From the IMG/VR virus record IMGVR_UViG_3300043777_000073, positions 1 through 62,033 of that record: a DNA stretch of 62,033 nucleotides. One strand, 5' to 3'. Below are positions 1-62,033 of the stretch, piece after piece. The notes below the pieces were generated by a model. The model was given only the letters and a program-made list of their open reading frames with translations. It did not search any database and was not told the DNA's origin. The position numbers and the translations under genes are program-made. The DNA is from a virus (taxonomy: Duplodnaviria; Caudoviricetes). Every line of letters begins with the position of its first letter. The first letter of the stretch is position 1.

Positions 1-126
1 GGCGCCGCTCGCGCCGTGGGCGCCGCTCGCGCCGTGGGCGCCGCTCGCGCCGTGGGCGCCGCTCGCGCCGTGGGCGCCGCTCGCGCCGTGGGCGCCGCTC
101 GCGCCGTGGGCGCCGCTCGCGCCGTG
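1..126. repeat. 18-bp tandem repeat GGCGCCGCTCGCGCCGTG x7, truncated by the window edge
   Basis: Seven perfect copies; they encode (HGASGA)n in the methyltransferase frame. Confidence 0.95.
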
Positions 127-2055
127 GAGTTGGCCCGGTGCATCTCGATCGCGGCCAGTCAGTTCACTCCCGTCCACAAGGTCGAAACCATCAAGCCCGA
201 AGTCTCGTTCCCCGCGCGACGGCTTCGCGCAGAAGAAGAAGCGTGCAGCGCCTCCGACATCGCTGCGCGCAGTACCTGGCGAGTCGATGCCACCGAACAT
301 GCCGCCGCCATAATCTGCCCGATGCTCGCCGCCGCCGCTCATACCAGGACGGTCGCCAGATTGTTCGTTTAGGAGCTTGACAGGACAGCTTTCCACGCAA
401 GAGTAGACTTCGCCGACTTCGCCGCGCTTCGTCTGCGCGAGGCTGCCGCGCGTAAAGCCAATCGACTTGACCGGCTGATCGGGTGTGGCGCCTAGAATGG
501 GCCGCACACCGACAACCTCTCCAGTCTTGCGGCATCCGTCCGCATGGCTCAGTGCGATGTGAGCCGGCCAGCGGCCATTCGCCTGCGATTCGAGATACTC
601 CGGCAGCGAGCCAGCCGCGCGCTCGGTATGCAGACCAAAGTCGCCGATGCCGGCCCCGTGACTTGGGTGGCCCAGTCTTTGCGCCACCGCCGCCGCCGCC
701 GCCGCCGCCTTATCCTCTTCGCTGACGTAACCGATCCGGCACGCATCGATGTTGAGCGCGCCAGTTCCATGGCGCAAGACGTTCGCCGCTAGCGTCGGCT
801 CAGAGAGCGGCGCGCGCGCTAGCCACCAGTCCTCGCAGGCCGGCTTGAGCGCAGAGCCCCAGCCGTCCCAGGCCGCCGAGGCCGCCGAGGCCGCCGAGGT
901 AATGGCGTGCCCCGGTTCGCGCATGTCAAGTCCGTAAACATCCGTTTGCACACCGTTCGGACGTCTCGCGGCATATTGGCCTTGCCCGAGCACCGGCCGC
1001 TCATTCGCTTCCGCCAGTGCTTGATATTCACTTGCGAGCGTACCGACCGTGAATGAGATTAGGCTTGCCGCCATGAACTCCGTAGTAGTGGCACTCGTGG
1101 CAGAGGCATTGTCCGTTTCGTGTGTCATGCCTGAGTTCTGGATGTGTTCGGATCGGCTTGATGTGATGAGCTTCCAGTCTTCGAGTAGAGCCGCATATAG
1201 CGCATCGCTTGCCGCCGCCATCGATGACGGCTCGCTTCCAAGCCAGATCTTCAGGGCTGCGGCGCCCCTGAGTCTGTCCGGCGTGACGCCGCTTGGCAAG
1301 TCCAGAGCATCGTTGGGAGCAGTAGAAGTGTCCGTGCGGTCTGCCGCTGTGATTGTCGATGAGCCAACTTTTATATTTTTGACTGATTCTTCCGCATCCG
1401 TCGCATCTGCGCTCCACCATGTGGAAGGCTCGCTTGCATCCGGTGGAGCAGAACATTGCTCCGCTTCGCACGTGTGATGGGCTTCGGTTACCAACGGTCC
1501 CGCACTGGACGCATCGCACGGCAACTTTTCTGGATTGATTCGCTGCGCTGCACGCTCGCGAGCAGAACGGGCCGCGTCTAGCTGGTCCGCCGCAACGCCG
1601 GCACGCGCCGCGTATTCGCCAAACGCGCGGCAGAGCGCCGGTTGATCTACCTCGCGAACCCGCTGCTGCAACCGCACCCACTTGTCCCGCTCCTGTTTAT
1701 CTATATGCTTTGATATGTTAGCGCTTTTCGGAAACCCGCTCGCAAAAAAATGCGCCACTCGATCACGCACATCCCATCCCGCATTCTCGATGGCCATTGC
1801 GGTCCAGTGCGACGTCCTAGGCAGCGCCCACACGAGCGCGTGCGCGCCAGGCTTTGCGACGCGTCGCAACTCCACGAACACTTCGGCTAGCCACGCGATC
1901 CACTGATCGCGTCCGCCTTTATCCTTGTCCCATTCGGCATTCATGAAGGCGATGCCGCTCGGCGGATCGGTCACGATGGCGTCCACGCTCGCGGTGTCCA
2001 TCGTTCGCAGGACTTCGAGCGCGTCGCCGTGGTGGAGAGTCCAGCGAGCGGTCAT
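1..2055 (-). CDS. DNA methyltransferase (N4/N6 beta-class, phage type), 3' end runs off the window
   Basis: Not in the ORF track because it has no stop in the window. I read the frame by hand from ATG 2055 to base 1 and found no stop. It reads MTARWTLHHGDALEVLRTMDTASVDAIVTDPPSGIAFM...LRRVAKPGAH...SGFPKS...WDGWGSALKPACE...GTGALNIDACRI...GRWPAH...GGAARFFFCAKPSRGERD, blocks typical of this family. Motif IV is DPPS. Confidence 0.9.
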   Translation of the reverse strand, partial: MTARWTLHHGDALEVLRTMDTASVDAIVTDPPSGIAFMNAEWDKDKGGRDQWIAWLAEVFVELRRVAKPGAHALVWALPRTSHWTAMAIENAGWDVRDRVAHFFASGFPKSANISKHIDKQERDKWVRLQQRVREVDQPALCRAFGEYAARAGVAADQLDAARSARERAAQRINPEKLPCDASSAGPLVTEAHHTCEAEQCSAPPDASEPSTWWSADATDAEESVKNIKVGSSTITAADRTDTSTAPNDALDLPSGVTPDRLRGAAALKIWLGSEPSSMAAASDALYAALLEDWKLITSSRSEHIQNSGMTHETDNASATSATTTEFMAASLISFTVGTLASEYQALAEANERPVLGQGQYAARRPNGVQTDVYGLDMREPGHAITSAASAASAAWDGWGSALKPACEDWWLARAPLSEPTLAANVLRHGTGALNIDACRIGYVSEEDKAAAAAAAVAQRLGHPSHGAGIGDFGLHTERAAGSLPEYLESQANGRWPAHIALSHADGCRKTGEVVGVRPILGATPDQPVKSIGFTRGSLAQTKRGEVGEVYSCVESCPVKLLNEQSGDRPGMSGGGEHRADYGGGMFGGIDSPGTARSDVGGAARFFFCAKPSRGERDFGLDGFDLVDGSELTGRDRDAPGQLHGASGAHGASGAHGASGAHGASGAHGASGAHGASGAHGASGA
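1028..1681 (-). CDS. HNH endonuclease with N-terminal CxxC...FCSxxC zinc-finger repeats, nested in an alternative frame inside the methyltransferase gene
   Basis: CAICGSTRRLEAHHIKP...NGQCLCHECH HNH core and three FCS/YCS repeats. AGGAG lies 8 nt upstream of the GTG. Confidence 0.88.
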   Translation of the reverse strand: MGAVAAAGSRGRSTGALPRVWRIRGACRRCGGPARRGPFCSRACSAANQSRKVAVRCVQCGTVGNRSPSHVRSGAMFCSTGCKRAFHMVERRCDGCGRISQKYKSWLIDNHSGRPHGHFYCSQRCSGLAKRRHAGQTQGRRSPEDLAWKRAVIDGGGKRCAICGSTRRLEAHHIKPIRTHPELRHDTRNGQCLCHECHYYGVHGGKPNLIHGRYARK

Positions 2056-2444
2056 CCTTCGAAGTCCTCCGAGGGCTTGCCTGCGAGGAAGTGGTCCAGT
2101 GCGCGCTCGGCTTCGGTCGCCGCAGGCTCCGGGTGCGCTGCGGCCTCGCCGTCGAGCCCCATGCCGCCGCGCAGCAGGAGCAGCGCCCAGCCGCGACGGT
2201 GCTCGGCGCAGAGCGTCGACATGAGGGTGTCGAGGCGCTCGAGCGGGTCCAGCACCGGACGCATGGTCTGCTGGCAGAGCGCCACCATGCAAGCGGTCGC
2301 AATGGCCGGCTCGACCTCGCCTCGGCGCGCGAGCGCCGAGCAGTCGCAGATGACGCAGCGGCAGGTCACGGCGACACCTGGAGCGGGGGCGGCCCGAAAC
2401 GCTTGGGCAAGCGCACCACGCGAAGAGCCATCGTTGACCGGCAA
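2052..2444 (-). CDS. hypothetical protein (start uncertain)
   Basis: ORF whose stop overlaps the methyltransferase start (ATGA). Confidence 0.45.
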   Translation of the reverse strand: MPVNDGSSRGALAQAFRAAPAPGVAVTCRCVICDCSALARRGEVEPAIATACMVALCQQTMRPVLDPLERLDTLMSTLCAEHRRGWALLLLRGGMGLDGEAAAHPEPAATEAERALDHFLAGKPSEDFEG

Positions 2445-2556
2445 ACGCAGTTGCGAAGCTCGAGCCAGTTGAACGGGCCGTCTTGGTGCCAGCCGACGAA
2501 GCGAAGCGCGCGGTACTCGGCGACGGTGTACCGGCGGGAGCAGGAGCAGGGAACGC

Positions 2557-3024
2557 TCACGACGTGTGCTCCTTCACGAATCGACGGATGTGCTCGGCGA
2601 CCTCGTGCGCGGAGGCTTTCGCGAGCGGCCGGCCGGTATCCGCACAGGCCGTGCATTCTGACCCGTCCTCGTTGTAGTGGTCGCCGCGGCAGTCCGGGTC
2701 GTCTTGATCGCACGGCGTGAACAGGTACTCGGTTGCACCCTCCGAGAGGTCAAAGAGAAGCTCGGACGCGCGCACGTATGCGGCGTGGTACCTGAGGTCG
2801 GAGCCGATAGGGGCGGGCACGAAGGCGTTACTGATCGAGCGAATCTCGACGCCGCACTCCTTGCCCCAGAGCGCGGTCGCGTGCCCGAGCGCGCAGGCCG
2901 GCGCGCCGCATTCGGCGAGCGGTCTGCCGTCCCAGCTTGCGGCCACCCACGAGCGGAAGTTGAACCGCTTGGGCGGCAGCGTGTCCAGATGGTCGGCGAG
3001 GGCCAACAGGCGGGCGGCGTTCAT
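2557..3024 (-). CDS. hypothetical phage protein
   Basis: MNAARLLALADHLDTLPPKRFNFRSW...CGAPACALGHA; start overlaps the upstream stop. Confidence 0.65.
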   Translation of the reverse strand: MNAARLLALADHLDTLPPKRFNFRSWVAASWDGRPLAECGAPACALGHATALWGKECGVEIRSISNAFVPAPIGSDLRYHAAYVRASELLFDLSEGATEYLFTPCDQDDPDCRGDHYNEDGSECTACADTGRPLAKASAHEVAEHIRRFVKEHTS

Positions 3025-3236
3025 GGCGACACCGCTCCCGTCTGCACGAGCCCAGCGACCTCGCGTCCGGCGTCCGTCAACCCGAGCCGCGCCCAGCCGT
3101 GGCCGATGGGCTCGTGATACATGAGACCAAGCCGGATGAGAATCGTCGGCGTCTCGCCCAGGTGCTCGTCCGCGGGCCGCTCGATGGGCCACGGGCAGCG
3201 AAGGTAGGAGATCGCGCGAGGCGTCAGGCGAATCAT
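3021..3236 (-). CDS. hypothetical protein
   Basis: ATGA-coupled small ORF in the leftward operon. Confidence 0.5.
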   Translation of the reverse strand: MIRLTPRAISYLRCPWPIERPADEHLGETPTILIRLGLMYHEPIGHGWARLGLTDAGREVAGLVQTGAVSP

Positions 3237-3532
3237 GACTGCACCCAGAACGGTACGGGCGGCAACGCCTCGAAGTGCCAGCGGTACCAGCAGACTTCCG
3301 AGGCGCCCTGCTCGTCGATGGCCACGCATCCGTCGCAGATGGGGCCAGGCGAGTGGACGGCAGGCCGGTCAACGCGCGCGGCTTCGGCGACGGTGAGCTG
3401 CATGTCGCAGTAGCCGCAGCGCACGGCGCCGTCGCCGCCGCACTTGTAGCAGACGGCCGCGCTCCCGTGGTCGTCGTAGATGAAGCACTCAGCGTCGCAT
3501 TCGGGGCATCGGGCAATATCGGTCGGGTGCAT
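3233..3532 (-). CDS. Cys-rich putative zinc-binding protein
   Basis: Four CxxC pairs; AGGAGG upstream. Confidence 0.6.
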   Translation of the reverse strand: MHPTDIARCPECDAECFIYDDHGSAAVCYKCGGDGAVRCGYCDMQLTVAEAARVDRPAVHSPGPICDGCVAIDEQGASEVCWYRWHFEALPPVPFWVQS

Positions 3533-3886
3533 GGTCGTGGCCCTCCTACAGGCTTCTAGGCGAGAATGTGTTTGCCGTGCTGGCGAGCCAGCGAGCGGGC
3601 GAGTTGTCCTTCGAGGTCGGCCGACGTGTCCGGGCGCGCAGCGCGGGCGAGGTCGCAGGCTTCGAGCCAGGTTGGGGCCATGCCGAGTTTGAGGAATCGG
3701 CGGGCCATGCGGCGCTGAATCGCGGTGAGGGTCACGACAACCTCGCAGCCGGCCGAACCGTGGCCGTCATGGTCGAGTACATGATCCAGCGGGCCGCGGT
3801 GTCGATGGTCTGCGAGACCTCGAAGGCGCGGAACTGGGCGACGGACACGGGCGCGACGGGAGCGGCGGGCGGAAGGATTGTTGCGT

Positions 3887-4087
3887 TCACGACTGCGCCG
3901 TCTTCCAGCCCGAGATGGGGCACCAGTACATGAGGGCGCGGCCCTCGTAGCAGATGACCGCGGAGAAGCCGCGGCGCCGCACCGCGTCCTTCGCGGCCGC
4001 TAGGCTGGTGCAGTCTTCGTCCGCCGAGCAGACGTAGAGTGACTTGACCGTCCAGAGAGCCGAGCTGTTTTGCGTTGCGTTGTTCAT
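3887..4087 (-). CDS. hypothetical protein, probably leaderless
   Basis: ATG 6 nt downstream of a -10-like box (MNNATQNSSALW...). Confidence 0.5.
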   Translation of the reverse strand: MNNATQNSSALWTVKSLYVCSADEDCTSLAAAKDAVRRRGFSAVICYEGRALMYWCPISGWKTAQS

Positions 4088-4093
4088 GGGAGT

Positions 4094-4122
4094 AGTATGC
4101 ATCCTAGCATTGCATGGCGCAA
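4094..4122 (-). promoter_or_regulatory. putative sigma70-type promoter TTGCGC-17-CATACT containing the CATGCAATGCTA motif
   Basis: 17-nt spacer in an AT-richer intergenic region. Confidence 0.45.
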
Positions 4123-4148
4123 GACAATAAACGCATGCCCATGTCGAT

Positions 4149-4367
4149 TTATCTTTCGGCCACTTTGACGTGTGGGACCTTGTAGCCGAGTCGTTCCGCG
4201 TAGGTCGAAAGCGCCTGGTAGTGCCAGCGGGATATCTCGACCTTGCCCTCAGACCAGCGCCACACAGTCGAGGCGGACACCCCGAGCGCTTTGCCGAGTT
4301 CCGTGACCCCACCCGCGGCCTTTGCGAGCTTTAGCCATGCCCCGGACAGCTTCGTCGTGCGATTCAT
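4149..4367 (-). CDS. Cro-like helix-turn-helix regulator
   Basis: GGVTELGKALGVSASTVWRWSEG HTH; ATG 4367 is coupled to the upstream stop. Confidence 0.8.
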   Translation of the reverse strand: MNRTTKLSGAWLKLAKAAGGVTELGKALGVSASTVWRWSEGKVEISRWHYQALSTYAERLGYKVPHVKVAER

Positions 4368-5476
4368 CGGATGGGCTCCTGGGTCATTTCGCCGTAGGCT
4401 TTGGGGAAGTCTCGCACGCACAAGTCCGCGGGCCACTCGGCCATGTTGCCGCCGTGGCCGTCGCGGAGCGGCATGATGACACCGCGCTCGCGGTCGCCTT
4501 GCGTCGGCCGGAAATCCTCGCCGCCAGCGCCAAGGGCGCAAGCGTAATCCTCGAATACGTCGTCGTCGCGCGCGTCATCGGTAAACACCGGCTGTCGGCC
4601 AAGTTGCTTGACGAATACACGCGCCGTTGCGGCGGCGGGATCCCGAGCCGCATCGAGCAGCTTGCGCGCCCAGGATACGTGGAATGGTCTCGCGTCGTGT
4701 CCACTCTCTCCGCCTACGATGACCCAGTCGAGCCCGCGCTCCCATGTGCCGCCAGCGCGCGCGATGTCTGGGCGGGGGTGCTGGAGTCGGTGTCCGTCCG
4801 TCGTGCGGAGCGTCCACTTGAGAAACGGCAAGAAGTCGACCGGGCCGAGCGCTGGCTCATAGCTCACGAATCGAACGGCGGCTGGCGAGGCCAGCAGAGC
4901 AGGTATCCGCTCGTCGGCATACTTTTGACTCTCGACGCTGACGCCGAGCCAAACGTTCGGGAGCGGCCACGGCATCTCGAAGCGCACCTTGTCGTGCCAG
5001 GCGTCGCCGTCTTGCATCATCTGACCGGCGAGCACAGCTAGCCGCTCGTGCATCTCCGTGCGGTTCGTGGCCATGTAGCGAGCGAGCCTGTCGGCGCGCT
5101 TGGTGAGAATCTGGAACGTGTGGCCGTAGTTCCGGTCGTGCATCGCGCACACGGCCATGACGGCGAACACGCGATCGATATCATGGTCCGCGAGGCCCTC
5201 GTGGAATAGGTCGCTCATGCTATTGACGAAGATGCGCCGACCGCGACGCCAGCGGATAGGGTCTAGCAGATGCGCCGGCACGAGCGCGACCTTGCGCGTC
5301 CAGCGCGGCCCGTGTTCCGTTCGCTCCGCGAAGCCATAGTATGGCAGGCCCGGCTTGGAGAATCGCGCGGCCTGCGACTCGGCGTAGCACGACTCGCAAC
5401 CCGGCGAGACGCGCGAGCAACCGCGAATCGGATTCCAGCTCGCGTCGGTCCACTGGATCTCGGACTTGGCGCCCAT
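4364..5476 (-). CDS. phage Gp37/Gp68 family (DUF5131) protein
   Basis: IQWTDASWNPIRGCSRVSPGCESCYAE, FVNSMSDLFHE, FQILTKR, NVWLGVSVE, RFVSYEP, DWVIVGGESG, FVKQLG. Confidence 0.93.
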   Translation of the reverse strand: MGAKSEIQWTDASWNPIRGCSRVSPGCESCYAESQAARFSKPGLPYYGFAERTEHGPRWTRKVALVPAHLLDPIRWRRGRRIFVNSMSDLFHEGLADHDIDRVFAVMAVCAMHDRNYGHTFQILTKRADRLARYMATNRTEMHERLAVLAGQMMQDGDAWHDKVRFEMPWPLPNVWLGVSVESQKYADERIPALLASPAAVRFVSYEPALGPVDFLPFLKWTLRTTDGHRLQHPRPDIARAGGTWERGLDWVIVGGESGHDARPFHVSWARKLLDAARDPAAATARVFVKQLGRQPVFTDDARDDDVFEDYACALGAGGEDFRPTQGDRERGVIMPLRDGHGGNMAEWPADLCVRDFPKAYGEMTQEPIR

Positions 5477-5857
5477 CTAGGACACCGCTTCCCAGCGAAC
5501 ATCCGCCAGACGCACGACGTACGGAGCACCGTTGCCAGCCGCCGAGTAGTCGGGGAAGCACGCGACGCAGCCGGGCTCGGGCGCATAGAGCCCGTGCGTG
5601 CGACCGTTCGCTAGAAGCCGCGAGGCGACATCGAGCTGCGCGATGGTCGAGAGAAAGCCGCCAGCGCCGCTCACGGGGCCTGTCACGCTGCCTGAGCCGT
5701 CTAGGAATGTGAAGCGGACCCGTAACGCGCCCTCGCGATGACGCGGACAGGCACCTCCGCCCGTGCGCCATAGGCACCGCGCGTGCGGGCAGAAGTCCTC
5801 CGGGTGCGACTCCTTCGAGCGAGCCACGGAAGCGGCCACAGAACGGCGCGACGTCAT
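5477..5857 (-). CDS. hypothetical protein
   Basis: ORF abutting its neighbours in the leftward operon. Confidence 0.5.
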   Translation of the reverse strand: MTSRRSVAASVARSKESHPEDFCPHARCLWRTGGGACPRHREGALRVRFTFLDGSGSVTGPVSGAGGFLSTIAQLDVASRLLANGRTHGLYAPEPGCVACFPDYSAAGNGAPYVVRLADVRWEAVS

Positions 5858-6123
5858 CGGCCGGCTCCGCTCTCCTCTTCGGACTCGAAGTCGTCATCAT
5901 CCAGCGCGGGCCGATCGGGAATCTTGCCCGCGAGCATCCAGCCGCGCTCCTCTTGCCACTTCCACGGCTTCTCGAGGAAGTCGGCCGTGTTCTCGACGGT
6001 CGCGCTCTCGTCCTCGCCCTCAAGCATGCCGGTCTCGCATAGGAAGCGATACAGGCGCGCGAGTTCGGTGTGGTCGGCCCACCATGCGGTCATCTGGTCT
6101 GTCGTCGCCATCAGTCCCTCCAC
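5854..6123 (-). CDS. hypothetical acidic protein
   Basis: Coupled ORF with plausible composition. Confidence 0.55.
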   Translation of the reverse strand: MEGLMATTDQMTAWWADHTELARLYRFLCETGMLEGEDESATVENTADFLEKPWKWQEERGWMLAGKIPDRPALDDDDFESEEESGAGR

Positions 6124-6596
6124 TCGGTGTTATTCTTGAAGATGTACTCCGGGTCGTAGTCGTGATTGAGGCGATCGAAGTCGTAGAGCGACAAGCGATG
6201 CTTGTGGCCCTCGTGGTCGTCTTCGGCGATGGTGACGGTCTCGGCTCCGATGGCCACGATGGGGCCCGTGAAGATGAGGTTGTAGGTGTGGTAGACGGCG
6301 CGGTCGCCGAGTTTGAACGACTGCGCGAAGAGGCGCGAGCGCTTCGTGATCTTGCCGTCCGCGTAGTCGTGGCTCGTCTCGATGCCGTGGAGCAGGACGC
6401 TCTCGCCGGGAACAATAACGGCGTGGTGGCCTTCCGAGACGCGGCCCTCGTGCTTGTGGCCGAAGCGGACCCAGTCGCGGGACTTGATGACGTCGACCGT
6501 GATGGGTGCGGAAGCCTTGCGAGCGCGCTTGGCGCGTGCCGGCTGGGCGGTATCGTTGGCGGGCATCGTCTCGGCGGTGTTGGCTGCGCTGTTCAT
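6111..6596 (-). CDS. hypothetical protein, first gene of the leftward operon
   Basis: High GC3 coding pattern; ATG 6 nt after TATAGT. Confidence 0.7.
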   Translation of the reverse strand: MNSAANTAETMPANDTAQPARAKRARKASAPITVDVIKSRDWVRFGHKHEGRVSEGHHAVIVPGESVLLHGIETSHDYADGKITKRSRLFAQSFKLGDRAVYHTYNLIFTGPIVAIGAETVTIAEDDHEGHKHRLSLYDFDRLNHDYDPEYIFKNNTEWRD

Positions 6597-6602
6597 GAAG
6601 AT

Positions 6603-6636
6603 ACTATACGGTCAGGCGTTGCGGCATGCAATGCTA
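6603..6636 (-). promoter_or_regulatory. leftward sigma70-type promoter TTGCAT-17-TATAGT in the divergent control region
   Basis: Near-consensus boxes with a 17-nt spacer; a TTGACA at 6679-6684 faces right. Confidence 0.6.
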
Positions 6637-6734
6637 AAAGCACACCGCTCGGTCGATTTCTGGCCGCCGCTTTTCCCCTTGACATCCGGCCAGGCCAGGC
6701 GTCACCCTGACGACGCACGCTGGAGGGCGAGGCC

Positions 6735-6968
6735 ATGACCGACATCCCGCAGACCGAACCCGTCGACACCCTCGGCGACGCCCTCCCTCGTGAGATGTCG
6801 CGCGTGCGCGACCACGTGCTACCAGCGTACGTGGACATCGGCGAGGCCGGGCGGTTCGCGGCGACAATGATTCGCAACACGCTCGACGTCGCAACGAAGG
6901 CGCTGGCGGAGGGCGACGTCGTCATGATGCTGCGGGCTTACCAAGAGCTGAAAGGATTCGCCGAATGA
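6735..6968 (+). CDS. hypothetical phage protein
   Basis: GGAGG RBS; LGDALPREMSRVR...GDVVMMLRAYQELK. Confidence 0.75.
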   Translation: MTDIPQTEPVDTLGDALPREMSRVRDHVLPAYVDIGEAGRFAATMIRNTLDVATKALAEGDVVMMLRAYQELKGFAE

Positions 6969-7480
6969 CCTCCCCTCTCAACGGCGCATCCCTCTCGCCC
7001 ATCGGCGACTGGGTCATCGCGATCACGAACGGCAAGGACTTCATCGGCAAGCCGGTCTACGCCGGCCGTCCCATCCGCGCAGTGGGCGGCAGGGTCGTCG
7101 GGCAAGCAGCCGACCCGGTTCGCATCGAGCGCCTCTCGCCCGTCTTCGAGCTACAGATCAAGCTCGAGGTCATGCAGGTCATGGACGCGCGCACGCGCCA
7201 GCCAGCGCGCGACGCGCAGGGCAATCCGATCATCCAGCAGCGGACAAACTACGGAGGCGTCCCGGTCTGCCTGCTCGCTTCCGTGCGAGAGGTCGAACTG
7301 CCGGATGGCGCCATCATCATCGAGGTAGCGTCGCTGTCTCCCGAGGACAGAAAGCGGATGGCCGCGTGCGTCGCGATGGCGGAGCAGATGGCGCAGAACA
7401 TGCGCGCGGCCGACAGCAACCTCACGCTCGTGCCCGCGCTCCCGCAAGGCCTGCCGAAGCCGCCGGGGCAGCAGCCGTGA
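6965..7480 (+). CDS. hypothetical protein
   Basis: ATGA-coupled ORF. Confidence 0.7.
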   Translation: MTSPLNGASLSPIGDWVIAITNGKDFIGKPVYAGRPIRAVGGRVVGQAADPVRIERLSPVFELQIKLEVMQVMDARTRQPARDAQGNPIIQQRTNYGGVPVCLLASVREVELPDGAIIIEVASLSPEDRKRMAACVAMAEQMAQNMRAADSNLTLVPALPQGLPKPPGQQP

Positions 7481-7695
7481 CGAGCGCGCCGCATATCGCT
7501 GGCTGCAACGGCAACGGGGGTGTCGACTGTTGGGACTGCGACCACGAGGGCTCCGTCGAACGCCAGTTGAGCGATGACCCGTACGACGTCGAGATAGTCG
7601 CGTGCCATACTTGTGCCGGTACAGGATTCATTGTCTGCGGCGCGTGCGAGCCCGATGAGAGCGCGCGCCAGCAGGAAGCGGGGCAGCTGCCGTGA
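7477..7695 (+). CDS. small DnaJ-like zinc-finger protein
   Basis: CxxCxxxG repeats (CWDCDHEG, CHTCAGTG). Confidence 0.55.
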   Translation: MTSAPHIAGCNGNGGVDCWDCDHEGSVERQLSDDPYDVEIVACHTCAGTGFIVCGACEPDESARQQEAGQLP

Positions 7696-7925
7696 CCTAC
7701 GCCGAAAAAGTCGGCTTCTTTCGCAAGGCCTTCGAGAGCGTCCCGCTCGCGGAGTTCGACGGGCCCCAAGCCTTCGTCGAGTTTCGTAGCATGTCGGCCT
7801 ATGCGGTACGGATCGCGGGCCATCCGTACGATGACGAGTGGCCGCTCGCCGCACTGGAAGTCTTGTGCGAGGGCTCGCCGGCGGCGAAAGAGTATTACGG
7901 GCGGACCAAGGAGCAGATCTCGTGA
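7692..7925 (+). CDS. hypothetical protein
   Basis: GTGA-coupled ORF. Confidence 0.55.
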   Translation: MTYAEKVGFFRKAFESVPLAEFDGPQAFVEFRSMSAYAVRIAGHPYDDEWPLAALEVLCEGSPAAKEYYGRTKEQIS

Positions 7926-8161
7926 GCCGCCCACTGGTCGTCTTCAACGCGAACCTCGCGCGGCAGATTGCGCCGGATGAGGACGAGGTCGACCGCATGG
8001 TCGAGGACATCGCGAAGATCGCCCGCGACGCCGACTTCGACTTCAAAGTGACCGACGAGCCCCCGGTCGCGTTCGACACCGTCGTCACGGTGCGCGTTGC
8101 TGGGCCGGGCCGGTTCGAACGGATGCGCGAGCGCGTCGCGCGCTGGCTGGGGCTGCGATGA
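7922..8161 (+). CDS. hypothetical protein
   Basis: GTGA-coupled ORF. Confidence 0.55.
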   Translation: MSRPLVVFNANLARQIAPDEDEVDRMVEDIAKIARDADFDFKVTDEPPVAFDTVVTVRVAGPGRFERMRERVARWLGLR

Positions 8162-8613
8162 GCGGCATCTTCAATCCGCCCAAGCCCGTCGACCCTGCGG
8201 CCATCCGCCAGCGAGCCGAACGCGCGACCGCAGCCCCATGGGTCTCGCGCGGCCTGCACGGCTCTCTCATCCTGCCGGGCGCGATGGGCGAGAACGCCAT
8301 GGGCTTCGAGGCGACGCACGCCGACTTCAACTTCATTGGCCACGCTCGCGAAGACGTGCCCGAGCTGCTCGACGTCGTCGACGCGCTCGCGCGGCTTCTG
8401 CTCAACGCCGAGGGCCAGATCGGAATCCCGCCTGCGGCGCCGCGCGAAGGCGTGGACGACCACGACATCCTGCTCACGTATCGCTGCGACGAGGTCGTCG
8501 ACGCACTGGCGCTTCTGGGCCTGGACACGAAAGAGAAGAGGGACGAGGCGCGGCGCAAGCTCTCGTGGGCGGGCGGCGGGACACTCGGCAAGGTAAAGGA
8601 GCAAGGACCATGA
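8158..8613 (+). CDS. hypothetical phage protein
   Basis: AIRQRAERATAAPW...ADFNFIGHAREDVPELL, a motif common in phage early genes. Confidence 0.7.
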   Translation: MSGIFNPPKPVDPAAIRQRAERATAAPWVSRGLHGSLILPGAMGENAMGFEATHADFNFIGHAREDVPELLDVVDALARLLLNAEGQIGIPPAAPREGVDDHDILLTYRCDEVVDALALLGLDTKEKRDEARRKLSWAGGGTLGKVKEQGP

Positions 8614-8927
8614 AAAAGCTGGATCTGGGATGGCAGAAAAGCGAAACGGGCCGCGGCATGATACGAGCGCGGGAATTTGTCGACCACAACGGGACGCTCG
8701 TTCCCGTCAGCGCCTCGACTCGAACGGCGGCAAGTGTGCCGGGCTTCATCGGGACGGTCTCGATCGCGGGTGAGATGATCCACATGTCCGAGCACGGCTC
8801 GATGCGCGAGGCCACGCGAGCATGCGACTCGGCGTTCAGCCGAGCGCGGGAACTGCGGACGCTGCCTGGGCAGCGCGACGTGGAAGACGACGAGGACGAT
8901 GACGAAGCGGACGAGTCGGAAAACTGA
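8610..8927 (+). CDS. hypothetical protein
   Basis: ATGA-coupled ORF with RBS. Confidence 0.6.
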   Translation: MKKLDLGWQKSETGRGMIRAREFVDHNGTLVPVSASTRTAASVPGFIGTVSIAGEMIHMSEHGSMREATRACDSAFSRARELRTLPGQRDVEDDEDDDEADESEN

Positions 8928-8954
8928 CACGCAAACCAGTAGGAGGCTAAACCA

Positions 8955-9251
8955 ATGGGATTCAAGTATTCTCTCGGCGATCATCTCAGAGACCGCATCT
9001 CGGGCTTCGACGGCATCGTCATGTGCCGCACGGAGTACCTGCACAACTGCAACCGCTACGGCCTGGCGCCGAGGAACGTCGACAAGGACGGCAAGCCGAA
9101 GGACAGCATCTACTTCGACGAGGACCAGGTCGAGCCGATGCCGAAGAAGAAAGCGCAGCCGTACGTCGCGAGGCCCGGCACGCAGCTCGCGCCCGACCAC
9201 GGAGGCCCAGCGCCGGCTCCGCAGCGGCGAGCGGATCCGGGCAGGCGGTGA
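8955..9251 (+). CDS. hypothetical phage protein
   Basis: AGGAGG RBS; LGDHLRDRISGFDGIV...YLHNCNRY...FDE. Confidence 0.75.
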   Translation: MGFKYSLGDHLRDRISGFDGIVMCRTEYLHNCNRYGLAPRNVDKDGKPKDSIYFDEDQVEPMPKKKAQPYVARPGTQLAPDHGGPAPAPQRRADPGRR

Positions 9252-9363
9252 CGTCGAAGCGCTTCAACCTCGCGGCCGTCGACTGGACGGCGCTCTGCGT
9301 GTACGCGACGCTCGCGCTGACGGCGATCGGCTGCATCTGGGGCGCGTGCTGCCCGGAGGCGAG

Positions 9364-9681
9364 ATGAAAGACTACCACTCGTCGCACGCGGTCAGCTACG
9401 AGCAGCCGGCGCAGTATGGCTTCACGGTCGTCGACGTGCTGCCGTTCCTCCGCGGTCGCAAGTGGGACGAGCGCGCGCTTGGGTTCGTGCACACACTGCG
9501 GCCGTCCTACATCCGGGTGACCCGAGGTGAGGTCAAGACCGACGCGCGGACGTGGCGCGTCACGGTCTACGTCGATCATGCGGACACCATTCTGTCGATC
9601 AAGCAAGAGGTCGAGATCGGACTGACCGGCACCGACTGGGAGAACGGTTACGACGCGAGCCTGTGGGTTGACGGCCGATGA
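9364..9681 (+). CDS. hypothetical protein
   Basis: GGAGG RBS; coupled to the next gene. Confidence 0.65.
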   Translation: MKDYHSSHAVSYEQPAQYGFTVVDVLPFLRGRKWDERALGFVHTLRPSYIRVTRGEVKTDARTWRVTVYVDHADTILSIKQEVEIGLTGTDWENGYDASLWVDGR

Positions 9682-10136
9682 GCCGCTGGGAGGTCACACT
9701 CATCGTCGACGCGGACCGCAGCCCCGACACGTCGATGTTCCCGACGCCGCTGGTCGTGCACTCGTTCAAGGTCGTCGAGGTCTACGAGCCCATCGTCATC
9801 TTCGAGCTTCCCCTGCGGCTCGTGTCGCTCGCCAACGAGCACACACACTGGCGCATGAGGCAGAAGCGTGCGAAGGAGCATCGAAGCCTCGTGGGCCTTC
9901 GCACGGGCGCGGCGCTCGCATGGGCCGGAGTGCACGGGACGGTTGTGCGCCGTGTGCGCCTCACGCGGCTGGCTCCGCGGCGTCTCGACAGCGACAACGC
10001 CGTCATCGCGGCAAAAGAATGCCGAGATGGCGTGGCGCGAGCGCTTGGCGTCGACGACCACGATGAGCGCGTCACGTGGGAGGTCGCGCAGGAGAAGACC
10101 AGCGGCTACGGCCTTCGCGTGGAGCTTTGGAGATGA
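9678..10136 (+). CDS. RusA-like endodeoxyribonuclease / Holliday junction resolvase
   Basis: RRLDSDNAVIAAKECRDGVARALGVDD fits the DxDNxxxxxKxxxD pattern. Confidence 0.7.
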   Translation: MSRWEVTLIVDADRSPDTSMFPTPLVVHSFKVVEVYEPIVIFELPLRLVSLANEHTHWRMRQKRAKEHRSLVGLRTGAALAWAGVHGTVVRRVRLTRLAPRRLDSDNAVIAAKECRDGVARALGVDDHDERVTWEVAQEKTSGYGLRVELWR

Positions 10137-10399
10137 CCGAGCACGACCACGACTGGAAAGAGACCGACCGCGACGACAACGCCGAACGCATTCGCACGCG
10201 AGACGAGTGCACGGGATGCGGGGCCAGGCGCTACGGCTGCTACGCGAAGTGGCTCGGGGAACTCTGCGAAGGGCAAACCGACTACGATCGGATGGCGGAC
10301 GGCACGCGGCTCGGAGCCTGGGGGCCCGTCGGTCGCTGGACGCATTCAATCGAGCCTTCTGGCGAATTGCCTCTTGCGAAGGCAGATCGCCAAGCGTAA
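10133..10399 (+). CDS. hypothetical protein
   Basis: ATGA-coupled ORF. Confidence 0.5.
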   Translation: MTEHDHDWKETDRDDNAERIRTRDECTGCGARRYGCYAKWLGELCEGQTDYDRMADGTRLGAWGPVGRWTHSIEPSGELPLAKADRQA

Positions 10400-10430
10400 A
10401 GATACCGGCAAGCTCAGGAGGGCTACGCGC

Positions 10431-11243
10431 ATGACCGAAGGGTACAGGCTGCCGCCGGACCTACAAGGTGACCTCACGTGGTACTGGACGGAAGCCGAGA
10501 GCGCCCTGGGGGTCCGCAGCACTACCGGATCGCAAGTCGCTCTTTTGCAGGCCAGGGCGATGCCTGAAAAAGAGCGTATCGACCCGGGGCTGGCCCTAGA
10601 ACGCTGGCGCCTGGGCGGGCCGGAGGAACGTAAGGCCATGCGGGCGGAGCGCTGGGAGCGCGAGGACCAGGCGGCGCGCGACGTCTTCCAGACGCTCTCG
10701 GTCGGCAAGGGCTCGGCCGGCGACTGCACGCGCTACAAGCGAGCCTTTGCGACCTCGTCGATCGATGGTGTACCCATCGAGCTTTCAGAGATAACGTATG
10801 AGCCCGATTGGTCGAGGATTTCTGGCGCAGCGGCTCAGGTCCGGCAGAGAAGCCGACGAGTGTGGAGAAACTTGCATCGAATGAAGGGCCAGCCTGTGGG
10901 CGTCCGCCACGAGTTTATCCTGTTCCGTGCGTTTGGCCCGCAAGTGAACGTGCTTCAAGAGTCGAAGACCATCGCCAAAGAACGAGAAGCCAGGGAGCTT
11001 GAGCCGCTCTACGAGTTTACGCCGGAGATTTCGCGGCGGCTGGACGGGAGCATTTCGCGTCGGCGCGTTCTCGAGTTGGCTCTGCGCAAGCCCTCTCCGT
11101 CCCTGCAGCGCGTGCTTCGGGAGCAGGCGCGCACCGTCTTGTGTGACGCAAGCTGGGCGTACAGCAAAGCAGCTGAGCATGAGACGTTGGGCCAGAGGGA
11201 TCGCGGACGTGGGCGAGTTCTGCGACTGATGGCGGCGGCATAG
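10431..11243 (+). CDS. hypothetical protein
   Basis: AGGAGG RBS before ATG 10431; 270 aa. Confidence 0.75.
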   Translation: MTEGYRLPPDLQGDLTWYWTEAESALGVRSTTGSQVALLQARAMPEKERIDPGLALERWRLGGPEERKAMRAERWEREDQAARDVFQTLSVGKGSAGDCTRYKRAFATSSIDGVPIELSEITYEPDWSRISGAAAQVRQRSRRVWRNLHRMKGQPVGVRHEFILFRAFGPQVNVLQESKTIAKEREARELEPLYEFTPEISRRLDGSISRRRVLELALRKPSPSLQRVLREQARTVLCDASWAYSKAAEHETLGQRDRGRGRVLRLMAAA

Positions 11244-11251
11244 ACGTACGA

Positions 11252-11325
11252 TGTCCGACTAGGCGCTTCCGGGCTAGGCAGTGCACGTCAACGTTCGGTG
11301 ACGCAAGGCAAGGGCCCTTCGGGGC
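11252..11325 (+). ncRNA. orphan 5-nt-periodic unit (putative guide RNA) ending GGCAAG plus a TTCG hairpin
   Basis: tgtcc gacta ggcgc ttccg ggcta ggcag tgcac gtcaa cgttc ggtga cgcaa ggcaa, then gccc-ttcg-gggc; intergenic. Confidence 0.65.
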
Positions 11326-11338
11326 GTAGGAGCGAACG

Positions 11339-11644
11339 ATGAAAATTGTAAAGCTGAGCGACGAGACGTGCAGGCTGATTGAGGAGGCGAACGAGATAGA
11401 TCGTGCGGCTCGCGAATTGGACGCCGAGTTCAAGCGCCTGCCGGAGTACGCAGCGTTCCAAGCAGCCGCGGTGGATGGCGGTGTGCCTGCGTATTGTCCG
11501 GCTGCAGTCGCCCTGCAGATGCTGGAGATAACGTCCAGATGTCGTCGGGCGGATGGAGACCGCGACGCGGCCGTGAAACGCGCGTGGGCCGCTTTGAGAG
11601 CAGACATAGGCGTAGTCTGGAGCATGTATTATGAGCATTACTAG
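11339..11644 (+). CDS. hypothetical protein
   Basis: AGGAG RBS. Confidence 0.6.
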   Translation: MKIVKLSDETCRLIEEANEIDRAARELDAEFKRLPEYAAFQAAAVDGGVPAYCPAAVALQMLEITSRCRRADGDRDAAVKRAWAALRADIGVVWSMYYEHY

Positions 11645-12392
11645 ACGCAACGCAATCATCGGGGCCGCCGCGTGCGCGGTGGGGCCCGTTCCGGCGATGG
11701 CCGGCACTTCGCATCGCGACAAGTACGGCAAGCTTTGGGAAGAGGGACCGTATGCGTCGCCAGCGCGGCAGGAACTGGCAGAGATACTGCTCGCGGTGCC
11801 GGGGGTGGCGCGGGTGGCGACAACGAGTCCGAACCAAGAGACCAACGCGTGCGGCATACGGTGCACGACGGAGGCCGGTCGCGATTGGTATACCGGCTGC
11901 CTGCAATTCAAGGACGAAGCCCCACGCCCGCAAGAGGCTCTCTGGGAAGAGTTGCGCGACACGACGGCGATGGACGTCGTCATCCGTGGCGATAGCGCGG
12001 AGACGCTTCTCTGCGAAGCTACGGGTGAGCAGAACCGAGCGTTGATTGACGCCAGCAATCTGAATTGGGAGGCGAAGAAGTGGCCGATTGAGGCGCTGGA
12101 GGCGTCGATGCTGGAGCGTCTGCGAGCGACGCCTGGCGTCAGATACGCTCGGGCGCCACGGACGGAACATCTCGGGCGTCGTGCCGACTTCGTCCACGTT
12201 TGCATGTCGGATGGGTGGCACCTTGAATGGGACAAGGACACCAAGCCGTTTTGGCCCACGAGAGAAAGGCTGCTGCGTCGCGTGCTCACGACTGGGCCGT
12301 ACGAGATACAACGCTTCACGGAACGGCGGCGTGCGATAAAAGCGAGGTCTAGAACCCACCAGCGAAACGTGGTAACGAGAGAGAGCCTGTAG
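11631..12392 (+). CDS. hypothetical protein with a twin-arginine-like N-terminus
   Basis: MSITRRNAIIGAAACAVGPVPAMA. Confidence 0.55.
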   Translation: MSITRRNAIIGAAACAVGPVPAMAGTSHRDKYGKLWEEGPYASPARQELAEILLAVPGVARVATTSPNQETNACGIRCTTEAGRDWYTGCLQFKDEAPRPQEALWEELRDTTAMDVVIRGDSAETLLCEATGEQNRALIDASNLNWEAKKWPIEALEASMLERLRATPGVRYARAPRTEHLGRRADFVHVCMSDGWHLEWDKDTKPFWPTRERLLRRVLTTGPYEIQRFTERRRAIKARSRTHQRNVVTRESL

Positions 12393-12404
12393 GAGGGCAC
12401 AATC

Positions 12405-13223
12405 ATGGCATTCGGAAAAAAGAAGGTCGAGATCAACTACAATCAAGCCAATGTCGCGATGCTCGCGGCGGATGCACTCAAGAAGTCTAGAGCGGTGCGT
12501 GTCCGCCTGGCACTGCGGCTGACGTTCGATACGCCGCTTCTCATGCAGCGGTGGACGACGAAAGCGGTGCGGCAGATGCTCGGGAAGATGGTGGGCATGC
12601 CCGAGCCGAAGGTCTCGAAGGATCTAACGAAAGACTTCGAGGAGTCGTACTACCGGAACACGAACGGCGAGCCGGTTATCCCGTGCCGCGTCATCAAGGC
12701 GGCAATCGTCTCCGGGGCCATCGCAACGGGAGATGTCGTCACGAAGGCGGACCTCAAGCGAAGCTTGCGGGTCATCGGCTGGACGGCCCCAGTCGTGTTC
12801 AAAGGCGCGAAGACCATGAGCACCATGATCGTTCGCAACAGCGGCGGCCAGCCTGACGTTCGTGCACGCGCGGAGTTCCCTGTCGGTTCAACCGTCGACA
12901 TCCTTGTCGAGTTTGGCGTGCCGCTCACGCCGGACAAGGTGATGGCCGCCATCGAAGCCTCAGGCGTCGCTATCGGCATTGGCGAGTGGCGACCTGAGAA
13001 CGGCGGCGAGCTTGGGACGTTCCACGTCGACATCTTGAAGAACGACAAGGCGGCGCACGACCGAATCATCAAGGCGACGAGCGTGCCGGAGGACGAGTTC
13101 GTGATTCCGCCCGAGATGCTTCGGACGCTGGAGAGCATTCCAGTGGAGAAGCTAAGCGACTCCGCGCGCAAGGTTCGGTCGTTGGCGGATCACATCGGAA
13201 AGCAGAAAAGAACCGGGACTTGA
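12405..13223 (+). CDS. solitary Cas7/RAMP-like protein (Vipr-like), copy 1
   Basis: N-terminal strand plus TPLLM, IPCRVIKAAIVS helix, VRARAEF, and C-terminal Gly-rich loop GVAIGIGEWRPENGGELGTFHV. AGGAGG RBS. Confidence 0.8.
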   Translation: MAFGKKKVEINYNQANVAMLAADALKKSRAVRVRLALRLTFDTPLLMQRWTTKAVRQMLGKMVGMPEPKVSKDLTKDFEESYYRNTNGEPVIPCRVIKAAIVSGAIATGDVVTKADLKRSLRVIGWTAPVVFKGAKTMSTMIVRNSGGQPDVRARAEFPVGSTVDILVEFGVPLTPDKVMAAIEASGVAIGIGEWRPENGGELGTFHVDILKNDKAAHDRIIKATSVPEDEFVIPPEMLRTLESIPVEKLSDSARKVRSLADHIGKQKRTGT

Positions 13224-13224
13224 A

Positions 13225-13473
13225 ATGACTCGAGACAAGCAGATCAATTTCCGCGTTTCCGAGGACGAGGCGGCCCGATTCGATCGTGTCGCCGAGCACT
13301 ATGGGCTGGCGATGGCAGCGATGATTCGGATGCTCGTGAAGGAGAAGGGACGATACCATACGGGGACGTCGAGGCAGGCATGGTCTCCACCGGATTGGAG
13401 CGGCAAGGACGGGTTAGGCATGGCAGGCAAGGTTTCCACCGGATCGGAAAGTCCAGCACCGGCATCGGACTAA
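13225..13473 (+). CDS. ribbon-helix-helix (CopG-like) regulator whose C-terminus reads into the periodic array
   Basis: KQINFRVSEDEAARFDRVAEHYGLAMAAMIRMLV. Confidence 0.7.
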   Translation: MTRDKQINFRVSEDEAARFDRVAEHYGLAMAAMIRMLVKEKGRYHTGTSRQAWSPPDWSGKDGLGMAGKVSTGSESPAPASD

Positions 13474-13756
13474 ACTCCGAACGCATAGGAAGTCAACGGC
13501 TTGGCGAGGCAGGAGTGTCTAGGAGCGGCTTCGTGGGTTCACGAACGGATGGGACCGGCGTGGCAAGGCAGGCAAGGCAGCGATCGAATCGGCGTCGCAT
13601 GGATTGGATCGGCACGTAGGGGTCAGGTATGGCAGGAACGGATAGGATAGGCGCGGATAGGATACGGAATGGATTGGCAAGGCAGGCGTCGATTGAAGCG
13701 TAGAGGATAGGAGCGGCACGTATCGGTCATCACCTGATTGGACCGGCATGGCAGGC
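13373..13756 (+). ncRNA. 5-nt-periodic array (GGH-NN)n, six units delimited by GGCAGG (putative guide-RNA array 1)
   Basis: Units 13377-13425, 13426-13511, 13512-13570, 13571-13634, 13635-13684 and 13685-13753. Each is a run of pentamers closed by a 4-nt GGCA. Confidence 0.8.
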
Positions 13757-13780
13757 ACTGAAAACATGTAGGAGGACAAC

Positions 13781-14362
13781 ATGAAAAGAGCACCGACGAA
13801 AACGAAGTACAGGTTCAGGCTCATCCAAGACGAGTCACTCGCGCAGCTTGCGGGAGTCGAACTGACGAAGCTGGCAGAACAGCTGAAGGTCAACGACATC
13901 CGGCAGCTAGACGCCGCGACGGTCTGTGACATCGTTCTCAACGACAAGAAGCACCCGCTGAGAAAGCTCCCGATCTGGGGAGACTTCGATACCAAGACAG
14001 CGGCCCGCAAGCACTGGATCGAAACGACGCGTCGGCTCATTTCTGGGATTCAGATCGTGACGTACCATGTCGGCAAACGAGAGCACGTGAGCCCGATGTT
14101 TGTGAGCGCCGAGGCCCCAACGAAGAAAGAAGGGTCGAGGGCGACACGGCGATCGCACGTGATGACGGCCGACAGCTTGGCGCATGACCCGGTATTCATG
14201 TCGGCGGTCGGGACCAAACTGCGGACGATTTTTCATACGCTGCAGAGTTTGGAGCAGTACACGAGCGCGAGGCAGGTCCCCGAGAACCTGAGTGAACTTC
14301 TGGCTACTATCCGAGAGGCGGTGGACGCGTACAACGGAACGATGGCGAGCGAGGCAGCGTAG
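13781..14362 (+). CDS. conserved phage protein downstream of array 1 (putative accessory protein)
   Basis: AGGAGG RBS. AQLAGVEL...HPLRK..IWGDFDTKTAARKHWIETTRRLISGI resembles the PLH..FEWDD..AA..YR..QAR.LI phage family. Confidence 0.75.
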   Translation: MKRAPTKTKYRFRLIQDESLAQLAGVELTKLAEQLKVNDIRQLDAATVCDIVLNDKKHPLRKLPIWGDFDTKTAARKHWIETTRRLISGIQIVTYHVGKREHVSPMFVSAEAPTKKEGSRATRRSHVMTADSLAHDPVFMSAVGTKLRTIFHTLQSLEQYTSARQVPENLSELLATIREAVDAYNGTMASEAA

Positions 14363-14364
14363 GA

Positions 14365-14441
14365 GTCCAGACATCGCACGTCCCGATGCGGTTCGGTAAC
14401 GCTAGTATGGGCAACGCTAGACAAGGCAAGAGGCTTCGGTC
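14365..14441 (+). ncRNA. 5-nt-periodic unit ending GGCAAG plus a TTCG hairpin (putative guide)
   Basis: gtcca gacat cgcac gtccc gatgc ggttc ggtaa cgcta gtatg ggcaa cgcta gacaa ggcaa, then aggc-ttcg-gtct. Confidence 0.55.
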
Positions 14442-14449
14442 TGAGCACG

Positions 14450-14848
14450 ATGAGCAAACCGAAAGCACCACGAATCCCGACGGGACTGAGCAAGCACGTC
14501 AGCATGCGTGGCTTGGCCGTTCGAGTCGCGAAGGCCAGTGGGGAGCCAGCCCACAACGTGGAGATGAAAATTCGCAGGCAACTTCTCAAGTGGCTTGCTC
14601 ATGACGTCCAGCAAGGGCTCAACCCCACTTGGATGTACCGCGCTCCGCACTCACGGACGTGGCGGATCAACCTCAGCGCTCTGCGGGCGGCGCACAAGGA
14701 ATTTTTCGAAGATCCATTGCCTCAAGACTTGGAAGCCAGGATCGAAGCGCTCGAGACCGAGGTCGACGAACTCAAGTGGGCGCGCGACACGATGGCGACC
14801 GAGATCGGAAAGCTCAGGGGCGCGGTCGAGGGGAGGGCCGGGGCGTGA
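14450..14848 (+). CDS. hypothetical protein with C-terminal coiled coil
   Basis: LEARIEALETEVDELK heptads. Confidence 0.65.
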   Translation: MSKPKAPRIPTGLSKHVSMRGLAVRVAKASGEPAHNVEMKIRRQLLKWLAHDVQQGLNPTWMYRAPHSRTWRINLSALRAAHKEFFEDPLPQDLEARIEALETEVDELKWARDTMATEIGKLRGAVEGRAGA

Positions 14849-14964
14849 GGCAGACAGGCGATCTGCGAAGCGCTAGAACAGTGAACGCGCGCTCACGCTT
14901 ATCCCACATGAAAAATGTGCGTGTCAAGTGGGACCTTTTGCATGGTATAAGGCAGCGTAACTCA

Positions 14965-15384
14965 ATGGGAAATATCCAAACGAAATCGAAGCTACTGAAG
15001 CTCATCAGGAAAGAGGAGCAGGTTTGCCGTTCGCCAGAGCCACGGGTCGGTGCGGCGCAAATCATGAAGCGCGTCAATCGCTCCGAGGGCGAGTTCGTGA
15101 AGCACGCAGCGGAGAACCACGACGTTCGCATCTGGCGCCACGGGTGGCCGGACTTCTTGCTGCAAGACAGGTCGACCGGGAAGACCTACGCCGTCGAGGT
15201 CAAGCGCGGTAAGGACGTTGTGCGGGAGAGCCAGGCGGCGATGTTCGTTGCACTTGAGGCGGCGGGCATCCCGGTCTACGTGTGGAACCCGGCCGTGCCG
15301 AATCGACTGAGGCATTGGCGGAGCTACGCCGAGTGGAAGCCGGAGCCGCCACGGGAGTGGTATGAGCGCTGGGGAAAGAAGTAA
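14965..15384 (+). CDS. VRR-NUC / PD-(D/E)xK nuclease
   Basis: GWPDFL...AVEVKRGKDVVRESQ...LEAAGIPVYVW; start uncertain. Confidence 0.8.
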   Translation: MGNIQTKSKLLKLIRKEEQVCRSPEPRVGAAQIMKRVNRSEGEFVKHAAENHDVRIWRHGWPDFLLQDRSTGKTYAVEVKRGKDVVRESQAAMFVALEAAGIPVYVWNPAVPNRLRHWRSYAEWKPEPPREWYERWGKK

Positions 15385-15389
15385 TCTAC

Positions 15390-15635
15390 ATGGCCAGATC
15401 GTTCACGCTCCAGAACGGCGACATCCTCGTGATTCCAGAGGGCATTCATACGGAGACGGTGAGCCCGTGGCACCCGTCGGTCACTGGCGGCCGCGCCGTG
15501 GTCGAGGTCCAGCGGATCGAAGCCTTCGCGGCCAGCCTCAAGCGGGCGGCGGAGTCCGTCGACTTCGACTTCGTCGCGCGGTTCTCGCGCAGGCCCGAGC
15601 CCAGCGCGGAAGCTGAACCACAGTCGCGAACTTGA
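15390..15635 (+). CDS. hypothetical protein
   Basis: ORF following the nuclease gene. Confidence 0.55.
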   Translation: MARSFTLQNGDILVIPEGIHTETVSPWHPSVTGGRAVVEVQRIEAFAASLKRAAESVDFDFVARFSRRPEPSAEAEPQSRT

Positions 15636-15851
15636 CCTATGTCGGTGGCCACGTATCGTCACGCGATGCCATGCATCGCGCATCAAGTTAGTAGGAGTCG
15701 CGCGCTGGACCAGGCCTCCCTTCGGCTCGGCCCTCCTACTCGTTTCGTTTGGTGCGCTCACCCAGCCCGACTCCGCTAACGCATTGCGTAGGTTGCACGT
15801 GGAAACGTAGTAATCACACATGCTTGCGTAATTGACGCACGCAATTTCATC

Positions 15852-16361
15852 TTGACCCCACCCGCCAAGCCTCGCCGCAAAGCCAGATACGCAAAAGACG
15901 ACGCCCGGGCGGTAGACGCCCTAGAGCGCCAGCGCAAGGTGCTTGAGCTTCGGATCAAGGGCTTCGGCCACCGGGAGATCGCCAAGGAGCTTGGCATCGC
16001 GGTGGGGACCTCCCACAAGGACACCGAGCTTGGCCTCAAGGCCCTGCAACCGCTCGAAGAGGCGGAGGTCTTGCTCGGCATCGAGCTTGCGCGCCTGGAC
16101 CGCTACCAGAAGGCGCTCGACGACGGCGCGGAGTCTGGGGACGCCCGGAGCGTGCTGGCCGCGCTGAAGATCATGGATCGGCGGGCCAAGTACCTCGGCC
16201 TGGATGCCCCGGCGCAGCTCGAGCACTCGGGCACCCTGAAGCACATCAACGTTGACCCTTCCAAGCTCAGCGACACCGAACTTCGAGACCTTGCGTCAGG
16301 AGCTTGGCCCCAGGCCCCCGGCGGCGATGGTGGCAGCGGCGGAGCTGGAGCGGCGGCGTAG
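15852..16361 (+). CDS. terminase small subunit (HTH)
   Basis: LELRIKGFGHREIAKELGI; LKIMDRRAKYLGLDAP; overlaps the large subunit. Confidence 0.8.
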   Translation: MTPPAKPRRKARYAKDDARAVDALERQRKVLELRIKGFGHREIAKELGIAVGTSHKDTELGLKALQPLEEAEVLLGIELARLDRYQKALDDGAESGDARSVLAALKIMDRRAKYLGLDAPAQLEHSGTLKHINVDPSKLSDTELRDLASGAWPQAPGGDGGSGGAGAAA

Positions 16362-17733
16362 GCTTCGCACGACGGGCCTGCTCGACTTCGTTCCGCTGCT
16401 CAGCCCGCAGTGGGATAGTCCGAAGCACCTTGAGCCGCTCACGTCGCGCTTCGAGCGCGCGCTGATCGAACCGATTCGCTTTCTCTTCAGCGTCCCGCCG
16501 CAGCACGGCAAGACGGAGACGGTCGCCCACGGCATCGTCTGGACGATGCTGCGCGACCCTACTCGGTCGCACATCTACGTCACCTACCAGACCAAGCGAA
16601 CGCGCGAGGTCAGCATCCGAACCCGCCAGCTCGCTGAGCGCGCAGGGCTCCGGCCGGAAGGCACGCAAGACCTCTGGCGCCTGCCGGAGGGCGGGCAGAT
16701 AAGCTTCACCTCCTTCGACGGGCAGCTGGGCGGTACGCCCGCGTCCGGTCTCATCATCGTCGACGACCCGCACAAGAACCGGCAAGAGGCCGAGTCGTCA
16801 ATCGTACGAGAGCACGTCTGGAGCGAGTTCAACTCGTCGGTCATGACTCGTATGCACAATACGACATCGGTCGTGGTCATCCACACGCGCTGGACGACCG
16901 ACGACCTCATAGCGCGGCTCGAGAAAATCGACGACCCGATTGAGCCAGAGCGCAAGCTCTGGCCCTACACGAACCTGCCGGCCATAAGCGAGGCGGGCGA
17001 GCTACTTTGGCCCGAGCACAAGTCGCGGCGTCTCATCGAAGAGGCCCGGGCGCGAAACGAATACGCGTGGTGGTCGCTCTTCATGGGGCAGCCGAGACCC
17101 CCAGGCGGCACGGTCTTTCACGACGTGCAGTTCTATGACGAACTGCCCAAGACCTACCGCGTCGCCTTTGGCCTGGACCTCGCGTACACGGCGAAGACAC
17201 GCAGCGACTACTCGTGCGCGGTCGTGCTCGCCGAGAGCGGCGGCAACTACTACGTACTAGACGTCAAGCGGGCGCAGTGCCCGACGCCGGAGTTCGCCCC
17301 CAAGCTTCGGGAGATCAAGGCGTCGTACCCGGGCGCGCAAGGTCTCTGGCACACGTCGACGACGGAGCCGGGAACCGCGGACTTGCTCCGCGAAGTCCTC
17401 GGATTCCACATCCGCAGCGAGCTTGCGCGCGGTGACCCCTTCCAGCGCGCTCAGCCCGTCGCGGCAGCCTGGAACACACGCGAGGGGCATCCGGGCCGCG
17501 TTTTCCTTCCCCGCGACAGGCCGTGGGTCGAGGCGTTCGTGTCCGAGCTTGTGAACTTCACCGGGGACCCGAAGCGCCACGATGACCAGGTGGTCGCGCT
17601 GGCGTCCGCGTATCAACTGCTCTCGATGGGGCATGCGGAAGTGCCCCGAGCCTTCCCGACCAAGTTCACGAAGCAGACGGGCGGCGGCCCCGTGTTCCCC
17701 GAAGGCGGCAAGGGCGGAGGATTCGTCTGGTGA
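16327..17733 (+). CDS. terL: terminase large subunit
   Basis: Walker A PPQHGKT, Walker B LIIVDDP, HTRW, nuclease GLDLA...SDYS and HDDQV. The ORF is open from 16252; ATG 16327 chosen. Confidence 0.95.
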   Translation: MVAAAELERRRRLRTTGLLDFVPLLSPQWDSPKHLEPLTSRFERALIEPIRFLFSVPPQHGKTETVAHGIVWTMLRDPTRSHIYVTYQTKRTREVSIRTRQLAERAGLRPEGTQDLWRLPEGGQISFTSFDGQLGGTPASGLIIVDDPHKNRQEAESSIVREHVWSEFNSSVMTRMHNTTSVVVIHTRWTTDDLIARLEKIDDPIEPERKLWPYTNLPAISEAGELLWPEHKSRRLIEEARARNEYAWWSLFMGQPRPPGGTVFHDVQFYDELPKTYRVAFGLDLAYTAKTRSDYSCAVVLAESGGNYYVLDVKRAQCPTPEFAPKLREIKASYPGAQGLWHTSTTEPGTADLLREVLGFHIRSELARGDPFQRAQPVAAAWNTREGHPGRVFLPRDRPWVEAFVSELVNFTGDPKRHDDQVVALASAYQLLSMGHAEVPRAFPTKFTKQTGGGPVFPEGGKGGGFVW

Positions 17734-17930
17734 ATGACGTTCAGCTCGTGTGCACATGCGGTCGGCACTTCTACCACTACGCCACCAAGGCGTACGTCGC
17801 GCGCCTGTCCTCGGGCCTTGTCGTGCTCAAGCCTCACTCGTGGCCGCCGTGCGTGCAGAAGCTCGACGCCGAGCGGCTCGAGCGCGCCGAGGAGATCACG
17901 CGAGACGATCTGCCCGCGGTGCTCAAGTGA
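17730..17930 (+). CDS. hypothetical protein
   Basis: GTGA-coupled to terL. Confidence 0.55.
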   Translation: MNDVQLVCTCGRHFYHYATKAYVARLSSGLVVLKPHSWPPCVQKLDAERLERAEEITRDDLPAVLK

Positions 17931-18436
17931 GCAACCTCGCGCCGTACTCGCCGCAGTTCCGTGTCCGAACGGATGCGTGGGGAAAAGATGAGACGAAGCC
18001 GGCGACCCCCGTGGTCGCGAGGCAGCCGGTCATAGATTGGATCAGGGCGAACGCGCCGGACCTTCGGCTTGGAAAACTCGCCAGCTGTGAGCATTGGAAC
18101 GAGACTGAGAAACGCAGCGAGCGCTTCGAGCATCGCCGCTGCATTGCGGCGTTCACATTCGACGGAGAGCGTTTCAACCTGGTCTCGTGCGCTGGCGTAG
18201 CCGAGGATCCAGACGATCACGTCATCCGACTTTGCGAGGATGCGCTGCGCAAGGCGATGAAGATCGAGGCCGCCCAGGGCCGGCCGCGTGAGCCCGGACT
18301 CGAGCAGCAGGTCATCGAAGCGGAACTCCAAGGCGACGCTTCCGAAGTGGCCAGACTGACGCAGCTTCTCATCGGCGGCCAACCCCGCGATCCAGATCGG
18401 TTTCGACCGATACCAATTCGACAGCGACAAGTGTGA
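17927..18436 (+). CDS. hypothetical protein
   Basis: GTGA-coupled ORF. Confidence 0.6.
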   Translation: MSNLAPYSPQFRVRTDAWGKDETKPATPVVARQPVIDWIRANAPDLRLGKLASCEHWNETEKRSERFEHRRCIAAFTFDGERFNLVSCAGVAEDPDDHVIRLCEDALRKAMKIEAAQGRPREPGLEQQVIEAELQGDASEVARLTQLLIGGQPRDPDRFRPIPIRQRQV

Positions 18437-18473
18437 AAACTAGAAGGCCCCAGCCCATCGCTGGGCCAGGGCC
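18436..18473 (-). terminator. hairpin with T-rich tail closing array 2
   Basis: Minus strand ggccctggcccagcgatgggctggggcc-ttctagtttt, at a convergent junction. Confidence 0.55.
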
Positions 18474-18476
18474 GTC

Positions 18477-18786
18477 TCCTTGCATCACGTCGCGCTACCA
18501 CGCTCAGCAGAGCACTGGCATAGGACGCAGGACCGTGCCACACGAGAACCAGCCACGCCGTGCGCGACCCCGCGCTGCCGGAGCTTGCGCCTGATTGATA
18601 GTTCCCGCCCGAGCCTTCCGACGCGAACGGGAATCCTTGGATTGCATTGCCTGGCCGGACCCGACGACGGCCCAGGGCGCAAGGCCGCACGCGGCGTCGA
18701 CCCGCCACGCAGTGCCGAACCTCGGATGGCATCTCATTGCCGAGCGCCGCGAAACGACACCTGGCGAAGCCCGGCACAGCGCTGCC
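18477..18786 (-). ncRNA. 5-nt-periodic array (NGY-NN)n downstream of RAMP-like gene 2 (putative guide-RNA array 2)
   Basis: 30 in-register pentamers 18786-18637 and 20 in-register pentamers 18579-18480; each run ends CAAGGA. Confidence 0.8.
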
Positions 18787-18791
18787 CTAAT

Positions 18792-19409
18792 TTATTCAGC
18801 CGCCGCCGAATGCTCGACGCGGTCCCACCGCTCGACGACGAACTTCCCGAAGACCCCCTTGCGGGCAGGGCGAAAGTCGCAGAGGCCGACTCGTTTCCCA
18901 GCGAGGTCCCATAGCTGCCGGATCGTATTCTCGCCGATCTCGGCATCGTCTAGTTCGATGCGTACGTGGAACGCCCAGCGGTCAAACCGAGGGCGCACGA
19001 TGCAGACCGCTTCGTTGCCGTTCGGGTTGACCCCCTTACGGACGTCGGGCTCCCAGGCGACCGCCTTTTTATCGTTGTCGGGGTCAACGAGCGGCAGCGC
19101 GAAATCCAGCATCGACATGAGTCCCGGCAGGATGGTCGACTTGCCAGTGCTGATCTGCCGCTTCGCGTCGAGGCGCACGAACACGCCTGCCGCAATGAGG
19201 CACGCCATCAGATTCTCACCGGGCAGCATCGGCTTCCCGTCGTGCAAATATAGCTTCGGCTCCGCATCTTCGCGCGGCGTGCGGACATGTCCAATGTCCT
19301 TCGCCTTTGGCTCCTTGACCTTCGTCCTAAGTTTTTCGAGGACGTTGTCACCGACTCGGTTCATGAGTAGTGGCGACGTTCCTCTGCACTTCACTCGAAT
19401 CAACAACAT
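18792..19409 (-). CDS. solitary Cas7/RAMP-like protein (Vipr-like), copy 2
   Basis: IRVKCRGTSPLLMN, LPGENLMACLIAAG, VRPRFDRW, AGKRVGLCDFRPARKGVFGKFVV. Confidence 0.82.
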   Translation of the reverse strand: MLLIRVKCRGTSPLLMNRVGDNVLEKLRTKVKEPKAKDIGHVRTPREDAEPKLYLHDGKPMLPGENLMACLIAAGVFVRLDAKRQISTGKSTILPGLMSMLDFALPLVDPDNDKKAVAWEPDVRKGVNPNGNEAVCIVRPRFDRWAFHVRIELDDAEIGENTIRQLWDLAGKRVGLCDFRPARKGVFGKFVVERWDRVEHSAAAE

Positions 19410-19423
19410 GACGAGCCCTTCTC

Positions 19424-19491
19424 CCCATATTTCGGGGTGCCGTGGATAACGATGCGCTGAACTACAATGCCAAGCCGTGCGAAGGCTGGCC
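19424..19491 (-). ncRNA. leader 5-nt-periodic unit upstream of RAMP-like gene 2
   Basis: ggcca gcctt cgcac ggctt ggcat tgtag ttcag cgcat cgtta tccac, then a cccc-gaaatat-gggg hairpin. Confidence 0.65.
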
Positions 19492-19667
19492 TACTCGTCT
19501 TTGACTTTTCCCTCCCCATGCCGCCTCCGATACTCCGCACGGACCATCCGTCGGAGCACGTCGGCCTTCTCAGTGCCGTCGATATCCGCCAGTAACGCCA
19601 GCATTCGCGTCTCATCCGTGGAAAGACAGAGCGTGAATCTGAAGGGGCGGCGGGCGATGCGAGGCAT
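19491..19667 (-). CDS. ribbon-helix-helix-like small regulator (58 aa, below the ORF-track cutoff)
   Basis: Hand translation: MPRIARRPFRFTLCLSTDETRMLALLADIDGTEKADVLRRMVRAEYRRRHGEGKVKDE. Confidence 0.65.
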   Translation of the reverse strand: MPRIARRPFRFTLCLSTDETRMLALLADIDGTEKADVLRRMVRAEYRRRHGEGKVKDE

Positions 19668-19885
19668 GCGGATTAGCTACGCCAACACATGCGGACAGTC
19701 AACGGAAAAGAGATGAAACAGCAAGACAAGCCGGCGCCATCGCGCAGGCCACGACATGGCACGCGTCGCGGACCGGCCCCCGAGGTCATCATCCGGCCGC
19801 GCCGGCACTACACGGGCGCGACGGGAGCGAGCATCGGGGACCTTCCCGAGCGCGCCGAGTTCGATCGCGGGAGCCGCGTCATCAA

Positions 19886-20083
19886 GTGACCCAGCCGACG
19901 CAGGCGCAGCTCGACTACGTCGAATGGGCGTCGCTCTGGCCGCTCGACAAGCCCGAGCCGCATCTCCCCTACGGCACCCGCTGGCGCTACTTCCGCAGCC
20001 TCTACAACGCGCCCACCCTGACGGGCCTCTTGCTCGGCGTCTTCCGTACGCCCTGGATGCAGGAGCGCCTCGCCGCCACATGA
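19886..20083 (+). CDS. hypothetical protein
   Basis: Coupled small ORF. Confidence 0.5.
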   Translation: MTQPTQAQLDYVEWASLWPLDKPEPHLPYGTRWRYFRSLYNAPTLTGLLLGVFRTPWMQERLAAT

Positions 20084-20316
20084 CTGCCGAACAGAAGCTC
20101 GCCCTCATCAAGCGGCACGCACCGAGCTTCAAGCTCGAGCCCTACCAGTACGGTGGCTCGCACGGATGGTGCGCGACCGTCAAGATCAACGGCAAGCCCT
20201 ACGAACTCAGCGAAGTCGGGCCGGCGAAGTTCTCGGACAGAATGCGAAGCAACATCATCCAGTGCGTCTTCGAGGACGACCGGGTCGTACCTCGCCACGC
20301 GAGGCTGAGCGCCTGA
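20080..20316 (+). CDS. hypothetical protein
   Basis: ATGA-coupled, high GC3. Confidence 0.6.
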   Translation: MTAEQKLALIKRHAPSFKLEPYQYGGSHGWCATVKINGKPYELSEVGPAKFSDRMRSNIIQCVFEDDRVVPRHARLSA

Positions 20317-20684
20317 TGCGTCCAAGCTTCCACAAGTCGTCTGGCTTCAGTGGCACCATCCCCGTTCGTCTCGAGGGCGCACCGGACGGGCCTCTCGCAA
20401 ATCAGACGATGTTCCGAGGCGTCAAGGACTTCGAGCACGCGACCCTGTCGCGGGCATTCGGACTGGACCCAGCAACTTTCTGGTTCGACGTGGCGTCGAC
20501 GGCGCGGGGCATCGGCTCGAACACGGGCTCACATTCGGGACGCCGTGGGACGATCGACGGCTTCGTCTTCTGGGGCGAGTACGGACGCCCGGTCGCCAAG
20601 CTGCGTGTCATCTGGCCAGGCGAGAAGCTCTGGGACTCCGACCCCGGCAGCCGCGCAGACTTCGAGAGGCTCGACCACTCCTGA
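20316..20684 (+). CDS. hypothetical protein
   Basis: TGATG-coupled. Confidence 0.55.
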   Translation: MRPSFHKSSGFSGTIPVRLEGAPDGPLANQTMFRGVKDFEHATLSRAFGLDPATFWFDVASTARGIGSNTGSHSGRRGTIDGFVFWGEYGRPVAKLRVIWPGEKLWDSDPGSRADFERLDHS

Positions 20685-20875
20685 TGTGTGAGCGCGCGAC
20701 GGAGCAGCAGCGCAACGAATTTGCGGAGGCGCTCAAGCGATTGGGAACCGAGAGCGTCATACCTCTTGACGAGGTCGACGCCACCGCACCAACGACGTCC
20801 ACGAAGGATCACGAGGCAGGCACGCCATAACCGGCGGCCCGCCCACCTGGGGCCGCGCACCAGGGAGATGTTTCG

Positions 20876-21325
20876 ATGAACTCGTCAATCGCAGCAGCCA
20901 ACAAGCACAACGCGACGCAGTACCTCACCAAGTACGGCTGCATTGCGGCCCGCATCGGCACCAACCACATGGTCAAGCTTCGGGTCGATTGGACCTCGGA
21001 GCAGGGCCGGTCGTTCCGCAAGGGCACCAACGTCCAGCTGACGTGCCTGGACATCACGCGCCACCCCGAGCTGACGAAGACCAAGGGCCTGGTCACGTGG
21101 CACTGCGTCTACTGCCGGCAGGACTGGGAGTCGAAAGAGGAACTCATCGCCGCGCATCCCGACAACCGAATCCTCGCCAAGCAGCTCGAGACGCACCTCT
21201 ACTACGCGACGGCGCAGCGGGCCGCGAGCGCAGGCAAGCCGGCCAAGCACGATGGCAACAAGGTCGTCGCCGAGGCCGTCGAGGCGGTCGAGTCGGTCTG
21301 CGCGCTATTGAGCGATGAGGAGTGA
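20876..21325 (+). CDS. hypothetical protein
   Basis: High GC3 ORF with a CxxC...H motif. Confidence 0.65.
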   Translation: MNSSIAAANKHNATQYLTKYGCIAARIGTNHMVKLRVDWTSEQGRSFRKGTNVQLTCLDITRHPELTKTKGLVTWHCVYCRQDWESKEELIAAHPDNRILAKQLETHLYYATAQRAASAGKPAKHDGNKVVAEAVEAVESVCALLSDEE

Positions 21326-21360
21326 AAGAAGACTTTTTCGATAGGTAGGGCGCACCCGAT

Positions 21361-23289
21361 ATGGCAAACGTAGGTGCACCCAACGGAGGCGGCTGGACGA
21401 ATGGCCCTCAGCCTAACGGCGCGGCCGTTGGGCCGGCGCGCGGCGCGCAGGGTGCCGGAGGCAATCTCCTCATTGACCAGTTTGGCAACTGGCTGCCGCC
21501 GACCAATGACCCAGCGTTTCAGCCGCCAGGCAACCCGCTAAGGGACATCGAAGCCGCCAAGGGGCGCGCGAAGGTCATCCACCGGGAGATCCCCAACGTC
21601 GTCGTCGAGACGGGCTGGAGCCCGGGCTCGATCCGTTCGGCGCTCATGGATCTGGTCGTCGGCGTCTTCGACCGACCGAGCCAACTTCACGAGAGCATCA
21701 TGGCGGACTCGCGCGTGCAAAGCGCGATGAAGTCTCGGAGCGGCGGGCTTCTGGGCCGCGCCATTCGGTTCAAGGTCCCCAAGCGGTTCAAGGACGACCA
21801 GCGCGCGATCGACTGCCACGGCTCGTGGGAGCGGCACTGGCCCGCCATGCACGCGGAGCCCGCGCTCCTGCAGCTGCTCGAGACCGCGCACTCGCTCGGG
21901 TTCTCCTACTCGCAGATCCTATGGGACACGAGCAAGCGCGTCTGGAAGCCGTACCTCGTTCCGTTCAACGCGCGCTACTGCTACTACCACTGGACGCTGC
22001 GCACGCACGTCGCGGTCACGCTCGACGGGCAGATGCCCATCACCGGCGGCGACGCCCACTGGGTGCTGCACGCTCCCTACGGCAGCTACCGCGGCTGGAT
22101 GTTCGGGGCGCTTCGCGCCATCGCGCAGTGGTATCTCGCGCGAAACTACGCGCTCAGGGACTGGGCTCGGTACTGCGAGCGCCACGGCTTCCCCATCCCG
22201 CTGGCCGACACGCCGTTCGGAGCAGACCCGCAAGACATCCTCGCGTATCAGCTTCAGCTCGCAAACCTCGGACAAGAGTCCGTCATGCAGCTGCCGGGCT
22301 CGGTCGACGTCAACAAGTACGGCAAGTACGACCTCCGGTACCTCGAGCCCAAAGACGACAACTGGCAGGCGTTCAAGGCGCTCATCGAGCAGTGCAACGA
22401 CGAGATCACTCTCTCGCTGCTCGCCCAGAACCTCACGACTCAGGTCAAAGAGGGAAGCTTCGCGGCCGCCCGCGTGCACGCCGACGTGCGCCAGGCGCTG
22501 CTCGAAGCCGACGCTCGGGCGCTCGCCAAGACGCTTTACGTCCAGGTCGCACGCCCGTTTGCGGCGCTCAACTTCGGCGACGCCAACCTCGCTCCCGAGA
22601 TCACGTGGGACGTCCGGCCGCCGGAAGACCTCAAGACCAAGGCGGAGACGTTCGAATCGCTCTGCGTGGCCATCGCGCAGATGCGCATGGCCGGCATCAG
22701 GCTCACGGACGTCGAGCGCTTCGCACGTCGCTTTGGCATCATCGGCATGCAGGTCGAGGACATCAACCCACTGCAGGTCGAAGCCAAGCTCGCGCAAGCC
22801 ACGGGCAAGGTCGAAGCTGGCGGCGACGCCGAGCCAGTCGCAGACGACGAAAAGAAGAAAAGCAAGAAGTCCGACAAGCAGAACGAGGGCGAAGAAGGCA
22901 AGGGCGAAGAGGCTGTGGCATCTCGCTCGGAGCAGCGCCGCGTCGAACGCCGTCGCACAGCGCGCATGGTCACCAAGGCCACGCGCCGTGCGGCCCGCTC
23001 GGTGATTGCCCCCGCTCTCGAAGTCGTCGAGGCCCAGACGCGAGAGACCGCCGAGCGCCTCGCAGCCTTCGGTGCGCAGCTCGCAGAGCTTGCCGCGAAA
23101 GAGCCGCCTCCTCCCCCGCCGGCGCCAGAGCCACCACGTGAGCCGGAATTGACCTTTGCCCAGCGTAACGCCGCATTCCTCGCCGACCTCAAAGAGATGC
23201 GCGACCTCGGACTCAAGACCGACAGACTAGCCATCGAAGCCCTCGCCGAGCAGCATGGCGTGCCTGCGCCCGAATCTGAGGACGACTGA
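21361..23289 (+). CDS. portal protein (Mu gp29 / DUF935-like) with long C-terminal extension
   Basis: DWARYCERHGFP, LIEQCNDEITLSLLAQNLTT..GSFAAARVHADVR. Confidence 0.9.
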   Translation: MANVGAPNGGGWTNGPQPNGAAVGPARGAQGAGGNLLIDQFGNWLPPTNDPAFQPPGNPLRDIEAAKGRAKVIHREIPNVVVETGWSPGSIRSALMDLVVGVFDRPSQLHESIMADSRVQSAMKSRSGGLLGRAIRFKVPKRFKDDQRAIDCHGSWERHWPAMHAEPALLQLLETAHSLGFSYSQILWDTSKRVWKPYLVPFNARYCYYHWTLRTHVAVTLDGQMPITGGDAHWVLHAPYGSYRGWMFGALRAIAQWYLARNYALRDWARYCERHGFPIPLADTPFGADPQDILAYQLQLANLGQESVMQLPGSVDVNKYGKYDLRYLEPKDDNWQAFKALIEQCNDEITLSLLAQNLTTQVKEGSFAAARVHADVRQALLEADARALAKTLYVQVARPFAALNFGDANLAPEITWDVRPPEDLKTKAETFESLCVAIAQMRMAGIRLTDVERFARRFGIIGMQVEDINPLQVEAKLAQATGKVEAGGDAEPVADDEKKKSKKSDKQNEGEEGKGEEAVASRSEQRRVERRRTARMVTKATRRAARSVIAPALEVVEAQTRETAERLAAFGAQLAELAAKEPPPPPPAPEPPREPELTFAQRNAAFLADLKEMRDLGLKTDRLAIEALAEQHGVPAPESEDD

Positions 23290-23723
23290 TGGGTGGCGTC
23301 ATCTTCAACTGCACCAAGGCCATGTTCGCGGGTGACACCGACTGGTCATCGCCCGCGCAGACGTACAAGGCGCTGCTCGCGACCGACGACTACGTCCCGA
23401 AGGCGTCACATCGTCGAGTGACCGACGTCGAAGGCGAGCTGTCCGGCAAAGGCTACGAGCGGCAGACGCTGCACGGTCGAAGCATCATCGCGAACGAAAA
23501 GGACGGTCGCGCGGACTGTCACGCGGAGGCGTTGACCTTTGGCAAGCTCTCGACCAAGGAGTCGTATCGCTGGCTGGTCGTCTACCGCGAGCGCGACAGC
23601 GACGCGCGCTCGGAACTCGTGTGCGCCGTCGACATGGACGGCGTCTCGCTCGCCGGCATCAGCGAGCACACCATCCGGTGGGACGGCGAAGAGAAACAAG
23701 GACGAGTCTTCTCGCTCCGATAG
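23289..23723 (+). CDS. putative virion protein
   Basis: TGATG-coupled to the portal; YKALL...ELSGKGYERQTL. Confidence 0.65.
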   Translation: MGGVIFNCTKAMFAGDTDWSSPAQTYKALLATDDYVPKASHRRVTDVEGELSGKGYERQTLHGRSIIANEKDGRADCHAEALTFGKLSTKESYRWLVVYRERDSDARSELVCAVDMDGVSLAGISEHTIRWDGEEKQGRVFSLR

Positions 23724-23737
23724 GAAACACCCGCACA

Positions 23738-24595
23738 ATGAGCAACTGCCTCTTCGGTCTAGGTCGCAACGACTTTCTGACCAAGCAACTCAACTGGACC
23801 AGCGACACCAACAAGGCGACGCTGCTCTCGATGGCCACGCAGGCCGGCAAGATCTACCTCGTGACCGGCGCGACCAATGCGTCGCCCATCGTGCTCAGCC
23901 TCACGTCGACGACCGGGATCACGACGGGCGACATCGTGGTGGTCGGCGGCGTCGGCGGAAACCTCGCAGCGAACGGGACCTGGCAGGTCGGCACCGTCGT
24001 CGCCAACACGTCGATTCAGCTTCTCACGCGCCTCGACGGGAATAACTCGACCGGCAGCGGCGCCTGGACATCCGGCGGATGGATCATCGACGTCTCGAGC
24101 GCAGCGGTGCTGTCGGACGTCTCAGGCAACACTATTGGGACCGACGTCTCGCTCTCGGGCGAAAGCGCCACGCTGGGCGTCGCCAACGCGAGCGCCTGGA
24201 CGTGGACTGGCCTCACGGCGACCCAAGCATGGGCCGTGGCCGTCTACAGCAGCACGGCGTCGAACGACCTCATCGCATTCTACGACGGGACCTATCAGGT
24301 GTACGTCATCACGCAGGCAGCCGCGAGCGCGACCGCCATCGCCGTCGCGCGGCTGTCGGTCCAGATCCCGACGGGATCCACGCTCGTCTTCTCGGACGGC
24401 TCGAGCGCCACCCTGTCGGCACAGGCCAACGTGGGGGACACATCGCTTGCGGTCACTTCGCTTGCGGCAATCGTGCATCGGCAGGCCACCGCCGACGTCA
24501 CGACGCTGGCGGCTGGCTTGCCGGTGACGCCGGCCTCTGGCGGTTCGCTGCAATTCACGCCTTCGAGCGGTGTCAACAAGCTCTTCGCGCTGTAG
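23738..24595 (+). CDS. putative virion protein with an E1-FCCH-like beta module
   Basis: VTGATNASPIVL...TGDIVVVGGVGGNLAANGTWQV. Confidence 0.7.
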   Translation: MSNCLFGLGRNDFLTKQLNWTSDTNKATLLSMATQAGKIYLVTGATNASPIVLSLTSTTGITTGDIVVVGGVGGNLAANGTWQVGTVVANTSIQLLTRLDGNNSTGSGAWTSGGWIIDVSSAAVLSDVSGNTIGTDVSLSGESATLGVANASAWTWTGLTATQAWAVAVYSSTASNDLIAFYDGTYQVYVITQAAASATAIAVARLSVQIPTGSTLVFSDGSSATLSAQANVGDTSLAVTSLAAIVHRQATADVTTLAAGLPVTPASGGSLQFTPSSGVNKLFAL

Positions 24596-24600
24596 CCGCA

Positions 24601-25728
24601 ATGAGCAATCAGATCGTCCCGCTCTCGACCTCGCCGAACGCAGCCGACGGCAGCTTCTCGGTATCGGGCGTCTTCTGGCTCGCGGTGCCGGCCAACAACG
24701 TCGTGCCGTTTCCCGGTTTCGTGAGCCGCGTTCCGTTTATTGACCAGGCGACGCTCACGGCTCTGCGTGCCGGGACGCTCGTCGAACAGGGATTCACGTC
24801 GCAGCTCTTTGCGTCCGGCACGAGCCTCGCGACCGTGCAGGCCGCGCTCGTCACGGCGTACGGCACGGCACAGGCAGCACTGACGGCCACGGCTTCGCCG
24901 CTCTCTGGACTCGTCGCGAGCGAGTACACTGGCTCGGCCTGGGTCGCGGTCGCTTCGGGCCTGGTCGTCTTCGACCCGACGCAGAAGCTCATCGCGGACA
25001 TCTCGTGGGCGGCGGCGGCCGGACTCGTCCCGGGCGTCACGTCCGGGCGAGCCACCGGCTACTGCTCGACGTCGGCCATTGCGAACAAAATGATCAACGC
25101 GACGACCTACACGCCGCAGGGGACCAACGCGCAGCGCAGTCTTGTCTCGACGAATGCGAACGATTCGGCCTCCGGGACCGGCGCGCAAGAGGTCACCATC
25201 ACGTACCTCGACGCCGCCTTCGCGGTCCACACCGAGGTCGTGACGCTCAACGGCACGACGCCCGTCAACACGGTCGGGACCAACTACGCTTACGTCGAGA
25301 GCATGGTCGTCACGCAGTGCGGCTCGGCCGGCTCGAATCAGGGGACCGTGGAGCTTTTCACCGGGCTCGCCGGAGCCGGGACCGCGTGGTGCTCGATCGC
25401 GTTCAATTCTCCGTCGGGCGACAATCAGACCTTCCTCTGCCACCACTACGTCCCGGCCGGCGTCACTTGCTATATCCTGTCGATGGAATGCGCCGGCTAC
25501 TCGGTGCTCGCGACCCAGTATCTCGCGCACATGGGCAACCCGTCCGCGACCAACCTGCCGTGGGTGCAGATCGGCCCGACGGTGCTGCACCCCGCTGGCG
25601 ACTATCGCGAGCACGACTTCGACGTGGCGCTCGCGGTCCCAGGGCCGGACCTGATCCAGCTCTGGACGCGGCCGGTCTCTGCTACGGCCAACACCGAACT
25701 CGGCAACTTCGAGTACATCCAGTTCTGA
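24601..25728 (+). CDS. putative virion protein
   Basis: T/S/G/A-rich ORF in the late operon. Confidence 0.7.
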   Translation: MSNQIVPLSTSPNAADGSFSVSGVFWLAVPANNVVPFPGFVSRVPFIDQATLTALRAGTLVEQGFTSQLFASGTSLATVQAALVTAYGTAQAALTATASPLSGLVASEYTGSAWVAVASGLVVFDPTQKLIADISWAAAAGLVPGVTSGRATGYCSTSAIANKMINATTYTPQGTNAQRSLVSTNANDSASGTGAQEVTITYLDAAFAVHTEVVTLNGTTPVNTVGTNYAYVESMVVTQCGSAGSNQGTVELFTGLAGAGTAWCSIAFNSPSGDNQTFLCHHYVPAGVTCYILSMECAGYSVLATQYLAHMGNPSATNLPWVQIGPTVLHPAGDYREHDFDVALAVPGPDLIQLWTRPVSATANTELGNFEYIQF

Positions 25729-25738
25729 GGGCCCCTCG

Positions 25739-26131
25739 ATGAGCGTCCCCGCAGGTACCCGGCAGATCATCCCGATCGATCAATCGCTCTCGGGCGGCAA
25801 CCTGCTCGTGCGGGTCGTCTTCTGGATCGTCCCGCCGAGCAACCGCATCACGCTCCCGTCCTCCAGCGTCGCGAGCAGCGTGCCGTCGGTCAACGCCGTC
25901 CCGGCGTGGGGCATCACGGCGGCGGAACTTCAGCTACTCCAGAGCGGGCAGCTCGTCGAGCAGGTCACGCAGGTCCAGATGGCCGCCGCGGGGCAGACGC
26001 AGGCGAGCGTCTGGGCGACGCTGCTCACGGCCTACAACGCGGCTCAGGCGGCGTATTCGGCGGCGGTCTCGTCAATCGCCGGCATCGTCGGGTCGAACTA
26101 CAACGGCACGGCGTGGACCGCGGGGCCGTAG
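25739..26131 (+). CDS. putative virion protein, paralog of the N-terminus of 24601-25728
   Basis: Shared VFW...S.VP...L..G.LVEQ...L.TAY..AQAA...Y.G.AW. Confidence 0.7.
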   Translation: MSVPAGTRQIIPIDQSLSGGNLLVRVVFWIVPPSNRITLPSSSVASSVPSVNAVPAWGITAAELQLLQSGQLVEQVTQVQMAAAGQTQASVWATLLTAYNAAQAAYSAAVSSIAGIVGSNYNGTAWTAGP

Positions 26132-26932
26132 ATGGCCCTCTCGATCGCGCAGCAGGCCTACAGCGGATCCATCTTCCCTAGTGGGACCATTGCATTCCCG
26201 AACCCAATGGGAGCAGGGAATTTGGTCCTTGTGATGGCATACGACGGTTCTAGCGACACGCTGCCATCCAGTCTTGGTGACAGCGCCGGGAACACATACT
26301 CGCTTTCGGTCGAGGCGGATGACACGGCCGATGGTGCCGTCTCGTTCATCTACTCTTGCCTGAGCGGCGCCACTTACGCCGGCACCAACACCGTTACTTT
26401 TGGTGCGAGTCACATGCCGGGGCCGTGCTTCATCCTGGAAGTCACGGGCGCGTCGTCGTGGACAAGCGGGCCGACGGCCAACAAAACCAACCCTTATTCT
26501 GGGAACAACAGCACACTCTCAATCGGTCCGGTCAACGTCGCGTCACAACCGGCATTCTTGCTGTCCGGTGTGTGGGTAACCGGAAACGTCACGACCGTCA
26601 GCGCGGGCGGCAGCTTCGCCTACTTGGCTAACTCGCCCAGTTCTTTGAGTGGGTATGCAAGCCTGTCCGGCACATACGACATCGTCACGAGCAACGGCAA
26701 CGTCACCTCCGCGCAGACGGTCTCCGCGTCCACGGGCTGGTCGGGCGTACTTGCGTCCTTCTACGGCGCTCCGCTGACCAAGTCCGATACCGTCCCGATG
26801 ACGGGCGGCGGGCGAGGAACGCGCAACGCGAGCTACATCAAGATGGCTCCGAAAGACCTCCGTGACGGCGCGCGGGCTCAGGAGTATCTTAGAGCCCAGC
26901 GGGATCGCTACCGCGCGAGAGAGGCAGCATGA
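26132..26932 (+). CDS. putative virion / fibre-like protein
   Basis: S/T/G-rich; AGNLVLV...DSAGNTY. Confidence 0.65.
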   Translation: MALSIAQQAYSGSIFPSGTIAFPNPMGAGNLVLVMAYDGSSDTLPSSLGDSAGNTYSLSVEADDTADGAVSFIYSCLSGATYAGTNTVTFGASHMPGPCFILEVTGASSWTSGPTANKTNPYSGNNSTLSIGPVNVASQPAFLLSGVWVTGNVTTVSAGGSFAYLANSPSSLSGYASLSGTYDIVTSNGNVTSAQTVSASTGWSGVLASFYGAPLTKSDTVPMTGGGRGTRNASYIKMAPKDLRDGARAQEYLRAQRDRYRAREAA

Positions 26933-27423
26933 GCCAGATTTATTCGGCGTGTTTCATCGGGCAAACTGTAACGACGGCGACCCTCTACGAAGTCTTCTCG
27001 CTCAAGCTCGCCACCGGGTGCACGGCGCGGCTTCTGGCGCTCTATCTCTCCCAGAACGCGGTCGCGCAGGACGCGAACGACGCGCAGATCGCCTACTCGA
27101 TCAAGACGGGGTACGCGACGCAAGTCACGACGGGCGGCACGTCGGTCACGCCGAACGCCGGCTCGCGCGAGGGCACGGGCTCGAACGTCACCGCGTATTA
27201 CATGACGACCGCGACCAGCACGGGCGGCACGGCCGTCATCCGCCACCAGGACGCCTTCAACGACCGGAGCGGGCTCGTCTTCATCCCGACTCCCGAGATG
27301 CAGGAGGCCCTCCAGTGGGGCCAAGCCGGAGCCGCGGATGTGCTGCAGGTCGAGTTTCCGACGTCGAACGCCAAGACGTACACGAGCGGATTCAACGGGA
27401 CGATCTACTGGGCTGAAGACTAG
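26929..27423 (+). CDS. putative virion protein
   Basis: ATGA-coupled, with RBS. Confidence 0.65.
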   Translation: MSQIYSACFIGQTVTTATLYEVFSLKLATGCTARLLALYLSQNAVAQDANDAQIAYSIKTGYATQVTTGGTSVTPNAGSREGTGSNVTAYYMTTATSTGGTAVIRHQDAFNDRSGLVFIPTPEMQEALQWGQAGAADVLQVEFPTSNAKTYTSGFNGTIYWAED

Positions 27424-27443
27424 TAATTACGAGGGCTTAGGCC

Positions 27444-27788
27444 ATGTCGAGCCCCGGACACTTTTCCAGGCGGTACCACCGCAAGCAGAACGTCTTCCGG
27501 CACCCGCACCGCTACCAGCTCGCCCGCAGCATCGTCTTCCCGCTCTCGGCGCCGGTCTACCAGGTGGCCGGCACGGTCTCCGGCTACCCTTCGGGCAACG
27601 GCTCGGGCATCACGGTGCAGCTCGTCAACTGGACTACGAACAAGATCGTTGCGACGACGACGACCGCAGTGGGCGGCGGCTTCTCGTTTCTCGTCTACGA
27701 CAGCGTGAGCGAGTTCGTATGCGTAGCGCTCTTTAGCGCGACCGTCACGGGCTCGTCCCAAGAGGGCACCGCAGTTTACGCTGGGTGA
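27444..27788 (+). CDS. hypothetical protein
   Basis: ORF in the late operon. Confidence 0.6.
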   Translation: MSSPGHFSRRYHRKQNVFRHPHRYQLARSIVFPLSAPVYQVAGTVSGYPSGNGSGITVQLVNWTTNKIVATTTTAVGGGFSFLVYDSVSEFVCVALFSATVTGSSQEGTAVYAG

Positions 27789-27791
27789 ACC

Positions 27792-29621
27792 ATGGGCACG
27801 TTCGACGTCACCCTAAAGACCGGAGCGACGCCGCTCTTCAACATCGGGCTATCGGGCTCGGCGTCTGTCGTATCACCGTTCGGCATCGAGTCTGGCGAGT
27901 TCGTCGGCGCAGCCTCCATCGTCGCGCTAGTAGGACCCTATGGTGTCCCGTCCGGTGAGGCGCTAGGCCCTCCGGCCGTCGCCGTAGTCGTATCGCCGCA
28001 AGGCGTCCCGTCCTTCGAGACGGCCGGGGCATCGTCGGTCGCCACGGTCGTCACTGCGTCGGGCATCGAGACAGGCGAGGCGGCAGGCGCACCTTCGCTT
28101 CTCCCATACGCGAAACCGGCCGGCATCGATCCGGGGGAGTTTGCTGGGCCTCCGTCGCTCGCGCTCGTCCTGAATCCGTACGGGGTTGACTCCGGCGAGG
28201 CGGCAGGCGCATCAGCCATCGCTGTCGCGGTCTCGCCGTACGGTGTTGATTCTGGGGAGACTCCAGGCGCACCGAGCCTCGTCCCCAAAGTCAGCCCTGC
28301 AGGGCCAGACACCGGAGAAGCACTAGGGCCTCCAACTGCTGCGCTGTCGCTCCAGCCGAGCGGCATACAATCAGGCGAGAGCGTCGGCGCACCGACTACG
28401 CTTCTCATTGTTACGCTGGCTCCGGCTGGCGTCGACTCCGGGGAAAGCCTCGGAGCCCCAACACTTCTGCCGACGGCGAACCCCGCCGGCATCGAGACTG
28501 GCGAGAGCGCCGGACCCCCAGCGCTGGCCCTCGTCGCGAAAGCGACGGGGATCGAGTCGGGCGAGGCACTCGGGCCCGCGTCCATCGCCGTTGCAGTCGC
28601 GCCGGCTGGCATTGACAGCGGCGAGCAAGCGGGCGCACCGACGGCGCTGCCCACGCTGTCGCTATCCGGCATCGAGCCTGGCGAGCAGACCGGCGCTCCC
28701 GACGTTGCGCTCGTGGTCTCGGCCTCGGGCGTCGAGTCGCAGGAGATCGCAGGCGCACCGAGCCTCAAGCCGACGATCGGGGCCTCGGGCATCGACAGCG
28801 GCGAAGGCGTAGGCCCAGCTTCACTCACCCCGCAGATTCTTGCGAGCGGCATCGAGAGCGGCGAAGCCATCGGGCAGACGCTCATCATCTCGGCTTTCGG
28901 GCCTCTGCCTGCAGGGATCGAGAGCGGCGAGGAGGTCGGTGCTCCGAGCATCATCTCGATCGTCTCGGTCTTCGGCATCGAGTCGAGCGAAGCTGTTGGC
29001 GCTGCGACACTCACGCCGATCGTCTATCTGACGCCGGAAGGCGTCGAGAGCGGCGAGGATGTTGGGGCCCCTTCGGTCGCTGTTTCGACACCGACCGCGC
29101 TGCCGCGCACGGGCGGCGACTTCGTTGGCTTCGGTATCTTCGATCGTACGCGGCGCGCGAGCGTAGCCAGCGCGAAGGCCCTTCTTGCCGTCGACTTCGA
29201 TCTGGCCGAGCCGACGTTCGTTTCGGTCCGCGCCAAGAAGATCAAGCCGAAGGCGACGGTACACGGGCCCGTCGACCAGGCGCGACCGCTCAGCGACTCT
29301 GACGCAGCTCGGCTGGCCGACGCGATCGGCCGAGTGGCCGATGTCCGAAGCTACGCGAGCGCGTCCGCTCAGTCGCTCACCTTCGATCTCATAGAACCTG
29401 CTGCCACGTCGGCGTCCAGCGGGCACGCGGTCATCGGCGAATCGCGCGAGGCCACACTGGCGAAGGCCAGTGCGGTTAGCGCATCGTCGGCTACCGCCGG
29501 TACCATCGTCAAGAAGTCGCCTCCGAGTGAGCGAGAACGCGCGGTCGCGGAGATGCGGCTCGGGTGGCGCACGGCGGCGGTCGCGAGCCGGACGAGCCAT
29601 CGCCACAAGTGGGCAGCGTGA
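27792..29621 (+). CDS. tandem-repeat protein (about 19-aa G[IV][ED]SGE.. repeats)
   Basis: About 20 repeats of P.G(I/V)(E/D)(S/T/P)GE..G.P(S/T). Confidence 0.8.
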   Translation: MGTFDVTLKTGATPLFNIGLSGSASVVSPFGIESGEFVGAASIVALVGPYGVPSGEALGPPAVAVVVSPQGVPSFETAGASSVATVVTASGIETGEAAGAPSLLPYAKPAGIDPGEFAGPPSLALVLNPYGVDSGEAAGASAIAVAVSPYGVDSGETPGAPSLVPKVSPAGPDTGEALGPPTAALSLQPSGIQSGESVGAPTTLLIVTLAPAGVDSGESLGAPTLLPTANPAGIETGESAGPPALALVAKATGIESGEALGPASIAVAVAPAGIDSGEQAGAPTALPTLSLSGIEPGEQTGAPDVALVVSASGVESQEIAGAPSLKPTIGASGIDSGEGVGPASLTPQILASGIESGEAIGQTLIISAFGPLPAGIESGEEVGAPSIISIVSVFGIESSEAVGAATLTPIVYLTPEGVESGEDVGAPSVAVSTPTALPRTGGDFVGFGIFDRTRRASVASAKALLAVDFDLAEPTFVSVRAKKIKPKATVHGPVDQARPLSDSDAARLADAIGRVADVRSYASASAQSLTFDLIEPAATSASSGHAVIGESREATLAKASAVSASSATAGTIVKKSPPSERERAVAEMRLGWRTAAVASRTSHRHKWAA

Positions 29622-29628
29622 GGCGGAG

Positions 29629-30015
29629 ATGCACCGGACGTTGGTATGCGGGGGCCCCCGTGTCGGCAAAAGCTTTCTCTCCGCTCGCCTCGCTGCCGAG
29701 TCAGGCCTCTTCGCTCGCGGCACCGACGAACTCATCGCCCAGGGCGTGAAGTTTCAAGACGGTCCAGCGGTTGTCGCGGGCTGGCTCGATGCCCCGTCCC
29801 ACTGGATCGTGGAAGGCGTGCACACGACGCGCGCTCTCCGCATCTGGCTCGCGGAGCACGACGAGGGTCTGCCGTTCGATCGGATCTTCTGGGGTCAGGA
29901 GCCGAAGGTCGAGCGCACCAAGTGGCAAGAGACCTGCGCCAAAGGGATCAACACGGTATGGCAACAAATCGAGACGAAGCTCATCGAGAGAGGGGCCGTC
30001 ATTCAGAGATTCTGA
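29629..30015 (+). CDS. small P-loop kinase-like protein
   Basis: LVCGGPRVGKS Walker A and WIVEGV. Confidence 0.7.
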   Translation: MHRTLVCGGPRVGKSFLSARLAAESGLFARGTDELIAQGVKFQDGPAVVAGWLDAPSHWIVEGVHTTRALRIWLAEHDEGLPFDRIFWGQEPKVERTKWQETCAKGINTVWQQIETKLIERGAVIQRF

Positions 30016-30068
30016 GTGCACGCGCCGAGGTCCTCTCGAAGCCGCGCCTCTTTCGTCCCGAGCCGCGC

Positions 30069-30908
30069 ATGGGCGAATGCCTGGCGATGCGGCCCGAGGC
30101 TGCCGACTTCTCGTTTCTCTGGACCGGCATCAAGCCGAACGATCGCACCAAGGACAACATCGCGATCGTCGACATCAACGGGCCCCTCGAACACCACGCC
30201 ACCTGGATGTGGGACTCGTACGAGGCCATCATCGCCCGGATCGAAGCCGCGCTCTCCGGCGAAGACATAGTCCAAGACTGGGAGCGGCGGAACTACTGGA
30301 GCGGCACCGACGAGAAGCCGCCCGAGCCGATCCCCGCGAGCGCCGTCGTGCTTTGCATCGACTCGCCTGGCGGCGAGGCTGCCGGCGCGACCTGGTGCCA
30401 CCGCAAGATTCAAGCGCTCAAGAAGCGATACGGGACGCCCGTCTACACGTACGCCAACGAGATGGCGTGCAGCGCGGCCTACGAGATCGCGTGCGCCTGC
30501 GACGAGATCTGGCTGCCGGACACCGGAGCTGTCGGGAGCATTGGCGTCATCGCGACGCTCTTCGACCGCACGCGCCAGAACGAAAAGATGGGACTCAACG
30601 TCGAGCTGATTACGTCCGGCGAGTTCAAGGCCGACGGTCACGCCGACCGTCCCATCACGGACGAGATCCGTGAGCGGATGCAGGACAAGGTCGACATCCT
30701 CGCGAACATCTTCTGGAAGACGGTCGCCAAGGCCCTCGGCACGAGCCCGAAGGCCATCGCCGAACTCGAGGCGGGCGTCTTCATCGGGCAAGACGCCGTG
30801 GACGTGGGGATTGCGACAAACGTTTCTGGCTACGGGACATTTCTCAAGACCATTGCGAAGACTTTGGACAACGAAACGGACAACGCAGACGCCGACGCGG
30901 CTGCATAG
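30069..30908 (+). CDS. S49 (SppA/ClpP-fold) prohead protease
   Basis: IDSPGG, MACSAAYEIA, VGSIGV, SGEFKADG; start uncertain. Confidence 0.9.
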   Translation: MGECLAMRPEAADFSFLWTGIKPNDRTKDNIAIVDINGPLEHHATWMWDSYEAIIARIEAALSGEDIVQDWERRNYWSGTDEKPPEPIPASAVVLCIDSPGGEAAGATWCHRKIQALKKRYGTPVYTYANEMACSAAYEIACACDEIWLPDTGAVGSIGVIATLFDRTRQNEKMGLNVELITSGEFKADGHADRPITDEIRERMQDKVDILANIFWKTVAKALGTSPKAIAELEAGVFIGQDAVDVGIATNVSGYGTFLKTIAKTLDNETDNADADAAA

Positions 30909-30919
30909 AGGAACCGATC

Positions 30920-32122
30920 ATGAAGACCCTTCTGTCACTCACCAAGGACCGCGACGACGCTCTCAAGGCCGTGGCTTCGGCTACGAGCGCGGGTGCGCGC
31001 AAGAAGTCGCTTGCCTCGCTCGAGGCCGCGTCGCTCGCTCTGGCCAAGTTCCAGGCTCAGCTCGCATCCAAGGCGGCAGCTCGCAAGCCGGTCGCCGCCG
31101 TCGACGCCGACGAGGAGGATAGCGACGACGAGGAAGAGGAGAGCGAAGAGGAAGAAGAGGAGTCGACCGACTCATCGGACGACGAGCCCAAGAAGCCGAT
31201 GGAGAAGAAGTCCAAGAAGGCGAAGGCCAAGTCGAAAGACAAGGACGACGACTCCGACGACGATGACGGGGACGACGACGACGACGAAGACGAAGAGGAA
31301 GAAGACGAGGAGGAAGAGGACGACGAAGAGGAGACCTCCGACTCCGAGGACGACGACGAGGAGGAAGAGGACGAGGAGGACGACGAAGAGGAAGAGGAAG
31401 AGCGCGCCGCAAGCGCGTCGGCCCTCGCGTCCGCTCGCTCGGTGCTTTCGGCGGCCAAGAAGGCAAACGACCGCCGCGCCATCACCTCGGCCCGCGCCCA
31501 CTTCAAGTCCGTCAAGTCGGCCGTCGCCGCCATGAGCAAGACCTCGGCGCGCTACCACAAGCTCAAGGCCGTCTGCGCCGCTGTCACCGGCAAGAAGGGC
31601 CTGCAGAGCATCCTCGGCGGCATCCAGGGTCTCGCGGTCAAGGCCGCGCAGGAAGAGGCCAACACGCGCGACATCGCCAAGATGAAGGCGGCCTCGAAGG
31701 CCAAGCGCGTGAACGACATGCTCGCGCAAGCGGTCGCCGACGGCAAGATCACACAGAAGACCGTGCCCATCCTGCGCGACGGCATGACCAACACCAAGAC
31801 GCTGCGCGCGTACCTCGGCGCTCTGCCGAAGCTCGTGCGAAGCACCAAGGATCCCGAGCTTGTCGGGCGCACGCTTCGTGGCAGCACGGACGCAACGGCC
31901 GACAAGGACCGCCAGGAAATCCTCGACTTCCAGGCGCTCAGCCCCGACCTGCAGAAGTACGTCACGCAGGAAGCCGCTGCGCAGGGCAAATCGATCGACG
32001 ACTTCATGAAGTCGATGCAGGCCGTGTCGGCGAAGGCTGGCGGCGGCGTGTCTCCCATCGCGGTCAAGCGGGCCGAAGCGGACTTCATTCCCCACCGTTC
32101 GAACGGTGCAGCAGGTCAGTAA
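30920..32122 (+). CDS. putative capsid scaffolding protein with a long Asp/Glu tract
   Basis: Lies between protease and capsid genes; LAQAVADGKIT motif. Confidence 0.65.
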   Translation: MKTLLSLTKDRDDALKAVASATSAGARKKSLASLEAASLALAKFQAQLASKAAARKPVAAVDADEEDSDDEEEESEEEEEESTDSSDDEPKKPMEKKSKKAKAKSKDKDDDSDDDDGDDDDDEDEEEEDEEEEDDEEETSDSEDDDEEEEDEEDDEEEEEERAASASALASARSVLSAAKKANDRRAITSARAHFKSVKSAVAAMSKTSARYHKLKAVCAAVTGKKGLQSILGGIQGLAVKAAQEEANTRDIAKMKAASKAKRVNDMLAQAVADGKITQKTVPILRDGMTNTKTLRAYLGALPKLVRSTKDPELVGRTLRGSTDATADKDRQEILDFQALSPDLQKYVTQEAAAQGKSIDDFMKSMQAVSAKAGGGVSPIAVKRAEADFIPHRSNGAAGQ

Positions 32123-32186
32123 TCGGGGCGCGCAAGCCGAGCCCGCACACGCACTCCACTCTCAAAGAAGGACATAGGTAATTCCC

Positions 32187-33071
32187 ATGACGGCAGCGAC
32201 CCAGGACATCAAAACCCCCAAGCTCGGTACCGAGGAAATCCCGCCGCCCACGCTGCTCGGTTTGCCGGTCGAGACCAACACGCAGATCTTCGGCGGCACG
32301 ATGGTCGCGAGCAACGCCGCGGGCAACGCTGTCCCGGCGAAGATCAGCACCGCGCTCATCGTCTGGGGACGCTGCGAGCGCGGCATCAACAACCTGAACA
32401 CCAACACGCCTTACGGCGCGGCCGGCGCTCAGAACGTCACGGTTCGGCCCGGCGCCTACTACTGGGCGTCGGACGGATCGGTCACCGCGGGCATGGTCGG
32501 TCAGCCCGTCTTCGCGCTCGACGACGAGACGGTCACGACCAACCCGGCGGTCGCCGGCGCGACGTACTGGCTCCCGTACGCGGGAACGGTGCAGCCGCCT
32601 GGCGTCGGCGAGGCGGGCATCTTCCTCGCGAGCAACACGAAGATCCCCGTGCTCGTTGGCGAGGCGCCCTCGCTCGTGCTGCACGGCACGATCGACATCC
32701 CGCTTGCGACCCTGCAGGCGAAGACGTCCACAACGGCCTTCAACATCGGGCCCGCTCTTCCGGCGAACATCATCATCCTCGCGTCGGACATCAACGTCGT
32801 CACCGTGCTCGCTGGCGGTGGAACGTCGGCGTCGGTCGCTCAAGTGCAGAACACGGGCGAGACGGCAGGGAGCTTCCTCGGCGGAACGGCCGGAACCAAC
32901 GTATTCACGGGCGCTCCGCTCGGACCCGTGCAGGAGCCGGTCGGCCTCAACCCGTACGGTCGTCGCGGCACGCAGCAGCTGCAGATGACGGTGACCAACA
33001 CCGGCGCTGCCATGTCGGCTCTCACCACGGGCCACCTCCAGGTCGACATCTACTACTCGATTCTCCAGTAA
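32187..33071 (+). CDS. putative head decoration / cement protein
   Basis: IFGGTMVA.NAAG.AVP...VGQPVFALDDETV; directly before the capsid gene. Confidence 0.7.
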   Translation: MTAATQDIKTPKLGTEEIPPPTLLGLPVETNTQIFGGTMVASNAAGNAVPAKISTALIVWGRCERGINNLNTNTPYGAAGAQNVTVRPGAYYWASDGSVTAGMVGQPVFALDDETVTTNPAVAGATYWLPYAGTVQPPGVGEAGIFLASNTKIPVLVGEAPSLVLHGTIDIPLATLQAKTSTTAFNIGPALPANIIILASDINVVTVLAGGGTSASVAQVQNTGETAGSFLGGTAGTNVFTGAPLGPVQEPVGLNPYGRRGTQQLQMTVTNTGAAMSALTTGHLQVDIYYSILQ

Positions 33072-33137
33072 GGCGCTGCGCGTCTACGCCGCCGATCACC
33101 AAAGGCCAAAGCACTCCACAACAAGAGGACCACGTAA

Positions 33138-34187
33138 ATGCTCGTTACCCCTAGCAACATCAACTTCTACTTCACGGGCCTGGAGACGCGGTTCTGGACC
33201 GCGTACGGGATCGAACCGATCGCGTACACCAAACTCTCGACGGTCTACCCCGTGGCCACCGAGCAGTGGGTGTCCGGCTGGATCGGGATGCTCGACAAGA
33301 TGCGCGAGTGGATTGGTCCCCGCATCACGAACACCCCGGCGCCGCAGACGTACCTCGTCCCTATCCAGAACTTCGAGCTGACCGAGGGCATCGACCTCTT
33401 CAAGCTCGAAGACGACACCTACGGGATCTACAACCCGGTCGTGGCGTTCATGGGCATGCAGGCCGCCAAGTGGCCCGACTACCAGTTCCGCGACATGCTG
33501 CAGAACCAGTCGTCGCAGACGGGCGCGCGGCAGCTCGGCATCGACAACCTCACCTTCTTCAACACCGCGCACCCCGTCGATTTCTGGGACGCCTCCAAGG
33601 GGACGTTCTGCAACGACTACACGGGCGGCGGCGTGTCCGTGAACGGGATCCTCATCGGTGGAGCCCTCGCGTCAAACGCGTTCGCAACAGTCTGGGAAGA
33701 CATGGCAACGCGCAAGACAGAGTCGGGCGAGTCCTGGGGCCTTCAGCCGGACCTGGCGTTCAACGGTCCGAAGCTGAAGCACGCCATGAGCACCATCCTG
33801 CAGGCGCAGTTCATCGGCCTGCCGGTCATCGGCTCGATCGGCACCCAGGTCACGCAGACCGCTGGGTCCACGGCCCTGCCCAACTCGCCGCTCATCGGAG
33901 CAAGCGAGAACATGGTCAAGGGCTGGAGCGACCAGCTCACCTGGAGCGATCTCGGCGGCTCAGCGACTGTCGGCGGCGGGACGTACGACCAGGTGTGGTA
34001 CCTCGCGGCCACAACGCGGCCCGTGCGCGCTCTCTCGTGGCTGCTCCGTCAGGCCCCGGACTTCATCGTGCGCAACCGTCCCGACGACCCCGTCGTCTTC
34101 GACACGCACACGATCCAGTACGGCAGCAAGGCTCGAGGCGCTCCTGCATGGGGCTTCGCCCAGCTCATGTCCCGCTCGGGCGCGTAA
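33138..34187 (+). CDS. major capsid protein (Mu gpT-like)
   Basis: WIGMLDKMREWIGPR, FELTEGID..KLEDDTYGIY, FFNTAHP, YGSKARGAPAWGFAQL. Confidence 0.93.
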   Translation: MLVTPSNINFYFTGLETRFWTAYGIEPIAYTKLSTVYPVATEQWVSGWIGMLDKMREWIGPRITNTPAPQTYLVPIQNFELTEGIDLFKLEDDTYGIYNPVVAFMGMQAAKWPDYQFRDMLQNQSSQTGARQLGIDNLTFFNTAHPVDFWDASKGTFCNDYTGGGVSVNGILIGGALASNAFATVWEDMATRKTESGESWGLQPDLAFNGPKLKHAMSTILQAQFIGLPVIGSIGTQVTQTAGSTALPNSPLIGASENMVKGWSDQLTWSDLGGSATVGGGTYDQVWYLAATTRPVRALSWLLRQAPDFIVRNRPDDPVVFDTHTIQYGSKARGAPAWGFAQLMSRSGA

Positions 34188-34209
34188 GCCGAGCCGAGTC
34201 CGAACGCCC

Positions 34210-34497
34210 ATGTGGCATAACCTAGTAGGCACGCTCGCGTCGTTTGCTGGCTCGTCGGGGACAGTCACCCTGCGTGCAGGCTCGATCGTGCTCCAGGTAG
34301 TTGCGCACGCCTCGGTCGGAAGCGCGACGCTCGTCATCCTTGGCGGACCGGCGATTCCCATCATCAGCGGAGCGGCCGCGCTCGTCCTGCAGAACTACCA
34401 CACGCTGCAGAAGGCGGACGCGAGCAACTCGGGGACCATCGTCTTCACGAACACCGACTCGTACTACGTGCAGTGCCTCGTGGAGGGGAACTACTAG
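34210..34497 (+). CDS. hypothetical protein
   Basis: ORF in the head operon. Confidence 0.6.
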   Translation: MWHNLVGTLASFAGSSGTVTLRAGSIVLQVVAHASVGSATLVILGGPAIPIISGAAALVLQNYHTLQKADASNSGTIVFTNTDSYYVQCLVEGNY

Positions 34498-34503
34498 GAC
34501 GGC

Positions 34504-34944
34504 ATGACCCTGTACGCCCAGGTCTCCGACGTCGTGAGCGTGGGGATGCAGGCGAACGTCGTCTCACGCCTGCAGCCTTCCCAGCAGCAGGCGTGCCTCG
34601 CGGACGCAAGCTCGGAGGCCGACGCGCACTTTCGTGGCCGCTGGGGCTACGACATGGTGCCGCTTCTGGCGTGGGATCCGGTCATCACGGGCGCCGTCGC
34701 GCGCGTGGCGGCCTACCGGATGGTGCTCGTTGCCGGCGTCAACGTCGACAGCGCGGACTACAAGCTCGCGGAAAAGCTCTACGCGAGCGGCCGAGAGACG
34801 TTCGACGCCATCCAGCGCCAGCAGCTCCACCCGATCGTGACGCTCGCGAACGGGGCTCTGCCGGGGCAGCAGCAACCGAGGGTCATCTCGTTTTCGGTGG
34901 TCAACCTGGCGACGGGGGCTGTCGCCCGAAGACGGGGCTGGTGA
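34504..34944 (+). CDS. head-tail adaptor (Mu gp36 / DUF1320-like)
   Basis: YA...D...LADASSEADAHFRGRW...PL...IT.AVARVAAY; position. Confidence 0.75.
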   Translation: MTLYAQVSDVVSVGMQANVVSRLQPSQQQACLADASSEADAHFRGRWGYDMVPLLAWDPVITGAVARVAAYRMVLVAGVNVDSADYKLAEKLYASGRETFDAIQRQQLHPIVTLANGALPGQQQPRVISFSVVNLATGAVARRRGW

Positions 34945-34947
34945 AGC

Positions 34948-35403
34948 ATGTCGTCGCCCGAAGCCGCAGCCGTCGAGATGCAGCGGATCGCGAGCGCCAT
35001 CCGTGCGCTCACCCACGTGCCAAGTCGCGCGAGCCGCGGTGCGGCCACAACGATCGGCAGGCTCATCGATCGCCAGTTTGAGACGGGGACCGACCCGTAC
35101 GGTCGCCGGTGGAAGGCGCTCAAGCCGAGCACCATCAAGCGCAAGGGTCACGCGCAGATTGGCGTGGACTCCCATCGCATGCGCGACTCGATCGACGTTC
35201 GTCCCATGAGCGGGGCGGGTGTGCAGATCACGGTCGGCCCCGACTACGCGGCTTACTTTGCGAAGCGGCGGCCGCTCTTCCCAACGCACGGCCTGCCTCG
35301 AGCGTGGCGCAACGCGGTGACTGACGCGCTCACGCAGGAGGCCAAGGCGACGCTCTCTGGGACCGGGGCGACGGGCGCAATCCTCGACGCCGCAGCGGAG
35401 TAG
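34948..35403 (+). CDS. virion morphogenesis / neck protein (Mu gpG, P2 gpS-like)
   Basis: QFETGTDPYGRRWKALKPSTIKRK...MRDSI...YAAY...RPLFP. Confidence 0.8.
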   Translation: MSSPEAAAVEMQRIASAIRALTHVPSRASRGAATTIGRLIDRQFETGTDPYGRRWKALKPSTIKRKGHAQIGVDSHRMRDSIDVRPMSGAGVQITVGPDYAAYFAKRRPLFPTHGLPRAWRNAVTDALTQEAKATLSGTGATGAILDAAAE

Positions 35404-35406
35404 CGT

Positions 35407-36009
35407 GTGACCGGGGTCATCACGCAGATCGTCTCGGCACTGGGCGACGCGCTCAACGTGCTTCTGACGAACGCCCAGCAGCGGCCGCTTCAAGACGGCA
35501 AGATCCTGATCGGGCGTGAACACGTGGCGGACGGCTCGGCCGCTCCGCGCGTTGTCGTGATCCCGATGACGTCGCGCTACGAGGTCGCGCGGCACTCCCC
35601 GTCGACGTTCCTCCCGGTGGACGCCAACGGACGTGCGATGCGCCTTCGCGCTCGGCCACTCTGGTCTGAGGCGCTCACGCTGCAGTGCCACTGCTGGGGC
35701 GACACCGAGAGCTTCTCGGCCACTGACCCGGCGCGCGGCTTCAACGCGGCGCAAGCGCTGACCCACCGGCTCTTCACCGCGGCCTACCTCATCATGACGG
35801 CCAACGGCTGTCGACCGACGACGGGCCTCTGGGGCGACCAAGCGACCGACAAGCCCGACCTGCTCGTATCGGGTCACTACACGGTCGTAGGGCTCGAGGT
35901 CGACATCCCCATCACGGACCAGGCGCTGCGATTCGTGCCGCCTGGGACCATCATGCAGCCGCTCGATCCAGCGCGCACGCCAAGCTTCACCGCGCCAGCG
36001 GGCGACTAG
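35407..36009 (+). CDS. putative tail terminator / completion protein
   Basis: Position immediately before the sheath gene. Confidence 0.55.
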   Translation: MTGVITQIVSALGDALNVLLTNAQQRPLQDGKILIGREHVADGSAAPRVVVIPMTSRYEVARHSPSTFLPVDANGRAMRLRARPLWSEALTLQCHCWGDTESFSATDPARGFNAAQALTHRLFTAAYLIMTANGCRPTTGLWGDQATDKPDLLVSGHYTVVGLEVDIPITDQALRFVPPGTIMQPLDPARTPSFTAPAGD

Positions 36010-36048
36010 CCACACAACCATCGCATCCAGCGAGAGGCAGATAACTAA

Positions 36049-37617
36049 ATGGGTACTCCCGGGTACGCAACAATTTCGCTCGTCGACAACGGGGGCGCGG
36101 CCATCGTTGTGCCGAGCACGCAGGTCCAGGTCGTCATGGGCATTGCGTCTAGCGGCACGGTCGGCACCATCACCGCGACCAAGAGCCCGGCCACGCTTGC
36201 GAGCACCTTCGGATGGGGACCGCTACCTGAAGCCGCGGCATTGACGTGCCTCGCTGGCGGCACCGTGCTTGCGATCCCTCTGACGGCGGCCACCGCCGGC
36301 GCGCTTAGCGCGGTCACGACATCGCAAGGCAGTGGCGCATCGACGGGCACGTCGGTCACGACCGTCACTGGCACGCCGTACGACACCTACTTCGTCCAAG
36401 TCACGTACACGACGGGCGGCACGGTCGCGACCGGACCGATTGCCTTCACCATCTCGCTCGACGCGGGACGTACGGTCTCGCCGATCGTTCAGATCACGAC
36501 GGCCACTACCTATCTCATCCCTGGCACGGACATCACGCTCAACTTCGCGGCAGGAACGAAGATCGCGGGCAACTACGACCAGTTCTGCTCGACCGAGCCG
36601 CTCTGGAACGACGCAGGCGTGCTCGTCGCACTCAACGCGCTCAAGGCGAGCCCCTACGGCCAGCAGGGCTTCGGTTCGATGCACCTCGTCGGCGGGTCGA
36701 CCTCTCCCGGCTTCGGCACGAGCGGTGCGGCGGGCACCGACGCGACGACGATCGCTGGCGATTCGAGCGGATACATCACCGCGTGGTCGACCAACGTGCA
36801 GCCGATCTACGGCGAAGTCATCATGTCGGCTCGCGACGCCGAGGCTCCGACAGCCTGGGGCGGAAGCGGCGGCGAGACGGATTCGCAGTGGGCGACGTCG
36901 ATTCTCACGAGCTACAGCGCGGTCGCGGCGCGGCGCGCAAGCGTGTGCGCCGCCTACTACAACATGCCGTCTGCGCTCATCAACCCGCTCGGGATGGTGC
37001 CGCGCTTCCGCCGCTCGATCGCGTACTCGGTCGCTCAGCGCACGGTCCTCATGTCCGGTCCGCAGCGTAGTTGGGGCCGCGTCAAGGACGGGCCGCTCGG
37101 CAACATCGTCATCAACCCGCTCTCGGACCCGACCGACGGGTTCAACTACCACAACGAGGCGATCAACCCGGGTCTCAACGCGGGCCGGTTCGTCACGACG
37201 ACGACCCGCGCGTACCTGCAGGGAGTCTACGTGCTGCAGGCCAACAACATGGCCAGCACCGGGAGCCAGATCAACTCGCGGCCTCTCATGGCCGTGTGGA
37301 ACGTGGCGGCGACCATCCTCGTGCAGTTGGGGCAAGACCTCATCAACGACAACGTGCGCCTGCTTCCGGCGGGCACGCTCGACCCGCGCGACGCGGCCAC
37401 CATCGCGTCGAACCTTCTGAGCGGTCTCAACTCGAACATGACCGCGCAGCAGATGATCTCGAGCGCCACGGTCGTCGTCGACCCGACGGCGAACGTTGGC
37501 CAGAACGGCGTCGTGCCTGTCACGGCCACGCTCACGGCGCGCGGCATCGTGCTCCAGGTCAATGTCAACCTCCAGTACAGCGACTCGAGCCAGGCTGGCC
37601 CGGGCCAGCTCGGCTAG
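36049..37617 (+). CDS. tail sheath protein (DUF2586-like)
   Basis: STFGWGPL.EA, GRVKDGPL, LNAGRFVTTTT..LQGVYV; 522 aa, upstream of the tube gene. Confidence 0.8.
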   Translation: MGTPGYATISLVDNGGAAIVVPSTQVQVVMGIASSGTVGTITATKSPATLASTFGWGPLPEAAALTCLAGGTVLAIPLTAATAGALSAVTTSQGSGASTGTSVTTVTGTPYDTYFVQVTYTTGGTVATGPIAFTISLDAGRTVSPIVQITTATTYLIPGTDITLNFAAGTKIAGNYDQFCSTEPLWNDAGVLVALNALKASPYGQQGFGSMHLVGGSTSPGFGTSGAAGTDATTIAGDSSGYITAWSTNVQPIYGEVIMSARDAEAPTAWGGSGGETDSQWATSILTSYSAVAARRASVCAAYYNMPSALINPLGMVPRFRRSIAYSVAQRTVLMSGPQRSWGRVKDGPLGNIVINPLSDPTDGFNYHNEAINPGLNAGRFVTTTTRAYLQGVYVLQANNMASTGSQINSRPLMAVWNVAATILVQLGQDLINDNVRLLPAGTLDPRDAATIASNLLSGLNSNMTAQQMISSATVVVDPTANVGQNGVVPVTATLTARGIVLQVNVNLQYSDSSQAGPGQLG

Positions 37618-37641
37618 CCCGCGTAGGAGAACAGCAAGCCC

Positions 37642-38175
37642 ATGGCAAACGTAGGCGTAAACCTCGGAGTCTCGATCGGTGGCTTCGGTCTGCCGCTCCA
37701 GTATCCGCTCATCAACGGCGTCAGCTACTCGTGGGCGTCGATCGAGTTCAAGTTCGCCGGGGGCCCGGGCATCACCGCCGTGCTCTCGACCGACTACAAG
37801 ATCACGCGCGAGCGCAAGAAGACCTACGGCACAAACGTCAACCCGCTGCGAAAGACGCGCGGGAAGATCGACTACTCGGCCAAGTGGAAGATGGCGCTGC
37901 CGGAAGCGTACAACCTCATCGGGGCTCTCGGCGCCCAAGACCCGACTGGGCAGAATGCTTACGGTGACGTCTTCTGGGTCGCGACGATCACGTACTCGGA
38001 GAACGGCTTCTCGACGATCAACGTCGTCATCGAGGGTAACACCCTCGACACGTGGGAGAACTCGCACGCCGAAGGCGTCGAGGAGCCCGTGGTCGAGTTC
38101 GAAAGCAATCCACTCCGCATCCTCGTGAACGGTCAGCCGATGAGCAGCATCCCGCTCTCGGCTCCGCAGTTCTAG
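37642..38175 (+). CDS. tail tube protein
   Basis: INGVSYSWASIE...YG...P...TRG; follows the sheath gene. Confidence 0.8.
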   Translation: MANVGVNLGVSIGGFGLPLQYPLINGVSYSWASIEFKFAGGPGITAVLSTDYKITRERKKTYGTNVNPLRKTRGKIDYSAKWKMALPEAYNLIGALGAQDPTGQNAYGDVFWVATITYSENGFSTINVVIEGNTLDTWENSHAEGVEEPVVEFESNPLRILVNGQPMSSIPLSAPQF

Positions 38176-38274
38176 TCCACGTCAGCATCGTTTACGGCAG
38201 GGGCCACCTTGCCCGGAGCGCCAAGCGGGTCACCGCCGGTGCGCTCCACCTTTCACCCAAAGGAGGCCCAGCCC

Positions 38275-38613
38275 ATGTCCGTCGACGAAAGTGTAATCCC
38301 GCAAGCGAAACTCGAAGCCCTCGAAGCGCAGTGGAAGCGCATCGGTGTCGTCACCCACCCGGACGGAAAGTCCTGGGCGGTCGTGCTGCGCAAGCCGACG
38401 CGCTCCGAGTACAAGCTCTTCAAGGCGAACGCGAACAATCCAGCAACGACGCCGGAGGCCCAAGAGAAGCTCTTCAAGGCCACGTGCGTGCTGCCCGAAG
38501 GACAGCCGGCGATCGAGGCGCTGCTCGAAGAGTGGCCCGGGATCCCCGAGGCCTGCGGCAAAACCTTCCAGATGCTCGCCGGCATGTCGGGTGTCGAAGA
38601 GGGAAAATCCTAG
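38275..38613 (+). CDS. tail assembly chaperone (G-like)
   Basis: AGGAGG RBS; VLRKPTRSEY; ends at a slippery site. Confidence 0.8.
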   Translation: MSVDESVIPQAKLEALEAQWKRIGVVTHPDGKSWAVVLRKPTRSEYKLFKANANNPATTPEAQEKLFKATCVLPEGQPAIEALLEEWPGIPEACGKTFQMLAGMSGVEEGKS

Positions 38614-38780
38614 AGCGCCTCATCTTCAAGATGCGGCGCAGCCCAGAAGCATTTGCTGAGGGACTAGATCAATGGGCGCTGCACACGGACAGCCTCGAAG
38701 CGGAAGCTGCGAGGCTGAATGTGGCAGCGCTTTTTTTGCTAGCCGGCAACTACATGACCGATGGTAAGTTCAGCAAGTGA
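38601..38780 (+). other. programmed -1 frameshift site G GGA AAA (38601-38607) and GT-like extension to 38780
   Basis: X XXY YYZ heptamer in the correct phase just before the stop; the -1 frame is open to 38780. Confidence 0.75.
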
Positions 38781-39310
38781 ACCTAGCCAACGTCGCGCGC
38801 GGCCCGCGACCCAAGGGAGAGCCGCTATGCTGCAAGGGATGCTCCACTAGAGATCCGTCGCGGTTCCGTAGTCAGCATGACTGGTTCTGTATCGCGTGCC
38901 GAAAGACGCGCAACAAAGCGAAGCTCAATAGACCGTACTATCGCAAGTACGCGAAGCGAAGGCAACGTGACCCGAACTTGCGTTCGCGCGACCGAGCGCA
39001 GAAGCGAAAGCGCGAACGTGAACGACATGAGACCGAGCCGGGATACACCGATGAGGTTCGTGCGCGCTATATCGCGTGGAAGTACGGTGTCACGAGAACT
39101 GAGGCCAGGAAGCTTCTAGCGGCAAAGCGTAGGCGCTGTCCGATATGCCGCAGGAAGCTGACACAGCGACAGATGGTGATCGACCACCACCACAAGAAAA
39201 AACGCGTGCGGAAAGTCATCTGCACGTCCTGCAACACGGGAATCGGATATTTCCGAGAGGACGTCAAAGCCATGGCGCGCGCGATCGATCATCTGAAAGA
39301 GCACGAGTAG
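38777..39310 (+). CDS. endonuclease VII-like (HNH-superfamily) putative homing endonuclease
   Basis: CPIC...IDHHH...VRKVICTSCNTGIGYFRED. Confidence 0.85.
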   Translation: MNLANVARGPRPKGEPLCCKGCSTRDPSRFRSQHDWFCIACRKTRNKAKLNRPYYRKYAKRRQRDPNLRSRDRAQKRKRERERHETEPGYTDEVRARYIAWKYGVTRTEARKLLAAKRRRCPICRRKLTQRQMVIDHHHKKKRVRKVICTSCNTGIGYFREDVKAMARAIDHLKEHE

Positions 39311-39311
39311 C

Positions 39312-39575
39312 ATGGCGCGCATCCGAATCGTGACGCGCGTCGTGCGTCCACCGCCCACGCCTCCAGGCGCCGGGTATCCGCTCATAAACGGGTGCTGCGC
39401 CGCCCTTCCCGACTGCTACGTGTCGCTCATCAAAGACGACGGCACGGAGGTCCCGCTCGATGGCGGGATGATTACGGCGATCGAGTGGGTGGCCAGCGGC
39501 TCGGATGCGTGCACGGCGCGCATCACGTTCGCGAACACCGAGGTCGACGTCGAAGCAGAGTGGGAGTCAGGATAA
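39312..39575 (+). CDS. small protein resembling part of the tail tube
   Basis: YPLING is shared with 37642-38175. Confidence 0.5.
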   Translation: MARIRIVTRVVRPPPTPPGAGYPLINGCCAALPDCYVSLIKDDGTEVPLDGGMITAIEWVASGSDACTARITFANTEVDVEAEWESG

Positions 39576-41399
39576 GTGGCGATCGTCTGGGGCCTCGAAA
39601 TCCGCGACACGGTCTCCGCTCCGGCGAACGCGGCCGCGTCAGCGATGGGGGACGCGGCTCAGCAGGCCAAGGCTCTTACGTCGGCGATGAAGTCCGCGCA
39701 GTCGGCGCTCGCCAAGGCGCAGGCACTTGGCGACGTGAAAGGCGTCAAACAGGCGGCCGCCAACTTCCACCTGTTCAATGAGGCACTGAGCGCGCTACCG
39801 CCGCCGGCTGCCGCAGCAGCTGAGGGAACGAAGCACCTCACTGAGTCAATGACCGAATCCGTCTTCAAGGCGGAGCTGCTCAAGGACGCGGTCGAAGAGC
39901 TTGCCAAGAAGGGACTCGAAGCCCTCAAAGAGGGGTTCATGTTCGCCATCGAGGCGAGCGAGAACCTCAAGCGCATGACCGCGCAGTTCGACGCGCTCGG
40001 GCCGGCGGGGCAGCACGCGGGCGCGCAGACGATCGCCGCCATCCGCGGCATCGCCAAAGAGGTCCCGCAGTCCGAGGCGCAGATCGCCGCGTGGGCCAGG
40101 TCGCTGCAGGCGACCGGCACGATCAAGCTCGACAAGCTCAAGGACCAGATCAAAGCCATCGCGGGGGCCGACGCGCTCGGTGCGGTCGAGGGCGCGGGAG
40201 ACAACGTTCGTTCGATGCTCGCCAAGCTCAACGAGCAAGGGGCGGGGGCCGGCAAGGTCAAGTTCTCGCTCGCGCAGCTCGCGCCCACCGGCATCAGTGA
40301 GCCGGAGTTTCTCCATGCGCTCGGCATGACGCCGCAAAACTTCGCGGCTGCCAAGAAGGCCGGCACGCTCAGCGGTCAGCAGATCTCCGACGCGATCGTC
40401 AAAGCCATCAACATCAAGTCCGGCGGCGCGCTCGAAGCGCAGATGGACGAACTCGGAACACTCGCGACCAAGGCGAAAGACTCGCTCACGCATCTCTTCG
40501 AGGACGTGGACGTCTCGCCGCTCACCGACGGGCTCAAAGAGTTCTTCTCGATCTTCGACGCGGCCACGCCGAGCGGCGCCACGCTCAAGCGAGGCATCAC
40601 CGCGGTCTTCAAGGAGATCGTCCAGATCCTGCTCAAGGTGCGCGACGGATTCCTGCACGTCGTCATTGCGTTCCTGCAGGGTGCGCTCTTCATCAAGAAG
40701 CACGGCGAGGGGATCAAGGCCGTCATCCTTGGGGTCGGCGCTGCGTTGCTCTTCGCCTTTGGCCCGGCGGCTCTCGTCGCCATAGGCGCGTACACGGTCG
40801 CCATGATCGGTGCGGCCATCGCGACGATCGCAGCGAACCTGCCGCTCATTCTCATCGCGGCGGCCATCGGTCTCATCACCGCGGCCGTCATCTACTTCTG
40901 GCCCCAGATCAAAAAGGCCATCGCGGCCATCGCGGAGTTCGCGACCAAAGGCTGGAACATGGCCGTCGACTTCGTCGCTGGTCTGGTCGGCGGCTTCATG
41001 AGCGGCGTCAAGAAGGTCGAGGACGCCGCGTCGAACGTCGCGCACGCGGCTATCGACGCCGTCAAGAACATCTTCAAGAGCCACTCGCCCTCGCAGGTGA
41101 TGATGGACGTCGGGGCCAGCATCCCAGAGGGGCTCGCTGGCGGCATCGACGCCGGCACTGGCAAGGCCGTAGGCGCCTCGCAGGACATGGCCAGCGACGT
41201 CGTGGGCGCGGCGGGACCACGCGGCGCAGCTGGCGCTGGCGGGGGAGGCGGCGGTGTCAACATCACGATCGAAAGCTTCGTCATCGAGGCGGGCCACGCG
41301 GCCACGCCGGCGGAACTGAAGGACCTGGTCGAAGAGGGCTTCTCGACGCTGGCCGATCGGCTCGCGCTCATGGTGGGCGCGGGTCCGAGCCCGGCATAG
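39576..41399 (+). CDS. tape measure protein
   Basis: Ala-rich helical 607 aa with a hydrophobic stretch and HSPSQVM motif; follows the chaperones. Confidence 0.9.
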   Translation: MAIVWGLEIRDTVSAPANAAASAMGDAAQQAKALTSAMKSAQSALAKAQALGDVKGVKQAAANFHLFNEALSALPPPAAAAAEGTKHLTESMTESVFKAELLKDAVEELAKKGLEALKEGFMFAIEASENLKRMTAQFDALGPAGQHAGAQTIAAIRGIAKEVPQSEAQIAAWARSLQATGTIKLDKLKDQIKAIAGADALGAVEGAGDNVRSMLAKLNEQGAGAGKVKFSLAQLAPTGISEPEFLHALGMTPQNFAAAKKAGTLSGQQISDAIVKAINIKSGGALEAQMDELGTLATKAKDSLTHLFEDVDVSPLTDGLKEFFSIFDAATPSGATLKRGITAVFKEIVQILLKVRDGFLHVVIAFLQGALFIKKHGEGIKAVILGVGAALLFAFGPAALVAIGAYTVAMIGAAIATIAANLPLILIAAAIGLITAAVIYFWPQIKKAIAAIAEFATKGWNMAVDFVAGLVGGFMSGVKKVEDAASNVAHAAIDAVKNIFKSHSPSQVMMDVGASIPEGLAGGIDAGTGKAVGASQDMASDVVGAAGPRGAAGAGGGGGGVNITIESFVIEAGHAATPAELKDLVEEGFSTLADRLALMVGAGPSPA

Positions 41400-41406
41400 G
41401 GACAAG

Positions 41407-41973
41407 ATGGGACTCGGTCAGAACTCCCCCATCAGCAAGCCGTCGTCGTGGGACTACTGCCTGGTCGCTGGCACCGAGTGCCCAGGATGGTGCGAGGTCT
41501 CAGGCTGGACGCGCGACTGGGGCTGGCAGGAAAAGCGCGGCAAGGGCGTGCAGGGCACGACCCTCACGTACACCGGCAAGCCGAGCGCCAAGGGCACCAT
41601 CAAGTTCTACCTGACGACTGACCAAGACTTCGCCGACTGGGACACGTTCTACCCGCTCTTCAAGTACGATCCGACGCGCAAGACCATCGAGGGCGTCGAC
41701 ATCAAGCATCCAGCGCTGCAGGCGATTGGCGTCAAGGCGTGCGTGTGCGAAACCATTGGACAGCCGGAGCACGAGGGCCTGTCGCTCTGGTCGATCACCG
41801 TCAAGCTCATCGAGTACGCGCCTCCACCGAAGGCCGCAGCGGTCGCAACCCCGGCAGGGGCGGACAACGGAAAGAACGGAGTCAACGCGGGCGTGGGCCC
41901 AGCGCCGCCAGCGCCGACCAACCCGCTCATCGCCAAGGTCGCCTCACTCATCACGGAACTCGGGGCCCCGTAG
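41407..41973 (+). CDS. putative tail tube initiator protein
   Basis: Position after the tape measure gene; PGWCEV...KGVQGTTLTY...IKHPAL. Confidence 0.6.
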   Translation: MGLGQNSPISKPSSWDYCLVAGTECPGWCEVSGWTRDWGWQEKRGKGVQGTTLTYTGKPSAKGTIKFYLTTDQDFADWDTFYPLFKYDPTRKTIEGVDIKHPALQAIGVKACVCETIGQPEHEGLSLWSITVKLIEYAPPPKAAAVATPAGADNGKNGVNAGVGPAPPAPTNPLIAKVASLITELGAP

Positions 41974-41977
41974 CACC

Positions 41978-42631
41978 ATGGCGGCTTTCGCCAACGTCAA
42001 CGGGCAAGGCACGGTGTCGCTCAACCTGGCGATCCCGCTCTACGGCCTCTGGGTCGCGGACGTCGCGCTCGCGCTCGGTACGGCTATCGCCACCGGGCCG
42101 GTCACGCTCACGCTCGGCAACATGACGCTCACGGGCGCCGTGTATCGCCAGAACGTTTTCGCAGGGCAAGTCAAGGCGCGCATCGTCGGAGGCGCGGGCG
42201 GCTGGAACCAGAAGGTCGAGGCACGCGGATACAATAACCCGAGCGGCGTGCTGCTCTCGATGGTCGTCGGCGACGCCGCGAGCGAGGTCGGCGAGTCCGT
42301 CTCGATCGCGCAAGACCAAGTGATCGGAAACTTCTACGCGCGCTTCGCCGACAAGGCCTCGCGCGTGCTCGCCGCGGTCGGCGGCCCTTCGTGGTGGGTC
42401 GATAGCTCGGGCGTGACGCACATCGGGCCGAGGCCGACACCGACCATCATGAGCGCCTTCGTCGTCGAGGACTACCGGCCGAACACGGGCGAGCTTGTCA
42501 TCTCGACTGAGGACTACGCCAGCTGGCAGCCTGGCGCGAGCTTCACGAGCGCGACGACTGGCACGCAGACCGTCGCCAGCGTGCGCCACGAGATGCACGA
42601 GAAGGCGACCATGAAGATCCTTGCGGCATGA
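41978..42631 (+). CDS. putative baseplate hub protein
   Basis: IPLYGLWVADV...RIVGGAGGW...WWVDSSGVTHIG; position. Confidence 0.6.
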   Translation: MAAFANVNGQGTVSLNLAIPLYGLWVADVALALGTAIATGPVTLTLGNMTLTGAVYRQNVFAGQVKARIVGGAGGWNQKVEARGYNNPSGVLLSMVVGDAASEVGESVSIAQDQVIGNFYARFADKASRVLAAVGGPSWWVDSSGVTHIGPRPTPTIMSAFVVEDYRPNTGELVISTEDYASWQPGASFTSATTGTQTVASVRHEMHEKATMKILAA

Positions 42632-43221
42632 GTAACGCCACTCCCGAGACCGACCGATGGCTTGCGTCGATGCGGGAGATCGTCCGGCAGGAACTCGCGC
42701 GGCGGCTGCTCGGCGAGTACGACTACGTCGTAGCCAGCGCAAACGGCACGACGATCGACGCAACACCGGCCGACCCGCAAGACACTGGGGCTCCGAACAT
42801 CTCTGGCCTTTCCGTCTGGATGGGCGTGCCGGGCGGTTCGTGCCAGCCCGCTGAGGGTTCGCACATCACGGTCGTCTTCCTTGACGGCAATCGGACCAAG
42901 CCGAGAGTGCGCGGGTACGACGGCACGCTCGGCGTATCGGTCACGATTGCCGACGCGACGGTCAACCTCGGTCCGACGCCAGCGCGTCAAGGCGTCGTGC
43001 TCAACGAAGAACTGCTGACACTTCTAGGGTTGCTCGACACAGCGCTCCAAGCCCTCCAAGCGCTTACGGTGACCATGACGGCGCCGACGGGCACGGTGGT
43101 ATCCTCCGACGTCGGAGGGGCATTCACTTTGCTGACGGCCGCCATCACGACGGCCGTCGAGGCGTTCACGAACGGGCTCGCTCAGCCCATTGCATCAACG
43201 ACAGTCCAGGCCTCCCCATGA
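42628..43221 (+). CDS. putative baseplate spike (gpV-like OB fold)
   Basis: PAEGSHITVVFLDGNRTKPRV. Confidence 0.65.
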   Translation: MSNATPETDRWLASMREIVRQELARRLLGEYDYVVASANGTTIDATPADPQDTGAPNISGLSVWMGVPGGSCQPAEGSHITVVFLDGNRTKPRVRGYDGTLGVSVTIADATVNLGPTPARQGVVLNEELLTLLGLLDTALQALQALTVTMTAPTGTVVSSDVGGAFTLLTAAITTAVEAFTNGLAQPIASTTVQASP

Positions 43222-44693
43222 AAGACAAGCCCATGAAAAGCGTTCGCCTCATCATCCTCGCCTCGATGGCCCTTCTCGTGGCCTGCTCCGGCGTCAAGCA
43301 GAAGCCGACGCACTACAGCGCGGTCTACGTGCCTCCGTCGTCGCTCACCGTGCCGCAGTGGTACATCGACGTGCAGAACACGAGCACGTGCGCCAGCGAC
43401 CAGAATAACGGCACGACATCGACGTGTGGCGGGAGCGATTCGACGGGCACGCCCAACGGCCCGATGCTCACGGCCTACGGCCTTGTCTCCGGTCGGTGGA
43501 ACTGCCAGTCGGCTGTGCAAGGATGCCCGCGGTTGCCGCAGAACACGACGGTCACCTTCCTCAGCGAGTACGCGACGGCGGCAGCAGCAGCAGCGGACCT
43601 CGTGTACCTGAGTCCGTCGCTCGAAGGCGGCTCGTACCTCAGCATCGTGTGCAACCTGCCAGCTCCGCTCGCGACTGGAGCGCTCGGCACGGTCACGGCG
43701 CTCAATGCGGCTCAGGGCGTGCTCCTGCAGTTCAGCAGCGTGCCAGGCTCGCCAGCAGTCGGGCAGCTCGTCGTCAACACGACGCACCCTGGCTACGCGT
43801 GGGTCCAGACGGCGTCCAACCCCGACGGAGGATCGCCAACCGGGACCACTCTAACGCAGCCGATGCTTGCGCAAGCTGTCCCGCTGACGAACGGTACGCC
43901 ACCGGCCGAAGTGACCGGGTGGACGACCAGCGACGCGGTCTCCGTGTACCAGCCGGGTTACGTGGCCTTCGCTTCCATCAACCCGATTGCCGAGAACATC
44001 GGCTCAAGCTCCAACGCCGGGCGCGTTTACGTCACTGGCTGCGCGAATGCGGCCGAGGTCGGCAATGCCCAGACGACGCTCAACGGCAACGTGCACTTCA
44101 TTCAATCCTCTAGCGCACGCATGCTCGTCATGTCGGCGGCCGGCGGCGGCACGGCGACGCAATACTTCATCAACGATTACCTGAGCGCCACCGTCTCCCT
44201 TGGAAGCCTGCAGCGCAGCACGCAGACGGTCTTTGCAGGAGGGCTCGCGACAGCCATCAACGGTGGCAGCGTCGTGCTCGATGGCGACCTCGTCGTGACC
44301 AGCGCGACCATCGGAAACGGCTCGGTGCTCGGCCGCGTGTATGTCGGTACCGCCATCACGGCGCCAGACGGTTTCGACAAGGTCGCGATCGCCAACTACG
44401 GGAACCCGGCGGTGTACGGGCCAGGCAACGTCAACACGCTTGCGGCCCACGTGTCCTACTCGTCGGACGCCGCCGCGCCGGATCCGGGGCTCATATTCCT
44501 CAACGTGGACGCCGGAGGCGCGCTGCAGATCAACGGGCAGACCAAGGCCTGCATCTGCATCCCTGGCTACGCAGCCATGGGAGCGTGCAACCAGGTGGTC
44601 TCGCCGGGGCTTCTCAAGTCGACGCTGAACGCGGACGCCGGCACGCCAGGCACGCTCTGTTACCCGGCCGGCGGCGCGTTCGGGAACCTGTAG
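43218..44693 (+). CDS. predicted lipoprotein-like protein within the baseplate cluster
   Basis: MKSVRLIILASMALLVAC lipobox; WYID...ASDQNNG. Confidence 0.65.
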   Translation: MKDKPMKSVRLIILASMALLVACSGVKQKPTHYSAVYVPPSSLTVPQWYIDVQNTSTCASDQNNGTTSTCGGSDSTGTPNGPMLTAYGLVSGRWNCQSAVQGCPRLPQNTTVTFLSEYATAAAAAADLVYLSPSLEGGSYLSIVCNLPAPLATGALGTVTALNAAQGVLLQFSSVPGSPAVGQLVVNTTHPGYAWVQTASNPDGGSPTGTTLTQPMLAQAVPLTNGTPPAEVTGWTTSDAVSVYQPGYVAFASINPIAENIGSSSNAGRVYVTGCANAAEVGNAQTTLNGNVHFIQSSSARMLVMSAAGGGTATQYFINDYLSATVSLGSLQRSTQTVFAGGLATAINGGSVVLDGDLVVTSATIGNGSVLGRVYVGTAITAPDGFDKVAIANYGNPAVYGPGNVNTLAAHVSYSSDAAAPDPGLIFLNVDAGGALQINGQTKACICIPGYAAMGACNQVVSPGLLKSTLNADAGTPGTLCYPAGGAFGNL

Positions 44694-44714
44694 GCGAATC
44701 ACTCGGACTCGCCC

Positions 44715-45122
44715 ATGAACTCGACGACCACCGACTACGGCTCGGACATGAGCCTTCTGATGGATCTCGATCCCATGGGCACGACCGTGCGCGGCCGGCT
44801 TCTGCTCGCGCAAGCGCTCATCCGTCGATGGACGACGCCGCGCGGTCGCCTGCTCGACGACCCAAACTACGGCTACGCGGTGACCGACGAACTCAACGAC
44901 GATCTCAGCCCAGCGGACGTGAGTGACATCGCCGACAACATGGACGCTGAGGCCATCAAAGACGAGCGCGTCGTCTCGAGCCAGACGCAAGTGCAGTTCA
45001 ACAAGGCGAATGGCTACCTCATCACGACGACCATCATCGACGATGGCGCCGGGCCCTTCCCGCTCGTGCTGCAGATCAGCGACGTGACCGTGACCATCCT
45101 CTCGCAGCAGCTTCTGGTCTGA
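44715..45122 (+). CDS. baseplate wedge protein (gp25 / Mu gp46-like)
   Basis: LAQALIRRWTTPRGRL..DPNYG...EAIKDERV. Confidence 0.8.
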   Translation: MNSTTTDYGSDMSLLMDLDPMGTTVRGRLLLAQALIRRWTTPRGRLLDDPNYGYAVTDELNDDLSPADVSDIADNMDAEAIKDERVVSSQTQVQFNKANGYLITTTIIDDGAGPFPLVLQISDVTVTILSQQLLV

Positions 45123-46993
45123 TGTCGGCTCCCCTCAGTATCTCCGAGCTATTCCAGCCATCACCTCCTGGGATCAACTCCCAGAACCCAGCGGGAACGA
45201 TCGCGCCTGGCTCATGGCTCGCGACGCTCCTCGCTGACGGTACGACCCTCGGCCTGCCGACGAGCGCCTGGGAGCCAGGTCAAGTCGTCCGCACCATCCA
45301 GGCCATCCAGGCCGTAGAGCTGTCGAAAGAAGACACCTTTATCTCGCAGCAGGCGCAGGGAGGCTTCCTCGACTTCGCAGCGACCGGCACGGTCACCTTC
45401 ACGGATCTCGACGGCACGACGGCGACAGTTCCCGTCAGCCCCGACCCGAGCATCCCAGGTCAGAACCCGAGCGCGACGCTCACGTGGCTCGACCTTCTCG
45501 CCAGCAGCGTCTACAACGTCTTACGCTCGCCAGCCACGGCCGCAGCGGGGCTTCTCTACTTTGCGAACCTGTCGGGCTCGACATCGGGCACGTACGCCGC
45601 GGGCACGTTCCACACGCAGAACACGCTCACTCAGGCGACGTACGCGAATCAGGCTGGCTTCACGGGTACGGCCTCAAGCGTGCTTGGTACGAGCGTGACT
45701 GCGGCGAGCGCGAGCCAGCCGGTCCAGATCATCACGTCGAGCGCGCACGGCCTCTCGAGCGGAGCCGTCATCTACGGCAAAAGCCTTACGGTCACGCCGG
45801 ACGGCTTTTACCAAGTCACCGTCGTCAACTCGACGACCTTCACGCTCAACGGCTCGAACGGTACCGGAGCACCGCCCTATCCAGGGGGCGGAAACGTCTA
45901 CTCGACGCAGGCCATATCGACGGCGGCCGACCTCGTGGGCACGGGTGGCAACGCGGCGCCTGGAGCCGTCACGCAGCTTATCACGAGCGCCCCGAATTGT
46001 TTCGTCACTAACCTCGTGTCCTTCGGCGGCGCCAACTGGCAGAGCAACGTTTCGCTCGCGGCCCAGTGCCGCGCGAAGCTCGCGACGCTGTCGCCCAACG
46101 GACCAAACGGCGCGTACCTCTTCTACGCACTTGCGGCGTGGCTCATCCTGAACGGAGAGAGCATCGGTTCGTCGCCGCCGAACGTCACCGTCGCGGTTGC
46201 CAATTACCTTGCCGCGACCGGCATGGTGCTTCCGTCGCCACTGCCGACGCTCATAAACCTTGACGGCGGGCCGATCACTCGGGCGCTCGTCCAGGCGAAC
46301 AAGAGCACGGGGGTCGTCACTGTCACGCTCGCGAACTCGAGCGGGCCAGTAGCCGGGTGCATCAATAACAGCGTGACGGCTGCCACGGCAACGAGCCCGA
46401 TCGCCATCACGACAAGCTCGCCTCACAACCTGGCCACTGGCGACTACGTGCAGGTCAACCTCGTGCAGGGCCTATCCGGCGCGAACGGCACATTCGTATG
46501 CACGGTCACCGGCGGCAGCACGCTCACTCTGAATGGCTCGACCGGCACCGGATCGTATACTGGGGGCACGGGGCAGCTCTCCGGCGGAGACCTCTACGCG
46601 GTCAACGCGGTCATCCAAGCGTACTGCACGCCGAACGCGACAACGGCGATCACGCAGTCGTCCGTTGGGCTCGCGCCGCCAATCGTCGGGACGGTGTACG
46701 TCCCGCTGGCCATGGTCTCGACCTATCAGTCGAACCTCACCAACCTGTTCAACGCGTACTTCGCGAGCTTCCCCATCGGTGGACTCAACGTCGACAACGC
46801 GAGCAACGTGCTGCCGCTCGGGGCCGTCGAGGGACTCCTGTACGCCGCTGGCGCGAACGGCACTGGCGGATATTTCACGCGCAGCGTGGCTGGCGTGACG
46901 ATCAACGGTCTCGCGCAGGACTACTACATGGGCGCGAGCGGCGTCATCGACTACCCGGTGCCGACGAGCGGCATCATCGTGATCGGCCAGTAG
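45122..46993 (+). CDS. baseplate J-like protein with two inserted FCCH-like modules
   Basis: WLDLLA..VY.V.R..AT.A.G; GTGGNA.PG; CRAKLATLSPNGPNGAY. Confidence 0.75.
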   Translation: MSAPLSISELFQPSPPGINSQNPAGTIAPGSWLATLLADGTTLGLPTSAWEPGQVVRTIQAIQAVELSKEDTFISQQAQGGFLDFAATGTVTFTDLDGTTATVPVSPDPSIPGQNPSATLTWLDLLASSVYNVLRSPATAAAGLLYFANLSGSTSGTYAAGTFHTQNTLTQATYANQAGFTGTASSVLGTSVTAASASQPVQIITSSAHGLSSGAVIYGKSLTVTPDGFYQVTVVNSTTFTLNGSNGTGAPPYPGGGNVYSTQAISTAADLVGTGGNAAPGAVTQLITSAPNCFVTNLVSFGGANWQSNVSLAAQCRAKLATLSPNGPNGAYLFYALAAWLILNGESIGSSPPNVTVAVANYLAATGMVLPSPLPTLINLDGGPITRALVQANKSTGVVTVTLANSSGPVAGCINNSVTAATATSPIAITTSSPHNLATGDYVQVNLVQGLSGANGTFVCTVTGGSTLTLNGSTGTGSYTGGTGQLSGGDLYAVNAVIQAYCTPNATTAITQSSVGLAPPIVGTVYVPLAMVSTYQSNLTNLFNAYFASFPIGGLNVDNASNVLPLGAVEGLLYAAGANGTGGYFTRSVAGVTINGLAQDYYMGASGVIDYPVPTSGIIVIGQ

Positions 46994-46994
46994 C

Positions 46995-48383
46995 ATGGGC
47001 TTCAAGAACCTCGGCACCCAATTCCAAACCGACATCGTCAGCGATCAGGTCGCGCCGCCGTGGCTGCAGAATCCAGTCGGAAGCGCGTACCTGCAGACGA
47101 TGGGCAAAGGCCTCGACCTCATCAGGTTCCGAAGCGCCCAGGCATCGCTGCTTCACATGCCAGGGCAGGGCGACACGAGCGCCGACTACTACATCGGTCT
47201 TGACCGGCTGCTCACGCAGGGACAGAGCGAGCCTTACCTAACGTTCGAAGCAAGGCTGTCGAAGGCCTTCGATACGTGGCAGCACGCCGGCAACGACTGG
47301 TCGGTGCTTGAGCAAGTGCTCTCGCAGCTTCTCCCATTGCAGCCGGCCGCCCGCACGATAAGCGAGACTGGACGCTGGAGCTACTACCCGGAAGCGGGGA
47401 ACACGGCGCTGCCCCCGAGCGAGTTTCTGGCCAAGACATCGAACTGGAACTGGGACAACGCTTCGTCGTTCTGGCACCCACTCAGCCCGACGGCGTGGTG
47501 GCGCTTCTGGCTCGTCGTGAACGCCGGCATGACCGTGGTCGGCACGAGCATCAACGGCGCGACATTCGCGAGCCCCATAGAGTTTTCGACGACGACGCCT
47601 CACGGGCTCGTGACCAACGCCCAGGTCTACATCGACCAGGTGAGCGGAAACCTCGGCGCGAACGGCGGTCCTTTCATGGTCGTCGTCGATAGCCCGACTA
47701 CATTCTATATTCCAGGCCTCAACGGTACTGGCATCTGGTCCGGCGGAGGCTACGTCTATCGAGCGGACCAGCAAGGATGGGCGGCGCCGTTTCCGTGTCT
47801 CGGGACTCCGGGCTCGCCGTGTCTTGGAGTGAGCACGTACGGCATCCCCATCTCTGGGGCCACGGACGCGTCGCAGATCGAGATTTCGACCTCAGTGCCG
47901 CACGGACTCTTCTCCGGCTACCAGGTCTATATCAACGAGGTCGGTGGCAACACGGCAGCGAACACCAAGGGACTGCCGTGGACCGTGACCGTGGACGCCC
48001 CGACGGCCTTCCGCATCCGAAACTCGCAGACGAACGCGTTCATCGCGGGCAACGGCGCTTACTCAGGCGGCGGCTACGTCTTTCTCGCCGGCGACCCAGT
48101 GGCCATTCCGCCTACGTCGAGCCTCGGGTTCCTAAGCTCTGGCGACGTCACACTGTCGACAGACTTCTGGAATGGCCTGCGCGCGCTGCTGAGCACGTAC
48201 AAGACGGCGCACGCGAGCCTCTGGAACATCATCGTGACCTTCGACCAGTCGCTCTTCGTTCAGGACACGCCGCTCGGAGCGGACCAGCCGGACGGAACGT
48301 ACGCGTGGCCGGCGAAGCTGGTCGCTGGCGTGTACGTCCCCGCGCGGGCCACCAATGCGCGATTCGTAGCGGGGATCACGTGA
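46995..48383 (+). CDS. baseplate wedge / tail protein I-like with two FCCH-like modules
   Basis: YIGLDRLLTQGQSE...RL..AFDTWQHAG; follows the J-like gene. Confidence 0.65.
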   Translation: MGFKNLGTQFQTDIVSDQVAPPWLQNPVGSAYLQTMGKGLDLIRFRSAQASLLHMPGQGDTSADYYIGLDRLLTQGQSEPYLTFEARLSKAFDTWQHAGNDWSVLEQVLSQLLPLQPAARTISETGRWSYYPEAGNTALPPSEFLAKTSNWNWDNASSFWHPLSPTAWWRFWLVVNAGMTVVGTSINGATFASPIEFSTTTPHGLVTNAQVYIDQVSGNLGANGGPFMVVVDSPTTFYIPGLNGTGIWSGGGYVYRADQQGWAAPFPCLGTPGSPCLGVSTYGIPISGATDASQIEISTSVPHGLFSGYQVYINEVGGNTAANTKGLPWTVTVDAPTAFRIRNSQTNAFIAGNGAYSGGGYVFLAGDPVAIPPTSSLGFLSSGDVTLSTDFWNGLRALLSTYKTAHASLWNIIVTFDQSLFVQDTPLGADQPDGTYAWPAKLVAGVYVPARATNARFVAGIT

Positions 48384-48398
48384 GAGGAATGCGATAGC

Positions 48399-49412
48399 AT
48401 GGGTTTCACCTATGGGGGTCTCGTCAGCAATATCACGGTGCCTGTCGGCATCTCGATCCTGTCGACTGTCAAGGGTAGCCCAACTGTCGTCAACACGGCC
48501 ACGCCGCACAACCTACTGAACGGCGACATCGTCGACATCACCGATCACCAGACCTGCACGGGCGTCAACGGTATCGGACTCACCGTCACGGTCACCAGCA
48601 GCACGCAGTTCACGGTGCCGATCAACACAAGCACGTACACGAGCGGCGGAGCGACTGGGTTCGTATGGCCTCGCGTCTATACGCAGAACCGCACGACGAT
48701 CCCGGTCGACGGTGACCCGAACGACGCGGCAACTTACGCGCCCGGCTTCATGTCGAACGCCGACGAGAACACGTTTGCCTTCGCGTACATGCCGCTCTAT
48801 TACTTGGGGAACGGAAACCTTAGTGCCACTGCGGTGCACACCGACAACTTATTCGGAACGCCGTGGGCTTGGGTCAAGGCGACGGCGCCAGGAGGATCGG
48901 CCAGTGCTCCGGTACAGGCTACGAGCCCAACGAGCGGGACGGCATTCGGCAGCCTGCTGCATGCTGGAGCAATTCCGGTTGCAGGAGCGGACATCATCGA
49001 GTTGCAGCTCGACTTCTCGTACGGCTGGACAACCCCGCTCGGAAGCGACCCGGATCAGTCGATCTTCTTCGCGCTCAACTGCGCCTACTATGTTCCTGGC
49101 ACGGCCACGCCGACCTTCACGCAGGAGATTCCACAGTCCTCCAAGAAGGTCAACAGTCAAATACTCACGATTTCGGCAGTCAACTATCAAGTACCGCAGA
49201 GTGGTGGACTTTCGCTACACGGATGCTTCAACGTAGCGGGCAACTTGACCCTGCAGGGCGCCGGAGCGGTCGACACAGCTGGCATGTTCGACGTTCAGCT
49301 CTATGCGGGAGCGAAGCACGGATCGTCCGGCGACAGCGTCGGCTTTGTCTTTGGGGATGCGCACTTCACGTGCAAGGTCTGGCGACCGACCAGTATCACG
49401 CAGGAGACATAG
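48399..49412 (+). CDS. putative tail fibre / baseplate protein
   Basis: FCCH-like N-terminus; position. Confidence 0.6.
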   Translation: MGFTYGGLVSNITVPVGISILSTVKGSPTVVNTATPHNLLNGDIVDITDHQTCTGVNGIGLTVTVTSSTQFTVPINTSTYTSGGATGFVWPRVYTQNRTTIPVDGDPNDAATYAPGFMSNADENTFAFAYMPLYYLGNGNLSATAVHTDNLFGTPWAWVKATAPGGSASAPVQATSPTSGTAFGSLLHAGAIPVAGADIIELQLDFSYGWTTPLGSDPDQSIFFALNCAYYVPGTATPTFTQEIPQSSKKVNSQILTISAVNYQVPQSGGLSLHGCFNVAGNLTLQGAGAVDTAGMFDVQLYAGAKHGSSGDSVGFVFGDAHFTCKVWRPTSITQET

Positions 49413-49421
49413 CGCCGTCTA

Positions 49422-50057
49422 CTACGGAAGGACGAGGCTCCGATCGGGCTGAGGATTGTCGACGCATTTGGTCACGCTCGCGATCAAGAACTCTTGGCGC
49501 TTGATCGGCATGCACGTCTGAATGACGACAGGGACCTGGGTTCCAGGTGGCACGTTGTCGAGAACGAAGTGTCCCGTAGCGTCCGTTGTCGTGATTCCGT
49601 AGAGTGGCGGGTATAGCGCATCGCACGAGACGCCTGGAGTAAGCATCGTTGGCAAGGCCGGCAGGGTTGCCGACTTCGGAGCGAAGACGGTGACAGCGGC
49701 GGCGGGGACGCCGCTCACCTGGTCGTAGACGGTCCCGCTGACGGTCGTGTGGGCGCCGACCGGGCAATTCGGGTCCGGCAGTACGGTCAGCCCGTTTGGC
49801 GCGTCCTGAGCAGCGTCCGGGTCCGCAAGAGCGCCAGCGTCGGCCTCCACGGCGGCCTCAGGTGCGCTTGCTTCGGCCATTGCCTCCGGCACGACTGCTG
49901 CGGCCTCCTCTGGCGGGTCCGGCGGCGTTCCAGCGTCCGTGCCTGCCTCCGCCCGTAGCGCGTCGCCCGCGCTCCCGACCGCGAAGGACGAGCCGCCACA
50001 ACCGCAGCCGCCGCATATCGCAGACCAAGCCAGAATCCAACCGATTGCGTTTCTCAT
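49422..50057 (-). CDS. antisense-oriented secreted/lipoprotein with carboxypeptidase-regulatory-like domain (myxobacterial type)
   Basis: Signal peptide with Cys; DAG/PEA linker; TTVSGTVYD...GVSCD...TTDATGHFVLDNVPPG..VPVVIQ...CVDNP. Confidence 0.7.
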   Translation of the reverse strand: MRNAIGWILAWSAICGGCGCGGSSFAVGSAGDALRAEAGTDAGTPPDPPEEAAAVVPEAMAEASAPEAAVEADAGALADPDAAQDAPNGLTVLPDPNCPVGAHTTVSGTVYDQVSGVPAAAVTVFAPKSATLPALPTMLTPGVSCDALYPPLYGITTTDATGHFVLDNVPPGTQVPVVIQTCMPIKRQEFLIASVTKCVDNPQPDRSLVLP

Positions 50058-50141
50058 TGTCGACCCCATGCGAGAGAGCGGAATGCCCATACTATATCAT
50101 ACGGCCGAGCCGCTCATTTTCAATAGGGGACCGGGTGTCCA

Positions 50142-50540
50142 GTGAGCAGCCCTCTCGCGCTCAACCTGCTTCTGCGTGCTGGCTGCGCGGAGACCGGCTG
50201 CCTTCGCTGGCAGACTGGAGCCCCACCGCCATCGGCCGCCACCGACGTCAGCCTCGCGGGCTGCACCGCCATCGCGACCGTCTGGGCGCCGCAGCAGTGG
50301 AACTCGCCGCTCCTGACCATCACGACGACGCCGAGCGCGGACGGCTCGATCTCGATCAGCACCTTCTCGAGCGCCCAGGTCCCGAGCCTGGTCACGTGGC
50401 TCTTCAGCGCGGCCGGCGTGGCGCTTCTACTGCCAGCCGTTCCGCTCGACGAGGCGCGACTCGAGTGGGGGCTCAACATTATCTTCCCGAGCACCGGGCC
50501 GTGGCCGCTCATCCGCGGTCGCGTCACGGTAAAGCCATGA
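50142..50540 (+). CDS. hypothetical virion protein
   Basis: ORF resuming the + strand operon. Confidence 0.55.
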   Translation: MSSPLALNLLLRAGCAETGCLRWQTGAPPPSAATDVSLAGCTAIATVWAPQQWNSPLLTITTTPSADGSISISTFSSAQVPSLVTWLFSAAGVALLLPAVPLDEARLEWGLNIIFPSTGPWPLIRGRVTVKP

Positions 50541-50541
50541 C

Positions 50542-51114
50542 ATGGGAGCACCGAACCTTGGCAACCTCAATCTCCTCAACGTCATCCTGCCGTTCGGGCC
50601 TGCGGCCCAGAGCGGCATCACGGCGTACTATCCGAGCATCGGCACGGCGCTGCCGCGCATGTCCGGCGGGTCGGTGGGGCCGATAGTGGGAAACTATCAG
50701 ACGGTCCAGACCGACTTCGTGGGGCTCCCGGGCCAGCCGATACTAAACTTCGTGCCGCCGCTCATTGGCTCCAACGACGCAGGCAACACCAGCACCGACG
50801 TCACGATCTGGACTGAGCAGATTGTCTCAGGCGCCGGCTACACGGTCACCTCCGCGCTGACCAATGTCTTCAGCGGCTTCAAGGCGCTGACGGGCAACGT
50901 CAACGTGCTCTTGCCAGCCTCCCCGTTCCCGAATCAGATGGTCTACGTGGCTGACCTCGACGGCTCGCTCGCGAATCACAACGTGACGATCGAGGGCAAC
51001 GGCAACAATATCGATAACGCCTCGGCGAACATCGTGGCGAGTAACACACTCGGGGGCCCCAAGGCGGTGTTTGGATTTTTCTTCCTGACGGCCTACGGCT
51101 GGAAGCAGGTCTAA
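50542..51114 (+). CDS. putative tail-fibre-associated protein
   Basis: VLLPASP...VADLDGS...NVTIEGNGNNID fibre-type module. Confidence 0.65.
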   Translation: MGAPNLGNLNLLNVILPFGPAAQSGITAYYPSIGTALPRMSGGSVGPIVGNYQTVQTDFVGLPGQPILNFVPPLIGSNDAGNTSTDVTIWTEQIVSGAGYTVTSALTNVFSGFKALTGNVNVLLPASPFPNQMVYVADLDGSLANHNVTIEGNGNNIDNASANIVASNTLGGPKAVFGFFFLTAYGWKQV

Positions 51115-51115
51115 C

Positions 51116-52150
51116 GTGACGCGCAATTTCAAAGCCGTCCTCGCGGGCTTCGCCGCTTTTATGCTCACGCTCGGCGCGGCCGAGGGCTGCAAGAAGAGCA
51201 AGACGCCGCCACCCGTGCACTACGGCGAGTACGCGCCGGGACAGCTATTGCCAGCGAACCCGAGCCTAGGGTCGGTGCCGTACTTCGGCGATTCCGGGGC
51301 CGGCGCCTGGGCGAACAGCCCGGCGCCCGCAGCCGGTCAGTGTCTACAAGCCTACGGCGTATGGGGCAGCTGCGGCGGCGTCCTGCCGGATGCCGGTGCC
51401 GGAGGCCTCTGGTACCAGAACGACGCGGGAGCGATTACCGCGCTGCCGGGCAGCACCACCGGGCAGTTTTTGCAGACGCAGGGCACGAGCGGCGCCCCGC
51501 CGCTCTGGGCCGTCCCAAACTCCTCGGGCGACGAAGGCACGATTGTCGCGCCACCGACGATTGCCAGCTCGACGTGGACCGACATCAATTTCGGCAGCGG
51601 CACGACGGCCGTCGATTCAGGCCGGGCCGGATTCACGACCGTTTACCTTTCGGACTTCACGACCGGCGGCGCCGAGGTCATCCGTGGGATCTCGCAACCC
51701 CTAAGTTCCGCCGTCTACACGTTCACGGCGCGAGTTCGACCGCTCCTCTACCCGGCGAACAACTCGAGCGCCGGCATCGGGATCACCGATGGGACGAAGC
51801 ACATCGTCATCCAGCTCACGTTCGTCTCCGGTGGCGTGGACATCCAGGTCGTCAAGTTCACCAACTCGACGACCTTCTCGGCTAACTACTACGCGAACCC
51901 GTGGAACATCGGGCAGAACGCTCCCTTCTGGCTTCGGATCAAGAACGACGGCACGCACCGGAACATGAACTACTCGAGCGACGGCGTGAACTACTTCCCG
52001 GCGACGATTGGTTCCTCGAGCACGTGGCCGACCTACACGAGCGCGACCGACTTCATCACGACCGAGACGGCCGCCTCGCTCATCATCGACCCGCTCAACG
52101 GCACCGGCTCCGGCGTCACCGTCGAGAGCTGGCAGATCACCTACCCATGA
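51116..52150 (+). CDS. putative receptor-binding protein with lectin-like C-terminus and signal-peptide-like N-terminus
   Basis: GQFLQTQG...PLW fibre motif; WLRIKNDG...YSSDGVNY. Confidence 0.6.
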   Translation: MTRNFKAVLAGFAAFMLTLGAAEGCKKSKTPPPVHYGEYAPGQLLPANPSLGSVPYFGDSGAGAWANSPAPAAGQCLQAYGVWGSCGGVLPDAGAGGLWYQNDAGAITALPGSTTGQFLQTQGTSGAPPLWAVPNSSGDEGTIVAPPTIASSTWTDINFGSGTTAVDSGRAGFTTVYLSDFTTGGAEVIRGISQPLSSAVYTFTARVRPLLYPANNSSAGIGITDGTKHIVIQLTFVSGGVDIQVVKFTNSTTFSANYYANPWNIGQNAPFWLRIKNDGTHRNMNYSSDGVNYFPATIGSSSTWPTYTSATDFITTETAASLIIDPLNGTGSGVTVESWQITYP

Positions 52151-52551
52151 GCGACCCGAACGATCCCCAAGTCGTCTACACGATTGGCCTGCAAGGCCCT
52201 TCAGGTCTGCCGATGCTCTGGCAAGGCGCGCTCGCGATCACGCCATCGCAGTCGCCCTACTCGGCGAAGGTCCTGCAGCCGGTGCCAGTCGACTGCCGCA
52301 CGGGCGCGGTGACGGTGCAGCTCCCGGCGCTCACGGACTCGTCGACGTGCGTTGTCGCCATCAAGGATCTCTACGGGGCGAGCGCCACGAACAACATCAC
52401 GGTGCTGCCGGTGTCGGGACTCGGAACGGAGGTCGAGGTCCCGGGCTCTCCCGGCACGTACGCGAGCACGACGGTCATCGCGAGCAACGGCGCGGTCGTC
52501 TGGTACGTCGCGATGTTTTCGATCAATGCGTGGATCATCTGGGTGCATTGA
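52147..52551 (+). CDS. putative tail-fibre-associated protein
   Basis: VDC.TGAVTVQLPA...IKD..GAS.TNNITV; similar to the C-terminus of 50542-51114. Confidence 0.6.
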   Translation: MSDPNDPQVVYTIGLQGPSGLPMLWQGALAITPSQSPYSAKVLQPVPVDCRTGAVTVQLPALTDSSTCVVAIKDLYGASATNNITVLPVSGLGTEVEVPGSPGTYASTTVIASNGAVVWYVAMFSINAWIIWVH

Positions 52552-52955
52552 TGCCCATCTCCGATGGCGGCATCCCAGTCATCGAGGCGGCGGCTCCAGC
52601 GACGTGTGATGACGTCATCGAAGCACTTCGAGTGCAGCGCGAAGCGACGAGACGGCTCTTTGATACTCTCAACGCCAAGATTGACACCAAGTTGCGCGAA
52701 CTGCAGGACCGGACAGACGCGATCTCAGACGAGAGTCATCAGACATACGCAATCGTATGCGAGTTGCGCACGGCGGAGATCAACCGGCACCAGGTTATGT
52801 CTGACGCGCGGTTCATGGACAAATTCCGCCGCGCCGCTGCCGAGACCGAGGCCGATGAAGCGCTCGCGGAAGAGATCGCCCAGAGCGAGCGGCCGACGGG
52901 TGACTTGCCACGAGACCATGACACCGAGCCACCACACGGAAACGGAGAGGGCTAG
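52551..52955 (+). CDS. hypothetical coiled-coil protein
   Basis: TGATG-coupled. Confidence 0.55.
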   Translation: MPISDGGIPVIEAAAPATCDDVIEALRVQREATRRLFDTLNAKIDTKLRELQDRTDAISDESHQTYAIVCELRTAEINRHQVMSDARFMDKFRRAAAETEADEALAEEIAQSERPTGDLPRDHDTEPPHGNGEG

Positions 52956-53308
52956 TGCCGGAAGTCCCGAGCAACCCGATCGTCGTAGGTCCGGCGGCCG
53001 TATGGCTGCTGGGGGTCATCGGTGCGATCATCCTTTGGATCGGTCGGTGGATGATCGTGGAGATCCGCGAGCACCGTGTCAAGACCGAAGCGGCACTCGC
53101 CGGCAAGGTGGGACACGTCGAGTTCAAGGACCATCGACGCGAGATGGGCGAGCGGCTCGACAAACAGGACTCGGCGCTCGCAACAACCATGGGTATGTCG
53201 TCGCGCGCGCTCGGGATTCTTGAGGGGATGAAGAGAGAGCACGAGGAAGAGAAGCGCCACTCGTCGCCTCCCCCATGGCCACCGAAGATCCCACCCATAA
53301 AGCGTTGA
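52955..53308 (+). CDS. membrane protein (one TM plus coiled coil), possible lysis gene
   Basis: AAVWLLGVIGAIILWIG TM segment. Confidence 0.55.
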   Translation: MPEVPSNPIVVGPAAVWLLGVIGAIILWIGRWMIVEIREHRVKTEAALAGKVGHVEFKDHRREMGERLDKQDSALATTMGMSSRALGILEGMKREHEEEKRHSSPPPWPPKIPPIKR

Positions 53309-53362
53309 CTCACGGGCTCGCCTCGTGCGAGCCTCCCAAGGCAAACGAAAGGACCGACGACC

Positions 53363-53653
53363 ATGCAGCTCAAAGCAGTCCACTACAAGGGCATCTCGCT
53401 CGCGGGAGCCGGGCCGATCCTCGGCATCCTCGTGACCGGCATCGGCTGGTTCACGAACAACGTGACGGCGACCGGCCAGCAGGTTTGCGTCAACGGTCTG
53501 CCGACCGCGATCGTCGCGGGCGTCGCCGGGCTCCTGACGATCGGCGGAGTCGTCGGCGGCATCCTGGTGCTGCTCAAGTCGCCGTCGACCGTGCCGGCCG
53601 TCAACATCGCGGCTGCCAATGAGTCGATGAAGGCGGGAGAGGTGAAACCATGA
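53363..53653 (+). CDS. two-TM membrane protein, holin candidate
   Basis: Two hydrophobic segments in 96 aa. Confidence 0.5.
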   Translation: MQLKAVHYKGISLAGAGPILGILVTGIGWFTNNVTATGQQVCVNGLPTAIVAGVAGLLTIGGVVGGILVLLKSPSTVPAVNIAAANESMKAGEVKP

Positions 53654-54120
53654 GGACGGCAGCCGGGCGTCTCGGCGCCATAGCTCTCATCGCCTCGTGT
53701 CTCGGGGGAACCGCAACGGTTACGAGCTGCACGCCTGCACAAGCCGCGAACGTTATCTCGACGATCGAAGGCTATCTGCAATACGTGACGACGTTCATCC
53801 AGGTCGCGGAAGGCGTCTGGTCGGTCATCTCGCCCCTGCTTGGGGCCTCGGTGGCGCCCACTGCCAACGCGCAGTTCGCCAAGGCCATCAACGACGTGAC
53901 CGACGCATGTGCTGCGCTCGAAGACGCGCTGGCGGCGGCTCAGGCAGCCAACAACCCGAGCCCGAACCTCTCGGCGCTCGTCGCCAACTGCGTCTCGGCG
54001 GTCAACGAAGTCGTGGCGGCCATCTCGCAGTACAACACGCCTGCGACGCCCAGCACCAAGAGCGGCGCGAGCCTGTCGACGTTGCAGCACATGCAGAGCG
54101 TCATCGGGAGCTGGCACTGA
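53650..54120 (+). CDS. predicted secreted/membrane helical protein
   Basis: Hydrophobic N-terminus with Cys; coupled. Confidence 0.55.
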   Translation: MRTAAGRLGAIALIASCLGGTATVTSCTPAQAANVISTIEGYLQYVTTFIQVAEGVWSVISPLLGASVAPTANAQFAKAINDVTDACAALEDALAAAQAANNPSPNLSALVANCVSAVNEVVAAISQYNTPATPSTKSGASLSTLQHMQSVIGSWH

Positions 54121-55031
54121 TGTTCAACGCAGCAGCGCACGCGGCGTGCACGGCCGCCACTCGTCGCGACCGGCTCGGGTACATCCCAGACAAGACGCAT
54201 GACCAACGGCCGCACGTACTCAGCCTCGGGCTCACAACGACGAGCGCGGCCGCCTCCAAGGTCGAGTGGAACGGCACGAGCTTCAATCAAGGCGGGTTCG
54301 GGAGCTGCGGTGGTCACGGTACCGCGAAGGCGCAACGGCAAGCGTACCTGTCGGCCGGTTTCCCATGGCCGTTCGCTGGAGACAACCAGGACTTCTCGCC
54401 GTGCTGGTTCTACAAGCTCGCGCGTCGGATCTCGATGCCGGCGACGTCGGCCAGTGGGCCGCCGCTCACAGACTCGGGAATCGATCCGACCTCGCTGCTC
54501 TCGGTCACGCCGCTCGGTCTCGTTCCCATCGGCACCGACGGACAGTGTCCAGCGCCCGACGGGACGTACACGGACTGCTACGCGGCGACCGTCAACGTCG
54601 ACGTGCAGCTTGACGCGGAGATTGAAGGCCGTAGCAACATCGACATCAGCGCCTACAACGTCGACGCGTCATCCGGCGATGCCGACGCCATCGCGGCGCA
54701 GGTCACGCCGATCTTGCAGACGCCAGGACTCTCGAACGCGTTCGGCATCTTCGTCGACAGCGCGTTTGAGAATTGGGACCCGTCGCAAGGTCCCCTCGCG
54801 AGCGCATGCAACCTGAACGACCCATCTGGTGGTGGCCACTGGATCGACCAGGACGAGATCACGATGACGTACGTCAACGGAACACGCTGCTGGGGATTCC
54901 TCAACTCGTGGGGATCGTGGGGCCTCAACGGTCGCATCTACGTCACCGACACGCGTCTTGTCACGATGACGTCGCAGATCATCGCGTTCAAGGCCAATTC
55001 GGCGGCGACGCCGTGGAAGGCGGCAGCATGA
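54120..55031 (+). CDS. papain-like (C1 family) cysteine protease
   Basis: NQGGFGSCGGH, GGGHW and NSWGSWGLNG give the Gln/Cys, His and Asn motifs. Confidence 0.85.
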   Translation: MFNAAAHAACTAATRRDRLGYIPDKTHDQRPHVLSLGLTTTSAAASKVEWNGTSFNQGGFGSCGGHGTAKAQRQAYLSAGFPWPFAGDNQDFSPCWFYKLARRISMPATSASGPPLTDSGIDPTSLLSVTPLGLVPIGTDGQCPAPDGTYTDCYAATVNVDVQLDAEIEGRSNIDISAYNVDASSGDADAIAAQVTPILQTPGLSNAFGIFVDSAFENWDPSQGPLASACNLNDPSGGGHWIDQDEITMTYVNGTRCWGFLNSWGSWGLNGRIYVTDTRLVTMTSQIIAFKANSAATPWKAAA

Positions 55032-55345
55032 GCAGGGAGATTGTTTTCCTAGTCGCTTTCGGGCTCACGGTTGTTGGCTGCCCGTCGACGCCGCCGCCGG
55101 TCACTCCGGGCAACGACGCTTCGGACAGCGCGCCGCCTCCGCCTCCTGCGGTCGACGGCGGGCCGGTGTCCTTCGAGCAAGGCGTCTGCAACGCCCTCGC
55201 GGCCAGTGGCTGCAAGGTCGGGGCGTCGCCGACCTGCGCGGCCGCCATCGCGGCGACGAAGATTCCAGGCGGATTCATCGCCCCATGGGCGGCATGTGTC
55301 TACTCGGGCGCGAACCCGACGACCTGCAGCGTCCCGTGCCGATGA
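55028..55345 (+). CDS. Pro/Cys-rich lipoprotein
   Basis: FLVAFGLTVVGC lipobox. Confidence 0.65.
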   Translation: MSREIVFLVAFGLTVVGCPSTPPPVTPGNDASDSAPPPPPAVDGGPVSFEQGVCNALAASGCKVGASPTCAAAIAATKIPGGFIAPWAACVYSGANPTTCSVPCR

Positions 55346-55464
55346 CGTACGAAGCCATCGCCGAGAAGCTCGGCTGCTCGATGCAGCTCGTGCAGCAGAT
55401 CGAAAAGCGGGCGCTCAAGAAGCTGCGCAAGGTCTGGCTCGCGCGCTATGGGTCGCCGCGGTGA
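55342..55464 (+). CDS. 40-aa stand-alone sigma70 region 4-like HTH
   Basis: Hand translation MTYEAIAEKLGCSMQLVQQIEKRALKKLRKVWLARYGSPR; coupled on both sides. Confidence 0.65.
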   Translation: MTYEAIAEKLGCSMQLVQQIEKRALKKLRKVWLARYGSPR

Positions 55465-55652
55465 TCTCGCCCATCGTCGCCGTCTGCTCGGACCCGGAGT
55501 GCGTGAACAACGCAAACTCGAAGCAGACGCCTTGCTGCGTGGTCTGCGGCAAATGCGGCGATCACTCCCACGCGTCGTGCGAATCGCTCGACAACACGGT
55601 GCACGGAAACCCGAACTGGAGTCCGCAGTAGCCTGCTGCTAGGGTCGGCCGA

Positions 55653-56414
55653 ATGCTAGCTGCCGCCAGGATGCTCGTCGCCTCGCTCTCGCTGCACCTC
55701 GGGGTCGTCCCCGCGCCATCGGTCGCGGAGGCCATCGCGCGGACGGTCGCCGCCGAGGTCGCGCCGGTCCTGGGTTCGCACGCGCTCGACGCGGCGCTCC
55801 TTCTCACGTACTGCAAGGGCGAGACACGGTGTGCCGACGTCACCCCCGCCGGCGACGGCGGCCAGGCGCAAGGCCCCTGGCAGCTTCACGGCCCGTGCAA
55901 CACCGAGCCCATCGCCAAGCAGGCCGTCTGCTGGCTCAGGATTGCCGCCTGGAGCGTCAAGGCCTGCGCCGCCCTGCCGGAGCCAGAGCGGCTCGCCGCG
56001 CTTGCCTCGGGCAACTGCGGGCACGGGCACGTCATCAGCCGCACCCGCTGGCATGAGGCCGTGGCCGCGCTAAAAAACGTACTCGGTAGGAGGGATCGCG
56101 AGATGTGCACGTTCTCAATGGTGGTCGATCAGATTGGGCCATTCATCCCCGATATCGACCCGACGTGGCGGCCGCCGCCGACCATTCCGGTCTTTACGCC
56201 GAACAGCGTCTCGCCATACTCGATCGAACAGATCGAAGAGTGGCGCAGGTTCTTCGAGGACGCGAAGGCCAAGCTAGAAGCAGCCAAGGCGGAAGACGCG
56301 GCCGCCGGGACGCCGGACTGCACGGACCCGAGCAAGGCGCCCATCCTCGAGCGGCTCGCGGAAATGGAACGCCGACTCGCAGCAATCGAAAAGGCCGTAG
56401 GCCTGAAAGGATGA
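55653..56414 (+). CDS. hypothetical protein (lysozyme-like N-terminus possible; may be two fused genes, second start 56103)
   Basis: ET...GDGGQAQGPWQLH; internal AGGAGG before MCTFSMVVD. Confidence 0.5.
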   Translation: MLAAARMLVASLSLHLGVVPAPSVAEAIARTVAAEVAPVLGSHALDAALLLTYCKGETRCADVTPAGDGGQAQGPWQLHGPCNTEPIAKQAVCWLRIAAWSVKACAALPEPERLAALASGNCGHGHVISRTRWHEAVAALKNVLGRRDREMCTFSMVVDQIGPFIPDIDPTWRPPPTIPVFTPNSVSPYSIEQIEEWRRFFEDAKAKLEAAKAEDAAAGTPDCTDPSKAPILERLAEMERRLAAIEKAVGLKG

Positions 56415-56417
56415 CCC

Positions 56418-56660
56418 ATGCACTATCGAAACGGACGTGAAGCCAAGAACGGGGACCAGATCGTTTCACTCGGACCCGACGGCAAGGTGCTCGGTGTCGG
56501 TATTCTCTACAACGCCGTGGCCGGCAACGACTACTGCAATGGGGCACTGGCGCTGATTCCGGGTCCCACGTACGCCTGCCTGGTCGACGCGTTGCACGTG
56601 GACGACCTCGCAGCGCTGCTCGCCGAAAAGGGACTCGACAAGCGACCTGCCGGAAAGTGA
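56418..56660 (+). CDS. hypothetical protein
   Basis: MHYRNGREAKNGD...GNDYCNG; AGGA RBS. Confidence 0.7.
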   Translation: MHYRNGREAKNGDQIVSLGPDGKVLGVGILYNAVAGNDYCNGALALIPGPTYACLVDALHVDDLAALLAEKGLDKRPAGK

Positions 56661-56817
56661 TCCTCACGCACGGCCAAGATTGTCCACGCTGCGGAGGCAA
56701 GGCGGCGATCATCGTCGTCTTGCGCCGGGCGTGGTGCATCCAGCGGATCGCCTTCGGCGGCTGCGGCTCCTTCTGGCAGAACGGCAGACTCATTCGAGAC
56801 GACCGGAGGGACTACGC

Positions 56818-57483
56818 ATGACCGACTACAGCGCAGGGCCAGCGCCCGAAGGCCTCTGGATTGACGTCGACTTCGTGCTGACGCCTCCGAAGCTCACGGC
56901 GCTCAAGGCCTACGTACACCCGCAGCACGGGCCTGTGCTCGGTATCTTCGGCTACTCGGAGCTGCCGAGCGAGACGGTCGACGGCACCGTGTGGACCGCG
57001 CAAAGCCTGGCCGACGCGACCGGCGAAGGTTTCGCGTGCGGCTGGATACAGCACCCGCTCTATCCCAACTGGGTTCCGTCGGAGAACCTTGGGGCCATCC
57101 ACGAGGAGCACGCGAGCGCCTACGCGGCCTCGGTGGGCTTCCCTGGCTCGATGCATGGTGGTCTCGACGTCGAGGGCGCAGGCGCACCATCGTATGGCTA
57201 CGCGGTCACGTGGGCGACCAATCGGGTCCAGCGCGGGGGAGGGTGCCTCGGATACCACGGCTACAAGCTCGGGATGTCCCTGGAGCAATTCGCAGCCATG
57301 GCGAACGTCACCAGCTACTGGCGCGCGCTCAACTCGCCGCCGCTACCTGGCCTGCGAGGGGATGCTGTCATCCAGCTTTACCCGAGCGTTACGATCCCTG
57401 GCGTGGGCGAAGTGGACCTCGACCTCGTTGCGAAAGACGCAAGAGGCGAGCTGCCGCTCGTCTGCTCGAAGCTCGCCGCCTAG
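56818..57483 (+). CDS. putative endolysin (DUF1906 / GH25-like glycoside hydrolase)
   Basis: GGAGG RBS; IDVD...A..VGFP.....LDVEG...GYHG...YW...IQ pattern. Confidence 0.55.
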   Translation: MTDYSAGPAPEGLWIDVDFVLTPPKLTALKAYVHPQHGPVLGIFGYSELPSETVDGTVWTAQSLADATGEGFACGWIQHPLYPNWVPSENLGAIHEEHASAYAASVGFPGSMHGGLDVEGAGAPSYGYAVTWATNRVQRGGGCLGYHGYKLGMSLEQFAAMANVTSYWRALNSPPLPGLRGDAVIQLYPSVTIPGVGEVDLDLVAKDARGELPLVCSKLAA

Positions 57484-57494
57484 CTCACCACACC

Positions 57495-57546
57495 CGAAAC
57501 GACAGCGCCGCTGGCCCTCACCGGGTCGGCGGCGATTCGTCGTTTG
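57495..57546. terminator. long imperfect hairpin between convergent operons
   Basis: aaacgac..cgccgctggccc-tcacc-gggtcggcggcg..gtcgttt. Confidence 0.65.
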
Positions 57547-57591
57547 TGGGCGCCAGCTGGAGCCTGGCGCGCAGCGTGTCGCGCAGCGTCC

Positions 57592-57963
57592 CTACACACT
57601 GCGCAGCGAGAGACTGTCGTAACCGCTCAAGAGATTGAGGCTCACCGCATCGAGAACGTTGCTCGGGTAGTCCTTCTCCTGCTTATTGAAAATACGATTC
57701 GCCTCCTTTGACAGAGCTTCGCGAATCAGTTTTCGCTCATACTCCCGACCAGCCAGAAACATCGGGTCGTGGTCGCGTTCCCACGTCTGACACGTTGGGC
57801 AAATAAGCTCTGGGGGAGGCGGCATGGGCCCCACGTATGTGGTGCGCGGGAACTTGTCGTCGGCCGACCGCTTCGACTCCTTGTCTCCACACACCGGGAA
57901 CGCAGCGTGACCGTCGTAGACATGCAGCAGTTTGCCAGCGTAAATCTGTTCCCATCCAAGCAT
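57592..57963 (-). CDS. hypothetical protein
   Basis: AAGGA upstream; MLGWEQIYAG... Confidence 0.6.
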   Translation of the reverse strand: MLGWEQIYAGKLLHVYDGHAAFPVCGDKESKRSADDKFPRTTYVGPMPPPPELICPTCQTWERDHDPMFLAGREYERKLIREALSKEANRIFNKQEKDYPSNVLDAVSLNLLSGYDSLSLRSV

Positions 57964-58021
57964 CGTCGTCACCATTCCTTCGGTCCGCGGCCACAAGCGC
58001 GCAGCGTCGCGCCGTTGTTCC

Positions 58022-58252
58022 CTACCATCTATGACCGTTGTTTCCGTCCAGATGCTGACCTTCGTGGCCACGGAGCAGTGAGCATTCCCACACTCCGTCC
58101 GGGTCATCCGGGATGCCGTTCAGGACAGAATCGCACCCTCCGTGCGCCTTCGCGGCAGCGGCCCACTCGTGGGCGCACGGATGGCACATGCCGTCATCGT
58201 CGTAGCCGTCATCCACTTCGTAATATTCTCCGCAATCTTCACACTCGGGCAT
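58022..58252 (-). CDS. small Cys/His-rich protein
   Basis: GGAGG RBS; CxxC pairs and C...GHEGQH. Confidence 0.65.
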   Translation of the reverse strand: MPECEDCGEYYEVDDGYDDDGMCHPCAHEWAAAAKAHGGCDSVLNGIPDDPDGVWECSLLRGHEGQHLDGNNGHRW

Positions 58253-58307
58253 CGGGGACCTCCGTCCACAAGCAGGACGCGCGCACTCCCGCGCGTTTCG
58301 TCCTTAC

Positions 58308-59519
58308 TCAACCCTTCACGCAGACGACGCCCTTGAGCGTGTGCACGACCTCCACGAGGTCGGCCTGGGCCGCCATGACGTCGTCCACGTTCTTGTAGGC
58401 GCGCGGGCTCTCGTCGATGACGTCGGCATCCTTCCGACAGACTACGCCAGCGGTGTCCGCCTCGTGCATCGCGAGCGTGATTTGCTTCTTGGCCGCACCG
58501 CGGCTCATTACCCGCCCTGCGCCGTGGCTGCACGTGTGGAAGCTGTCCGCGTTGCCCTTACCGCGCACGATGAACGACTTGGCGCCCATGCTCCCAGGGA
58601 TAATGCCCAACTGTCCAGCGCGAGCGCTCACGGCCCCTTTGCGCGTGATCCAAAGGCTCTCGCCGAAGTGGGCCTCGCGGCTCACGTAGTTGTGATGGCA
58701 TTCAACCGCTTCGGGGCCGACCACGGCGAACCTCGTCTCGCCAAAGAGCCTAGACATTACGGCGACGGCCGATGCCATCATCGATCGCCGGTTCTCGTGC
58801 GCATACTCCTGAGCCCAGGCGACCGCATCGACGTAGGCCGAAAACTCCGGCGTGCTTTCAGGGAGCCACGCGAGGTCACGATTCGGGAGCGTGATGCCGT
58901 CCGACTCGCACCGCTTCTTGGCGAGCGCGATGAAGTGCGACCCGATCGCGTTCCCGACGCCACGCGAGCCCGAGTGCAACATGAGCCAAACGCGGTCCGT
59001 CTCGTCCAGACAGACCTCGACGAAGTGATTGCCTGTCCCGAGCGTCCCGAGCTGCCTGGGCGCCCTGTCGGCCGCTCGCGGCATGCCGATGCGCTCGAAG
59101 CCGGGAGCCATCGTAGCCCAGCGTGCGGCCACTTCGGTGGGAACAGTACCCCACGCACCGCGGTCGTTCGCGCCACCATTGTCGGATCGCCCGTGCGGAA
59201 TGGCCTCTTCCAGCGCCTCGAAGACGGCCCGCGCATCGTCGCCCAGGTCCGTGCTCGTGAGCGTGGTCGGAGACGCCGCCATGCCGCACCCAAGGTCGAC
59301 GCCTACGCAAGCCGGCACGATGGCCCCTCGCGTCGGCACGACACTGCCTACGGTCGCACCCATGCCCCAGTGCACGTCGGGCATGACCGCGACGTGCGGC
59401 CACACAATCGGGAGGCTAGCCGTTTCGATGAGCTGTTTACGCGCGACGTCTTCGACTGGCACGCCACGCACCCATGCCTTCACCGGCACCATTCCTCCGT
59501 CGATGGTCTCATACGTCAT
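58308..59519 (-). CDS. rtcB: RtcB RNA ligase
   Basis: MPDVHWGMGATVG, VGVDLGCG, LGTLGTGNHF, HSGSRG, CHHNY, RKGA, PGSMG, SHGAGR, DESPRAYK; AGGAG RBS. Confidence 0.96.
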   Translation of the reverse strand: MTYETIDGGMVPVKAWVRGVPVEDVARKQLIETASLPIVWPHVAVMPDVHWGMGATVGSVVPTRGAIVPACVGVDLGCGMAASPTTLTSTDLGDDARAVFEALEEAIPHGRSDNGGANDRGAWGTVPTEVAARWATMAPGFERIGMPRAADRAPRQLGTLGTGNHFVEVCLDETDRVWLMLHSGSRGVGNAIGSHFIALAKKRCESDGITLPNRDLAWLPESTPEFSAYVDAVAWAQEYAHENRRSMMASAVAVMSRLFGETRFAVVGPEAVECHHNYVSREAHFGESLWITRKGAVSARAGQLGIIPGSMGAKSFIVRGKGNADSFHTCSHGAGRVMSRGAAKKQITLAMHEADTAGVVCRKDADVIDESPRAYKNVDDVMAAQADLVEVVHTLKGVVCVKG

Positions 59520-59586
59520 CGCAGTCCGCTCCTTTCGGTCATGTCGAAATGCCTCGCGCGCAGCGTAGGCGCGATTGTGACTACCT

Positions 59587-59844
59587 TCACGCCCTCGCGT
59601 CGTCATGAATGCGACGCAGGCGCCCTAGCGCGGCAAGGCTCGCTCGACCGAGTTTGACAGCCAGGTCCACCGTCGCCTCTTCGGCGCTCTTGCCCTTGCC
59701 GACCGCAATGGGCGACTCAGACCGAGGCGACAGCTCGGCTCGATAGAACTCGCTCGTCTCGTCTGGCACCGACACGAGCACGCTCGTCGGGAGCCTGCAC
59801 ACGCCATCGTATCCGTCGTTTTCGCACGCCTCTTGAGTGTTCAT
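59587..59844 (-). CDS. hypothetical protein
   Basis: AAGGAG RBS. Confidence 0.6.
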   Translation of the reverse strand: MNTQEACENDGYDGVCRLPTSVLVSVPDETSEFYRAELSPRSESPIAVGKGKSAEEATVDLAVKLGRASLAALGRLRRIHDDARA

Positions 59845-60066
59845 TGTCTTCGTCTCCTTCTGTTTCGGTTGATTGCTAGAAGTCCGCGCGCACTCCCGCG
59901 CCGTTGTTGTCTACGTTGAGCGACACCGAAAGCGACCGGCGAGGCCGAGCACCCTCGCATCCACCGGGTTCAAAGTCCCGATGCTCCGGCTCCCGATTCG
60001 CCAGCCCACCGACGTCATCGTGGGTCCAGACCCTCAGACTTGAGCTACGGCCGCTTTCGATGCCGC

Positions 60067-60330
60067 TCACTTGCTTGGCTCCTCATCCCCGAGCCCATCG
60101 GTCGCGTTGCGCAATGTTGCTTCGTCTGGTGGCGGGAACCAACAGAAGTCGCACGCATCGGGGAGATTGTCGTACGCGCCAAGACACCGCCCTCGAACAC
60201 GCCAGCAGATGGCACACCGGAAACGATGAACGACTTTGCATTTGCAGTCGTGCGCATGGGGCACGGGTCGACCTTGGTGAAACCGTATCGGCTGCACTCG
60301 GTCTGCTGGTCTGATTGCCTCAAGGTTCAT
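60067..60330 (-). CDS. Cys-rich hypothetical protein
   Basis: GGAGG RBS in the junction arm. Confidence 0.55.
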   Translation of the reverse strand: MNLEAIRPADRVQPIRFHQGRPVPHAHDCKCKVVHRFRCAICWRVRGRCLGAYDNLPDACDFCWFPPPDEATLRNATDGLGDEEPSK

Positions 60331-60574
60331 GTGCCCCGTCCTCCCTCGCGCGCATCACTTCGGGGATGCTCCGTACCTTCGATGCCGTTCTCGGTCCGCG
60401 TCGCGGCACATGCGGTCAAGTCGCTTCACGGCCGCCCGATACTTCTTCCCACCCTTGTAGTGGAGCATCGTGCGCCAAAGCACACGAACGCGGTACGCGC
60501 GCTCCGGCCTGGGCAAGCTCCACTCATTCACGGCGTTCCGTTCTCCCTCGCGCGCACTCCCGCGCGTTTCGTCC

Positions 60575-60781
60575 TTACTTTTCACCACGTGCAATCAAGA
60601 TGACGTCGGCAACGAGTAGCGGTCGCTGCCACTTTCCTTTTTGGCCGAGTCCGTTCTCGCGTGTGAATCGGTAGCTGCCGCAATTCGAGCAGTCTTCGCG
60701 CGCCATACTGCCGAAGCCGAACGCGACCATGGGCTTCGGGTGACGACATCGCGCGAGACGCAGCACGGCGGTATGAATCAT
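60575..60781 (-). CDS. hypothetical protein
   Basis: ATGA-coupled; CxH and CxxC. Confidence 0.5.
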   Translation of the reverse strand: MIHTAVLRLARCRHPKPMVAFGFGSMAREDCSNCGSYRFTRENGLGQKGKWQRPLLVADVILIARGEK

Positions 60782-61212
60782 CGGCGTCCCATCACGTCGA
60801 GCGACGAAGCCTCATCGAAAACGCCCGCAGAAGTGTTTGGCTCCGTCTTCGCTTCCGAAAGCCTCCGCGCCTCATTCACAAGGCTGTAGGTCTTGTCGCA
60901 CTCGGCACAATGCTCGACGCACGAGACGCCGGGGCATGTGCATCCGAGCGCGTACTGGTCGAGTCGTGCAATTGTCCGCGCGAGCATCGTACGCAAGGCG
61001 TCGCCGTACTGTTTCTGCGCGTCGGCAATCACCGTCCAGCGGTTCCGAGCCTTCGTCATCTCTTCGAGATCGGCTTCCGCCCTAGCGAGCCTTGCGCGAC
61101 TCTCGATTAGCCGCGTCTCGGTGCCGGCTAGAAGCTCTGGGCAGAACGCCTGGTGTTCGACGCCGAGCGCTGTCTTACGCCCGCCGCACGCATCGCAAAC
61201 GAGGTAGCTCAT
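60778..61212 (-). CDS. hypothetical zinc-finger / coiled-coil protein
   Basis: ATGA-coupled. Confidence 0.55.
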   Translation of the reverse strand: MSYLVCDACGGRKTALGVEHQAFCPELLAGTETRLIESRARLARAEADLEEMTKARNRWTVIADAQKQYGDALRTMLARTIARLDQYALGCTCPGVSCVEHCAECDKTYSLVNEARRLSEAKTEPNTSAGVFDEASSLDVMGRR

Positions 61213-61460
61213 GGCAACGGCTCCCATCGTCCAGGCAGCCAGTGAAGCGCCTCTCCGATGCCCCAATTCTTCCAATGCTCATCGCACCTGAGCGAGCGAA
61301 CTATCACGCGACCGCTTCGCGTTCGACGATGCCTCGTAGGCCTCTGAGGGCAACGTCCGCCGCCACTCTCATGCTGGCATCGGCGGTGCTCAGTTTCGGT
61401 ATGCGGGGTATCGACGCCGCACACGGGGCATGAAAACGTACCTGTCGGAACTGCACTCAT
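61209..61460 (-). CDS. hypothetical protein
   Basis: GGAGG RBS; CPVCG.DTPH. Confidence 0.55.
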   Translation of the reverse strand: MSAVPTGTFSCPVCGVDTPHTETEHRRCQHESGGGRCPQRPTRHRRTRSGRVIVRSLRCDEHWKNWGIGEALHWLPGRWEPLP

Positions 61461-61519
61461 GTCGCCTCCGTTTGCCATTGTCCTATCACCCCTCGCGCGC
61501 AGCGTATCGTCGATCATTC

Positions 61520-61981
61520 CTACGTCTTCGCTGGAAAATACACATGTCCGCTATGGTGTGCTTCGCCAGTTCGTTCGCATTCTCCGCACGAAATGTGCTC
61601 GCCATTTTTGACAGCATCGGCCAACGCGCGAGGATGCTGCATCGCAGGTTGTTCACGAAGCCACTCAACAATGCGTAAGCGTTCGGCCCGCAGCCTCACC
61701 ACTTCATCGCGAAGCTCCTCGGCGAGCGCGTCCCATTCGATTCCGCGCCGGTCGTCCAACGCGAGACATCGGTCAGCCATCTCGACGCAATCGAGAATTT
61801 CGACGATCCCGCCTTCGCACTCGTCGCACCCGTCGCCCATACATTCGGGGCACTCGGAGGCGATGGCGTCGCAGTGCTTGCACTGAAGGTGCTCGCCGTC
61901 GTCCGTGCGAATCTCGGTACACCAGTGGTGCTTCTGGCCCACGCACTCAGAGCATCGCTTGCAATCGGTCATTTCCTTCAC
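61520..61981 (-). CDS. Cys-rich hypothetical protein
   Basis: Multiple CxxC; GGAGGTG/AAGGA RBS. Confidence 0.6.
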   Translation of the reverse strand: MKEMTDCKRCSECVGQKHHWCTEIRTDDGEHLQCKHCDAIASECPECMGDGCDECEGGIVEILDCVEMADRCLALDDRRGIEWDALAEELRDEVVRLRAERLRIVEWLREQPAMQHPRALADAVKNGEHISCGECERTGEAHHSGHVYFPAKT

Positions 61982-62033
61982 CTCCTAGAAGTCCGCGCGC
62001 ATCACTTCGGGCTTGAATCCGACATTGACGCCT

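What the first reader, a model, noticed from the sequence alone, without database searches (positions are those of the whole stretch)
18436..19667. Second, divergent RAMP-like locus inserted antisense between terminase and portal, with a different repeat grammar
Seen: on the minus strand, an RHH-like gene (19667-19491), a 10-pentamer leader unit, a 205-aa RAMP-like gene, then 30 and 20 pentamers in unbroken register. Triplets are mostly GGC/CGC/TGC/GGT/CGT (NGY). Each run ends in CAAGGA followed by a hairpin-like segment. The two proteins share motifs (PLLM; G.G.G[ED][WF]RP..G..G.F.V) but little else, and the unit ends differ (CAAG+hairpin here, GGCAGG in locus 1). Inference: two orthogonal subtypes in one phage, this one acquired as a moron-like insert. 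The independent recurrence of RHH + RAMP + 5-periodic tract argues against coincidence.
Basis: partly seen in the sequence, partly recalled or inferred. Interest (0 to 1): 0.9.

Follow-up and report, generated by a model that had tools for sequence, protein, structure and literature searches.

The report
Second VIPR guide-RNA cassette in phage
This stretch of an uncultured soil phage is a compact VIPR system: a Cas7-like protein gene flanked by guide RNAs built from five-base units, a kind of RNA-guided gene silencer first described in 2026, so it is a new example, not a new principle.

Summary
On the minus strand lie a 58-aa ORF (19667-19491), an 11-unit pentamer tract, a 205-aa gene (19409-18792), and two tracts of 29 and 22 pentamers of form N-G-Y-N-N. 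Both tracts end in CAAGGA plus a hairpin. They exceed every one of 100 simulated windows.

The protein is a RAMP. Its model has pLDDT 95, and its best fold matches are Csm3/Cas7. A family profile matches only the solved SUSP1 Vipr protein, at full length, E 2.4e-15.

Three 2026 preprints describe this kind as VIPR: a Vipr protein plus vrRNAs of GGY/NN repeats that bind DNA by a one-base-skip code. They list YNNNG and NNNGG as variant grammars. Those are the grammars of locus 2 and locus 1 here.

- 77 of 91 related loci carry such tracts beside the gene, on its strand.
- A complete sibling phage has the same TerL-to-portal gene order but lacks both loci. Locus 2 is therefore a 1.25-kb insert.
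- The RHH call for the small ORF is weak.
- No target was found, and orthogonality of the two systems is untested.

Verdict: a new member of a known kind.

The parts
18437..19688 (.). Whole locus-2 cassette, an insertion relative to sibling phage G001/L016
   Evidence: It lies between the stop of the conserved + strand gene 17750-18436 (42 % to L016 9493-10068) and the ATG of the conserved 66-aa + strand gene 19689-19889. In L016 these two genes are 17 bp apart.
18446..18473 (-). Hairpin plus T-run closing vrRNA-B; tail and likely terminator of the cassette
   Evidence: 12-pair stem with 9 GC pairs, followed by TTCTAGTTTT. Fold energy -28.8 kcal/mol, z -3.75.
18480..18589 (-). vrRNA-B repeat tract: 22 pentamers N-G-Y-N-N, ending in TGCAAGGAGA
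   Evidence: 18 of 22 units are NGY.
18600..18641 (-). vrRNA-A tail: TCCAAGGA plus hairpin
   Evidence: Fold energy -20.9 kcal/mol, z -2.45. The same TCCAAGG-plus-hairpin tail is seen in the closest relatives.
18642..18786 (-). vrRNA-A repeat tract: 29 pentamers in one register
   Evidence: 24 of 29 units are NGY. The run exceeds all 100 simulations.
18792..19409 (-). vipr gene (Vipr2, 205 aa), a RAMP/Cas7-like RNA-binding protein
   Evidence: phrog_4652, E 1.8e-20. AF2 pLDDT 95.2. Foldseek matches Csm3/Cas7. Profile against SUSP1 Vipr 36pp_D, E 2.4e-15. R139, D178, F179 and R180 align to SUSP1 R138, D177, W178 and R179.
19437..19491 (-). Upstream (leader) vrRNA tract: 11 pentamers, then a small hairpin and the ribosome-binding region (19410-19436)
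   Evidence: 8 of 11 units are NGY. Period-5 power is 5.5 sd above the mean. Upstream tracts are present in 47 of 81 related loci with flank.
19491..19667 (-). 58-aa ORF, possibly an RHH DNA-binding accessory protein; status uncertain
   Evidence: Coding-like GC1/2/3 of 0.64/0.46/0.71. ESM Atlas look-alikes at 0.92-0.93 include RHH_1, RHH_3 and NikA-like clusters. Against: no Pfam hit, no homologue, and the source's gene call is only 37 aa.
11262..11331 (+). Solo vrRNA-like unit X: NGY grammar, with a CAAGGCAAGG plus GCCC-TTCG-GGGC tail
   Evidence: 8 of 10 units are NGY. Period-5 power is 5.9 sd above the mean. The positional homologue in G001 keeps the GY columns and differs at the NN columns.
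14375..14445 (+). Solo vrRNA-like unit Y: NGY grammar, with a CAAGGCAAGAGGCTTCGGTCT tail
   Evidence: 7 of 11 units are NGY. The homologue in G001 at 6806-6898 has the same tail. This is weaker than X.
12405..13223 (+). Locus 1 vipr gene (Vipr1, 272 aa)
   Evidence: phrog_4652, E 2e-13. Family profile, E 1e-28. 22 % identical to Vipr2.
13373..13755 (+). Locus 1 staggered vrRNA array: GG-N-N-N units, six guides between seven GGCAGG junctions
   Evidence: Period-5 power reaches up to 11.6 sd above the mean. The same junctions occur in 3 of 3 close relatives.

Best explanation
Locus 2 is a VIPR (Viral Interference Programmable Repeat) cassette. The 205-aa gene encodes a Vipr protein, a minimal Cas7-like RAMP. 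The three flanking tracts encode vrRNAs of 11, 29 and 22 units.

By analogy with the SUSP1 and Pseudomonas fulva systems, the expected mechanism is as follows.
1. One protomer binds each 5-nt unit.
2. The protomer holds the G-Y scaffold by the thumb arginine (R139) and the G-loop (D178-F179-R180).
3. The protomers form a helical filament that presents the two variable bases of every unit.
4. These dinucleotides pair with double-stranded DNA in an NN-skip-NN register.
5. The bound complex blocks transcription of a competing mobile element.

Here the scaffold is the relaxed variant N-G-Y (YNNNG in the preprint's notation). The guides are long, and each ends in a (TC)CAAGG-plus-hairpin tail.

The cassette entered this phage as a self-contained 1.25-kb insert, antisense to the morphogenesis genes. 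The same phage carries a second VIPR of another clade (locus 1).

Shown here: the fold, family membership, the tracts and their statistics, their conservation beside the gene in relatives, and the insertion. Inferred from the preprints: transcription, assembly of the RNA-protein complex, the skip code, silencing, and the role in conflict between phages.
For: Protein:
- phrog_4652.
- 163 close homologues and 1,623 representative homologues at E up to 0.001.
- AF2 pLDDT 95.2, pTM 0.89.
- 95 PDB chains at E up to 0.001, led by Csm3 and type VII Cas7.
- The family profile hits only 36pp_D, the SUSP1 Vipr: E 2.4e-15, covering 1-192 of 202 profile positions against residues 1-191 of the 202-residue chain.
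- The residues that contact G2 and Y3 in SUSP1 are conserved (residue roles from the Results section of 10.64898/2026.04.26.720927, part 1 of 2).

RNA tracts:
- 14 of 14 related loci in the first set carry tracts.
- 77 of 91 related loci carry a run of at least 10 units on the gene strand next to the gene.
- Only 11 (+ strand) and 3 (- strand) runs lie elsewhere in these loci.
- Units near the gene number 4,510 on the gene strand against 965 on the other strand.
- AAGG lies at the run end in 84 of 234 runs, against 9 of 234 control windows.
- CAAGG-N3-7-TTCG occurs 51 times on the gene strand against 11 on the other.

Literature: definition of the kind, and the variant grammars NNNGG, YNNNG and NNNNG, from the Results and methods sections 18, 20 and 27 of 10.64898/2026.04.26.720920.

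Insertion.
Against: - No RNA data: no RNA sequencing run holds this stretch.
- No target was found for any guide. This covers the window itself, the sibling phage, the 91 related loci, and five exact seeds in public collections. The preprint likewise reports no self-targets, and my public searches needed exact 9-10-unit seeds, so they were insensitive.
- SUSP1 H17, which contacts G1, is N17 here.
- Position 1 of the unit is not conserved.
- 5 of 29 and 4 of 22 units break the scaffold.
- No sigma-70-like promoter was found. The host is unknown.
- The accessory gene is doubtful.
Confidence: 0.88

Rival explanations
1. The cassette is VIPR-derived but decayed or repurposed. The protein is kept, but the tracts are eroded guides that no longer direct silencing. 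Alternatively, the complex targets RNA and not DNA.
For: - Scaffold breaks in 9 of 51 units of tracts A and B.
- Position 1 is loose.
- No target was found.
- No conserved accessory gene.
- The structure preprint reports that SUSP1 VIPR can pair with single-stranded RNA, though it then assembles incompletely.
Against: - Loose position 1 and long guides are the norm in this clade: 43 of 47 loci on the tree.
- The preprint states that internal degeneracy of vrRNAs is frequent.
- The protein is intact, with its key residues.
- The tails and the terminator are intact.
Confidence: 0.07
2. The period-5 tracts act as DNA and not RNA. They would be arrays of half-turn-spaced binding sites for the small RHH-like protein or another DNA binder, with the RAMP-like gene only a neighbour.
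For: - A small RHH-like ORF sits next to each locus.
- No RNA evidence is available.
Against: - The RHH ORF of locus 2 is absent from all 91 related loci, which still have the tracts.
- The tracts follow the strand of the vipr gene.
- The conserved 3' CAAGG-plus-hairpin ends are strand-specific.
- In the characterised systems, such tracts are transcribed and co-purify with Vipr (preprint Results).
Confidence: 0.03
3. The tracts are chance features of G+C-rich DNA or translated low-complexity coding sequence.
For: - Spurious ORFs of 65-186 aa overlap the tracts.
- NGY runs of 7-8 hits do occur by chance, about 13 per simulated window.
Against: - The observed runs of 25 and 18 hits exceed the maximum of 15 seen in 100 simulations.
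- The period is 5 and not 3.
- The same feature recurs beside the homologous gene in 77 of 91 loci.
Confidence: 0.01

Closest known systems
Type II VIPR of Escherichia phage SUSP1 and the Pseudomonas fulva prophage (bioRxiv 10.64898/2026.04.26.720920, .720927 and 10.64898/2026.10.15.759431)
   Same: - The Vipr protein is homologous over its full length.
- The thumb arginine and the G-loop D-aromatic-R are conserved.
- Layout is the same: one vrRNA upstream and an array downstream on the gene strand.
- Units are 5 nt, with a fixed scaffold and two variable bases.
- A structured 3' tail follows each tract.
- The setting is a phage, with no cas genes among the neighbours scanned and no CRISPR-like array found by TRF.
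   Different: - The scaffold is N-G-Y and not G-G-Y.
- H17 is N17 here.
- Guides have 11, 29 and 22 units, against the 9-16 reported for type II.
- The tail is (TC)CAAGG plus a simple hairpin, not the SUSP1 pseudoknot tail seen in L025.
- There is no vap1-like gene. The small ORF is an orphan.
- I could not assign one of the seven published types, because figures and supplements were not visible.
CRISPR class 1 backbone proteins: Cas7/Csm3 of type III-A and Cas7 of type VII
   Same: - The RAMP fold. The best Foldseek matches are 9ash_F, 9g9f_D, 6xn3_F and 8z4j_J, with E from 5e-7 to 4e-6 and TM 0.50-0.55.
- A glycine-rich loop.
- One protomer per short stretch of guide RNA.
   Different: - No CRISPR repeat-spacer array, and no Cas5, Cas6 or large subunit nearby.
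- The unit is 5 nt with 2 pairing bases, not 6 nt with 5 pairing bases.
- Sequence identity to these chains is only 10-17 %.
VIPR-null phages with solo vrRNAs ('guns for hire', 10.64898/2026.10.15.759431, section 8)
   Same: Sibling phage G001 is complete, with direct terminal repeats, and has no vipr gene. It still keeps two vrRNA-like units, homologous to units X and Y of this window.
   Different: - The phage lineage and environment differ: soil, with a portal nearest to Myxococcus phage Mx4 at 36 %.
- The scaffold is NGY.
- The units flank the site of locus 1, yet by grammar and tail they resemble locus-2 guides.
- The evidence for X and Y is modest: 8 of 10 and 7 of 11 units.

Membership tests
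VIPR system | The protein is homologous to characterised Vipr proteins | tested here: met
   The profile of 71 family members hits only SUSP1 Vipr (36pp_D) among 177,635 PDB sequences: E 2.4e-15, full length. The single sequence scored only E 0.16.
VIPR system | Minimal RAMP fold: an RRM core and a glycine-rich loop | tested here: met
   AF2 model with pLDDT 95.2. 95 PDB chains at E up to 0.001, led by Csm3/Cas7. G-loop sequence GLCDFRPARKG. I did not inspect the thumb in the model; it is inferred from the alignment of R139 to the SUSP1 thumb residue R138.
VIPR system | Residues that hold the scaffold bases in SUSP1 (H17, R138, D177, W178, R179) | tested here: inconclusive
   R139, D178, F179 and R180 are conserved, but H17 is N17. 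N17 occurs in loci with and without a conserved G1, so it does not explain the relaxed grammar.
VIPR system | Tandem 5-nt units of GGY or a related consensus alternating with variable NN, beside vipr on its strand | tested here: met
   NGY/NN units, 11 + 29 + 22 in number. This corresponds to the preprint's YNNNG variant. The same holds in 77 of 91 related loci.
VIPR system | A conserved, structured 3' tail after the repeat tract | tested here: met
   CAAGGA plus a hairpin after tracts A and B. (TC)CAAGG-plus-hairpin tails occur in relatives. The leader tract has only a weak hairpin.
VIPR system | vrRNAs are transcribed and bound by Vipr | not testable with these tools
   No RNA run is listed for this stretch.
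VIPR system | Guides match natural DNA targets under the one-base-skip rule at 80 % or more of NN positions | tested here: inconclusive
   No match above shuffled-guide nulls in the window, G001 or the 91 loci. Five exact seeds gave 0, 1, 0, 0 and 4 hits, and none of these extended. The searches were insensitive.
VIPR system | An associated vap accessory gene | tested here: inconclusive
   The 58-aa ORF is an orphan with only an RHH lead. In the five nearest long loci inspected, the upstream tract follows the preceding large gene with no small ORF between.
CRISPR-Cas class 1 effector | A CRISPR repeat-spacer array and further cas genes (Cas5, Cas6, large subunit) | tested here: not met
   TRF finds no such array in the window. 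The neighbouring ORFs scanned have no cas family hits.

The most novel reading that the evidence does not exclude
This phage may run two non-interchangeable VIPR systems. One reads GG-N scaffolds in a staggered, GGCAGG-punctuated array. The other reads N-G-Y scaffolds with CAAGG-hairpin tails. The second system may also load two remote solo guides, X and Y, which flank the first locus. A complete sibling phage that has no vipr gene keeps the X and Y homologues. This suggests that solo guides which borrow a relative's Vipr protein are a general strategy well beyond enterobacterial phages. Two VIPR types in one element may also be a recurrent arrangement: the closest relative, L026, carries two vipr genes in tandem.
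Probability: 0.3. Interest if true: 0.55.

Novelty: new member of a known kind. Interest (0 to 1): 0.4.

Why it matters
VIPR was described only in 2026, and its experiments cover two closely related type II systems. This window offers a natural test bed for three questions the preprints leave open.

1. Can two Vipr proteins with different scaffolds (GG-N and N-G-Y) and different tails keep their guide pools apart within one cell?
2. How is a relaxed scaffold recognised when the G1-contacting histidine is absent?
3. Do very long guides of 29 units, giving a footprint of about 86 bp, behave like the 12-unit SUSP1 guides?

The comparison with the sibling phage shows that VIPR cassettes move as small, self-contained inserts into intergenic gaps of the morphogenesis region. 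It also extends the 'solo vrRNA in a vipr-null phage' pattern to an unrelated soil phage lineage. None of this changes the principle.

Tried and rejected
- **Family and RNA libraries.** Pfam and NCBIfam gave nothing for Vipr2, Vipr1 or the 58-aa ORF. RHH1 had only sub-threshold NikA-like, RelB and DUF6290 hits. Rfam had no match in the window. TRF does not see the tracts.
- **Single-sequence structure.** The AF2 model was useless, at pLDDT 35.
- **Related-locus searches with single proteins.** None were found. Alignment A1 was too diverse for the tool. Closer alignments A2 and A4 worked.
- **Idea that H17-to-N17 explains the loss of G1.** Rejected. N17 occurs in loci with G1 at 73-75 % (L006, L010) and at 29-45 % (L004, L005, the window).
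- **Clustering of the GGY-rich label on the tree.** Not significant: 3 changes, and 41-42 of 500 shuffles were as low. The tree has 47 rows drawn from 92 (91 loci plus the window). I dropped partial or duplicate proteins and loci with fewer than 20 units.
- **Targets.**
  - Window guides against the window, G001 and the 91 loci gave nothing above shuffled nulls. One search stopped on a script error before scoring the locus-1 guides against the window and G001. They were scored only against the 91 loci.
  - 179 relatives' guides against the window and G001 gave only short guides at 0.8, as chance gives. No nulls were run for this set after a timeout.
  - Exact seeds gave 0 and 1 hit in viral contigs. 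The one hit did not extend, at 20 of 40.
  - Exact seeds gave 0, 0 and 4 hits in genome contigs. The four hits scored 27-33 of 58.
- **Expression.** No RNA holder is listed. One DNA run holds the stretch and may be the source sample.
- **Promoter scan.** 0 sites.
- **RHH1 against the 58-aa ORF.** BLASTP E 0.17.
- **Supplements.** Supplementary files and figures of the preprints were not visible. The published type (I-VII) of either locus, and whether RHH-type vap genes are already listed, remain open.
Full report
**What is there**

The window is a whole virus record of 62,033 bases. It is estimated 69 % complete and comes from a soil metagenome. G+C is about 64 %. TerS lies at 15852-16361, TerL at 16252-17733 and a Mu-type portal at 21361-23289.

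On the minus strand between them lie, in order:
- a 58-aa ORF at 19667-19491;
- a tract of 11 pentamers at 19491-19437, followed by a small hairpin;
- a 205-aa ORF at 19409-18792;
- tract A, 29 pentamers in one register at 18786-18642, ending in TCCAAGGA plus a hairpin;
- tract B, 22 pentamers at 18589-18480, ending in TGCAAGGAGA plus a 12-pair hairpin and a T-run.

The unit is N-G-Y-N-N: position 1 is G45/C30/T21/A2 %, position 2 is G 88 %, position 3 is pyrimidine 95 %, and positions 4-5 are near even.

**More than chance**

The two long runs score 25 of 32 and 18 of 22 NGY hits. All 13 other runs in the window score 7-8. In 100 second-order Markov simulations of the window, the best run had at most 15 hits.

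Period-5 Fourier power peaks at locus 1 (up to 11.6 sd above the mean), at 11236, at 19436 and at 18706. Period-3 power in the tracts is low. The tracts therefore cannot be coding low-complexity sequence.

**The protein**

Pfam and NCBIfam are blank. The 205-aa protein and the 272-aa protein of locus 1 both match phrog_4652, a family of unknown function, at E 1.8e-20 and 2e-13. The two share 22 % identity.

The family is large: 1,623 representatives at E up to 0.001.

With an alignment of 71 members, AlphaFold gives pLDDT 95.2. Foldseek finds 95 PDB chains at E up to 0.001. The best are Csm3 of type III-A and Cas7 of type VII, with TM about 0.5. That library ends before the Vipr structures were released.

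A profile of the same alignment, searched against all PDB sequences, hits one sequence only: 'SUSP1 Vipr protein' (36pp_D), at full length, E 2.4e-15.

**What is known**

A literature search found three 2026 preprints. I read:
- the Results and methods sections 18, 20 and 27 of 10.64898/2026.04.26.720920;
- part 1 of 2 of the Results of 10.64898/2026.04.26.720927;
- the abstract and sections 8 and 17 of 10.64898/2026.10.15.759431.

They define VIPR as follows. A phage-borne minimal RAMP, Vipr, polymerises on vrRNAs made of GGY/NN pentamers with a conserved 3' tail. The NN bases pair with double-stranded DNA, skipping every third target base. The complex silences transcription of competing elements.

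The first preprint lists seven types, variant grammars (NNNGG, YNNNG, NNNNG) and staggered arrays whose guides overlap by one base. Locus 2 is the YNNNG variant. Locus 1 is an NNNGG array whose guides join at GGCAGG, which matches the description of staggered arrays.

I fetched SUSP1 (KT454805) and aligned its Vipr. SUSP1 R138, D177, W178 and R179 correspond to R139, D178, F179 and R180 in Vipr2, and to R155, E194, W195 and R196 in Vipr1. H17 is N17 in Vipr2 and Q48 in Vipr1.

**Relatives**

In the first 14 loci fetched, all 14 have NGY tracts beside the gene on its strand.

Across 91 loci:
- 77 have a run of at least 10 units next to the gene on the gene strand;
- 63 of the 82 loci with downstream flank have a downstream run;
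- 47 of the 81 loci with upstream flank have an upstream run;
- only 11 (+ strand) and 3 (- strand) runs lie elsewhere in these loci.

Run ends carry AAGG in 84 of 234 cases, against 9 of 234 control windows. In the closest relatives the tail reads TCCAAGG plus a GC hairpin, often with a TTCG loop.

On a tree of 47 rows, the window pairs with L026 (support 100/98). 43 of the 47 rows have loose position 1. The four GGY-rich loci are not significantly clustered.

For Vipr1, all 3 close relatives have arrays punctuated by 18, 8 and 7 GGCAGG junctions. 59 of 63 wider relatives have GG-runs near the gene. A homologue of the 193-aa gene downstream of locus 1 recurs in two of the three.

Each protein clade thus has its own array design.

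**The insert**

A complete sibling phage, G001, has 90.9 kb with direct terminal repeats. Its TerL is 82 % and its portal 86 % identical to those of the window. It has the same gene order from TerS to the portal.

Where the window has 1,252 bp (18437-19688), the sibling has 17 bp between the two flanking conserved genes. The block 11335-14367, which holds locus 1, is also missing there. Neither phrog_4652 nor my family profile finds any vipr gene in G001.

**Solo guides**

G001 and the window share two vrRNA-like units with NGY grammar and CAAGG-hairpin tails. In the window they lie at 11262-11331 and 14375-14445, flanking locus 1. Between the two phages the G-Y columns are kept while the NN columns differ.

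By grammar and tail these units look like guides for a Vipr2-type protein. This is inference, and the statistics are modest.

**The small ORF**

Evidence for a real RHH gene:
- a coding-like GC pattern;
- language-model look-alikes at 0.92-0.93 that include RHH clusters, which is a lead only.

Evidence against:
- no Pfam hit;
- no homologue in the large protein collection except itself;
- no homologue in the 91 loci;
- no similar small ORF in the five nearest long loci inspected.

**Targets and expression**

No guide matches the window, G001 or the related loci above shuffled nulls. Five exact seeds in public collections gave only chance hits. No RNA run is available.

**Verdict**

The thing is a VIPR system, a kind already described, so this is a new member of that kind. 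What goes beyond the published text that I could read:
- two clades in one phage;
- the clean insertion site;
- the long NGY guides with CAAGG tails;
- the solo units shared with a vipr-less sibling.

Noticed in passing
window 11262-11331 (+) and 14375-14445 (+); G001 6706-6898 (= L016 about 6196-6388): Two solo vrRNA-like units flank locus 1. They have locus-2-type grammar and CAAGG-hairpin tails. They are conserved in position in a complete sibling phage that has no vipr gene.
   Followed up: partly
L026 1083-1700, 1945-2619 and 3110-3330: The closest relative of Vipr2 (74 %) carries a second, divergent vipr gene in tandem (phrog_4652, E 1e-14; 24 % identical to both window proteins). Downstream lies an array with GGCAAGGCAGG junctions. 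The setting is between an exonuclease-like gene and a Sak4-like gene.
   Followed up: partly
window 13781-14362 (+): The 193-aa gene after the locus-1 array has homologues downstream of vipr in L107 (40 %) and L108 (32 %). It is a candidate accessory gene of that VIPR clade. It has no Pfam or PHROG hit.
   Followed up: partly
window 13225-13473 (+): The RHH-like ORF of locus 1 has only sub-threshold NikA-like and RelB hits. It reads on into the first vrRNA units, and its last 38 codons have a non-coding GC pattern. The true protein is probably about 45 aa, or it overlaps the array.
   Followed up: partly
window 1-127: A perfect 18-bp tandem repeat, 7.1 copies (GGCGCCGCTCGCGCCGTG), sits at the very start of the record.
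   Followed up: no
window 31244-31402: A long acidic GAC/GAG-rich repeat of period 3/15, probably a poly-Asp/Glu stretch in a protein.
   Followed up: no
G001 90700-90916 and 1-40: A 15-nt periodic stretch reading as a pentapeptide-repeat-like protein runs across the terminal repeat. It gave the strongest period-5 signal in that genome but is not a vrRNA.
   Followed up: yes
phage records H13-H25: Cultured phages encode distant homologues of Vipr2 (24-28 % identity, E from 8e-9 to 0.1), all annotated as hypothetical. They include Pseudomonas LESphi2 and Medea1; Gordonia Trine, UmaThurman, Pipp and MakoManhole; Mycobacterium LittleE; and Vibrio 1.266.O.
   Followed up: no
window 17750-18436 (+) versus 17834-18430 (-): Two long overlapping ORFs lie on opposite strands. 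The + strand one is the gene: it is 42 % identical over 224 aa to the sibling phage, against 32 % for the antisense frame.
   Followed up: yes

What the first reader, a model, noticed from the sequence alone, without database searches (positions are those of the whole stretch)
19386..19491. Gapped code readable in the sequence: the leader unit spells the start of its own RAMP gene at codon positions 1-2
Seen: the dinucleotides of the leader unit (minus strand from 19491) are ca tt ac tt at ag ag at. Reverse-complemented with one skipped base after each, they give ATn CTn CTn ATn AAn GTn AAn TGn, compatible with M-L-L-I-K-V-K-C. The gene about 30 nt downstream begins ATG TTG TTG ATT CGA GTG AAG TGC (M-L-L-I-R-V-K-C). 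Five of eight dinucleotides are exact, two are synonymous Leu differences that would be G:T wobbles, and one is K/R. Inference: guides pair 2 nt and skip 1 nt, in phase with the codon wobble position, so targeting is insensitive to most synonymous escape. This unit either autoregulates the gene or silences the homologous effector of a rival phage.
Basis: partly seen in the sequence, partly recalled or inferred. Interest (0 to 1): 0.92.

Follow-up and report, generated by a model that had tools for sequence, protein, structure and literature searches.

The report
Guide RNA gene of a phage VIPR system
The stretch is most likely the upstream guide-RNA gene of a phage VIPR system, a recently described relative of CRISPR that reads DNA two bases at a time and skips the third, but its partial match to the start of its own gene is too weak and too isolated to count as a working target.

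Summary
On the minus strand from 19488, reading two bases every five gives exactly the eight dinucleotides listed. The 205-aa gene at 19409 starts as stated, and the match is 5 of 8 dinucleotides (12 of 16 bases).

The "gapped code" is not new. The gene encodes a solo Cas7-like RAMP homologous to the solved SUSP1 Vipr protein. It is flanked by 5-nt-periodic tracts with a conserved tail. This is a VIPR locus as described in three 2026 preprints, including the 2-read/1-skip, wobble-aligned rule.

The stretch is probably the upstream vrRNA of that locus (about 0.8).

The self-match is only suggestive:
- For it: it is the only site at 12/16 or better in the 62-kb window. Only 7 of 5040 reorderings of the dinucleotides match that site as well.
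- Against it: identity is 0.75, below the published 0.8 threshold. It does not extend on either side. Three of the eight units lie in a segment resembling the conserved tail. No own-start match appears in 58 and 50 homologous-locus tests. No rival vipr start reaches 13/16.

A different guide downstream of the gene does hit rival vipr genes (23/28; 1 of 5000 permutations).

Verdict: a new member of a known kind. Autoregulation or rival silencing by this unit is unproven.

The parts
19491..19667 (-). Small ORF (58 aa, P0002) just upstream of the guide tract. Its stop codon is at 19493-19491. It is a candidate accessory (vap-like) DNA-binding protein; a ribbon-helix-helix pattern is seen by eye only.
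   Evidence: ORF and translation. No Pfam, NCBIfam or PHROG hit. Weak, non-significant likeness to the 82-aa ORF beside the second vipr gene (E 0.17).
19447..19491 (-).
   Evidence: Stride-5 series confirmed. GGY-scan score is 18 of 24 against a window mean of 9.33, sd 2.28. Reading the sequence over eleven in-phase units, all 11 third scaffold positions are pyrimidines and 8 of 11 middle positions are G. Same-strand upstream tracts occur in 36 of 76 homologous loci. Part of the tract aligns in register with vr-d2 and vr-d3 (D1 and D4).
19440..19447 (-). Tail box ATCCACGG, a variant of the family's TCCAAGG box.
   Evidence: Coordinates. TCCAAGG occurs 71 times on the vipr strand and 18 times on the opposite strand across 84 loci. 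Consensus.
19423..19437 (-). Tail hairpin: 5-bp stem, 5-nt loop.
   Evidence: In relatives, 26 of 71 boxes are followed by a GC hairpin against 5.2 expected. 3 of 4 stem pairs show compensatory changes in 9 sequences. Those sequences were pre-selected for having a hairpin.
19416..19422 (-). Purine-rich ribosome-binding site of vipr.
   Evidence: Sequence read directly.
18792..19409 (-). vipr gene: a 205-aa solo Cas7-like RAMP (P0001).
   Evidence: phrog_4652 E 1.8e-20. Profile against PDB 36pp_D 'SUSP1 Vipr protein' E 1e-7 over residues 2-194. Fold matches.
19386..19409 (-). First eight codons of vipr: the proposed target site, 12 of 16 read positions matched.
18642..18786 (-). Downstream in-phase tract of 29 units. 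I read it as two head-to-tail vrRNAs: vr-d1 (guide about 18786-18742) and vr-d2 (guide about 18721-18652, tail box 18641-18635).
   Evidence: Tract caller and sequence. The vr-d2 guide matches rival vipr genes at 23 of 28.
18480..18579 (-). Third downstream tract, 20 units (vr-d3).
18446..18473 (-). Terminator-like hairpin with a T-rich tail that closes the array.
   Evidence: 12 pairs, 1 site found against 0.2 expected.

Best explanation
The stretch 19447-19491 (minus strand), with the box and hairpin that follow it, is the upstream guide-RNA gene (vrRNA) of a VIPR system. The adjacent 205-aa gene is its Vipr protein.

By the published mechanism (taken from the literature, not shown here), Vipr protomers polymerise along the RNA. 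Each holds one scaffold triplet and presents the next two bases. The filament then binds double-stranded DNA whose sequence matches those dinucleotides with one skipped base between them, and silences transcription.

In this clade the scaffold is relaxed from GGY to NGY, and the tail is a TCCAAGG-type box plus a short GC hairpin that abuts the vipr ribosome-binding site.

I read the 12-of-16 match to the gene's own first eight codons as not being a working self-target. Most likely it is a coincidence, made easier because both the dinucleotides and the gene start are A/T-rich in a 65% G+C genome. It is also made easier because three of the eight units derive from the conserved A-rich tail-proximal module. 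The real target of this guide is unknown and lies outside the window.

My odds: about 0.8 that this is a vrRNA of a VIPR locus, and about 0.5 for the whole statement including 'not a functional self-target'.
For: The protein is a Vipr:
- A profile of 51 homologues hits PDB 36pp_D (SUSP1 Vipr protein) at E 1e-7, full length.
- It has a Cas7/Csm3 fold and belongs to a viral-only family.

The locus architecture fits:
- The two strongest NGY/NN pentamer tracts in the window (29 and 20 units) lie directly downstream of the gene on the same strand and end in a terminator.
- Across relatives, tracts of 8 or more units lie downstream within 500 nt in 60 of 70 loci and upstream within 150 nt in 36 of 76 loci. 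The same-strand to opposite-strand ratio is 143:34 downstream and 60:10 upstream.

The tail is a family element.

The match is not functional by published criteria:
- Identity is 0.75, under 0.8.
- Adding the ninth unit gives 12/18, which is no longer the best site in the window.
- A best-in-window score of 12/16 is reached by 53% of permuted guides.
- Relatives give 0 of 58 and 1 of 50.
- Units 5-7 align in register at 70% identity with the tail-proximal module of vr-d2 (D1). In the family consensus that module is conserved, not variable.
Against: - The site-specific coincidence is not trivial. This is the only site at 12/16 or better in 124,000 positions. Only 7 of 5040 reorderings match it as well. 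If G:T pairs are allowed it is 15/16 pairable, reached by 1 of 5040 reorderings, the observed order itself.
- It sits exactly at the start codon, in frame, with the skips on wobble positions. The October 2026 preprint describes this for guides against rivals' vipr genes.
- This same locus carries another guide with a significant match to rival vipr genes, so anti-VIPR targeting is in its repertoire.
- The upstream tract is weaker than the downstream ones: 3 of 11 triplets break NGY, and it is below my caller's threshold of 6.
- I have no expression data for it.
Confidence: 0.5

Rival explanations
1. The upstream vrRNA is an anti-VIPR guide aimed at the first eight codons of the vipr gene of a closely related rival phage. 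The phage's own gene matches only 12/16 because it has diverged at exactly the read positions. It has two TTG Leu codons where the guide reads CTN, and Arg (CGA) where the guide reads AAN. This spares it from self-silencing.
For: - There is precedent. Solo vrRNAs read the early codons of relatives' vipr, about 90% of them wobble-aligned, with self-match lower than rival match.
- The match is position-specific.
- TTG makes up only 22 of 559 Leu codons (3.9%) in 16 genes of the window, yet it fills codons 2 and 3 of vipr.
- Homologues with near-fitting N-termini exist at protein level, such as MLLVKVKC and MLLIQVKC.
- vr-d2 of the same locus matches rival vipr genes at 23/28, reached by 1 of 5000 permuted guides, against 15/28 on its own gene.
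Against: - No target was found. The best of 77 distinct vipr starts is 12/16 (L097), and none reaches 13.
- The exact pattern with vipr context found 0 hits in viral contigs and 0 in genome contigs.
- Against all positions of 84 vipr genes, the guide's best score (13/16) is reached by 13% of permuted guides.
- AT-rich rare codons near start codons are common for other reasons. The closest relative with DNA in hand (L022) also uses TTG TTA.
Confidence: 0.28
2. Autoregulation. The upstream vrRNA, loaded on Vipr, binds the start of its own vipr gene through a partly wobble-paired match and damps vipr transcription as negative feedback.
For: With G:T pairs allowed, 15 of 16 positions can pair, and only the observed order among 5040 reaches this. 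The site is promoter-proximal, and promoter-proximal targets repressed a reporter in the published system.
Against: - No tolerance for mismatches or wobble pairs is described in the passages I read. A term search for 'mismatch' in the structural preprint gave 0 occurrences.
- The published self-contig controls found no self-target at 0.8 or better.
- The Oct 2026 preprint reports, for vrRNA-targeting guides, self-match scores consistently lower than rival-match scores and reads this as avoidance of autoimmunity.
- The feature is absent from relatives: 0 of 58 and 1 of 50.
Confidence: 0.1
3. The stretch is not a working vrRNA. It is an ordinary 81-nt spacer or 5' leader of vipr that carries decayed remnants of a former repeat tract and tail, and the dinucleotide match is pure chance.
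For: - The tract is short and imperfect, and falls below the caller's threshold.
- It overlaps the stop codon of the upstream ORF.
- The box has A-to-C and spacing changes relative to the family consensus.
- The spacer as a whole folds no better than shuffles (z +0.71).
- 40 of 76 relatives have no upstream tract.
Against: The pentamer phase is kept over eleven units with a pyrimidine at every third scaffold position (sequence). The scan score is about 3.8 sd above the window mean. The box-plus-hairpin sits where relatives have theirs, directly before the RBS.
Confidence: 0.12

Closest known systems
VIPR systems (Viral Interference Programmable Repeat), type II examples from phage SUSP1 and a Pseudomonas fulva prophage. 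Sources: bioRxiv 10.64898/2026.04.26.720920 and 10.64898/2026.04.26.720927.
   Same: A solo phage-encoded RAMP homologous to SUSP1 Vipr. 5-nt-periodic guide RNAs made of scaffold triplet plus read dinucleotide. One guide upstream and an array downstream of the gene. A conserved structured 3' tail. No CRISPR array or other cas genes. A 1-nt-skip target rule.
   Different: - The scaffold here is NGY (the 'YNNNG' variant named in that paper's methods) rather than GGY.
- The tail is a TCCAAGG-type box plus a 4-5-bp hairpin, not the SUSP1 pseudoknot.
- The downstream guides run head to tail in one phase (staggered type).
- The neighbouring small ORF has no recognisable family.
- The host is an uncultured 65% G+C phage that carries a second, distantly related VIPR locus.
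- I could not assign one of the seven published types, because the supplements were closed.
vipr-targeting solo vrRNAs of SUSP1-family VIPR-null phages. Source: bioRxiv 10.64898/2026.10.15.759431, section 8 and discussion.
   Same: Guides that read the early codons of a vipr gene. Skipped bases fall on wobble positions. The self-match is lower than the match to rivals.
   Different: Here the guide sits in a VIPR-positive phage. The only known match is to its own gene at 0.75 identity. No rival target at 0.8 or better was found.
Cas7 backbone subunits of class 1 CRISPR effectors (Csm3, Cmr4, Csf2, type VII Cas7)
   Same: Same RRM/thumb fold (Z 8-10.8). Filament formation on a guide RNA, with periodic interruption of pairing by the thumb (from the literature).
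   Different: A single small RAMP without partners. 2-read/3-hidden units on the guide and 2-read/1-skip on the target, instead of 5+1. No CRISPR repeats, Cas6, Cas10 or adaptation genes. No sequence-level hit to any PADLOC Cas model.

Membership tests
VIPR system | Vipr protein: a small solo RAMP homologous to characterised Vipr | tested here: met
   Profile A1 against PDB 36pp_D 'SUSP1 Vipr protein': E 1e-7, query residues 2-194 against chain 2-190 of 202. The single sequence alone gives only E 0.16. Cas7-like fold with pLDDT 88.1.
VIPR system | Tandem 5-nt repeats (GGY/NN or a related consensus, at least 4 units) flanking vipr on the same strand | tested here: met
   29-unit and 20-unit NGY/NN tracts lie downstream and a 9-11-unit weaker tract lies upstream.
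VIPR system | Invariant, structured 3' tail after the repeat tract | tested here: met
   TCCAAGG box: 71 on the vipr strand against 18 on the opposite strand. Hairpin after 26 of 71 boxes against 5.2 expected. Compensatory changes in 3 of 4 pairs (sequences pre-selected for a hairpin). The window's upstream copy is a variant (ATCCACGG, 2-nt spacer, 5-nt loop).
VIPR system | Accessory vap gene next to vipr | tested here: inconclusive
   The 58-aa ORF upstream (P0002) has no family hit. The 82-aa ORF beside the second vipr has only sub-threshold RHH-type hits (NikA-like E 2.5e-4, RelB 2.5e-3).
VIPR system | Virus-borne, minimal locus without a CRISPR array or other cas genes | tested here: met
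   The record is a virus record. The locus lies between the terminase large subunit and a Mu-like portal. Tandem Repeats Finder shows no CRISPR-like array. There is no Rfam hit. Only the three locus proteins were scanned against PADLOC.
VIPR system | Targets recognised by the 1-nt-skip rule at 0.8 NN identity or better | tested here: met
   Met for vr-d2: 23/28 = 0.82 on the vipr gene of L077, and 22/28 on three relatives. 1 of 5000 permuted guides reaches 23. Not met for the finding's own unit: 0.75 on its own gene and no other hit.
VIPR system | vrRNAs expressed as about 100-nt RNAs bound by Vipr | not testable with these tools
   No RNA run was listed for the locus.
CRISPR-Cas (class 1) | CRISPR array of direct repeats and spacers, plus a multi-subunit cas operon | tested here: not met
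   No array. Neighbouring ORFs have no Cas family hits. The fold is shared, but membership is not.

The most novel reading that the evidence does not exclude
The upstream vrRNA is a weapon against the vipr genes of the phage's closest rivals, reading their first eight codons. The phage protects its own copy by the few changes that a wobble-skipping code cannot ignore. These are two rare first-position-synonymous Leu codons (TTG where the guide reads CTN) and a conservative Lys-to-Arg change. That would be a first example of 'synonymous self-immunity' inside a VIPR-positive phage, in a clade far from the characterised enterobacterial systems.
Probability: 0.25. Interest if true: 0.6.

Novelty: new member of a known kind. 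Interest (0 to 1): 0.35.

Why it matters
VIPR was described only in 2026 and has been characterised in enterobacterial and Pseudomonas elements. This window adds several things:
- a divergent, high-G+C, uncultured phage carrying two unrelated-looking VIPR loci;
- a relaxed scaffold (NGY);
- a simple box-plus-hairpin tail;
- head-to-tail guides;
- one guide with a statistically solid match to the most conserved motif of rival Vipr genes.

That supports the published view that these systems are used in phage-against-phage conflict well beyond the model clades.

The specific claim of the finding, a guide that spells its own gene's start, would bear on how such systems avoid or exploit self-recognition. 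On present evidence it is a lead, not a result.

Tried and rejected
- Rfam gathering scan found 0 families, and the tRNA scan found 0 genes.
- blastn of 18000-22000 against phage records gave no match.
- The single-protein locus search in viral contigs found none. The alignment-based search then worked.
- Neighbour conservation: apart from vipr and its antisense shadows, only the terminase ORF had a homologue, in 1 locus. Gene context is therefore not conserved with the window.
- The whole 106-nt spacer folds no better than shuffles (z +0.71).
- No sigma-70 promoter or terminator pattern occurs in 18600-20100.
- A generic count of hairpins before the start codon was not above shuffles (19 of 59 against 16.2, sd 3.1). 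Only the box-linked hairpin is enriched.
- By eye, the recurring GGCA words looked like sigma-54 or palindromic binding sites. I dropped that idea once the pentamer phase and the VIPR literature explained them.
- PADLOC gave no Cas model hit.
- The MAFFT alignment of 16 tails (A2) put the 3' stem arms out of register and was not used. A gap-free subset of 9 (A3) was used instead.
- A permissive regex for box plus hairpin over the whole window returned mostly noise. I used it only for coordinates.
- The exact-pattern scans are reported above.
- No RNA holder was listed for 18400-19700.
- One call failed on a strand argument and was repeated correctly.
These include type tables, data S3/S4 and the vrRNA logos. 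They may already list this clade, its type and its targets.

Full report
**What is at the coordinates**

The window is a 62,033-bp linear virus record with 64.8% G+C. On the minus strand, a 58-aa ORF ends at 19491 and an 81-nt spacer follows. A 205-aa ORF then starts at 19409 with ATG TTG TTG ATT CGA GTG AAG TGC.

The finding's eight dinucleotides are real, but only when two bases are read every five, starting at 19488. Among strides 2-15 on both strands of 19300-19720, this is the only 8-of-8 hit. Against codon positions 1-2 of the first eight codons, the reverse-complemented series matches 5 of 8 dinucleotides, or 12 of 16 bases. It is the best of 345 stride and offset combinations in the spacer, and the next best scores 9.

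**What the gene is**

P0001 has no Pfam, NCBIfam or PADLOC hit. It belongs to phrog_4652, of unknown function (E 1.8e-20). It has 163 database relatives at E<=0.001 among 348 candidates. These are almost all unnamed metagenomic or viral proteins.

A 51-sequence alignment supports the long N-terminus. With that alignment AlphaFold gives pLDDT 88.1 and pTM 0.83.
- Foldseek's top PDB hits are all Cas7-family subunits: Csm3, type VII Cas7 and Cmr4, with E from 2e-6.
- The Foldseek-independent search ranks Csm3 first (6ae2_B, Z 10.8, 150 residues aligned, rmsd 3.3). Nearly all of the top 23 rows are Cas7-like proteins.

So "RAMP gene" is right.

The family profile also matches one solved chain by sequence. 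This is 36pp_D, "SUSP1 Vipr protein", at E 1e-7 over essentially the full length.

**What is known**

That name led to three 2026 preprints.

I read the Results and four Methods sections of 10.64898/2026.04.26.720920. It makes these points:
- VIPR systems consist of a solo phage RAMP (Vipr) plus about 100-nt vrRNAs.
- Each vrRNA has 9-16 five-nucleotide repeats in which a conserved GGY alternates with a hypervariable NN. An invariant structured tail follows.
- Typically one guide lies upstream and an array lies downstream of the gene.
- Targets are double-stranded DNA matching the NNs with one skipped base, mostly at the wobble position, on either strand.
- Natural targets were called at 80% NN identity or better, and no self-targeting hit passed that level.
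- Variant repeats (NNNGG, YNNNG, NNNNG) and staggered arrays exist.

The section I read of 10.64898/2026.04.26.720927 gives the structural basis of the 2-read/1-skip geometry.

Section 8, section 17 and passages of 10.64898/2026.10.15.759431 report further points:
- Some guides read the early codons of relatives' vipr genes.
- About 90% of such guides are wobble-aligned.
- Their self-match scores are lower than their rival-match scores.

**Is this locus a VIPR locus?**

Yes.
- A scan for five-nucleotide units with G at the second and a pyrimidine at the third scaffold position finds two outstanding tracts in the whole window. Both lie directly downstream of the gene on its strand: 18786-18642 (29 units) and 18579-18480 (20 units). 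All other calls have 7 units or fewer.
- The array ends in a terminator-like hairpin at 18473-18446.
- I examined 84 distinct homologous genes, taken from 20 viral and 80 metagenomic loci. Same-strand tracts of 8 or more units lie within 500 nt downstream in 60 of 70 loci that have enough flank. They lie within 150 nt upstream in 36 of 76 loci.
- Near tracts favour the gene's strand 143:34 downstream and 60:10 upstream.
- Tracts end in a conserved TCCAAGG-type box: 71 copies on the gene strand against 18 on the opposite strand. In 26 of 71 cases a short GC hairpin follows, against 5.2 expected from shuffled flanks.
- The hairpin stems vary with compensatory changes in 3 of 4 pairs, and 0 of 500 shuffles reach this. 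The nine sequences used were pre-selected for having a hairpin.

**The finding's stretch within this picture**

The finding's stretch shows the following:
- It keeps the pentamer phase over eleven units. Every third scaffold base is a pyrimidine, and 8 of 11 middle bases are G (sequence).
- It scores 18 of 24 on the GGY scan, against a window mean of 9.33, sd 2.28.
- It is followed by ATCCACGG at 19447-19440, a 5-bp hairpin at 19437-19423, and the ribosome-binding site.
- Relatives show the same layout.

I read it as the upstream vrRNA, with about 0.8 confidence. Three things lower that confidence. It is weaker than the downstream tracts. It overlaps the preceding stop codon. No expression data could be obtained.

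**Is the match to its own start meaningful?**

In favour:
- Shuffles of the spacer reach 12/16 with P = 0.0002 at stride 5 and P = 0.0062 for strides 2-12.
- 7 of 5040 distinct reorderings of the eight dinucleotides do as well at that site.
- The site is the only one at 12/16 or better on either strand of the window, where reordered guides average 0.84-0.87 sites.
- Allowing G:T pairs, 15 of 16 positions pair, a value reached only by the observed order.
- The hit is at codon 1, in frame, with skips on wobble positions.

Against:
- 0.75 is below the published threshold.
- The neighbouring units do not extend the match. Nine units give 12/18, which is no longer the window's best site.
- 56% of reordered guides have some site at 12/16 or better in the window. 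3.3% have one inside a vipr ORF, and 0.24% have one in the first ~15 codons of one. With about ten guide-like tracts in the window, the corrected figure is near 0.02.
- Units 5-7 align in register, at 70% identity, with the tail-proximal module of the second downstream guide (D1). In the family consensus that module is conserved rather than variable, so these may not be read positions.
- The decoding does not generalise. In 58 non-redundant homologous loci, the best stride-5 match of the upstream 100 nt to the locus's own first eight codons averages 8.17, against 8.16 for shuffles. None reach 12, and 2 of 58 have p<0.05.
- For 50 called upstream tracts tested against their own -30..+120 region, the mean is 9.88 against 9.87, and 1 of 50 has p<=0.05.

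For the rival-phage version:
- None of 77 distinct vipr starts reaches 13/16. The best is 12, in L097.
- The guide's best score over all positions of 84 vipr genes (13/16) is matched by 13% of permuted guides.
- The pattern extended by the family's next conserved codons hits nothing in viral contigs or genome contigs.

One point keeps the rival reading alive. The gene's codons 2 and 3 are TTG, a codon used for only 22 of 559 leucines (3.9%) in 16 genes of the window. These are exactly the first-position synonymous differences from the guide. However, AT-rich codons after a start codon are common for other reasons (general knowledge, not tested here). The nearest relative with DNA in hand also has TTG TTA.

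**A better-supported target in the same locus**

An all-against-all test used 2,019 eight-unit guide windows from 203 tracts against 84 vipr genes. It shows an excess of near-perfect matches over permuted guides: 12 against 3.0 at 15/16, and 4 against 0 at 16/16.

One of these signals comes from the window's own second downstream guide.
- Its 14 units match the vipr gene of L077 at 23 of 28 positions (0.82), and three relatives at 22 of 28.
- The match lies over the codons of the family's most conserved W-x-P-D-V-R-K-G-x-N-P-N-G motif, on the opposite strand, with the skip falling on codon position 1.
- 1 of 5000 permuted guides reaches 23.
- The phage's own gene scores 15 of 28 at the homologous site.

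So this phage probably does target rival VIPR systems, through a different guide from the one in the finding.

**Verdict**

The specific claim that this unit acts on its own or a rival's gene start remains unproven.

My odds:
- 0.50 that it is a vrRNA with a non-functional or coincidental self-match.
- 0.28 that it is a guide against a close rival's vipr start, with the phage's own gene spared.
- 0.10 that it autoregulates its own gene.
- 0.12 that it is not a working vrRNA at all.

The locus is a new, divergent member of a known kind.

Noticed in passing
window 12405-13223 (+), with 13225-13473, 13377-13729, 11262-11330 and 14390-14440: There is a second, distantly related Vipr-like gene (272 aa; phrog_4652 E 2e-13; 22% identical to the first, E 0.002). 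An 82-aa ORF follows it, with sub-threshold RHH-type hits. GGN/NN pentamer tracts follow that. Further tract-plus-box-plus-hairpin elements sit directly before the ORFs at 11339 and 14450. The phage therefore appears to carry two VIPR loci with different scaffold consensus.
   Followed up: partly
window 18721-18652 (-), against L077, L079, L081, L082: The second downstream guide matches rival vipr genes at 23/28 and 22/28 over the conserved NPNG-motif codons. Its own gene scores 15/28. 1 of 5000 permuted guides does as well. The alignment is not wobble-phased, because the skip falls on codon position 1.
   Followed up: yes
L021 against L016, L015, L017; L098 against L088, L013; L072 against L101: Other loci of the family also carry guides with 15-16 of 16 matches to foreign vipr genes over several consecutive windows. 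Anti-VIPR guides therefore seem recurrent in this clade.
   Followed up: no
window 1-127: There is a perfect 18-bp tandem repeat, 7.1 copies, at the very start of the record. It could be a terminal repeat, an assembly edge or a coding repeat. I did not examine it.
   Followed up: no
window 19365-19409 (-): The source's own gene call (P0003, 190 aa) starts at Met16. The 51-sequence alignment conserves the 15 residues upstream, so the annotated start is probably too short.
   Followed up: yes
window 16252-17733 (+) and 21361-23289 (+): VIPR locus 1 lies on the opposite strand between the large terminase subunit and a Mu-like portal gene, like an inserted cargo module. Its neighbours are not conserved in the homologous loci.
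   Followed up: partly
window 19469-19481 against 18552-18564: The upstream tract and the third downstream tract share a 13-nt stretch with one difference, in register with the pentamer units (D4). This suggests that guides arise by duplication within the locus.
   Followed up: no
L025 about 516-541, and about 35 nt before its vipr start: Two box-plus-hairpin tails lie about 110 nt apart upstream of one vipr gene. This implies two upstream guides in that relative.
   Followed up: no
window 31244-31402 (+): A long GAC/GAG-rich low-complexity repeat, an acidic tract, lies inside the 400-aa ORF 30920-32122.
   Followed up: no

Follow-up and report, generated by a model that had tools for sequence, protein, structure and literature searches.

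Promoter-early stem-loop (PeSL) motifs of T4-type phages are reported to mediate gene shuffling (Arbiol et al. 2010, PMC2839356) and are also treated in Comeau et al. 2014 (PMC4122927). As described there, PeSLs are conserved, AT-rich sequences of ~100 bp carrying a sigma-70 promoter and a terminator stem-loop with experimentally shown activities, and mini-circles have been demonstrated (PMC2839356, PMC4122927). A model of phage mosaicism based on short conserved boundary sequences is attributed to Susskind and Botstein and to Clark et al. (cited in PMC3029335), and the same source describes it as generally viewed as unsupported for most mosaic joints. Stoperators of Cluster A mycobacteriophages are described as 13-bp asymmetric repressor sites across whole temperate-phage genomes (PMC9283540). 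Among the SAS/ESAS motifs of Cluster K, the SAS is described as placed directly at start codons (PMC3203893).

The window, meaning the whole stretch of 62,033 nt of viral DNA that we analysed, contains an array that forms a hyperplastic block of small, mostly ORFan genes. A signal is found at nearly every gene boundary of the array and relatives show swaps there, hence it looks like a built-in gene-shuffling joint. We lean towards an explanation in which TGCGCGC-centred junction elements divide co-oriented accessory cassettes, and exchange based on homology or microhomology swaps these cassettes in uncultured soil phages. The genes and junctions of the array are, in the order of transcription:

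61994..62023, minus strand: junction 1, arm A (..cccgaagTGA) and core TGCGCGCG at 61994-62001, leader gacttctaggagg; matrix score 25.9
61520..61972, minus strand: g1, 150-aa Cys-rich ORFan; one cassette
61494..61523, minus strand: junction 2, stop TAG, arm E (ggaatgatcgacgatacgc) and core; 5' edge of the g2-g4 cassette
60575..61460, minus strand: g2-g3-g4, 83, 144 and 68 aa with ATGA overlaps; one cassette
60549..60578, minus strand: junction 3, stop TAA, arm B (ggacgaaacgcgcgggag) and core; 3' edge of the g2-g4 cassette
60355..60531, minus strand: g5, 58-aa ORFan; arm A encodes its final five residues, GASPK*
60347..60376, minus strand: junction 4, arm A (ggagcatccccgaagTGA, read ..GASPK*) and core; 5' edge of the g6-g7 cassette
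59876..60330, minus strand: g6-g7, 87 and 64 aa with a GTGA overlap; one cassette
59885..59914, minus strand: junction 5, arm C (aacaacggcgcgggag) and core; 3' edge of g6-g7 and 5' edge of g8
59587..59844, minus strand: g8, 85-aa ORFan; leader and 5' end shared with L132
59555..59584, minus strand: junction 6, arm D (caatcgcgcctacgc) and core; upstream of rtcB
58308..59519, minus strand: rtcB, RNA 3'-phosphate/5'-OH ligase family; between two junction elements
58278..58307, minus strand: junction 7, arm B and core; downstream of rtcB, 5' edge of the g9 cassette
58022..58252, minus strand: g9, 76-aa Cys-rich ORFan; also found in L145
57996..58025, minus strand: junction 8, stop TAG, arm (ggaacaacggcgcgacgc) and degenerate core TGCGCGCT; 27.4 bits
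57592..57963, minus strand: g10, 123-aa ORFan; also found in L137 (78% nucleotide identity)
57566..57595, minus strand: junction 9, last element, two tandem partial cores and TGCGCGCC; 18.1 bits

The gene g1 matched no Pfam or PHROG family. Some genes take their last codons from the upstream arm (..ASPK*), and g7 is a weak ORF running through the core of junction 5 to a TAG. Junction 9 has no downstream gene; the array abuts there a convergent plus-strand gene stopping at 57483. The original prediction treated rtcB as a cassette, which stands only in part. Two junctions flank the gene here, but the complete relative G001 carries rtcB at another place, on the opposite strand, as an ordinary gene lacking junction elements.

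The core occurs nine times on the minus strand between 57566 and 62001. Seven copies are exact matches to TGCGCGCG (plus-strand starts at 58278, 59555, 59885, 60347, 60549, 61494 and 61994) and two are degenerate, namely TGCGCGCT at 57996-58003 and TGCGCGCC at 57566-57573. The seven positions match exactly those named in the original prediction, which also listed both degenerate copies and quoted arm sequences that we confirmed letter for letter. The cores had further been placed at or near gene ends on one strand. All are on the minus strand, and eight of nine lie entirely inside the 391 non-coding nucleotides of the array (8.8% of its length), with the ninth (59885-59892) falling in the final codons of g7. 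Three gene junctions lack a core and consist of ATGA or GTGA start-stop overlaps (61212, 60781 and 60070). Across the whole window TGCGCGCG is not enriched, with 14 copies on both strands against 24.7 expected from dinucleotide shuffles. Half of these (7/14) are the minus-strand array copies, which fall within 3.6% of the search space (binomial test, 2e-7). Enrichment on the array strand (4467 nt) persists against a CG-aware background, with seven copies observed against 0.42-0.89 expected under Markov models of order 1-5 (Poisson P 4e-5 to 3e-7). The apparent depletion outside the array disappears at Markov orders of at least 2 (7 vs ~11).

The core belongs to a junction element of ~30 nt. 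The element consists of a stop codon, a GGAnnATC block and TGCGCGC, followed by the ribosome-binding leader of the next gene. We assembled 81 junctions from this contig, the IMG/VR relatives G001 and G002, and nine metagenome contigs; all 81 sites were chosen by the TGCGCGC pattern and therefore carry it by selection. This core is the element's invariant centre. The alignment revealed a conserved upstream template (G-22, T-21, GGA, ATC, CG, G-2) and an eighth core base that is mostly G (G 50, A 22, T 8, C 1). When trained solely on 50 junctions of other metagenome contigs, a weight matrix recovers all nine array sites of the window at 18-34.5 bits. Its hits are confined to the arrays with few exceptions (9/11 in the window, counting hits of at least 14 bits over both strands of its 62 kb, 11/13 in G001 and 9/10 in G002), and a scan of 80 RtcB-bearing viral loci gave no hits. 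The element is always sited between a stop codon and a ribosome-binding site, its orientation strictly follows transcription, and the spacing from core to start codon is 11-40 nt in the window, G001 and G002. In many upstream arms a further, degenerate core lies 2-7 nt upstream of the main one, which creates two neighbouring sites. Tandem cores without an intervening gene occur in L132 (660/673), L139 (1567/1588), G001 (53800/53775) and at junction 9 of the window. Degenerate cores are kept at other junctions, including TACGCGCG at G001 52279, TGCGCAC at G001 55152 and TGCGCGA in L145. Junctions match at 100% over 22-38 nt between genomes with only 65-70% identity in structural genes. The junctions contain no sigma-70-like promoter, no intrinsic or T-tract terminator, no Rfam family and no attC-like architecture, and their hairpins are not more stable than expected from composition.

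The arms on either side of the core assort freely. No linkage is seen between the classes of upstream and downstream arms (mutual information 0.589 vs 0.635 permuted, p 0.72), and 37 of the 66 combinations occur, which bears out the predicted pairing of upstream arms with differing downstream arms. The eighth base is tied to the downstream arm (mutual information 0.81 vs 0.44 permuted, reached in 0/2000 permutations) and shows no link to the upstream arm (p 0.66).

Gene content differs strongly among the arrays. Comparing 49 crudely called array ORFs (12 in the window, 22 in G001 and 15 in G002), only g2-g4 are common to the window and G001. Two weak partial matches link the tail of g6 to a G002 gene and G001 51315 to g1 (37% over 38 aa). 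Otherwise, the window and G001 are collinear at 66-91% nucleotide identity. The highest-identity segment between both genomes is the 961-bp g2-g4 block, which matches G001 51317-52277 at 95.8%. The identity extends from 61499 to 60539, beginning 2 nt into the core of junction 2 and stopping 9 nt past the core of junction 3. Further breakpoints fall at the core. Homology begins at core base 1 for g9 against L145 (58285; 267 bp, 92.5%) and for the g8 leader against L132 (59892), and homology of g7 to L137 stops within the core at 59886. L137 and L146 share 303 bp at 96.7%, spanning -13 to +19 around two cores. Contigs from three other soil runs behave alike. Record 22 of run X4 matches g6-g7 from core to core (59886-60360) with 6 differences in 475 nt and dissimilar flanks. 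Matches to X2 record 8 and X3 record 16 break off at 61501 in junction 2, and the match to X2 record 7 stops at 60542-60550 in junction 3. Other ends lie off the core: the g9 match to L145 runs only to the stop codon, 17 nt ahead of the core, g10 homology to L137 begins 14 nt past the core, the core-less GTGA overlap of g6 and g7 is a breakpoint against L137, and a 40-nt block within g6 is common to otherwise unrelated genes. Taken over 20 informative alignment ends, ~13-14 lie within ~25 nt of a core, counting the cores of both partners, and the remainder inside genes. Because gene boundaries and cores nearly always coincide, breaks at the core are not fully separable from gene-boundary breaks kept by selection. 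The arrays share few genes, similarity switches at the core and the arms assort freely, all of which supports the predicted shuffling of cassettes by crossovers at the core, in relatives as well as in independent metagenome contigs.

No recombination gene was found in the window, where the original prediction had likewise seen no recombinase, although this is uninformative since the contig is rated 69% complete. A search of the three genomes, including the 100%-complete G001, found no tyrosine or serine recombinases (PF00589, PF00239). Instead, exonuclease and annealing-protein genes are located upstream of the arrays: a RecT-like protein (PHROG, 7.6e-17) and a PD-(D/E)XK exonuclease (1.2e-15) on the array strand in G001, and ERF (1.5e-17) and YqaJ (3.9e-22) in G002.

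Under the explanation we lean towards, a cassette would begin with its own leader and ribosome-binding site immediately after a core and end with a stop codon and the upstream arm leading into the next core. On encounters between related phages, entire cassettes would be exchanged, inserted or deleted by recombination at the junction elements, and the crossover would resolve within the 7-nt core. Such homology- or microhomology-driven exchange might be aided by the phage exonuclease and its single-strand-annealing partner, of RecT type in G001 and Erf type in G002. Phage annealing proteins are reported to be able to recombine diverged sequences (PMC3945230). The route would be akin to that of PeSL motifs rather than to an integron-type site-specific reaction. 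We infer both the enzyme making the crossover and the reason why the element is kept. The element probably has a role in expression as well, and the small CopG-type DNA-binding protein encoded at the array head is a candidate for binding the palindromic core.

A possible though doubtful alternative, in line with the regulatory or RNA role that the original prediction also allowed, is that the element serves mainly as an expression signal, such as a stoperator-like operator or roadblock site for the array-linked CopG-type protein, or a signal acting on the polycistronic RNA. The cassette pattern would then be a by-product of illegitimate recombination occurring anywhere, with selection keeping joints at intact, signal-bearing boundaries. 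The strict orientation and the fixed place between stop codon and ribosome-binding site fit such a role. Junction 9 precedes no gene, hence the element goes with gene ends. CopG/RHH genes head the arrays of G001 (28.5 bits, cut-off 20.5), L137 (95% identical copy) and, slightly below the cut-off, G002 (20.3 bits). RHH proteins such as MetJ bind tandem short palindromes. Stoperators and SAS/ESAS, as described, set a precedent for many short, oriented intergenic motifs (PMC9283540, PMC3203893). However, selection alone explains neither the switch in similarity at the first core base in several independent pairs nor the linkage of the eighth base to the downstream arm. The lack of a promoter, terminator or known RNA family at the junctions and the variable distance to the start codon also argue against a primary expression signal.

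We regard it as unlikely that a dedicated exchange system with integron-like logic operates here, in which a phage or host enzyme cuts and rejoins at the palindromic TGCGCGC(A). The enzyme would be neither a tyrosine nor a serine recombinase, possibly a nuclease with annealing repair, and the arms would be cassette-borne parts of the site. What different arm types have in common is just the 7-nt core and a loose template, which is very short for the annealing-protein recombination of the favoured explanation, so the free assortment of arms fits a site-specific enzyme at least equally well. Crossovers mapping within this short invariant part, free assortment of arms, fully identical junctions between diverged genomes and the second degenerate cores all agree with such a system, and the tandem, gene-less cores resemble empty sites. 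Nuclease-type genes are present as well (HNH in G001, T5orf172/MUG113 in G002). Yet the window, G001 and G002 share no conserved candidate enzyme outside structural genes, and the complete G001 lacks both recombinase families. Several breakpoints adjoin the core instead of falling inside, and degenerate cores survive at junctions. The negligible alternatives of chance or composition (a CG-rich word in a genome of 65% G+C) and of intergenic remnants of one tandemly duplicated ancestral gene agree with the unenriched window-wide count, but are refuted by the one-strand excess under Markov models, the placement of eight of nine cores in non-coding DNA, the recovery of the extended element by the weight matrix and in at least 12 other contigs, the lack of relationship among the array genes, and the recurrence of one cassette in other contexts at 96-99% identity.

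Among known systems, stoperators and SAS/ESAS are similar, as described, in being multi-copy short intergenic motifs in one orientation relative to transcription and conserved within a phage group. The junction element differs from these in being limited to one array, in its variable distance to start codons and in marking recombination joints. The boundary-sequence model, as presented in the cited source, predicts module swaps by general recombination at short conserved gene-boundary sequences. Here, the sequence is explicit, found at almost all array junctions and common to diverged genomes.

The proposed analogy to integrons holds for the outcome but not for the mechanism. As in integrons, cassettes are co-oriented, carry one or few genes and have unrelated neighbours, and no sigma-70-like promoters were found within this array. 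Both systems divide the site at a short core; its larger part thereby rides with the cassette's 3' end and sometimes overlaps the ORF end. The attC sites of integrons follow an R''/L''-L'/R' pattern over 57-141 bp with a GTTRRRY core. The junction element, in contrast, is ~30 nt long, conserved in sequence rather than structure and without attC architecture, and no IntI, tyrosine recombinase or any integrase gene was found in the phage.

The closest known system are PeSL motifs. The junction element differs in its length of ~30 nt, its G+C-rich composition with a 7-nt invariant palindromic core, and its lack of a sigma-70-like promoter, T-tract terminator or hairpins above composition. It also stems from a separate group of uncultured soil phages with genomes of 62-91 kb. 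Both are repeated intergenic motifs packed in hyperplastic regions rich in small ORFans, and both follow the stop codon of one gene and precede the Shine-Dalgarno sequence and start codon of the next. In both systems, relatives differ by inserted, deleted or replaced DNA whose joints fall inside the motif, and whole genes are thus shuffled together with their signals.

The ~30-nt element between the genes of the minus-strand array probably serves as the joint at which cassettes of one to three genes recombine. It consists of the core TGCGCGC and of upstream and downstream arms flanking it. All seven exact copies of TGCGCGCG and both degenerate copies listed in the original prediction were found in place on the minus strand. 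Across the whole window, TGCGCGCG occurs 14 times against 24.7 expected from dinucleotide shuffles and is thus not enriched overall. The proposed enrichment holds within the 4467-nt array strand, where seven copies were seen against 0.42-0.89 expected from a CG-aware background (P 4e-5 to 3e-7; analytic expectations under Markov models of order 1 to 5). The non-coding 8.8% of the array holds eight of the nine cores, and the ninth falls in the last codons of a weak ORF. Just three array junctions lack a core, all of them ATGA/GTGA start-stop overlaps. A chance origin of the core cluster is excluded.

The window is the entire assembly, one contig of 62,033 bp with ~65% G+C, and the virus record is rated linear and 69% complete. 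A search with the large terminase led to the IMG/VR contig G001 (90,916 bp), which has direct terminal repeats and is rated 100% complete. The terminases share 82% protein identity, and the two genomes are collinear at 66-91% nucleotide identity. The main gene blocks are as follows:

Window, ~6.7 to 57.5 kb, plus strand: plus-strand genes
Window, ~2-6.6 kb and 57.6-62.0 kb, minus strand: minus-strand genes
Window, 62033 to 57566, minus strand: array block with junction elements, upstream side cut by the contig end
G001, 56910-51334, minus strand: array, with the element at 11-13 junctions
G001, 69670-70793, plus strand: rtcB, 72% nucleotide identity, with ordinary flanks and no element

All array genes of the window (g1-g10 and rtcB) are on one strand, and the final element (57566-57573) has no gene downstream. 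A terminator-like hairpin (57522-57539) lies between the end of the last array gene and a convergent plus-strand gene ending at 57483.

Outside the array, an 18-bp tandem repeat stands in seven copies at the start of the contig (1-127). On the minus strand, these copies read as a Gly-X-Y (collagen-like) repeat that closes a long open frame, which runs from 2292 to 1 and off the contig; the match to Pfam Collagen reaches 24 bits, below the cut-off. The assembly probably broke inside this repeat. The same frame (1-2292) holds a DNA methyltransferase domain at ~1700-2050, minus strand (Pfam N6_N4_Mtase 31.2 bits; PHROG 67, 4.6e-22); circular joining of the contig would place this domain upstream of the array and on the array's strand. 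Pfam and PHROG assigned little in the first 16 kb (1-16 kb) beyond this DNA methyltransferase, DUF5131 and a small-terminase-like HTH protein. Periodic 60-nt repeats at 27868-29071, within a 609-aa gene (27792-29621), suggest repeated domains in the product of that gene, perhaps a fibre or decoration protein. The gene at 30920-32122 contains a long Asp/Glu-rich repeat (31090-31408).

Motif scans recovered a more distant relative, G002, a 37,956 bp fragment with 9-10 junctions within 2.6 kb and with structural proteins 30-57% identical to those of the window. A metagenome scan yielded ten more array contigs (L132, L133, L137, L139, L140, L141, L143, L144, L145 and L146); L141 is part of L145, and an eleventh scan contig, L135, is G002 itself. 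Three sites were found in the viral contig L156. The exact 26-nt pattern of arm type B had no match in viral contigs. Scanning bacterial and archaeal genomes for arm A plus core gave seven matches, all single coincidental sites, with no array, prophage or host among them. None of 80 viral loci reached through RtcB carried other array genes or the element, and the nearest RtcB (71%, in L001/L002) stands in an unrelated context. In blastn against a phage GenBank collection, rtcB was the sole match.

Aligning junctions from the window and its relatives on the core gave 81 sites, after 8 coding or tandem-partner sites and 3 L141 duplicates were left out of 92 TGCGCGCN sites. The invariance of TGCGCGC is by selection of sites, as this pattern was used to pick them. 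The eighth base is most often G (50 junctions), followed by A (22), T (8) and C (1), and TGCGCGCA is a perfect palindrome. Upstream of the core, the junctions share a template of G at -22, T at -21 (stop codon), GGA at -18 to -16, A-T-C at -13 to -11, C-G at -8 and -7, and G at -2. The arms first described as different are therefore variants of one ~30-nt element. With the commonest upstream variant, GGAGCATCCCCGAAGTGA, the frame of the preceding gene continues through the element and closes with ..ASPK*; g5 has this ending, as do several unrelated G001 and G002 genes. After the core comes the leader of the next gene, whose ribosome-binding site lies within the variable downstream arm. In the window, G001 and G002, the start codon follows the core by 11-40 nt, and at many sites the ribosome-binding site begins 1-5 nt past the core. 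A weight matrix trained solely on the 50 metagenome junctions recovered all nine sites of the window, with only two further hits there.

The central claim of the original prediction, that cassettes are shuffled at the core, is supported by the breakpoints, since sequence shared between arrays is bounded by the element. The block g2-g4, three genes joined by ATGA overlaps, is 95.8% identical over 961 bp between the window (60539-61499) and G001 (51317-52277), the top identity anywhere between the two genomes. The match starts 2 nt into the core of junction 2 and stops 9 nt past the junction-3 core. The G001 array has this block in next-to-last place, and in the window seven further genes follow it. 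Sharing begins at the first core base for g9 and L145 (267 bp, 92.5%) and for the leader of g8 and L132, and it extends up to the sixth core base for g7 and L137. Contigs L137 and L146 have 303 bp in common that begin 13 nt ahead of one core and reach 19 nt beyond the start of the following one. Contigs of four other public runs were also compared with the array. One of 1112 nt (run X4) matches 59886-60360 with 6 differences, which is g6-g7 from core to core, and both of its flanks are unlike the window; its loose end past the core is a leader type also present in G001 and L137. Contigs of runs X2 and X3 match g2 up to 61501, the first base of the junction-2 core, and for g4 the X2 match breaks off at 60542-60550, inside the junction-3 core or just beyond it.

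Some joints lie off the core. The match of g9 to L145 ends at the stop codon, 17 nt before a core, that of g10 to L137 starts 14 nt after one, and a further joint with L137 coincides with the core-less overlap of g6 and g7. Within g6, a 40-nt block has 95-97.5% identity to parts of G002 and L145 genes that are otherwise unlike g6. Overall, ~13-14 of 20 informative HSP ends fall within ~25 nt of a core, counting the cores of both partners. The g6 block (40-43 nt; 3' end of g6, 60067-60118, minus strand) encodes ..TDGLGDEEPSK* and ends in the GTGA overlap, and its counterparts are the ends of unrelated small genes (G002 8189-8231; L145 3489-3528). A T5orf172 protein of G002 also ends in ..TDGLGDEE. 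The block is a second kind of conserved joint, within coding sequence.

The composition of the junctions carries a further record of exchange. The eighth base is strongly tied to the four bases that open the downstream arm (mutual information 0.81 against 0.44 permuted, with none of 2000 permutations reaching 0.81), and shows no link to the class of the upstream arm (p 0.66). Between upstream and downstream arm classes there is no statistical link (0.589 against 0.635 permuted, p 0.72), with 37 of 66 class combinations seen among the 81 sites. Unlinked arm classes together with an eighth base tied to the downstream arm indicate frequent arm exchange that resolves inside the seven invariant bases.

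Gene content differs strongly between arrays. Among 49 crudely called ORFs of three arrays, the window and G001 share g2-g4 alone, barring weak partial matches (the tail of g6 with a G002 gene; G001 51315 with g1, 37% identity over 38 aa). The array proteins are unrelated to one another; none of 10 in the window had a significant Pfam match and none of 8 a PHROG family. They are likely involved in host takeover or counter-defence. In the window, junctions 6 and 7 flank rtcB, and the position of this gene outside the G001 array indicates that it was gained by, or lost from, the array in one lineage. Four GGTTCGA-like boxes downstream of rtcB in G001 (~73.5-80.5 kb; L003 13825-14965 and 20841) suggest, from their sequence, a putative tRNA gene cluster.

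Exchange is probably driven by phage annealing proteins, which would act through homology or microhomology between copies of the conserved element. This mechanism is the most consistent with the gene content of the relatives, which encode the following on the strand of the array:

G002, 3358-4260, array's strand: Erf-family annealing protein, just upstream of the array
G002, 4257-4871, array's strand: YqaJ-type exonuclease, just upstream of the array
G001, 61327-62295, array's strand: RecT-like annealing protein (PHROG 561, 7.6e-17; Pfam RecT 20.7 bits, below cut-off), upstream of the array
G001, 59584-60714, array's strand: PD-(D/E)XK exonuclease, upstream of the array

Homologues of either pair were absent from the window, whose contig ends at the array head. 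Such exchange has been proposed, and in part shown, for the PeSL motifs of T4-type phages (PMC2839356; PMC4122927). The low fidelity of phage annealing proteins fits this mechanism (PMC3945230).

An unlikely alternative is that the element is solely regulatory and that selection by itself placed the joints. This reading leaves the switches at the first core base in independent pairs unexplained, and the searches for expression signals bear on it as well. A scan limited to sigma-70-like promoters found none at 57000-62033 of the window, and none were found in the G001 array region. The core is ruled out as a -10 box by its spacing to the start codon and by ribosome-binding sites 1-5 nt after it. 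No junction carried an intrinsic terminator or any minus-strand terminator-like site. Rfam returned no family, only two sub-threshold chance matches within rtcB. Arm types B, C and F form hairpins of 5-6 bp of G+C with the core. Across 80 sites, arm plus core folds at -8.80 kcal/mol against -8.08 kcal/mol for shuffled arms, and 9 of the 80 pass the 5% level. A hairpin reading of the element was set aside, as overall stability is within what composition gives. Readings as a mini-ORF (MRADF*), ECF-type promoter, Chi-like, dif/Xer or IHF site, weighed on the sequence alone, were dropped for misfits of spacing or of consensus. Contig L145 carries ~100 nt (1606-1712) after its g9 homologue that are absent from the window. 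This insert has a G+C hairpin followed by TTTTA (terminator-like) and then an arm-D element with the decayed core TGCGCGA.

We consider it improbable that the array is a dedicated crossover system, a "phage integron" without integrase in which the palindrome TGCGCGC is the crossover site of a sequence-specific enzyme. The case for it starts from the weak point of the annealing reading, as different arm types have just 7 identical bases in common. The core may then be recognised by some enzyme, or by an array-linked CopG-type protein together with the phage annealing machinery. A CopG-type ribbon-helix-helix protein of 42 aa is encoded at the G001 array head (28.5 bits against a cut-off of 20.5). 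Its relatives are 95% identical in L137 and 64% in G002 (Pfam 20.3 bits, just under the cut-off). As a lead, this protein is a candidate binder of the palindromic core. The G001 head (56020-56585; L089 12021-12586, minus strand) is 90-93% conserved in L137 (154-761) and comprises the CopG-type gene and a 70-aa ORF that lacks a ribosome-binding site, with cores on both sides. A promoter-like TTGCGC-17 nt-TACTAT lies 7 nt ahead of the ATG of this ORF, which possibly gives a leaderless transcript. The integron likeness in the original prediction is not supported as a mechanism. The IntI-type tyrosine recombinase family PF00589 was found in none of the three genomes (the window, the 100%-complete G001, and G002), nor was the serine recombinase family PF00239, with control genomes positive for both, and there is no attC architecture. 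The original observation is confirmed, and its interpretation is supported in part.

The origin of phage genome mosaicism is a long-standing question. Module swapping at short conserved boundary sequences has been without clear examples beyond T4-type PeSLs (PMC3029335). In the present case the boundary sequence is explicit, a ~30-nt element with a 7-nt core for crossover. It occupies almost every junction of an accessory array and is conserved among phages with structural proteins only 30-57% identical, and breakpoints coincide with it in several independent data sets. The array is a compact, testable system for distinguishing annealing proteins from a specific enzyme, and for the minimal homology length and a dual role in expression. 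The weight matrix is a practical means to find hypervariable accessory-gene arrays in metagenomic phage contigs. If a "phage integron" were true, it would be a new mechanistic type, in which accessory genes, rtcB among them, would move as discrete units through capture, excision and transfer between co-infecting phages.

Compared with known systems, the array resembles an integron in outcome and in its co-oriented cassettes of unrelated genes, with no sigma-70-like promoter found here; it differs in lacking an integrase. The attC sites of integrons are imperfect inverted repeats of ~57-141 bp with R''/L'' and L'/R' boxes and a GTTRRRY core, whereas this element is ~30 nt long, has the core TGCGCGC and shows no excess folding stability. 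Imperfect intergenic palindromes of the REP/BIME type are dispersed in genomes encoding RAYT, a Y1 transposase. Here the arms move with flanking genes, which argues against independent insertion of a selfish repeat of this kind. Stoperators of Cluster A mycobacteriophages occur genome-wide in temperate phages, whose immunity repressor binds them, whereas the present sites occur in one array only and the search for an integrase gave none. The SAS/ESAS of Cluster K mycobacteriophages are 13-bp sites directly upstream of the start codon that overlap the ribosome-binding site, whereas this core lies 11-40 nt away. The element works in the manner of PeSLs, with a hyperplastic region of ORFans in which indels and replacements between relatives are joined in the motif, but it does not have their defining features. 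The sigma-70-type early promoter of PeSLs was not found in this element. As to their stem-loop terminator or attenuator, types B, C and F form the 5-6 bp hairpins, overall stability is no higher than with shuffled arms, no terminator-like site falls at a junction, and a role in termination is not evident. Searches of a set of open-access papers on the motif and phage, on PeSLs and on boundary sequences gave no description of this element. The model of conserved boundary sequences is regarded as unsupported at most joints, most of which have no such sequence (PMC3029335). To our knowledge, the present element is the clearest fit to that model.
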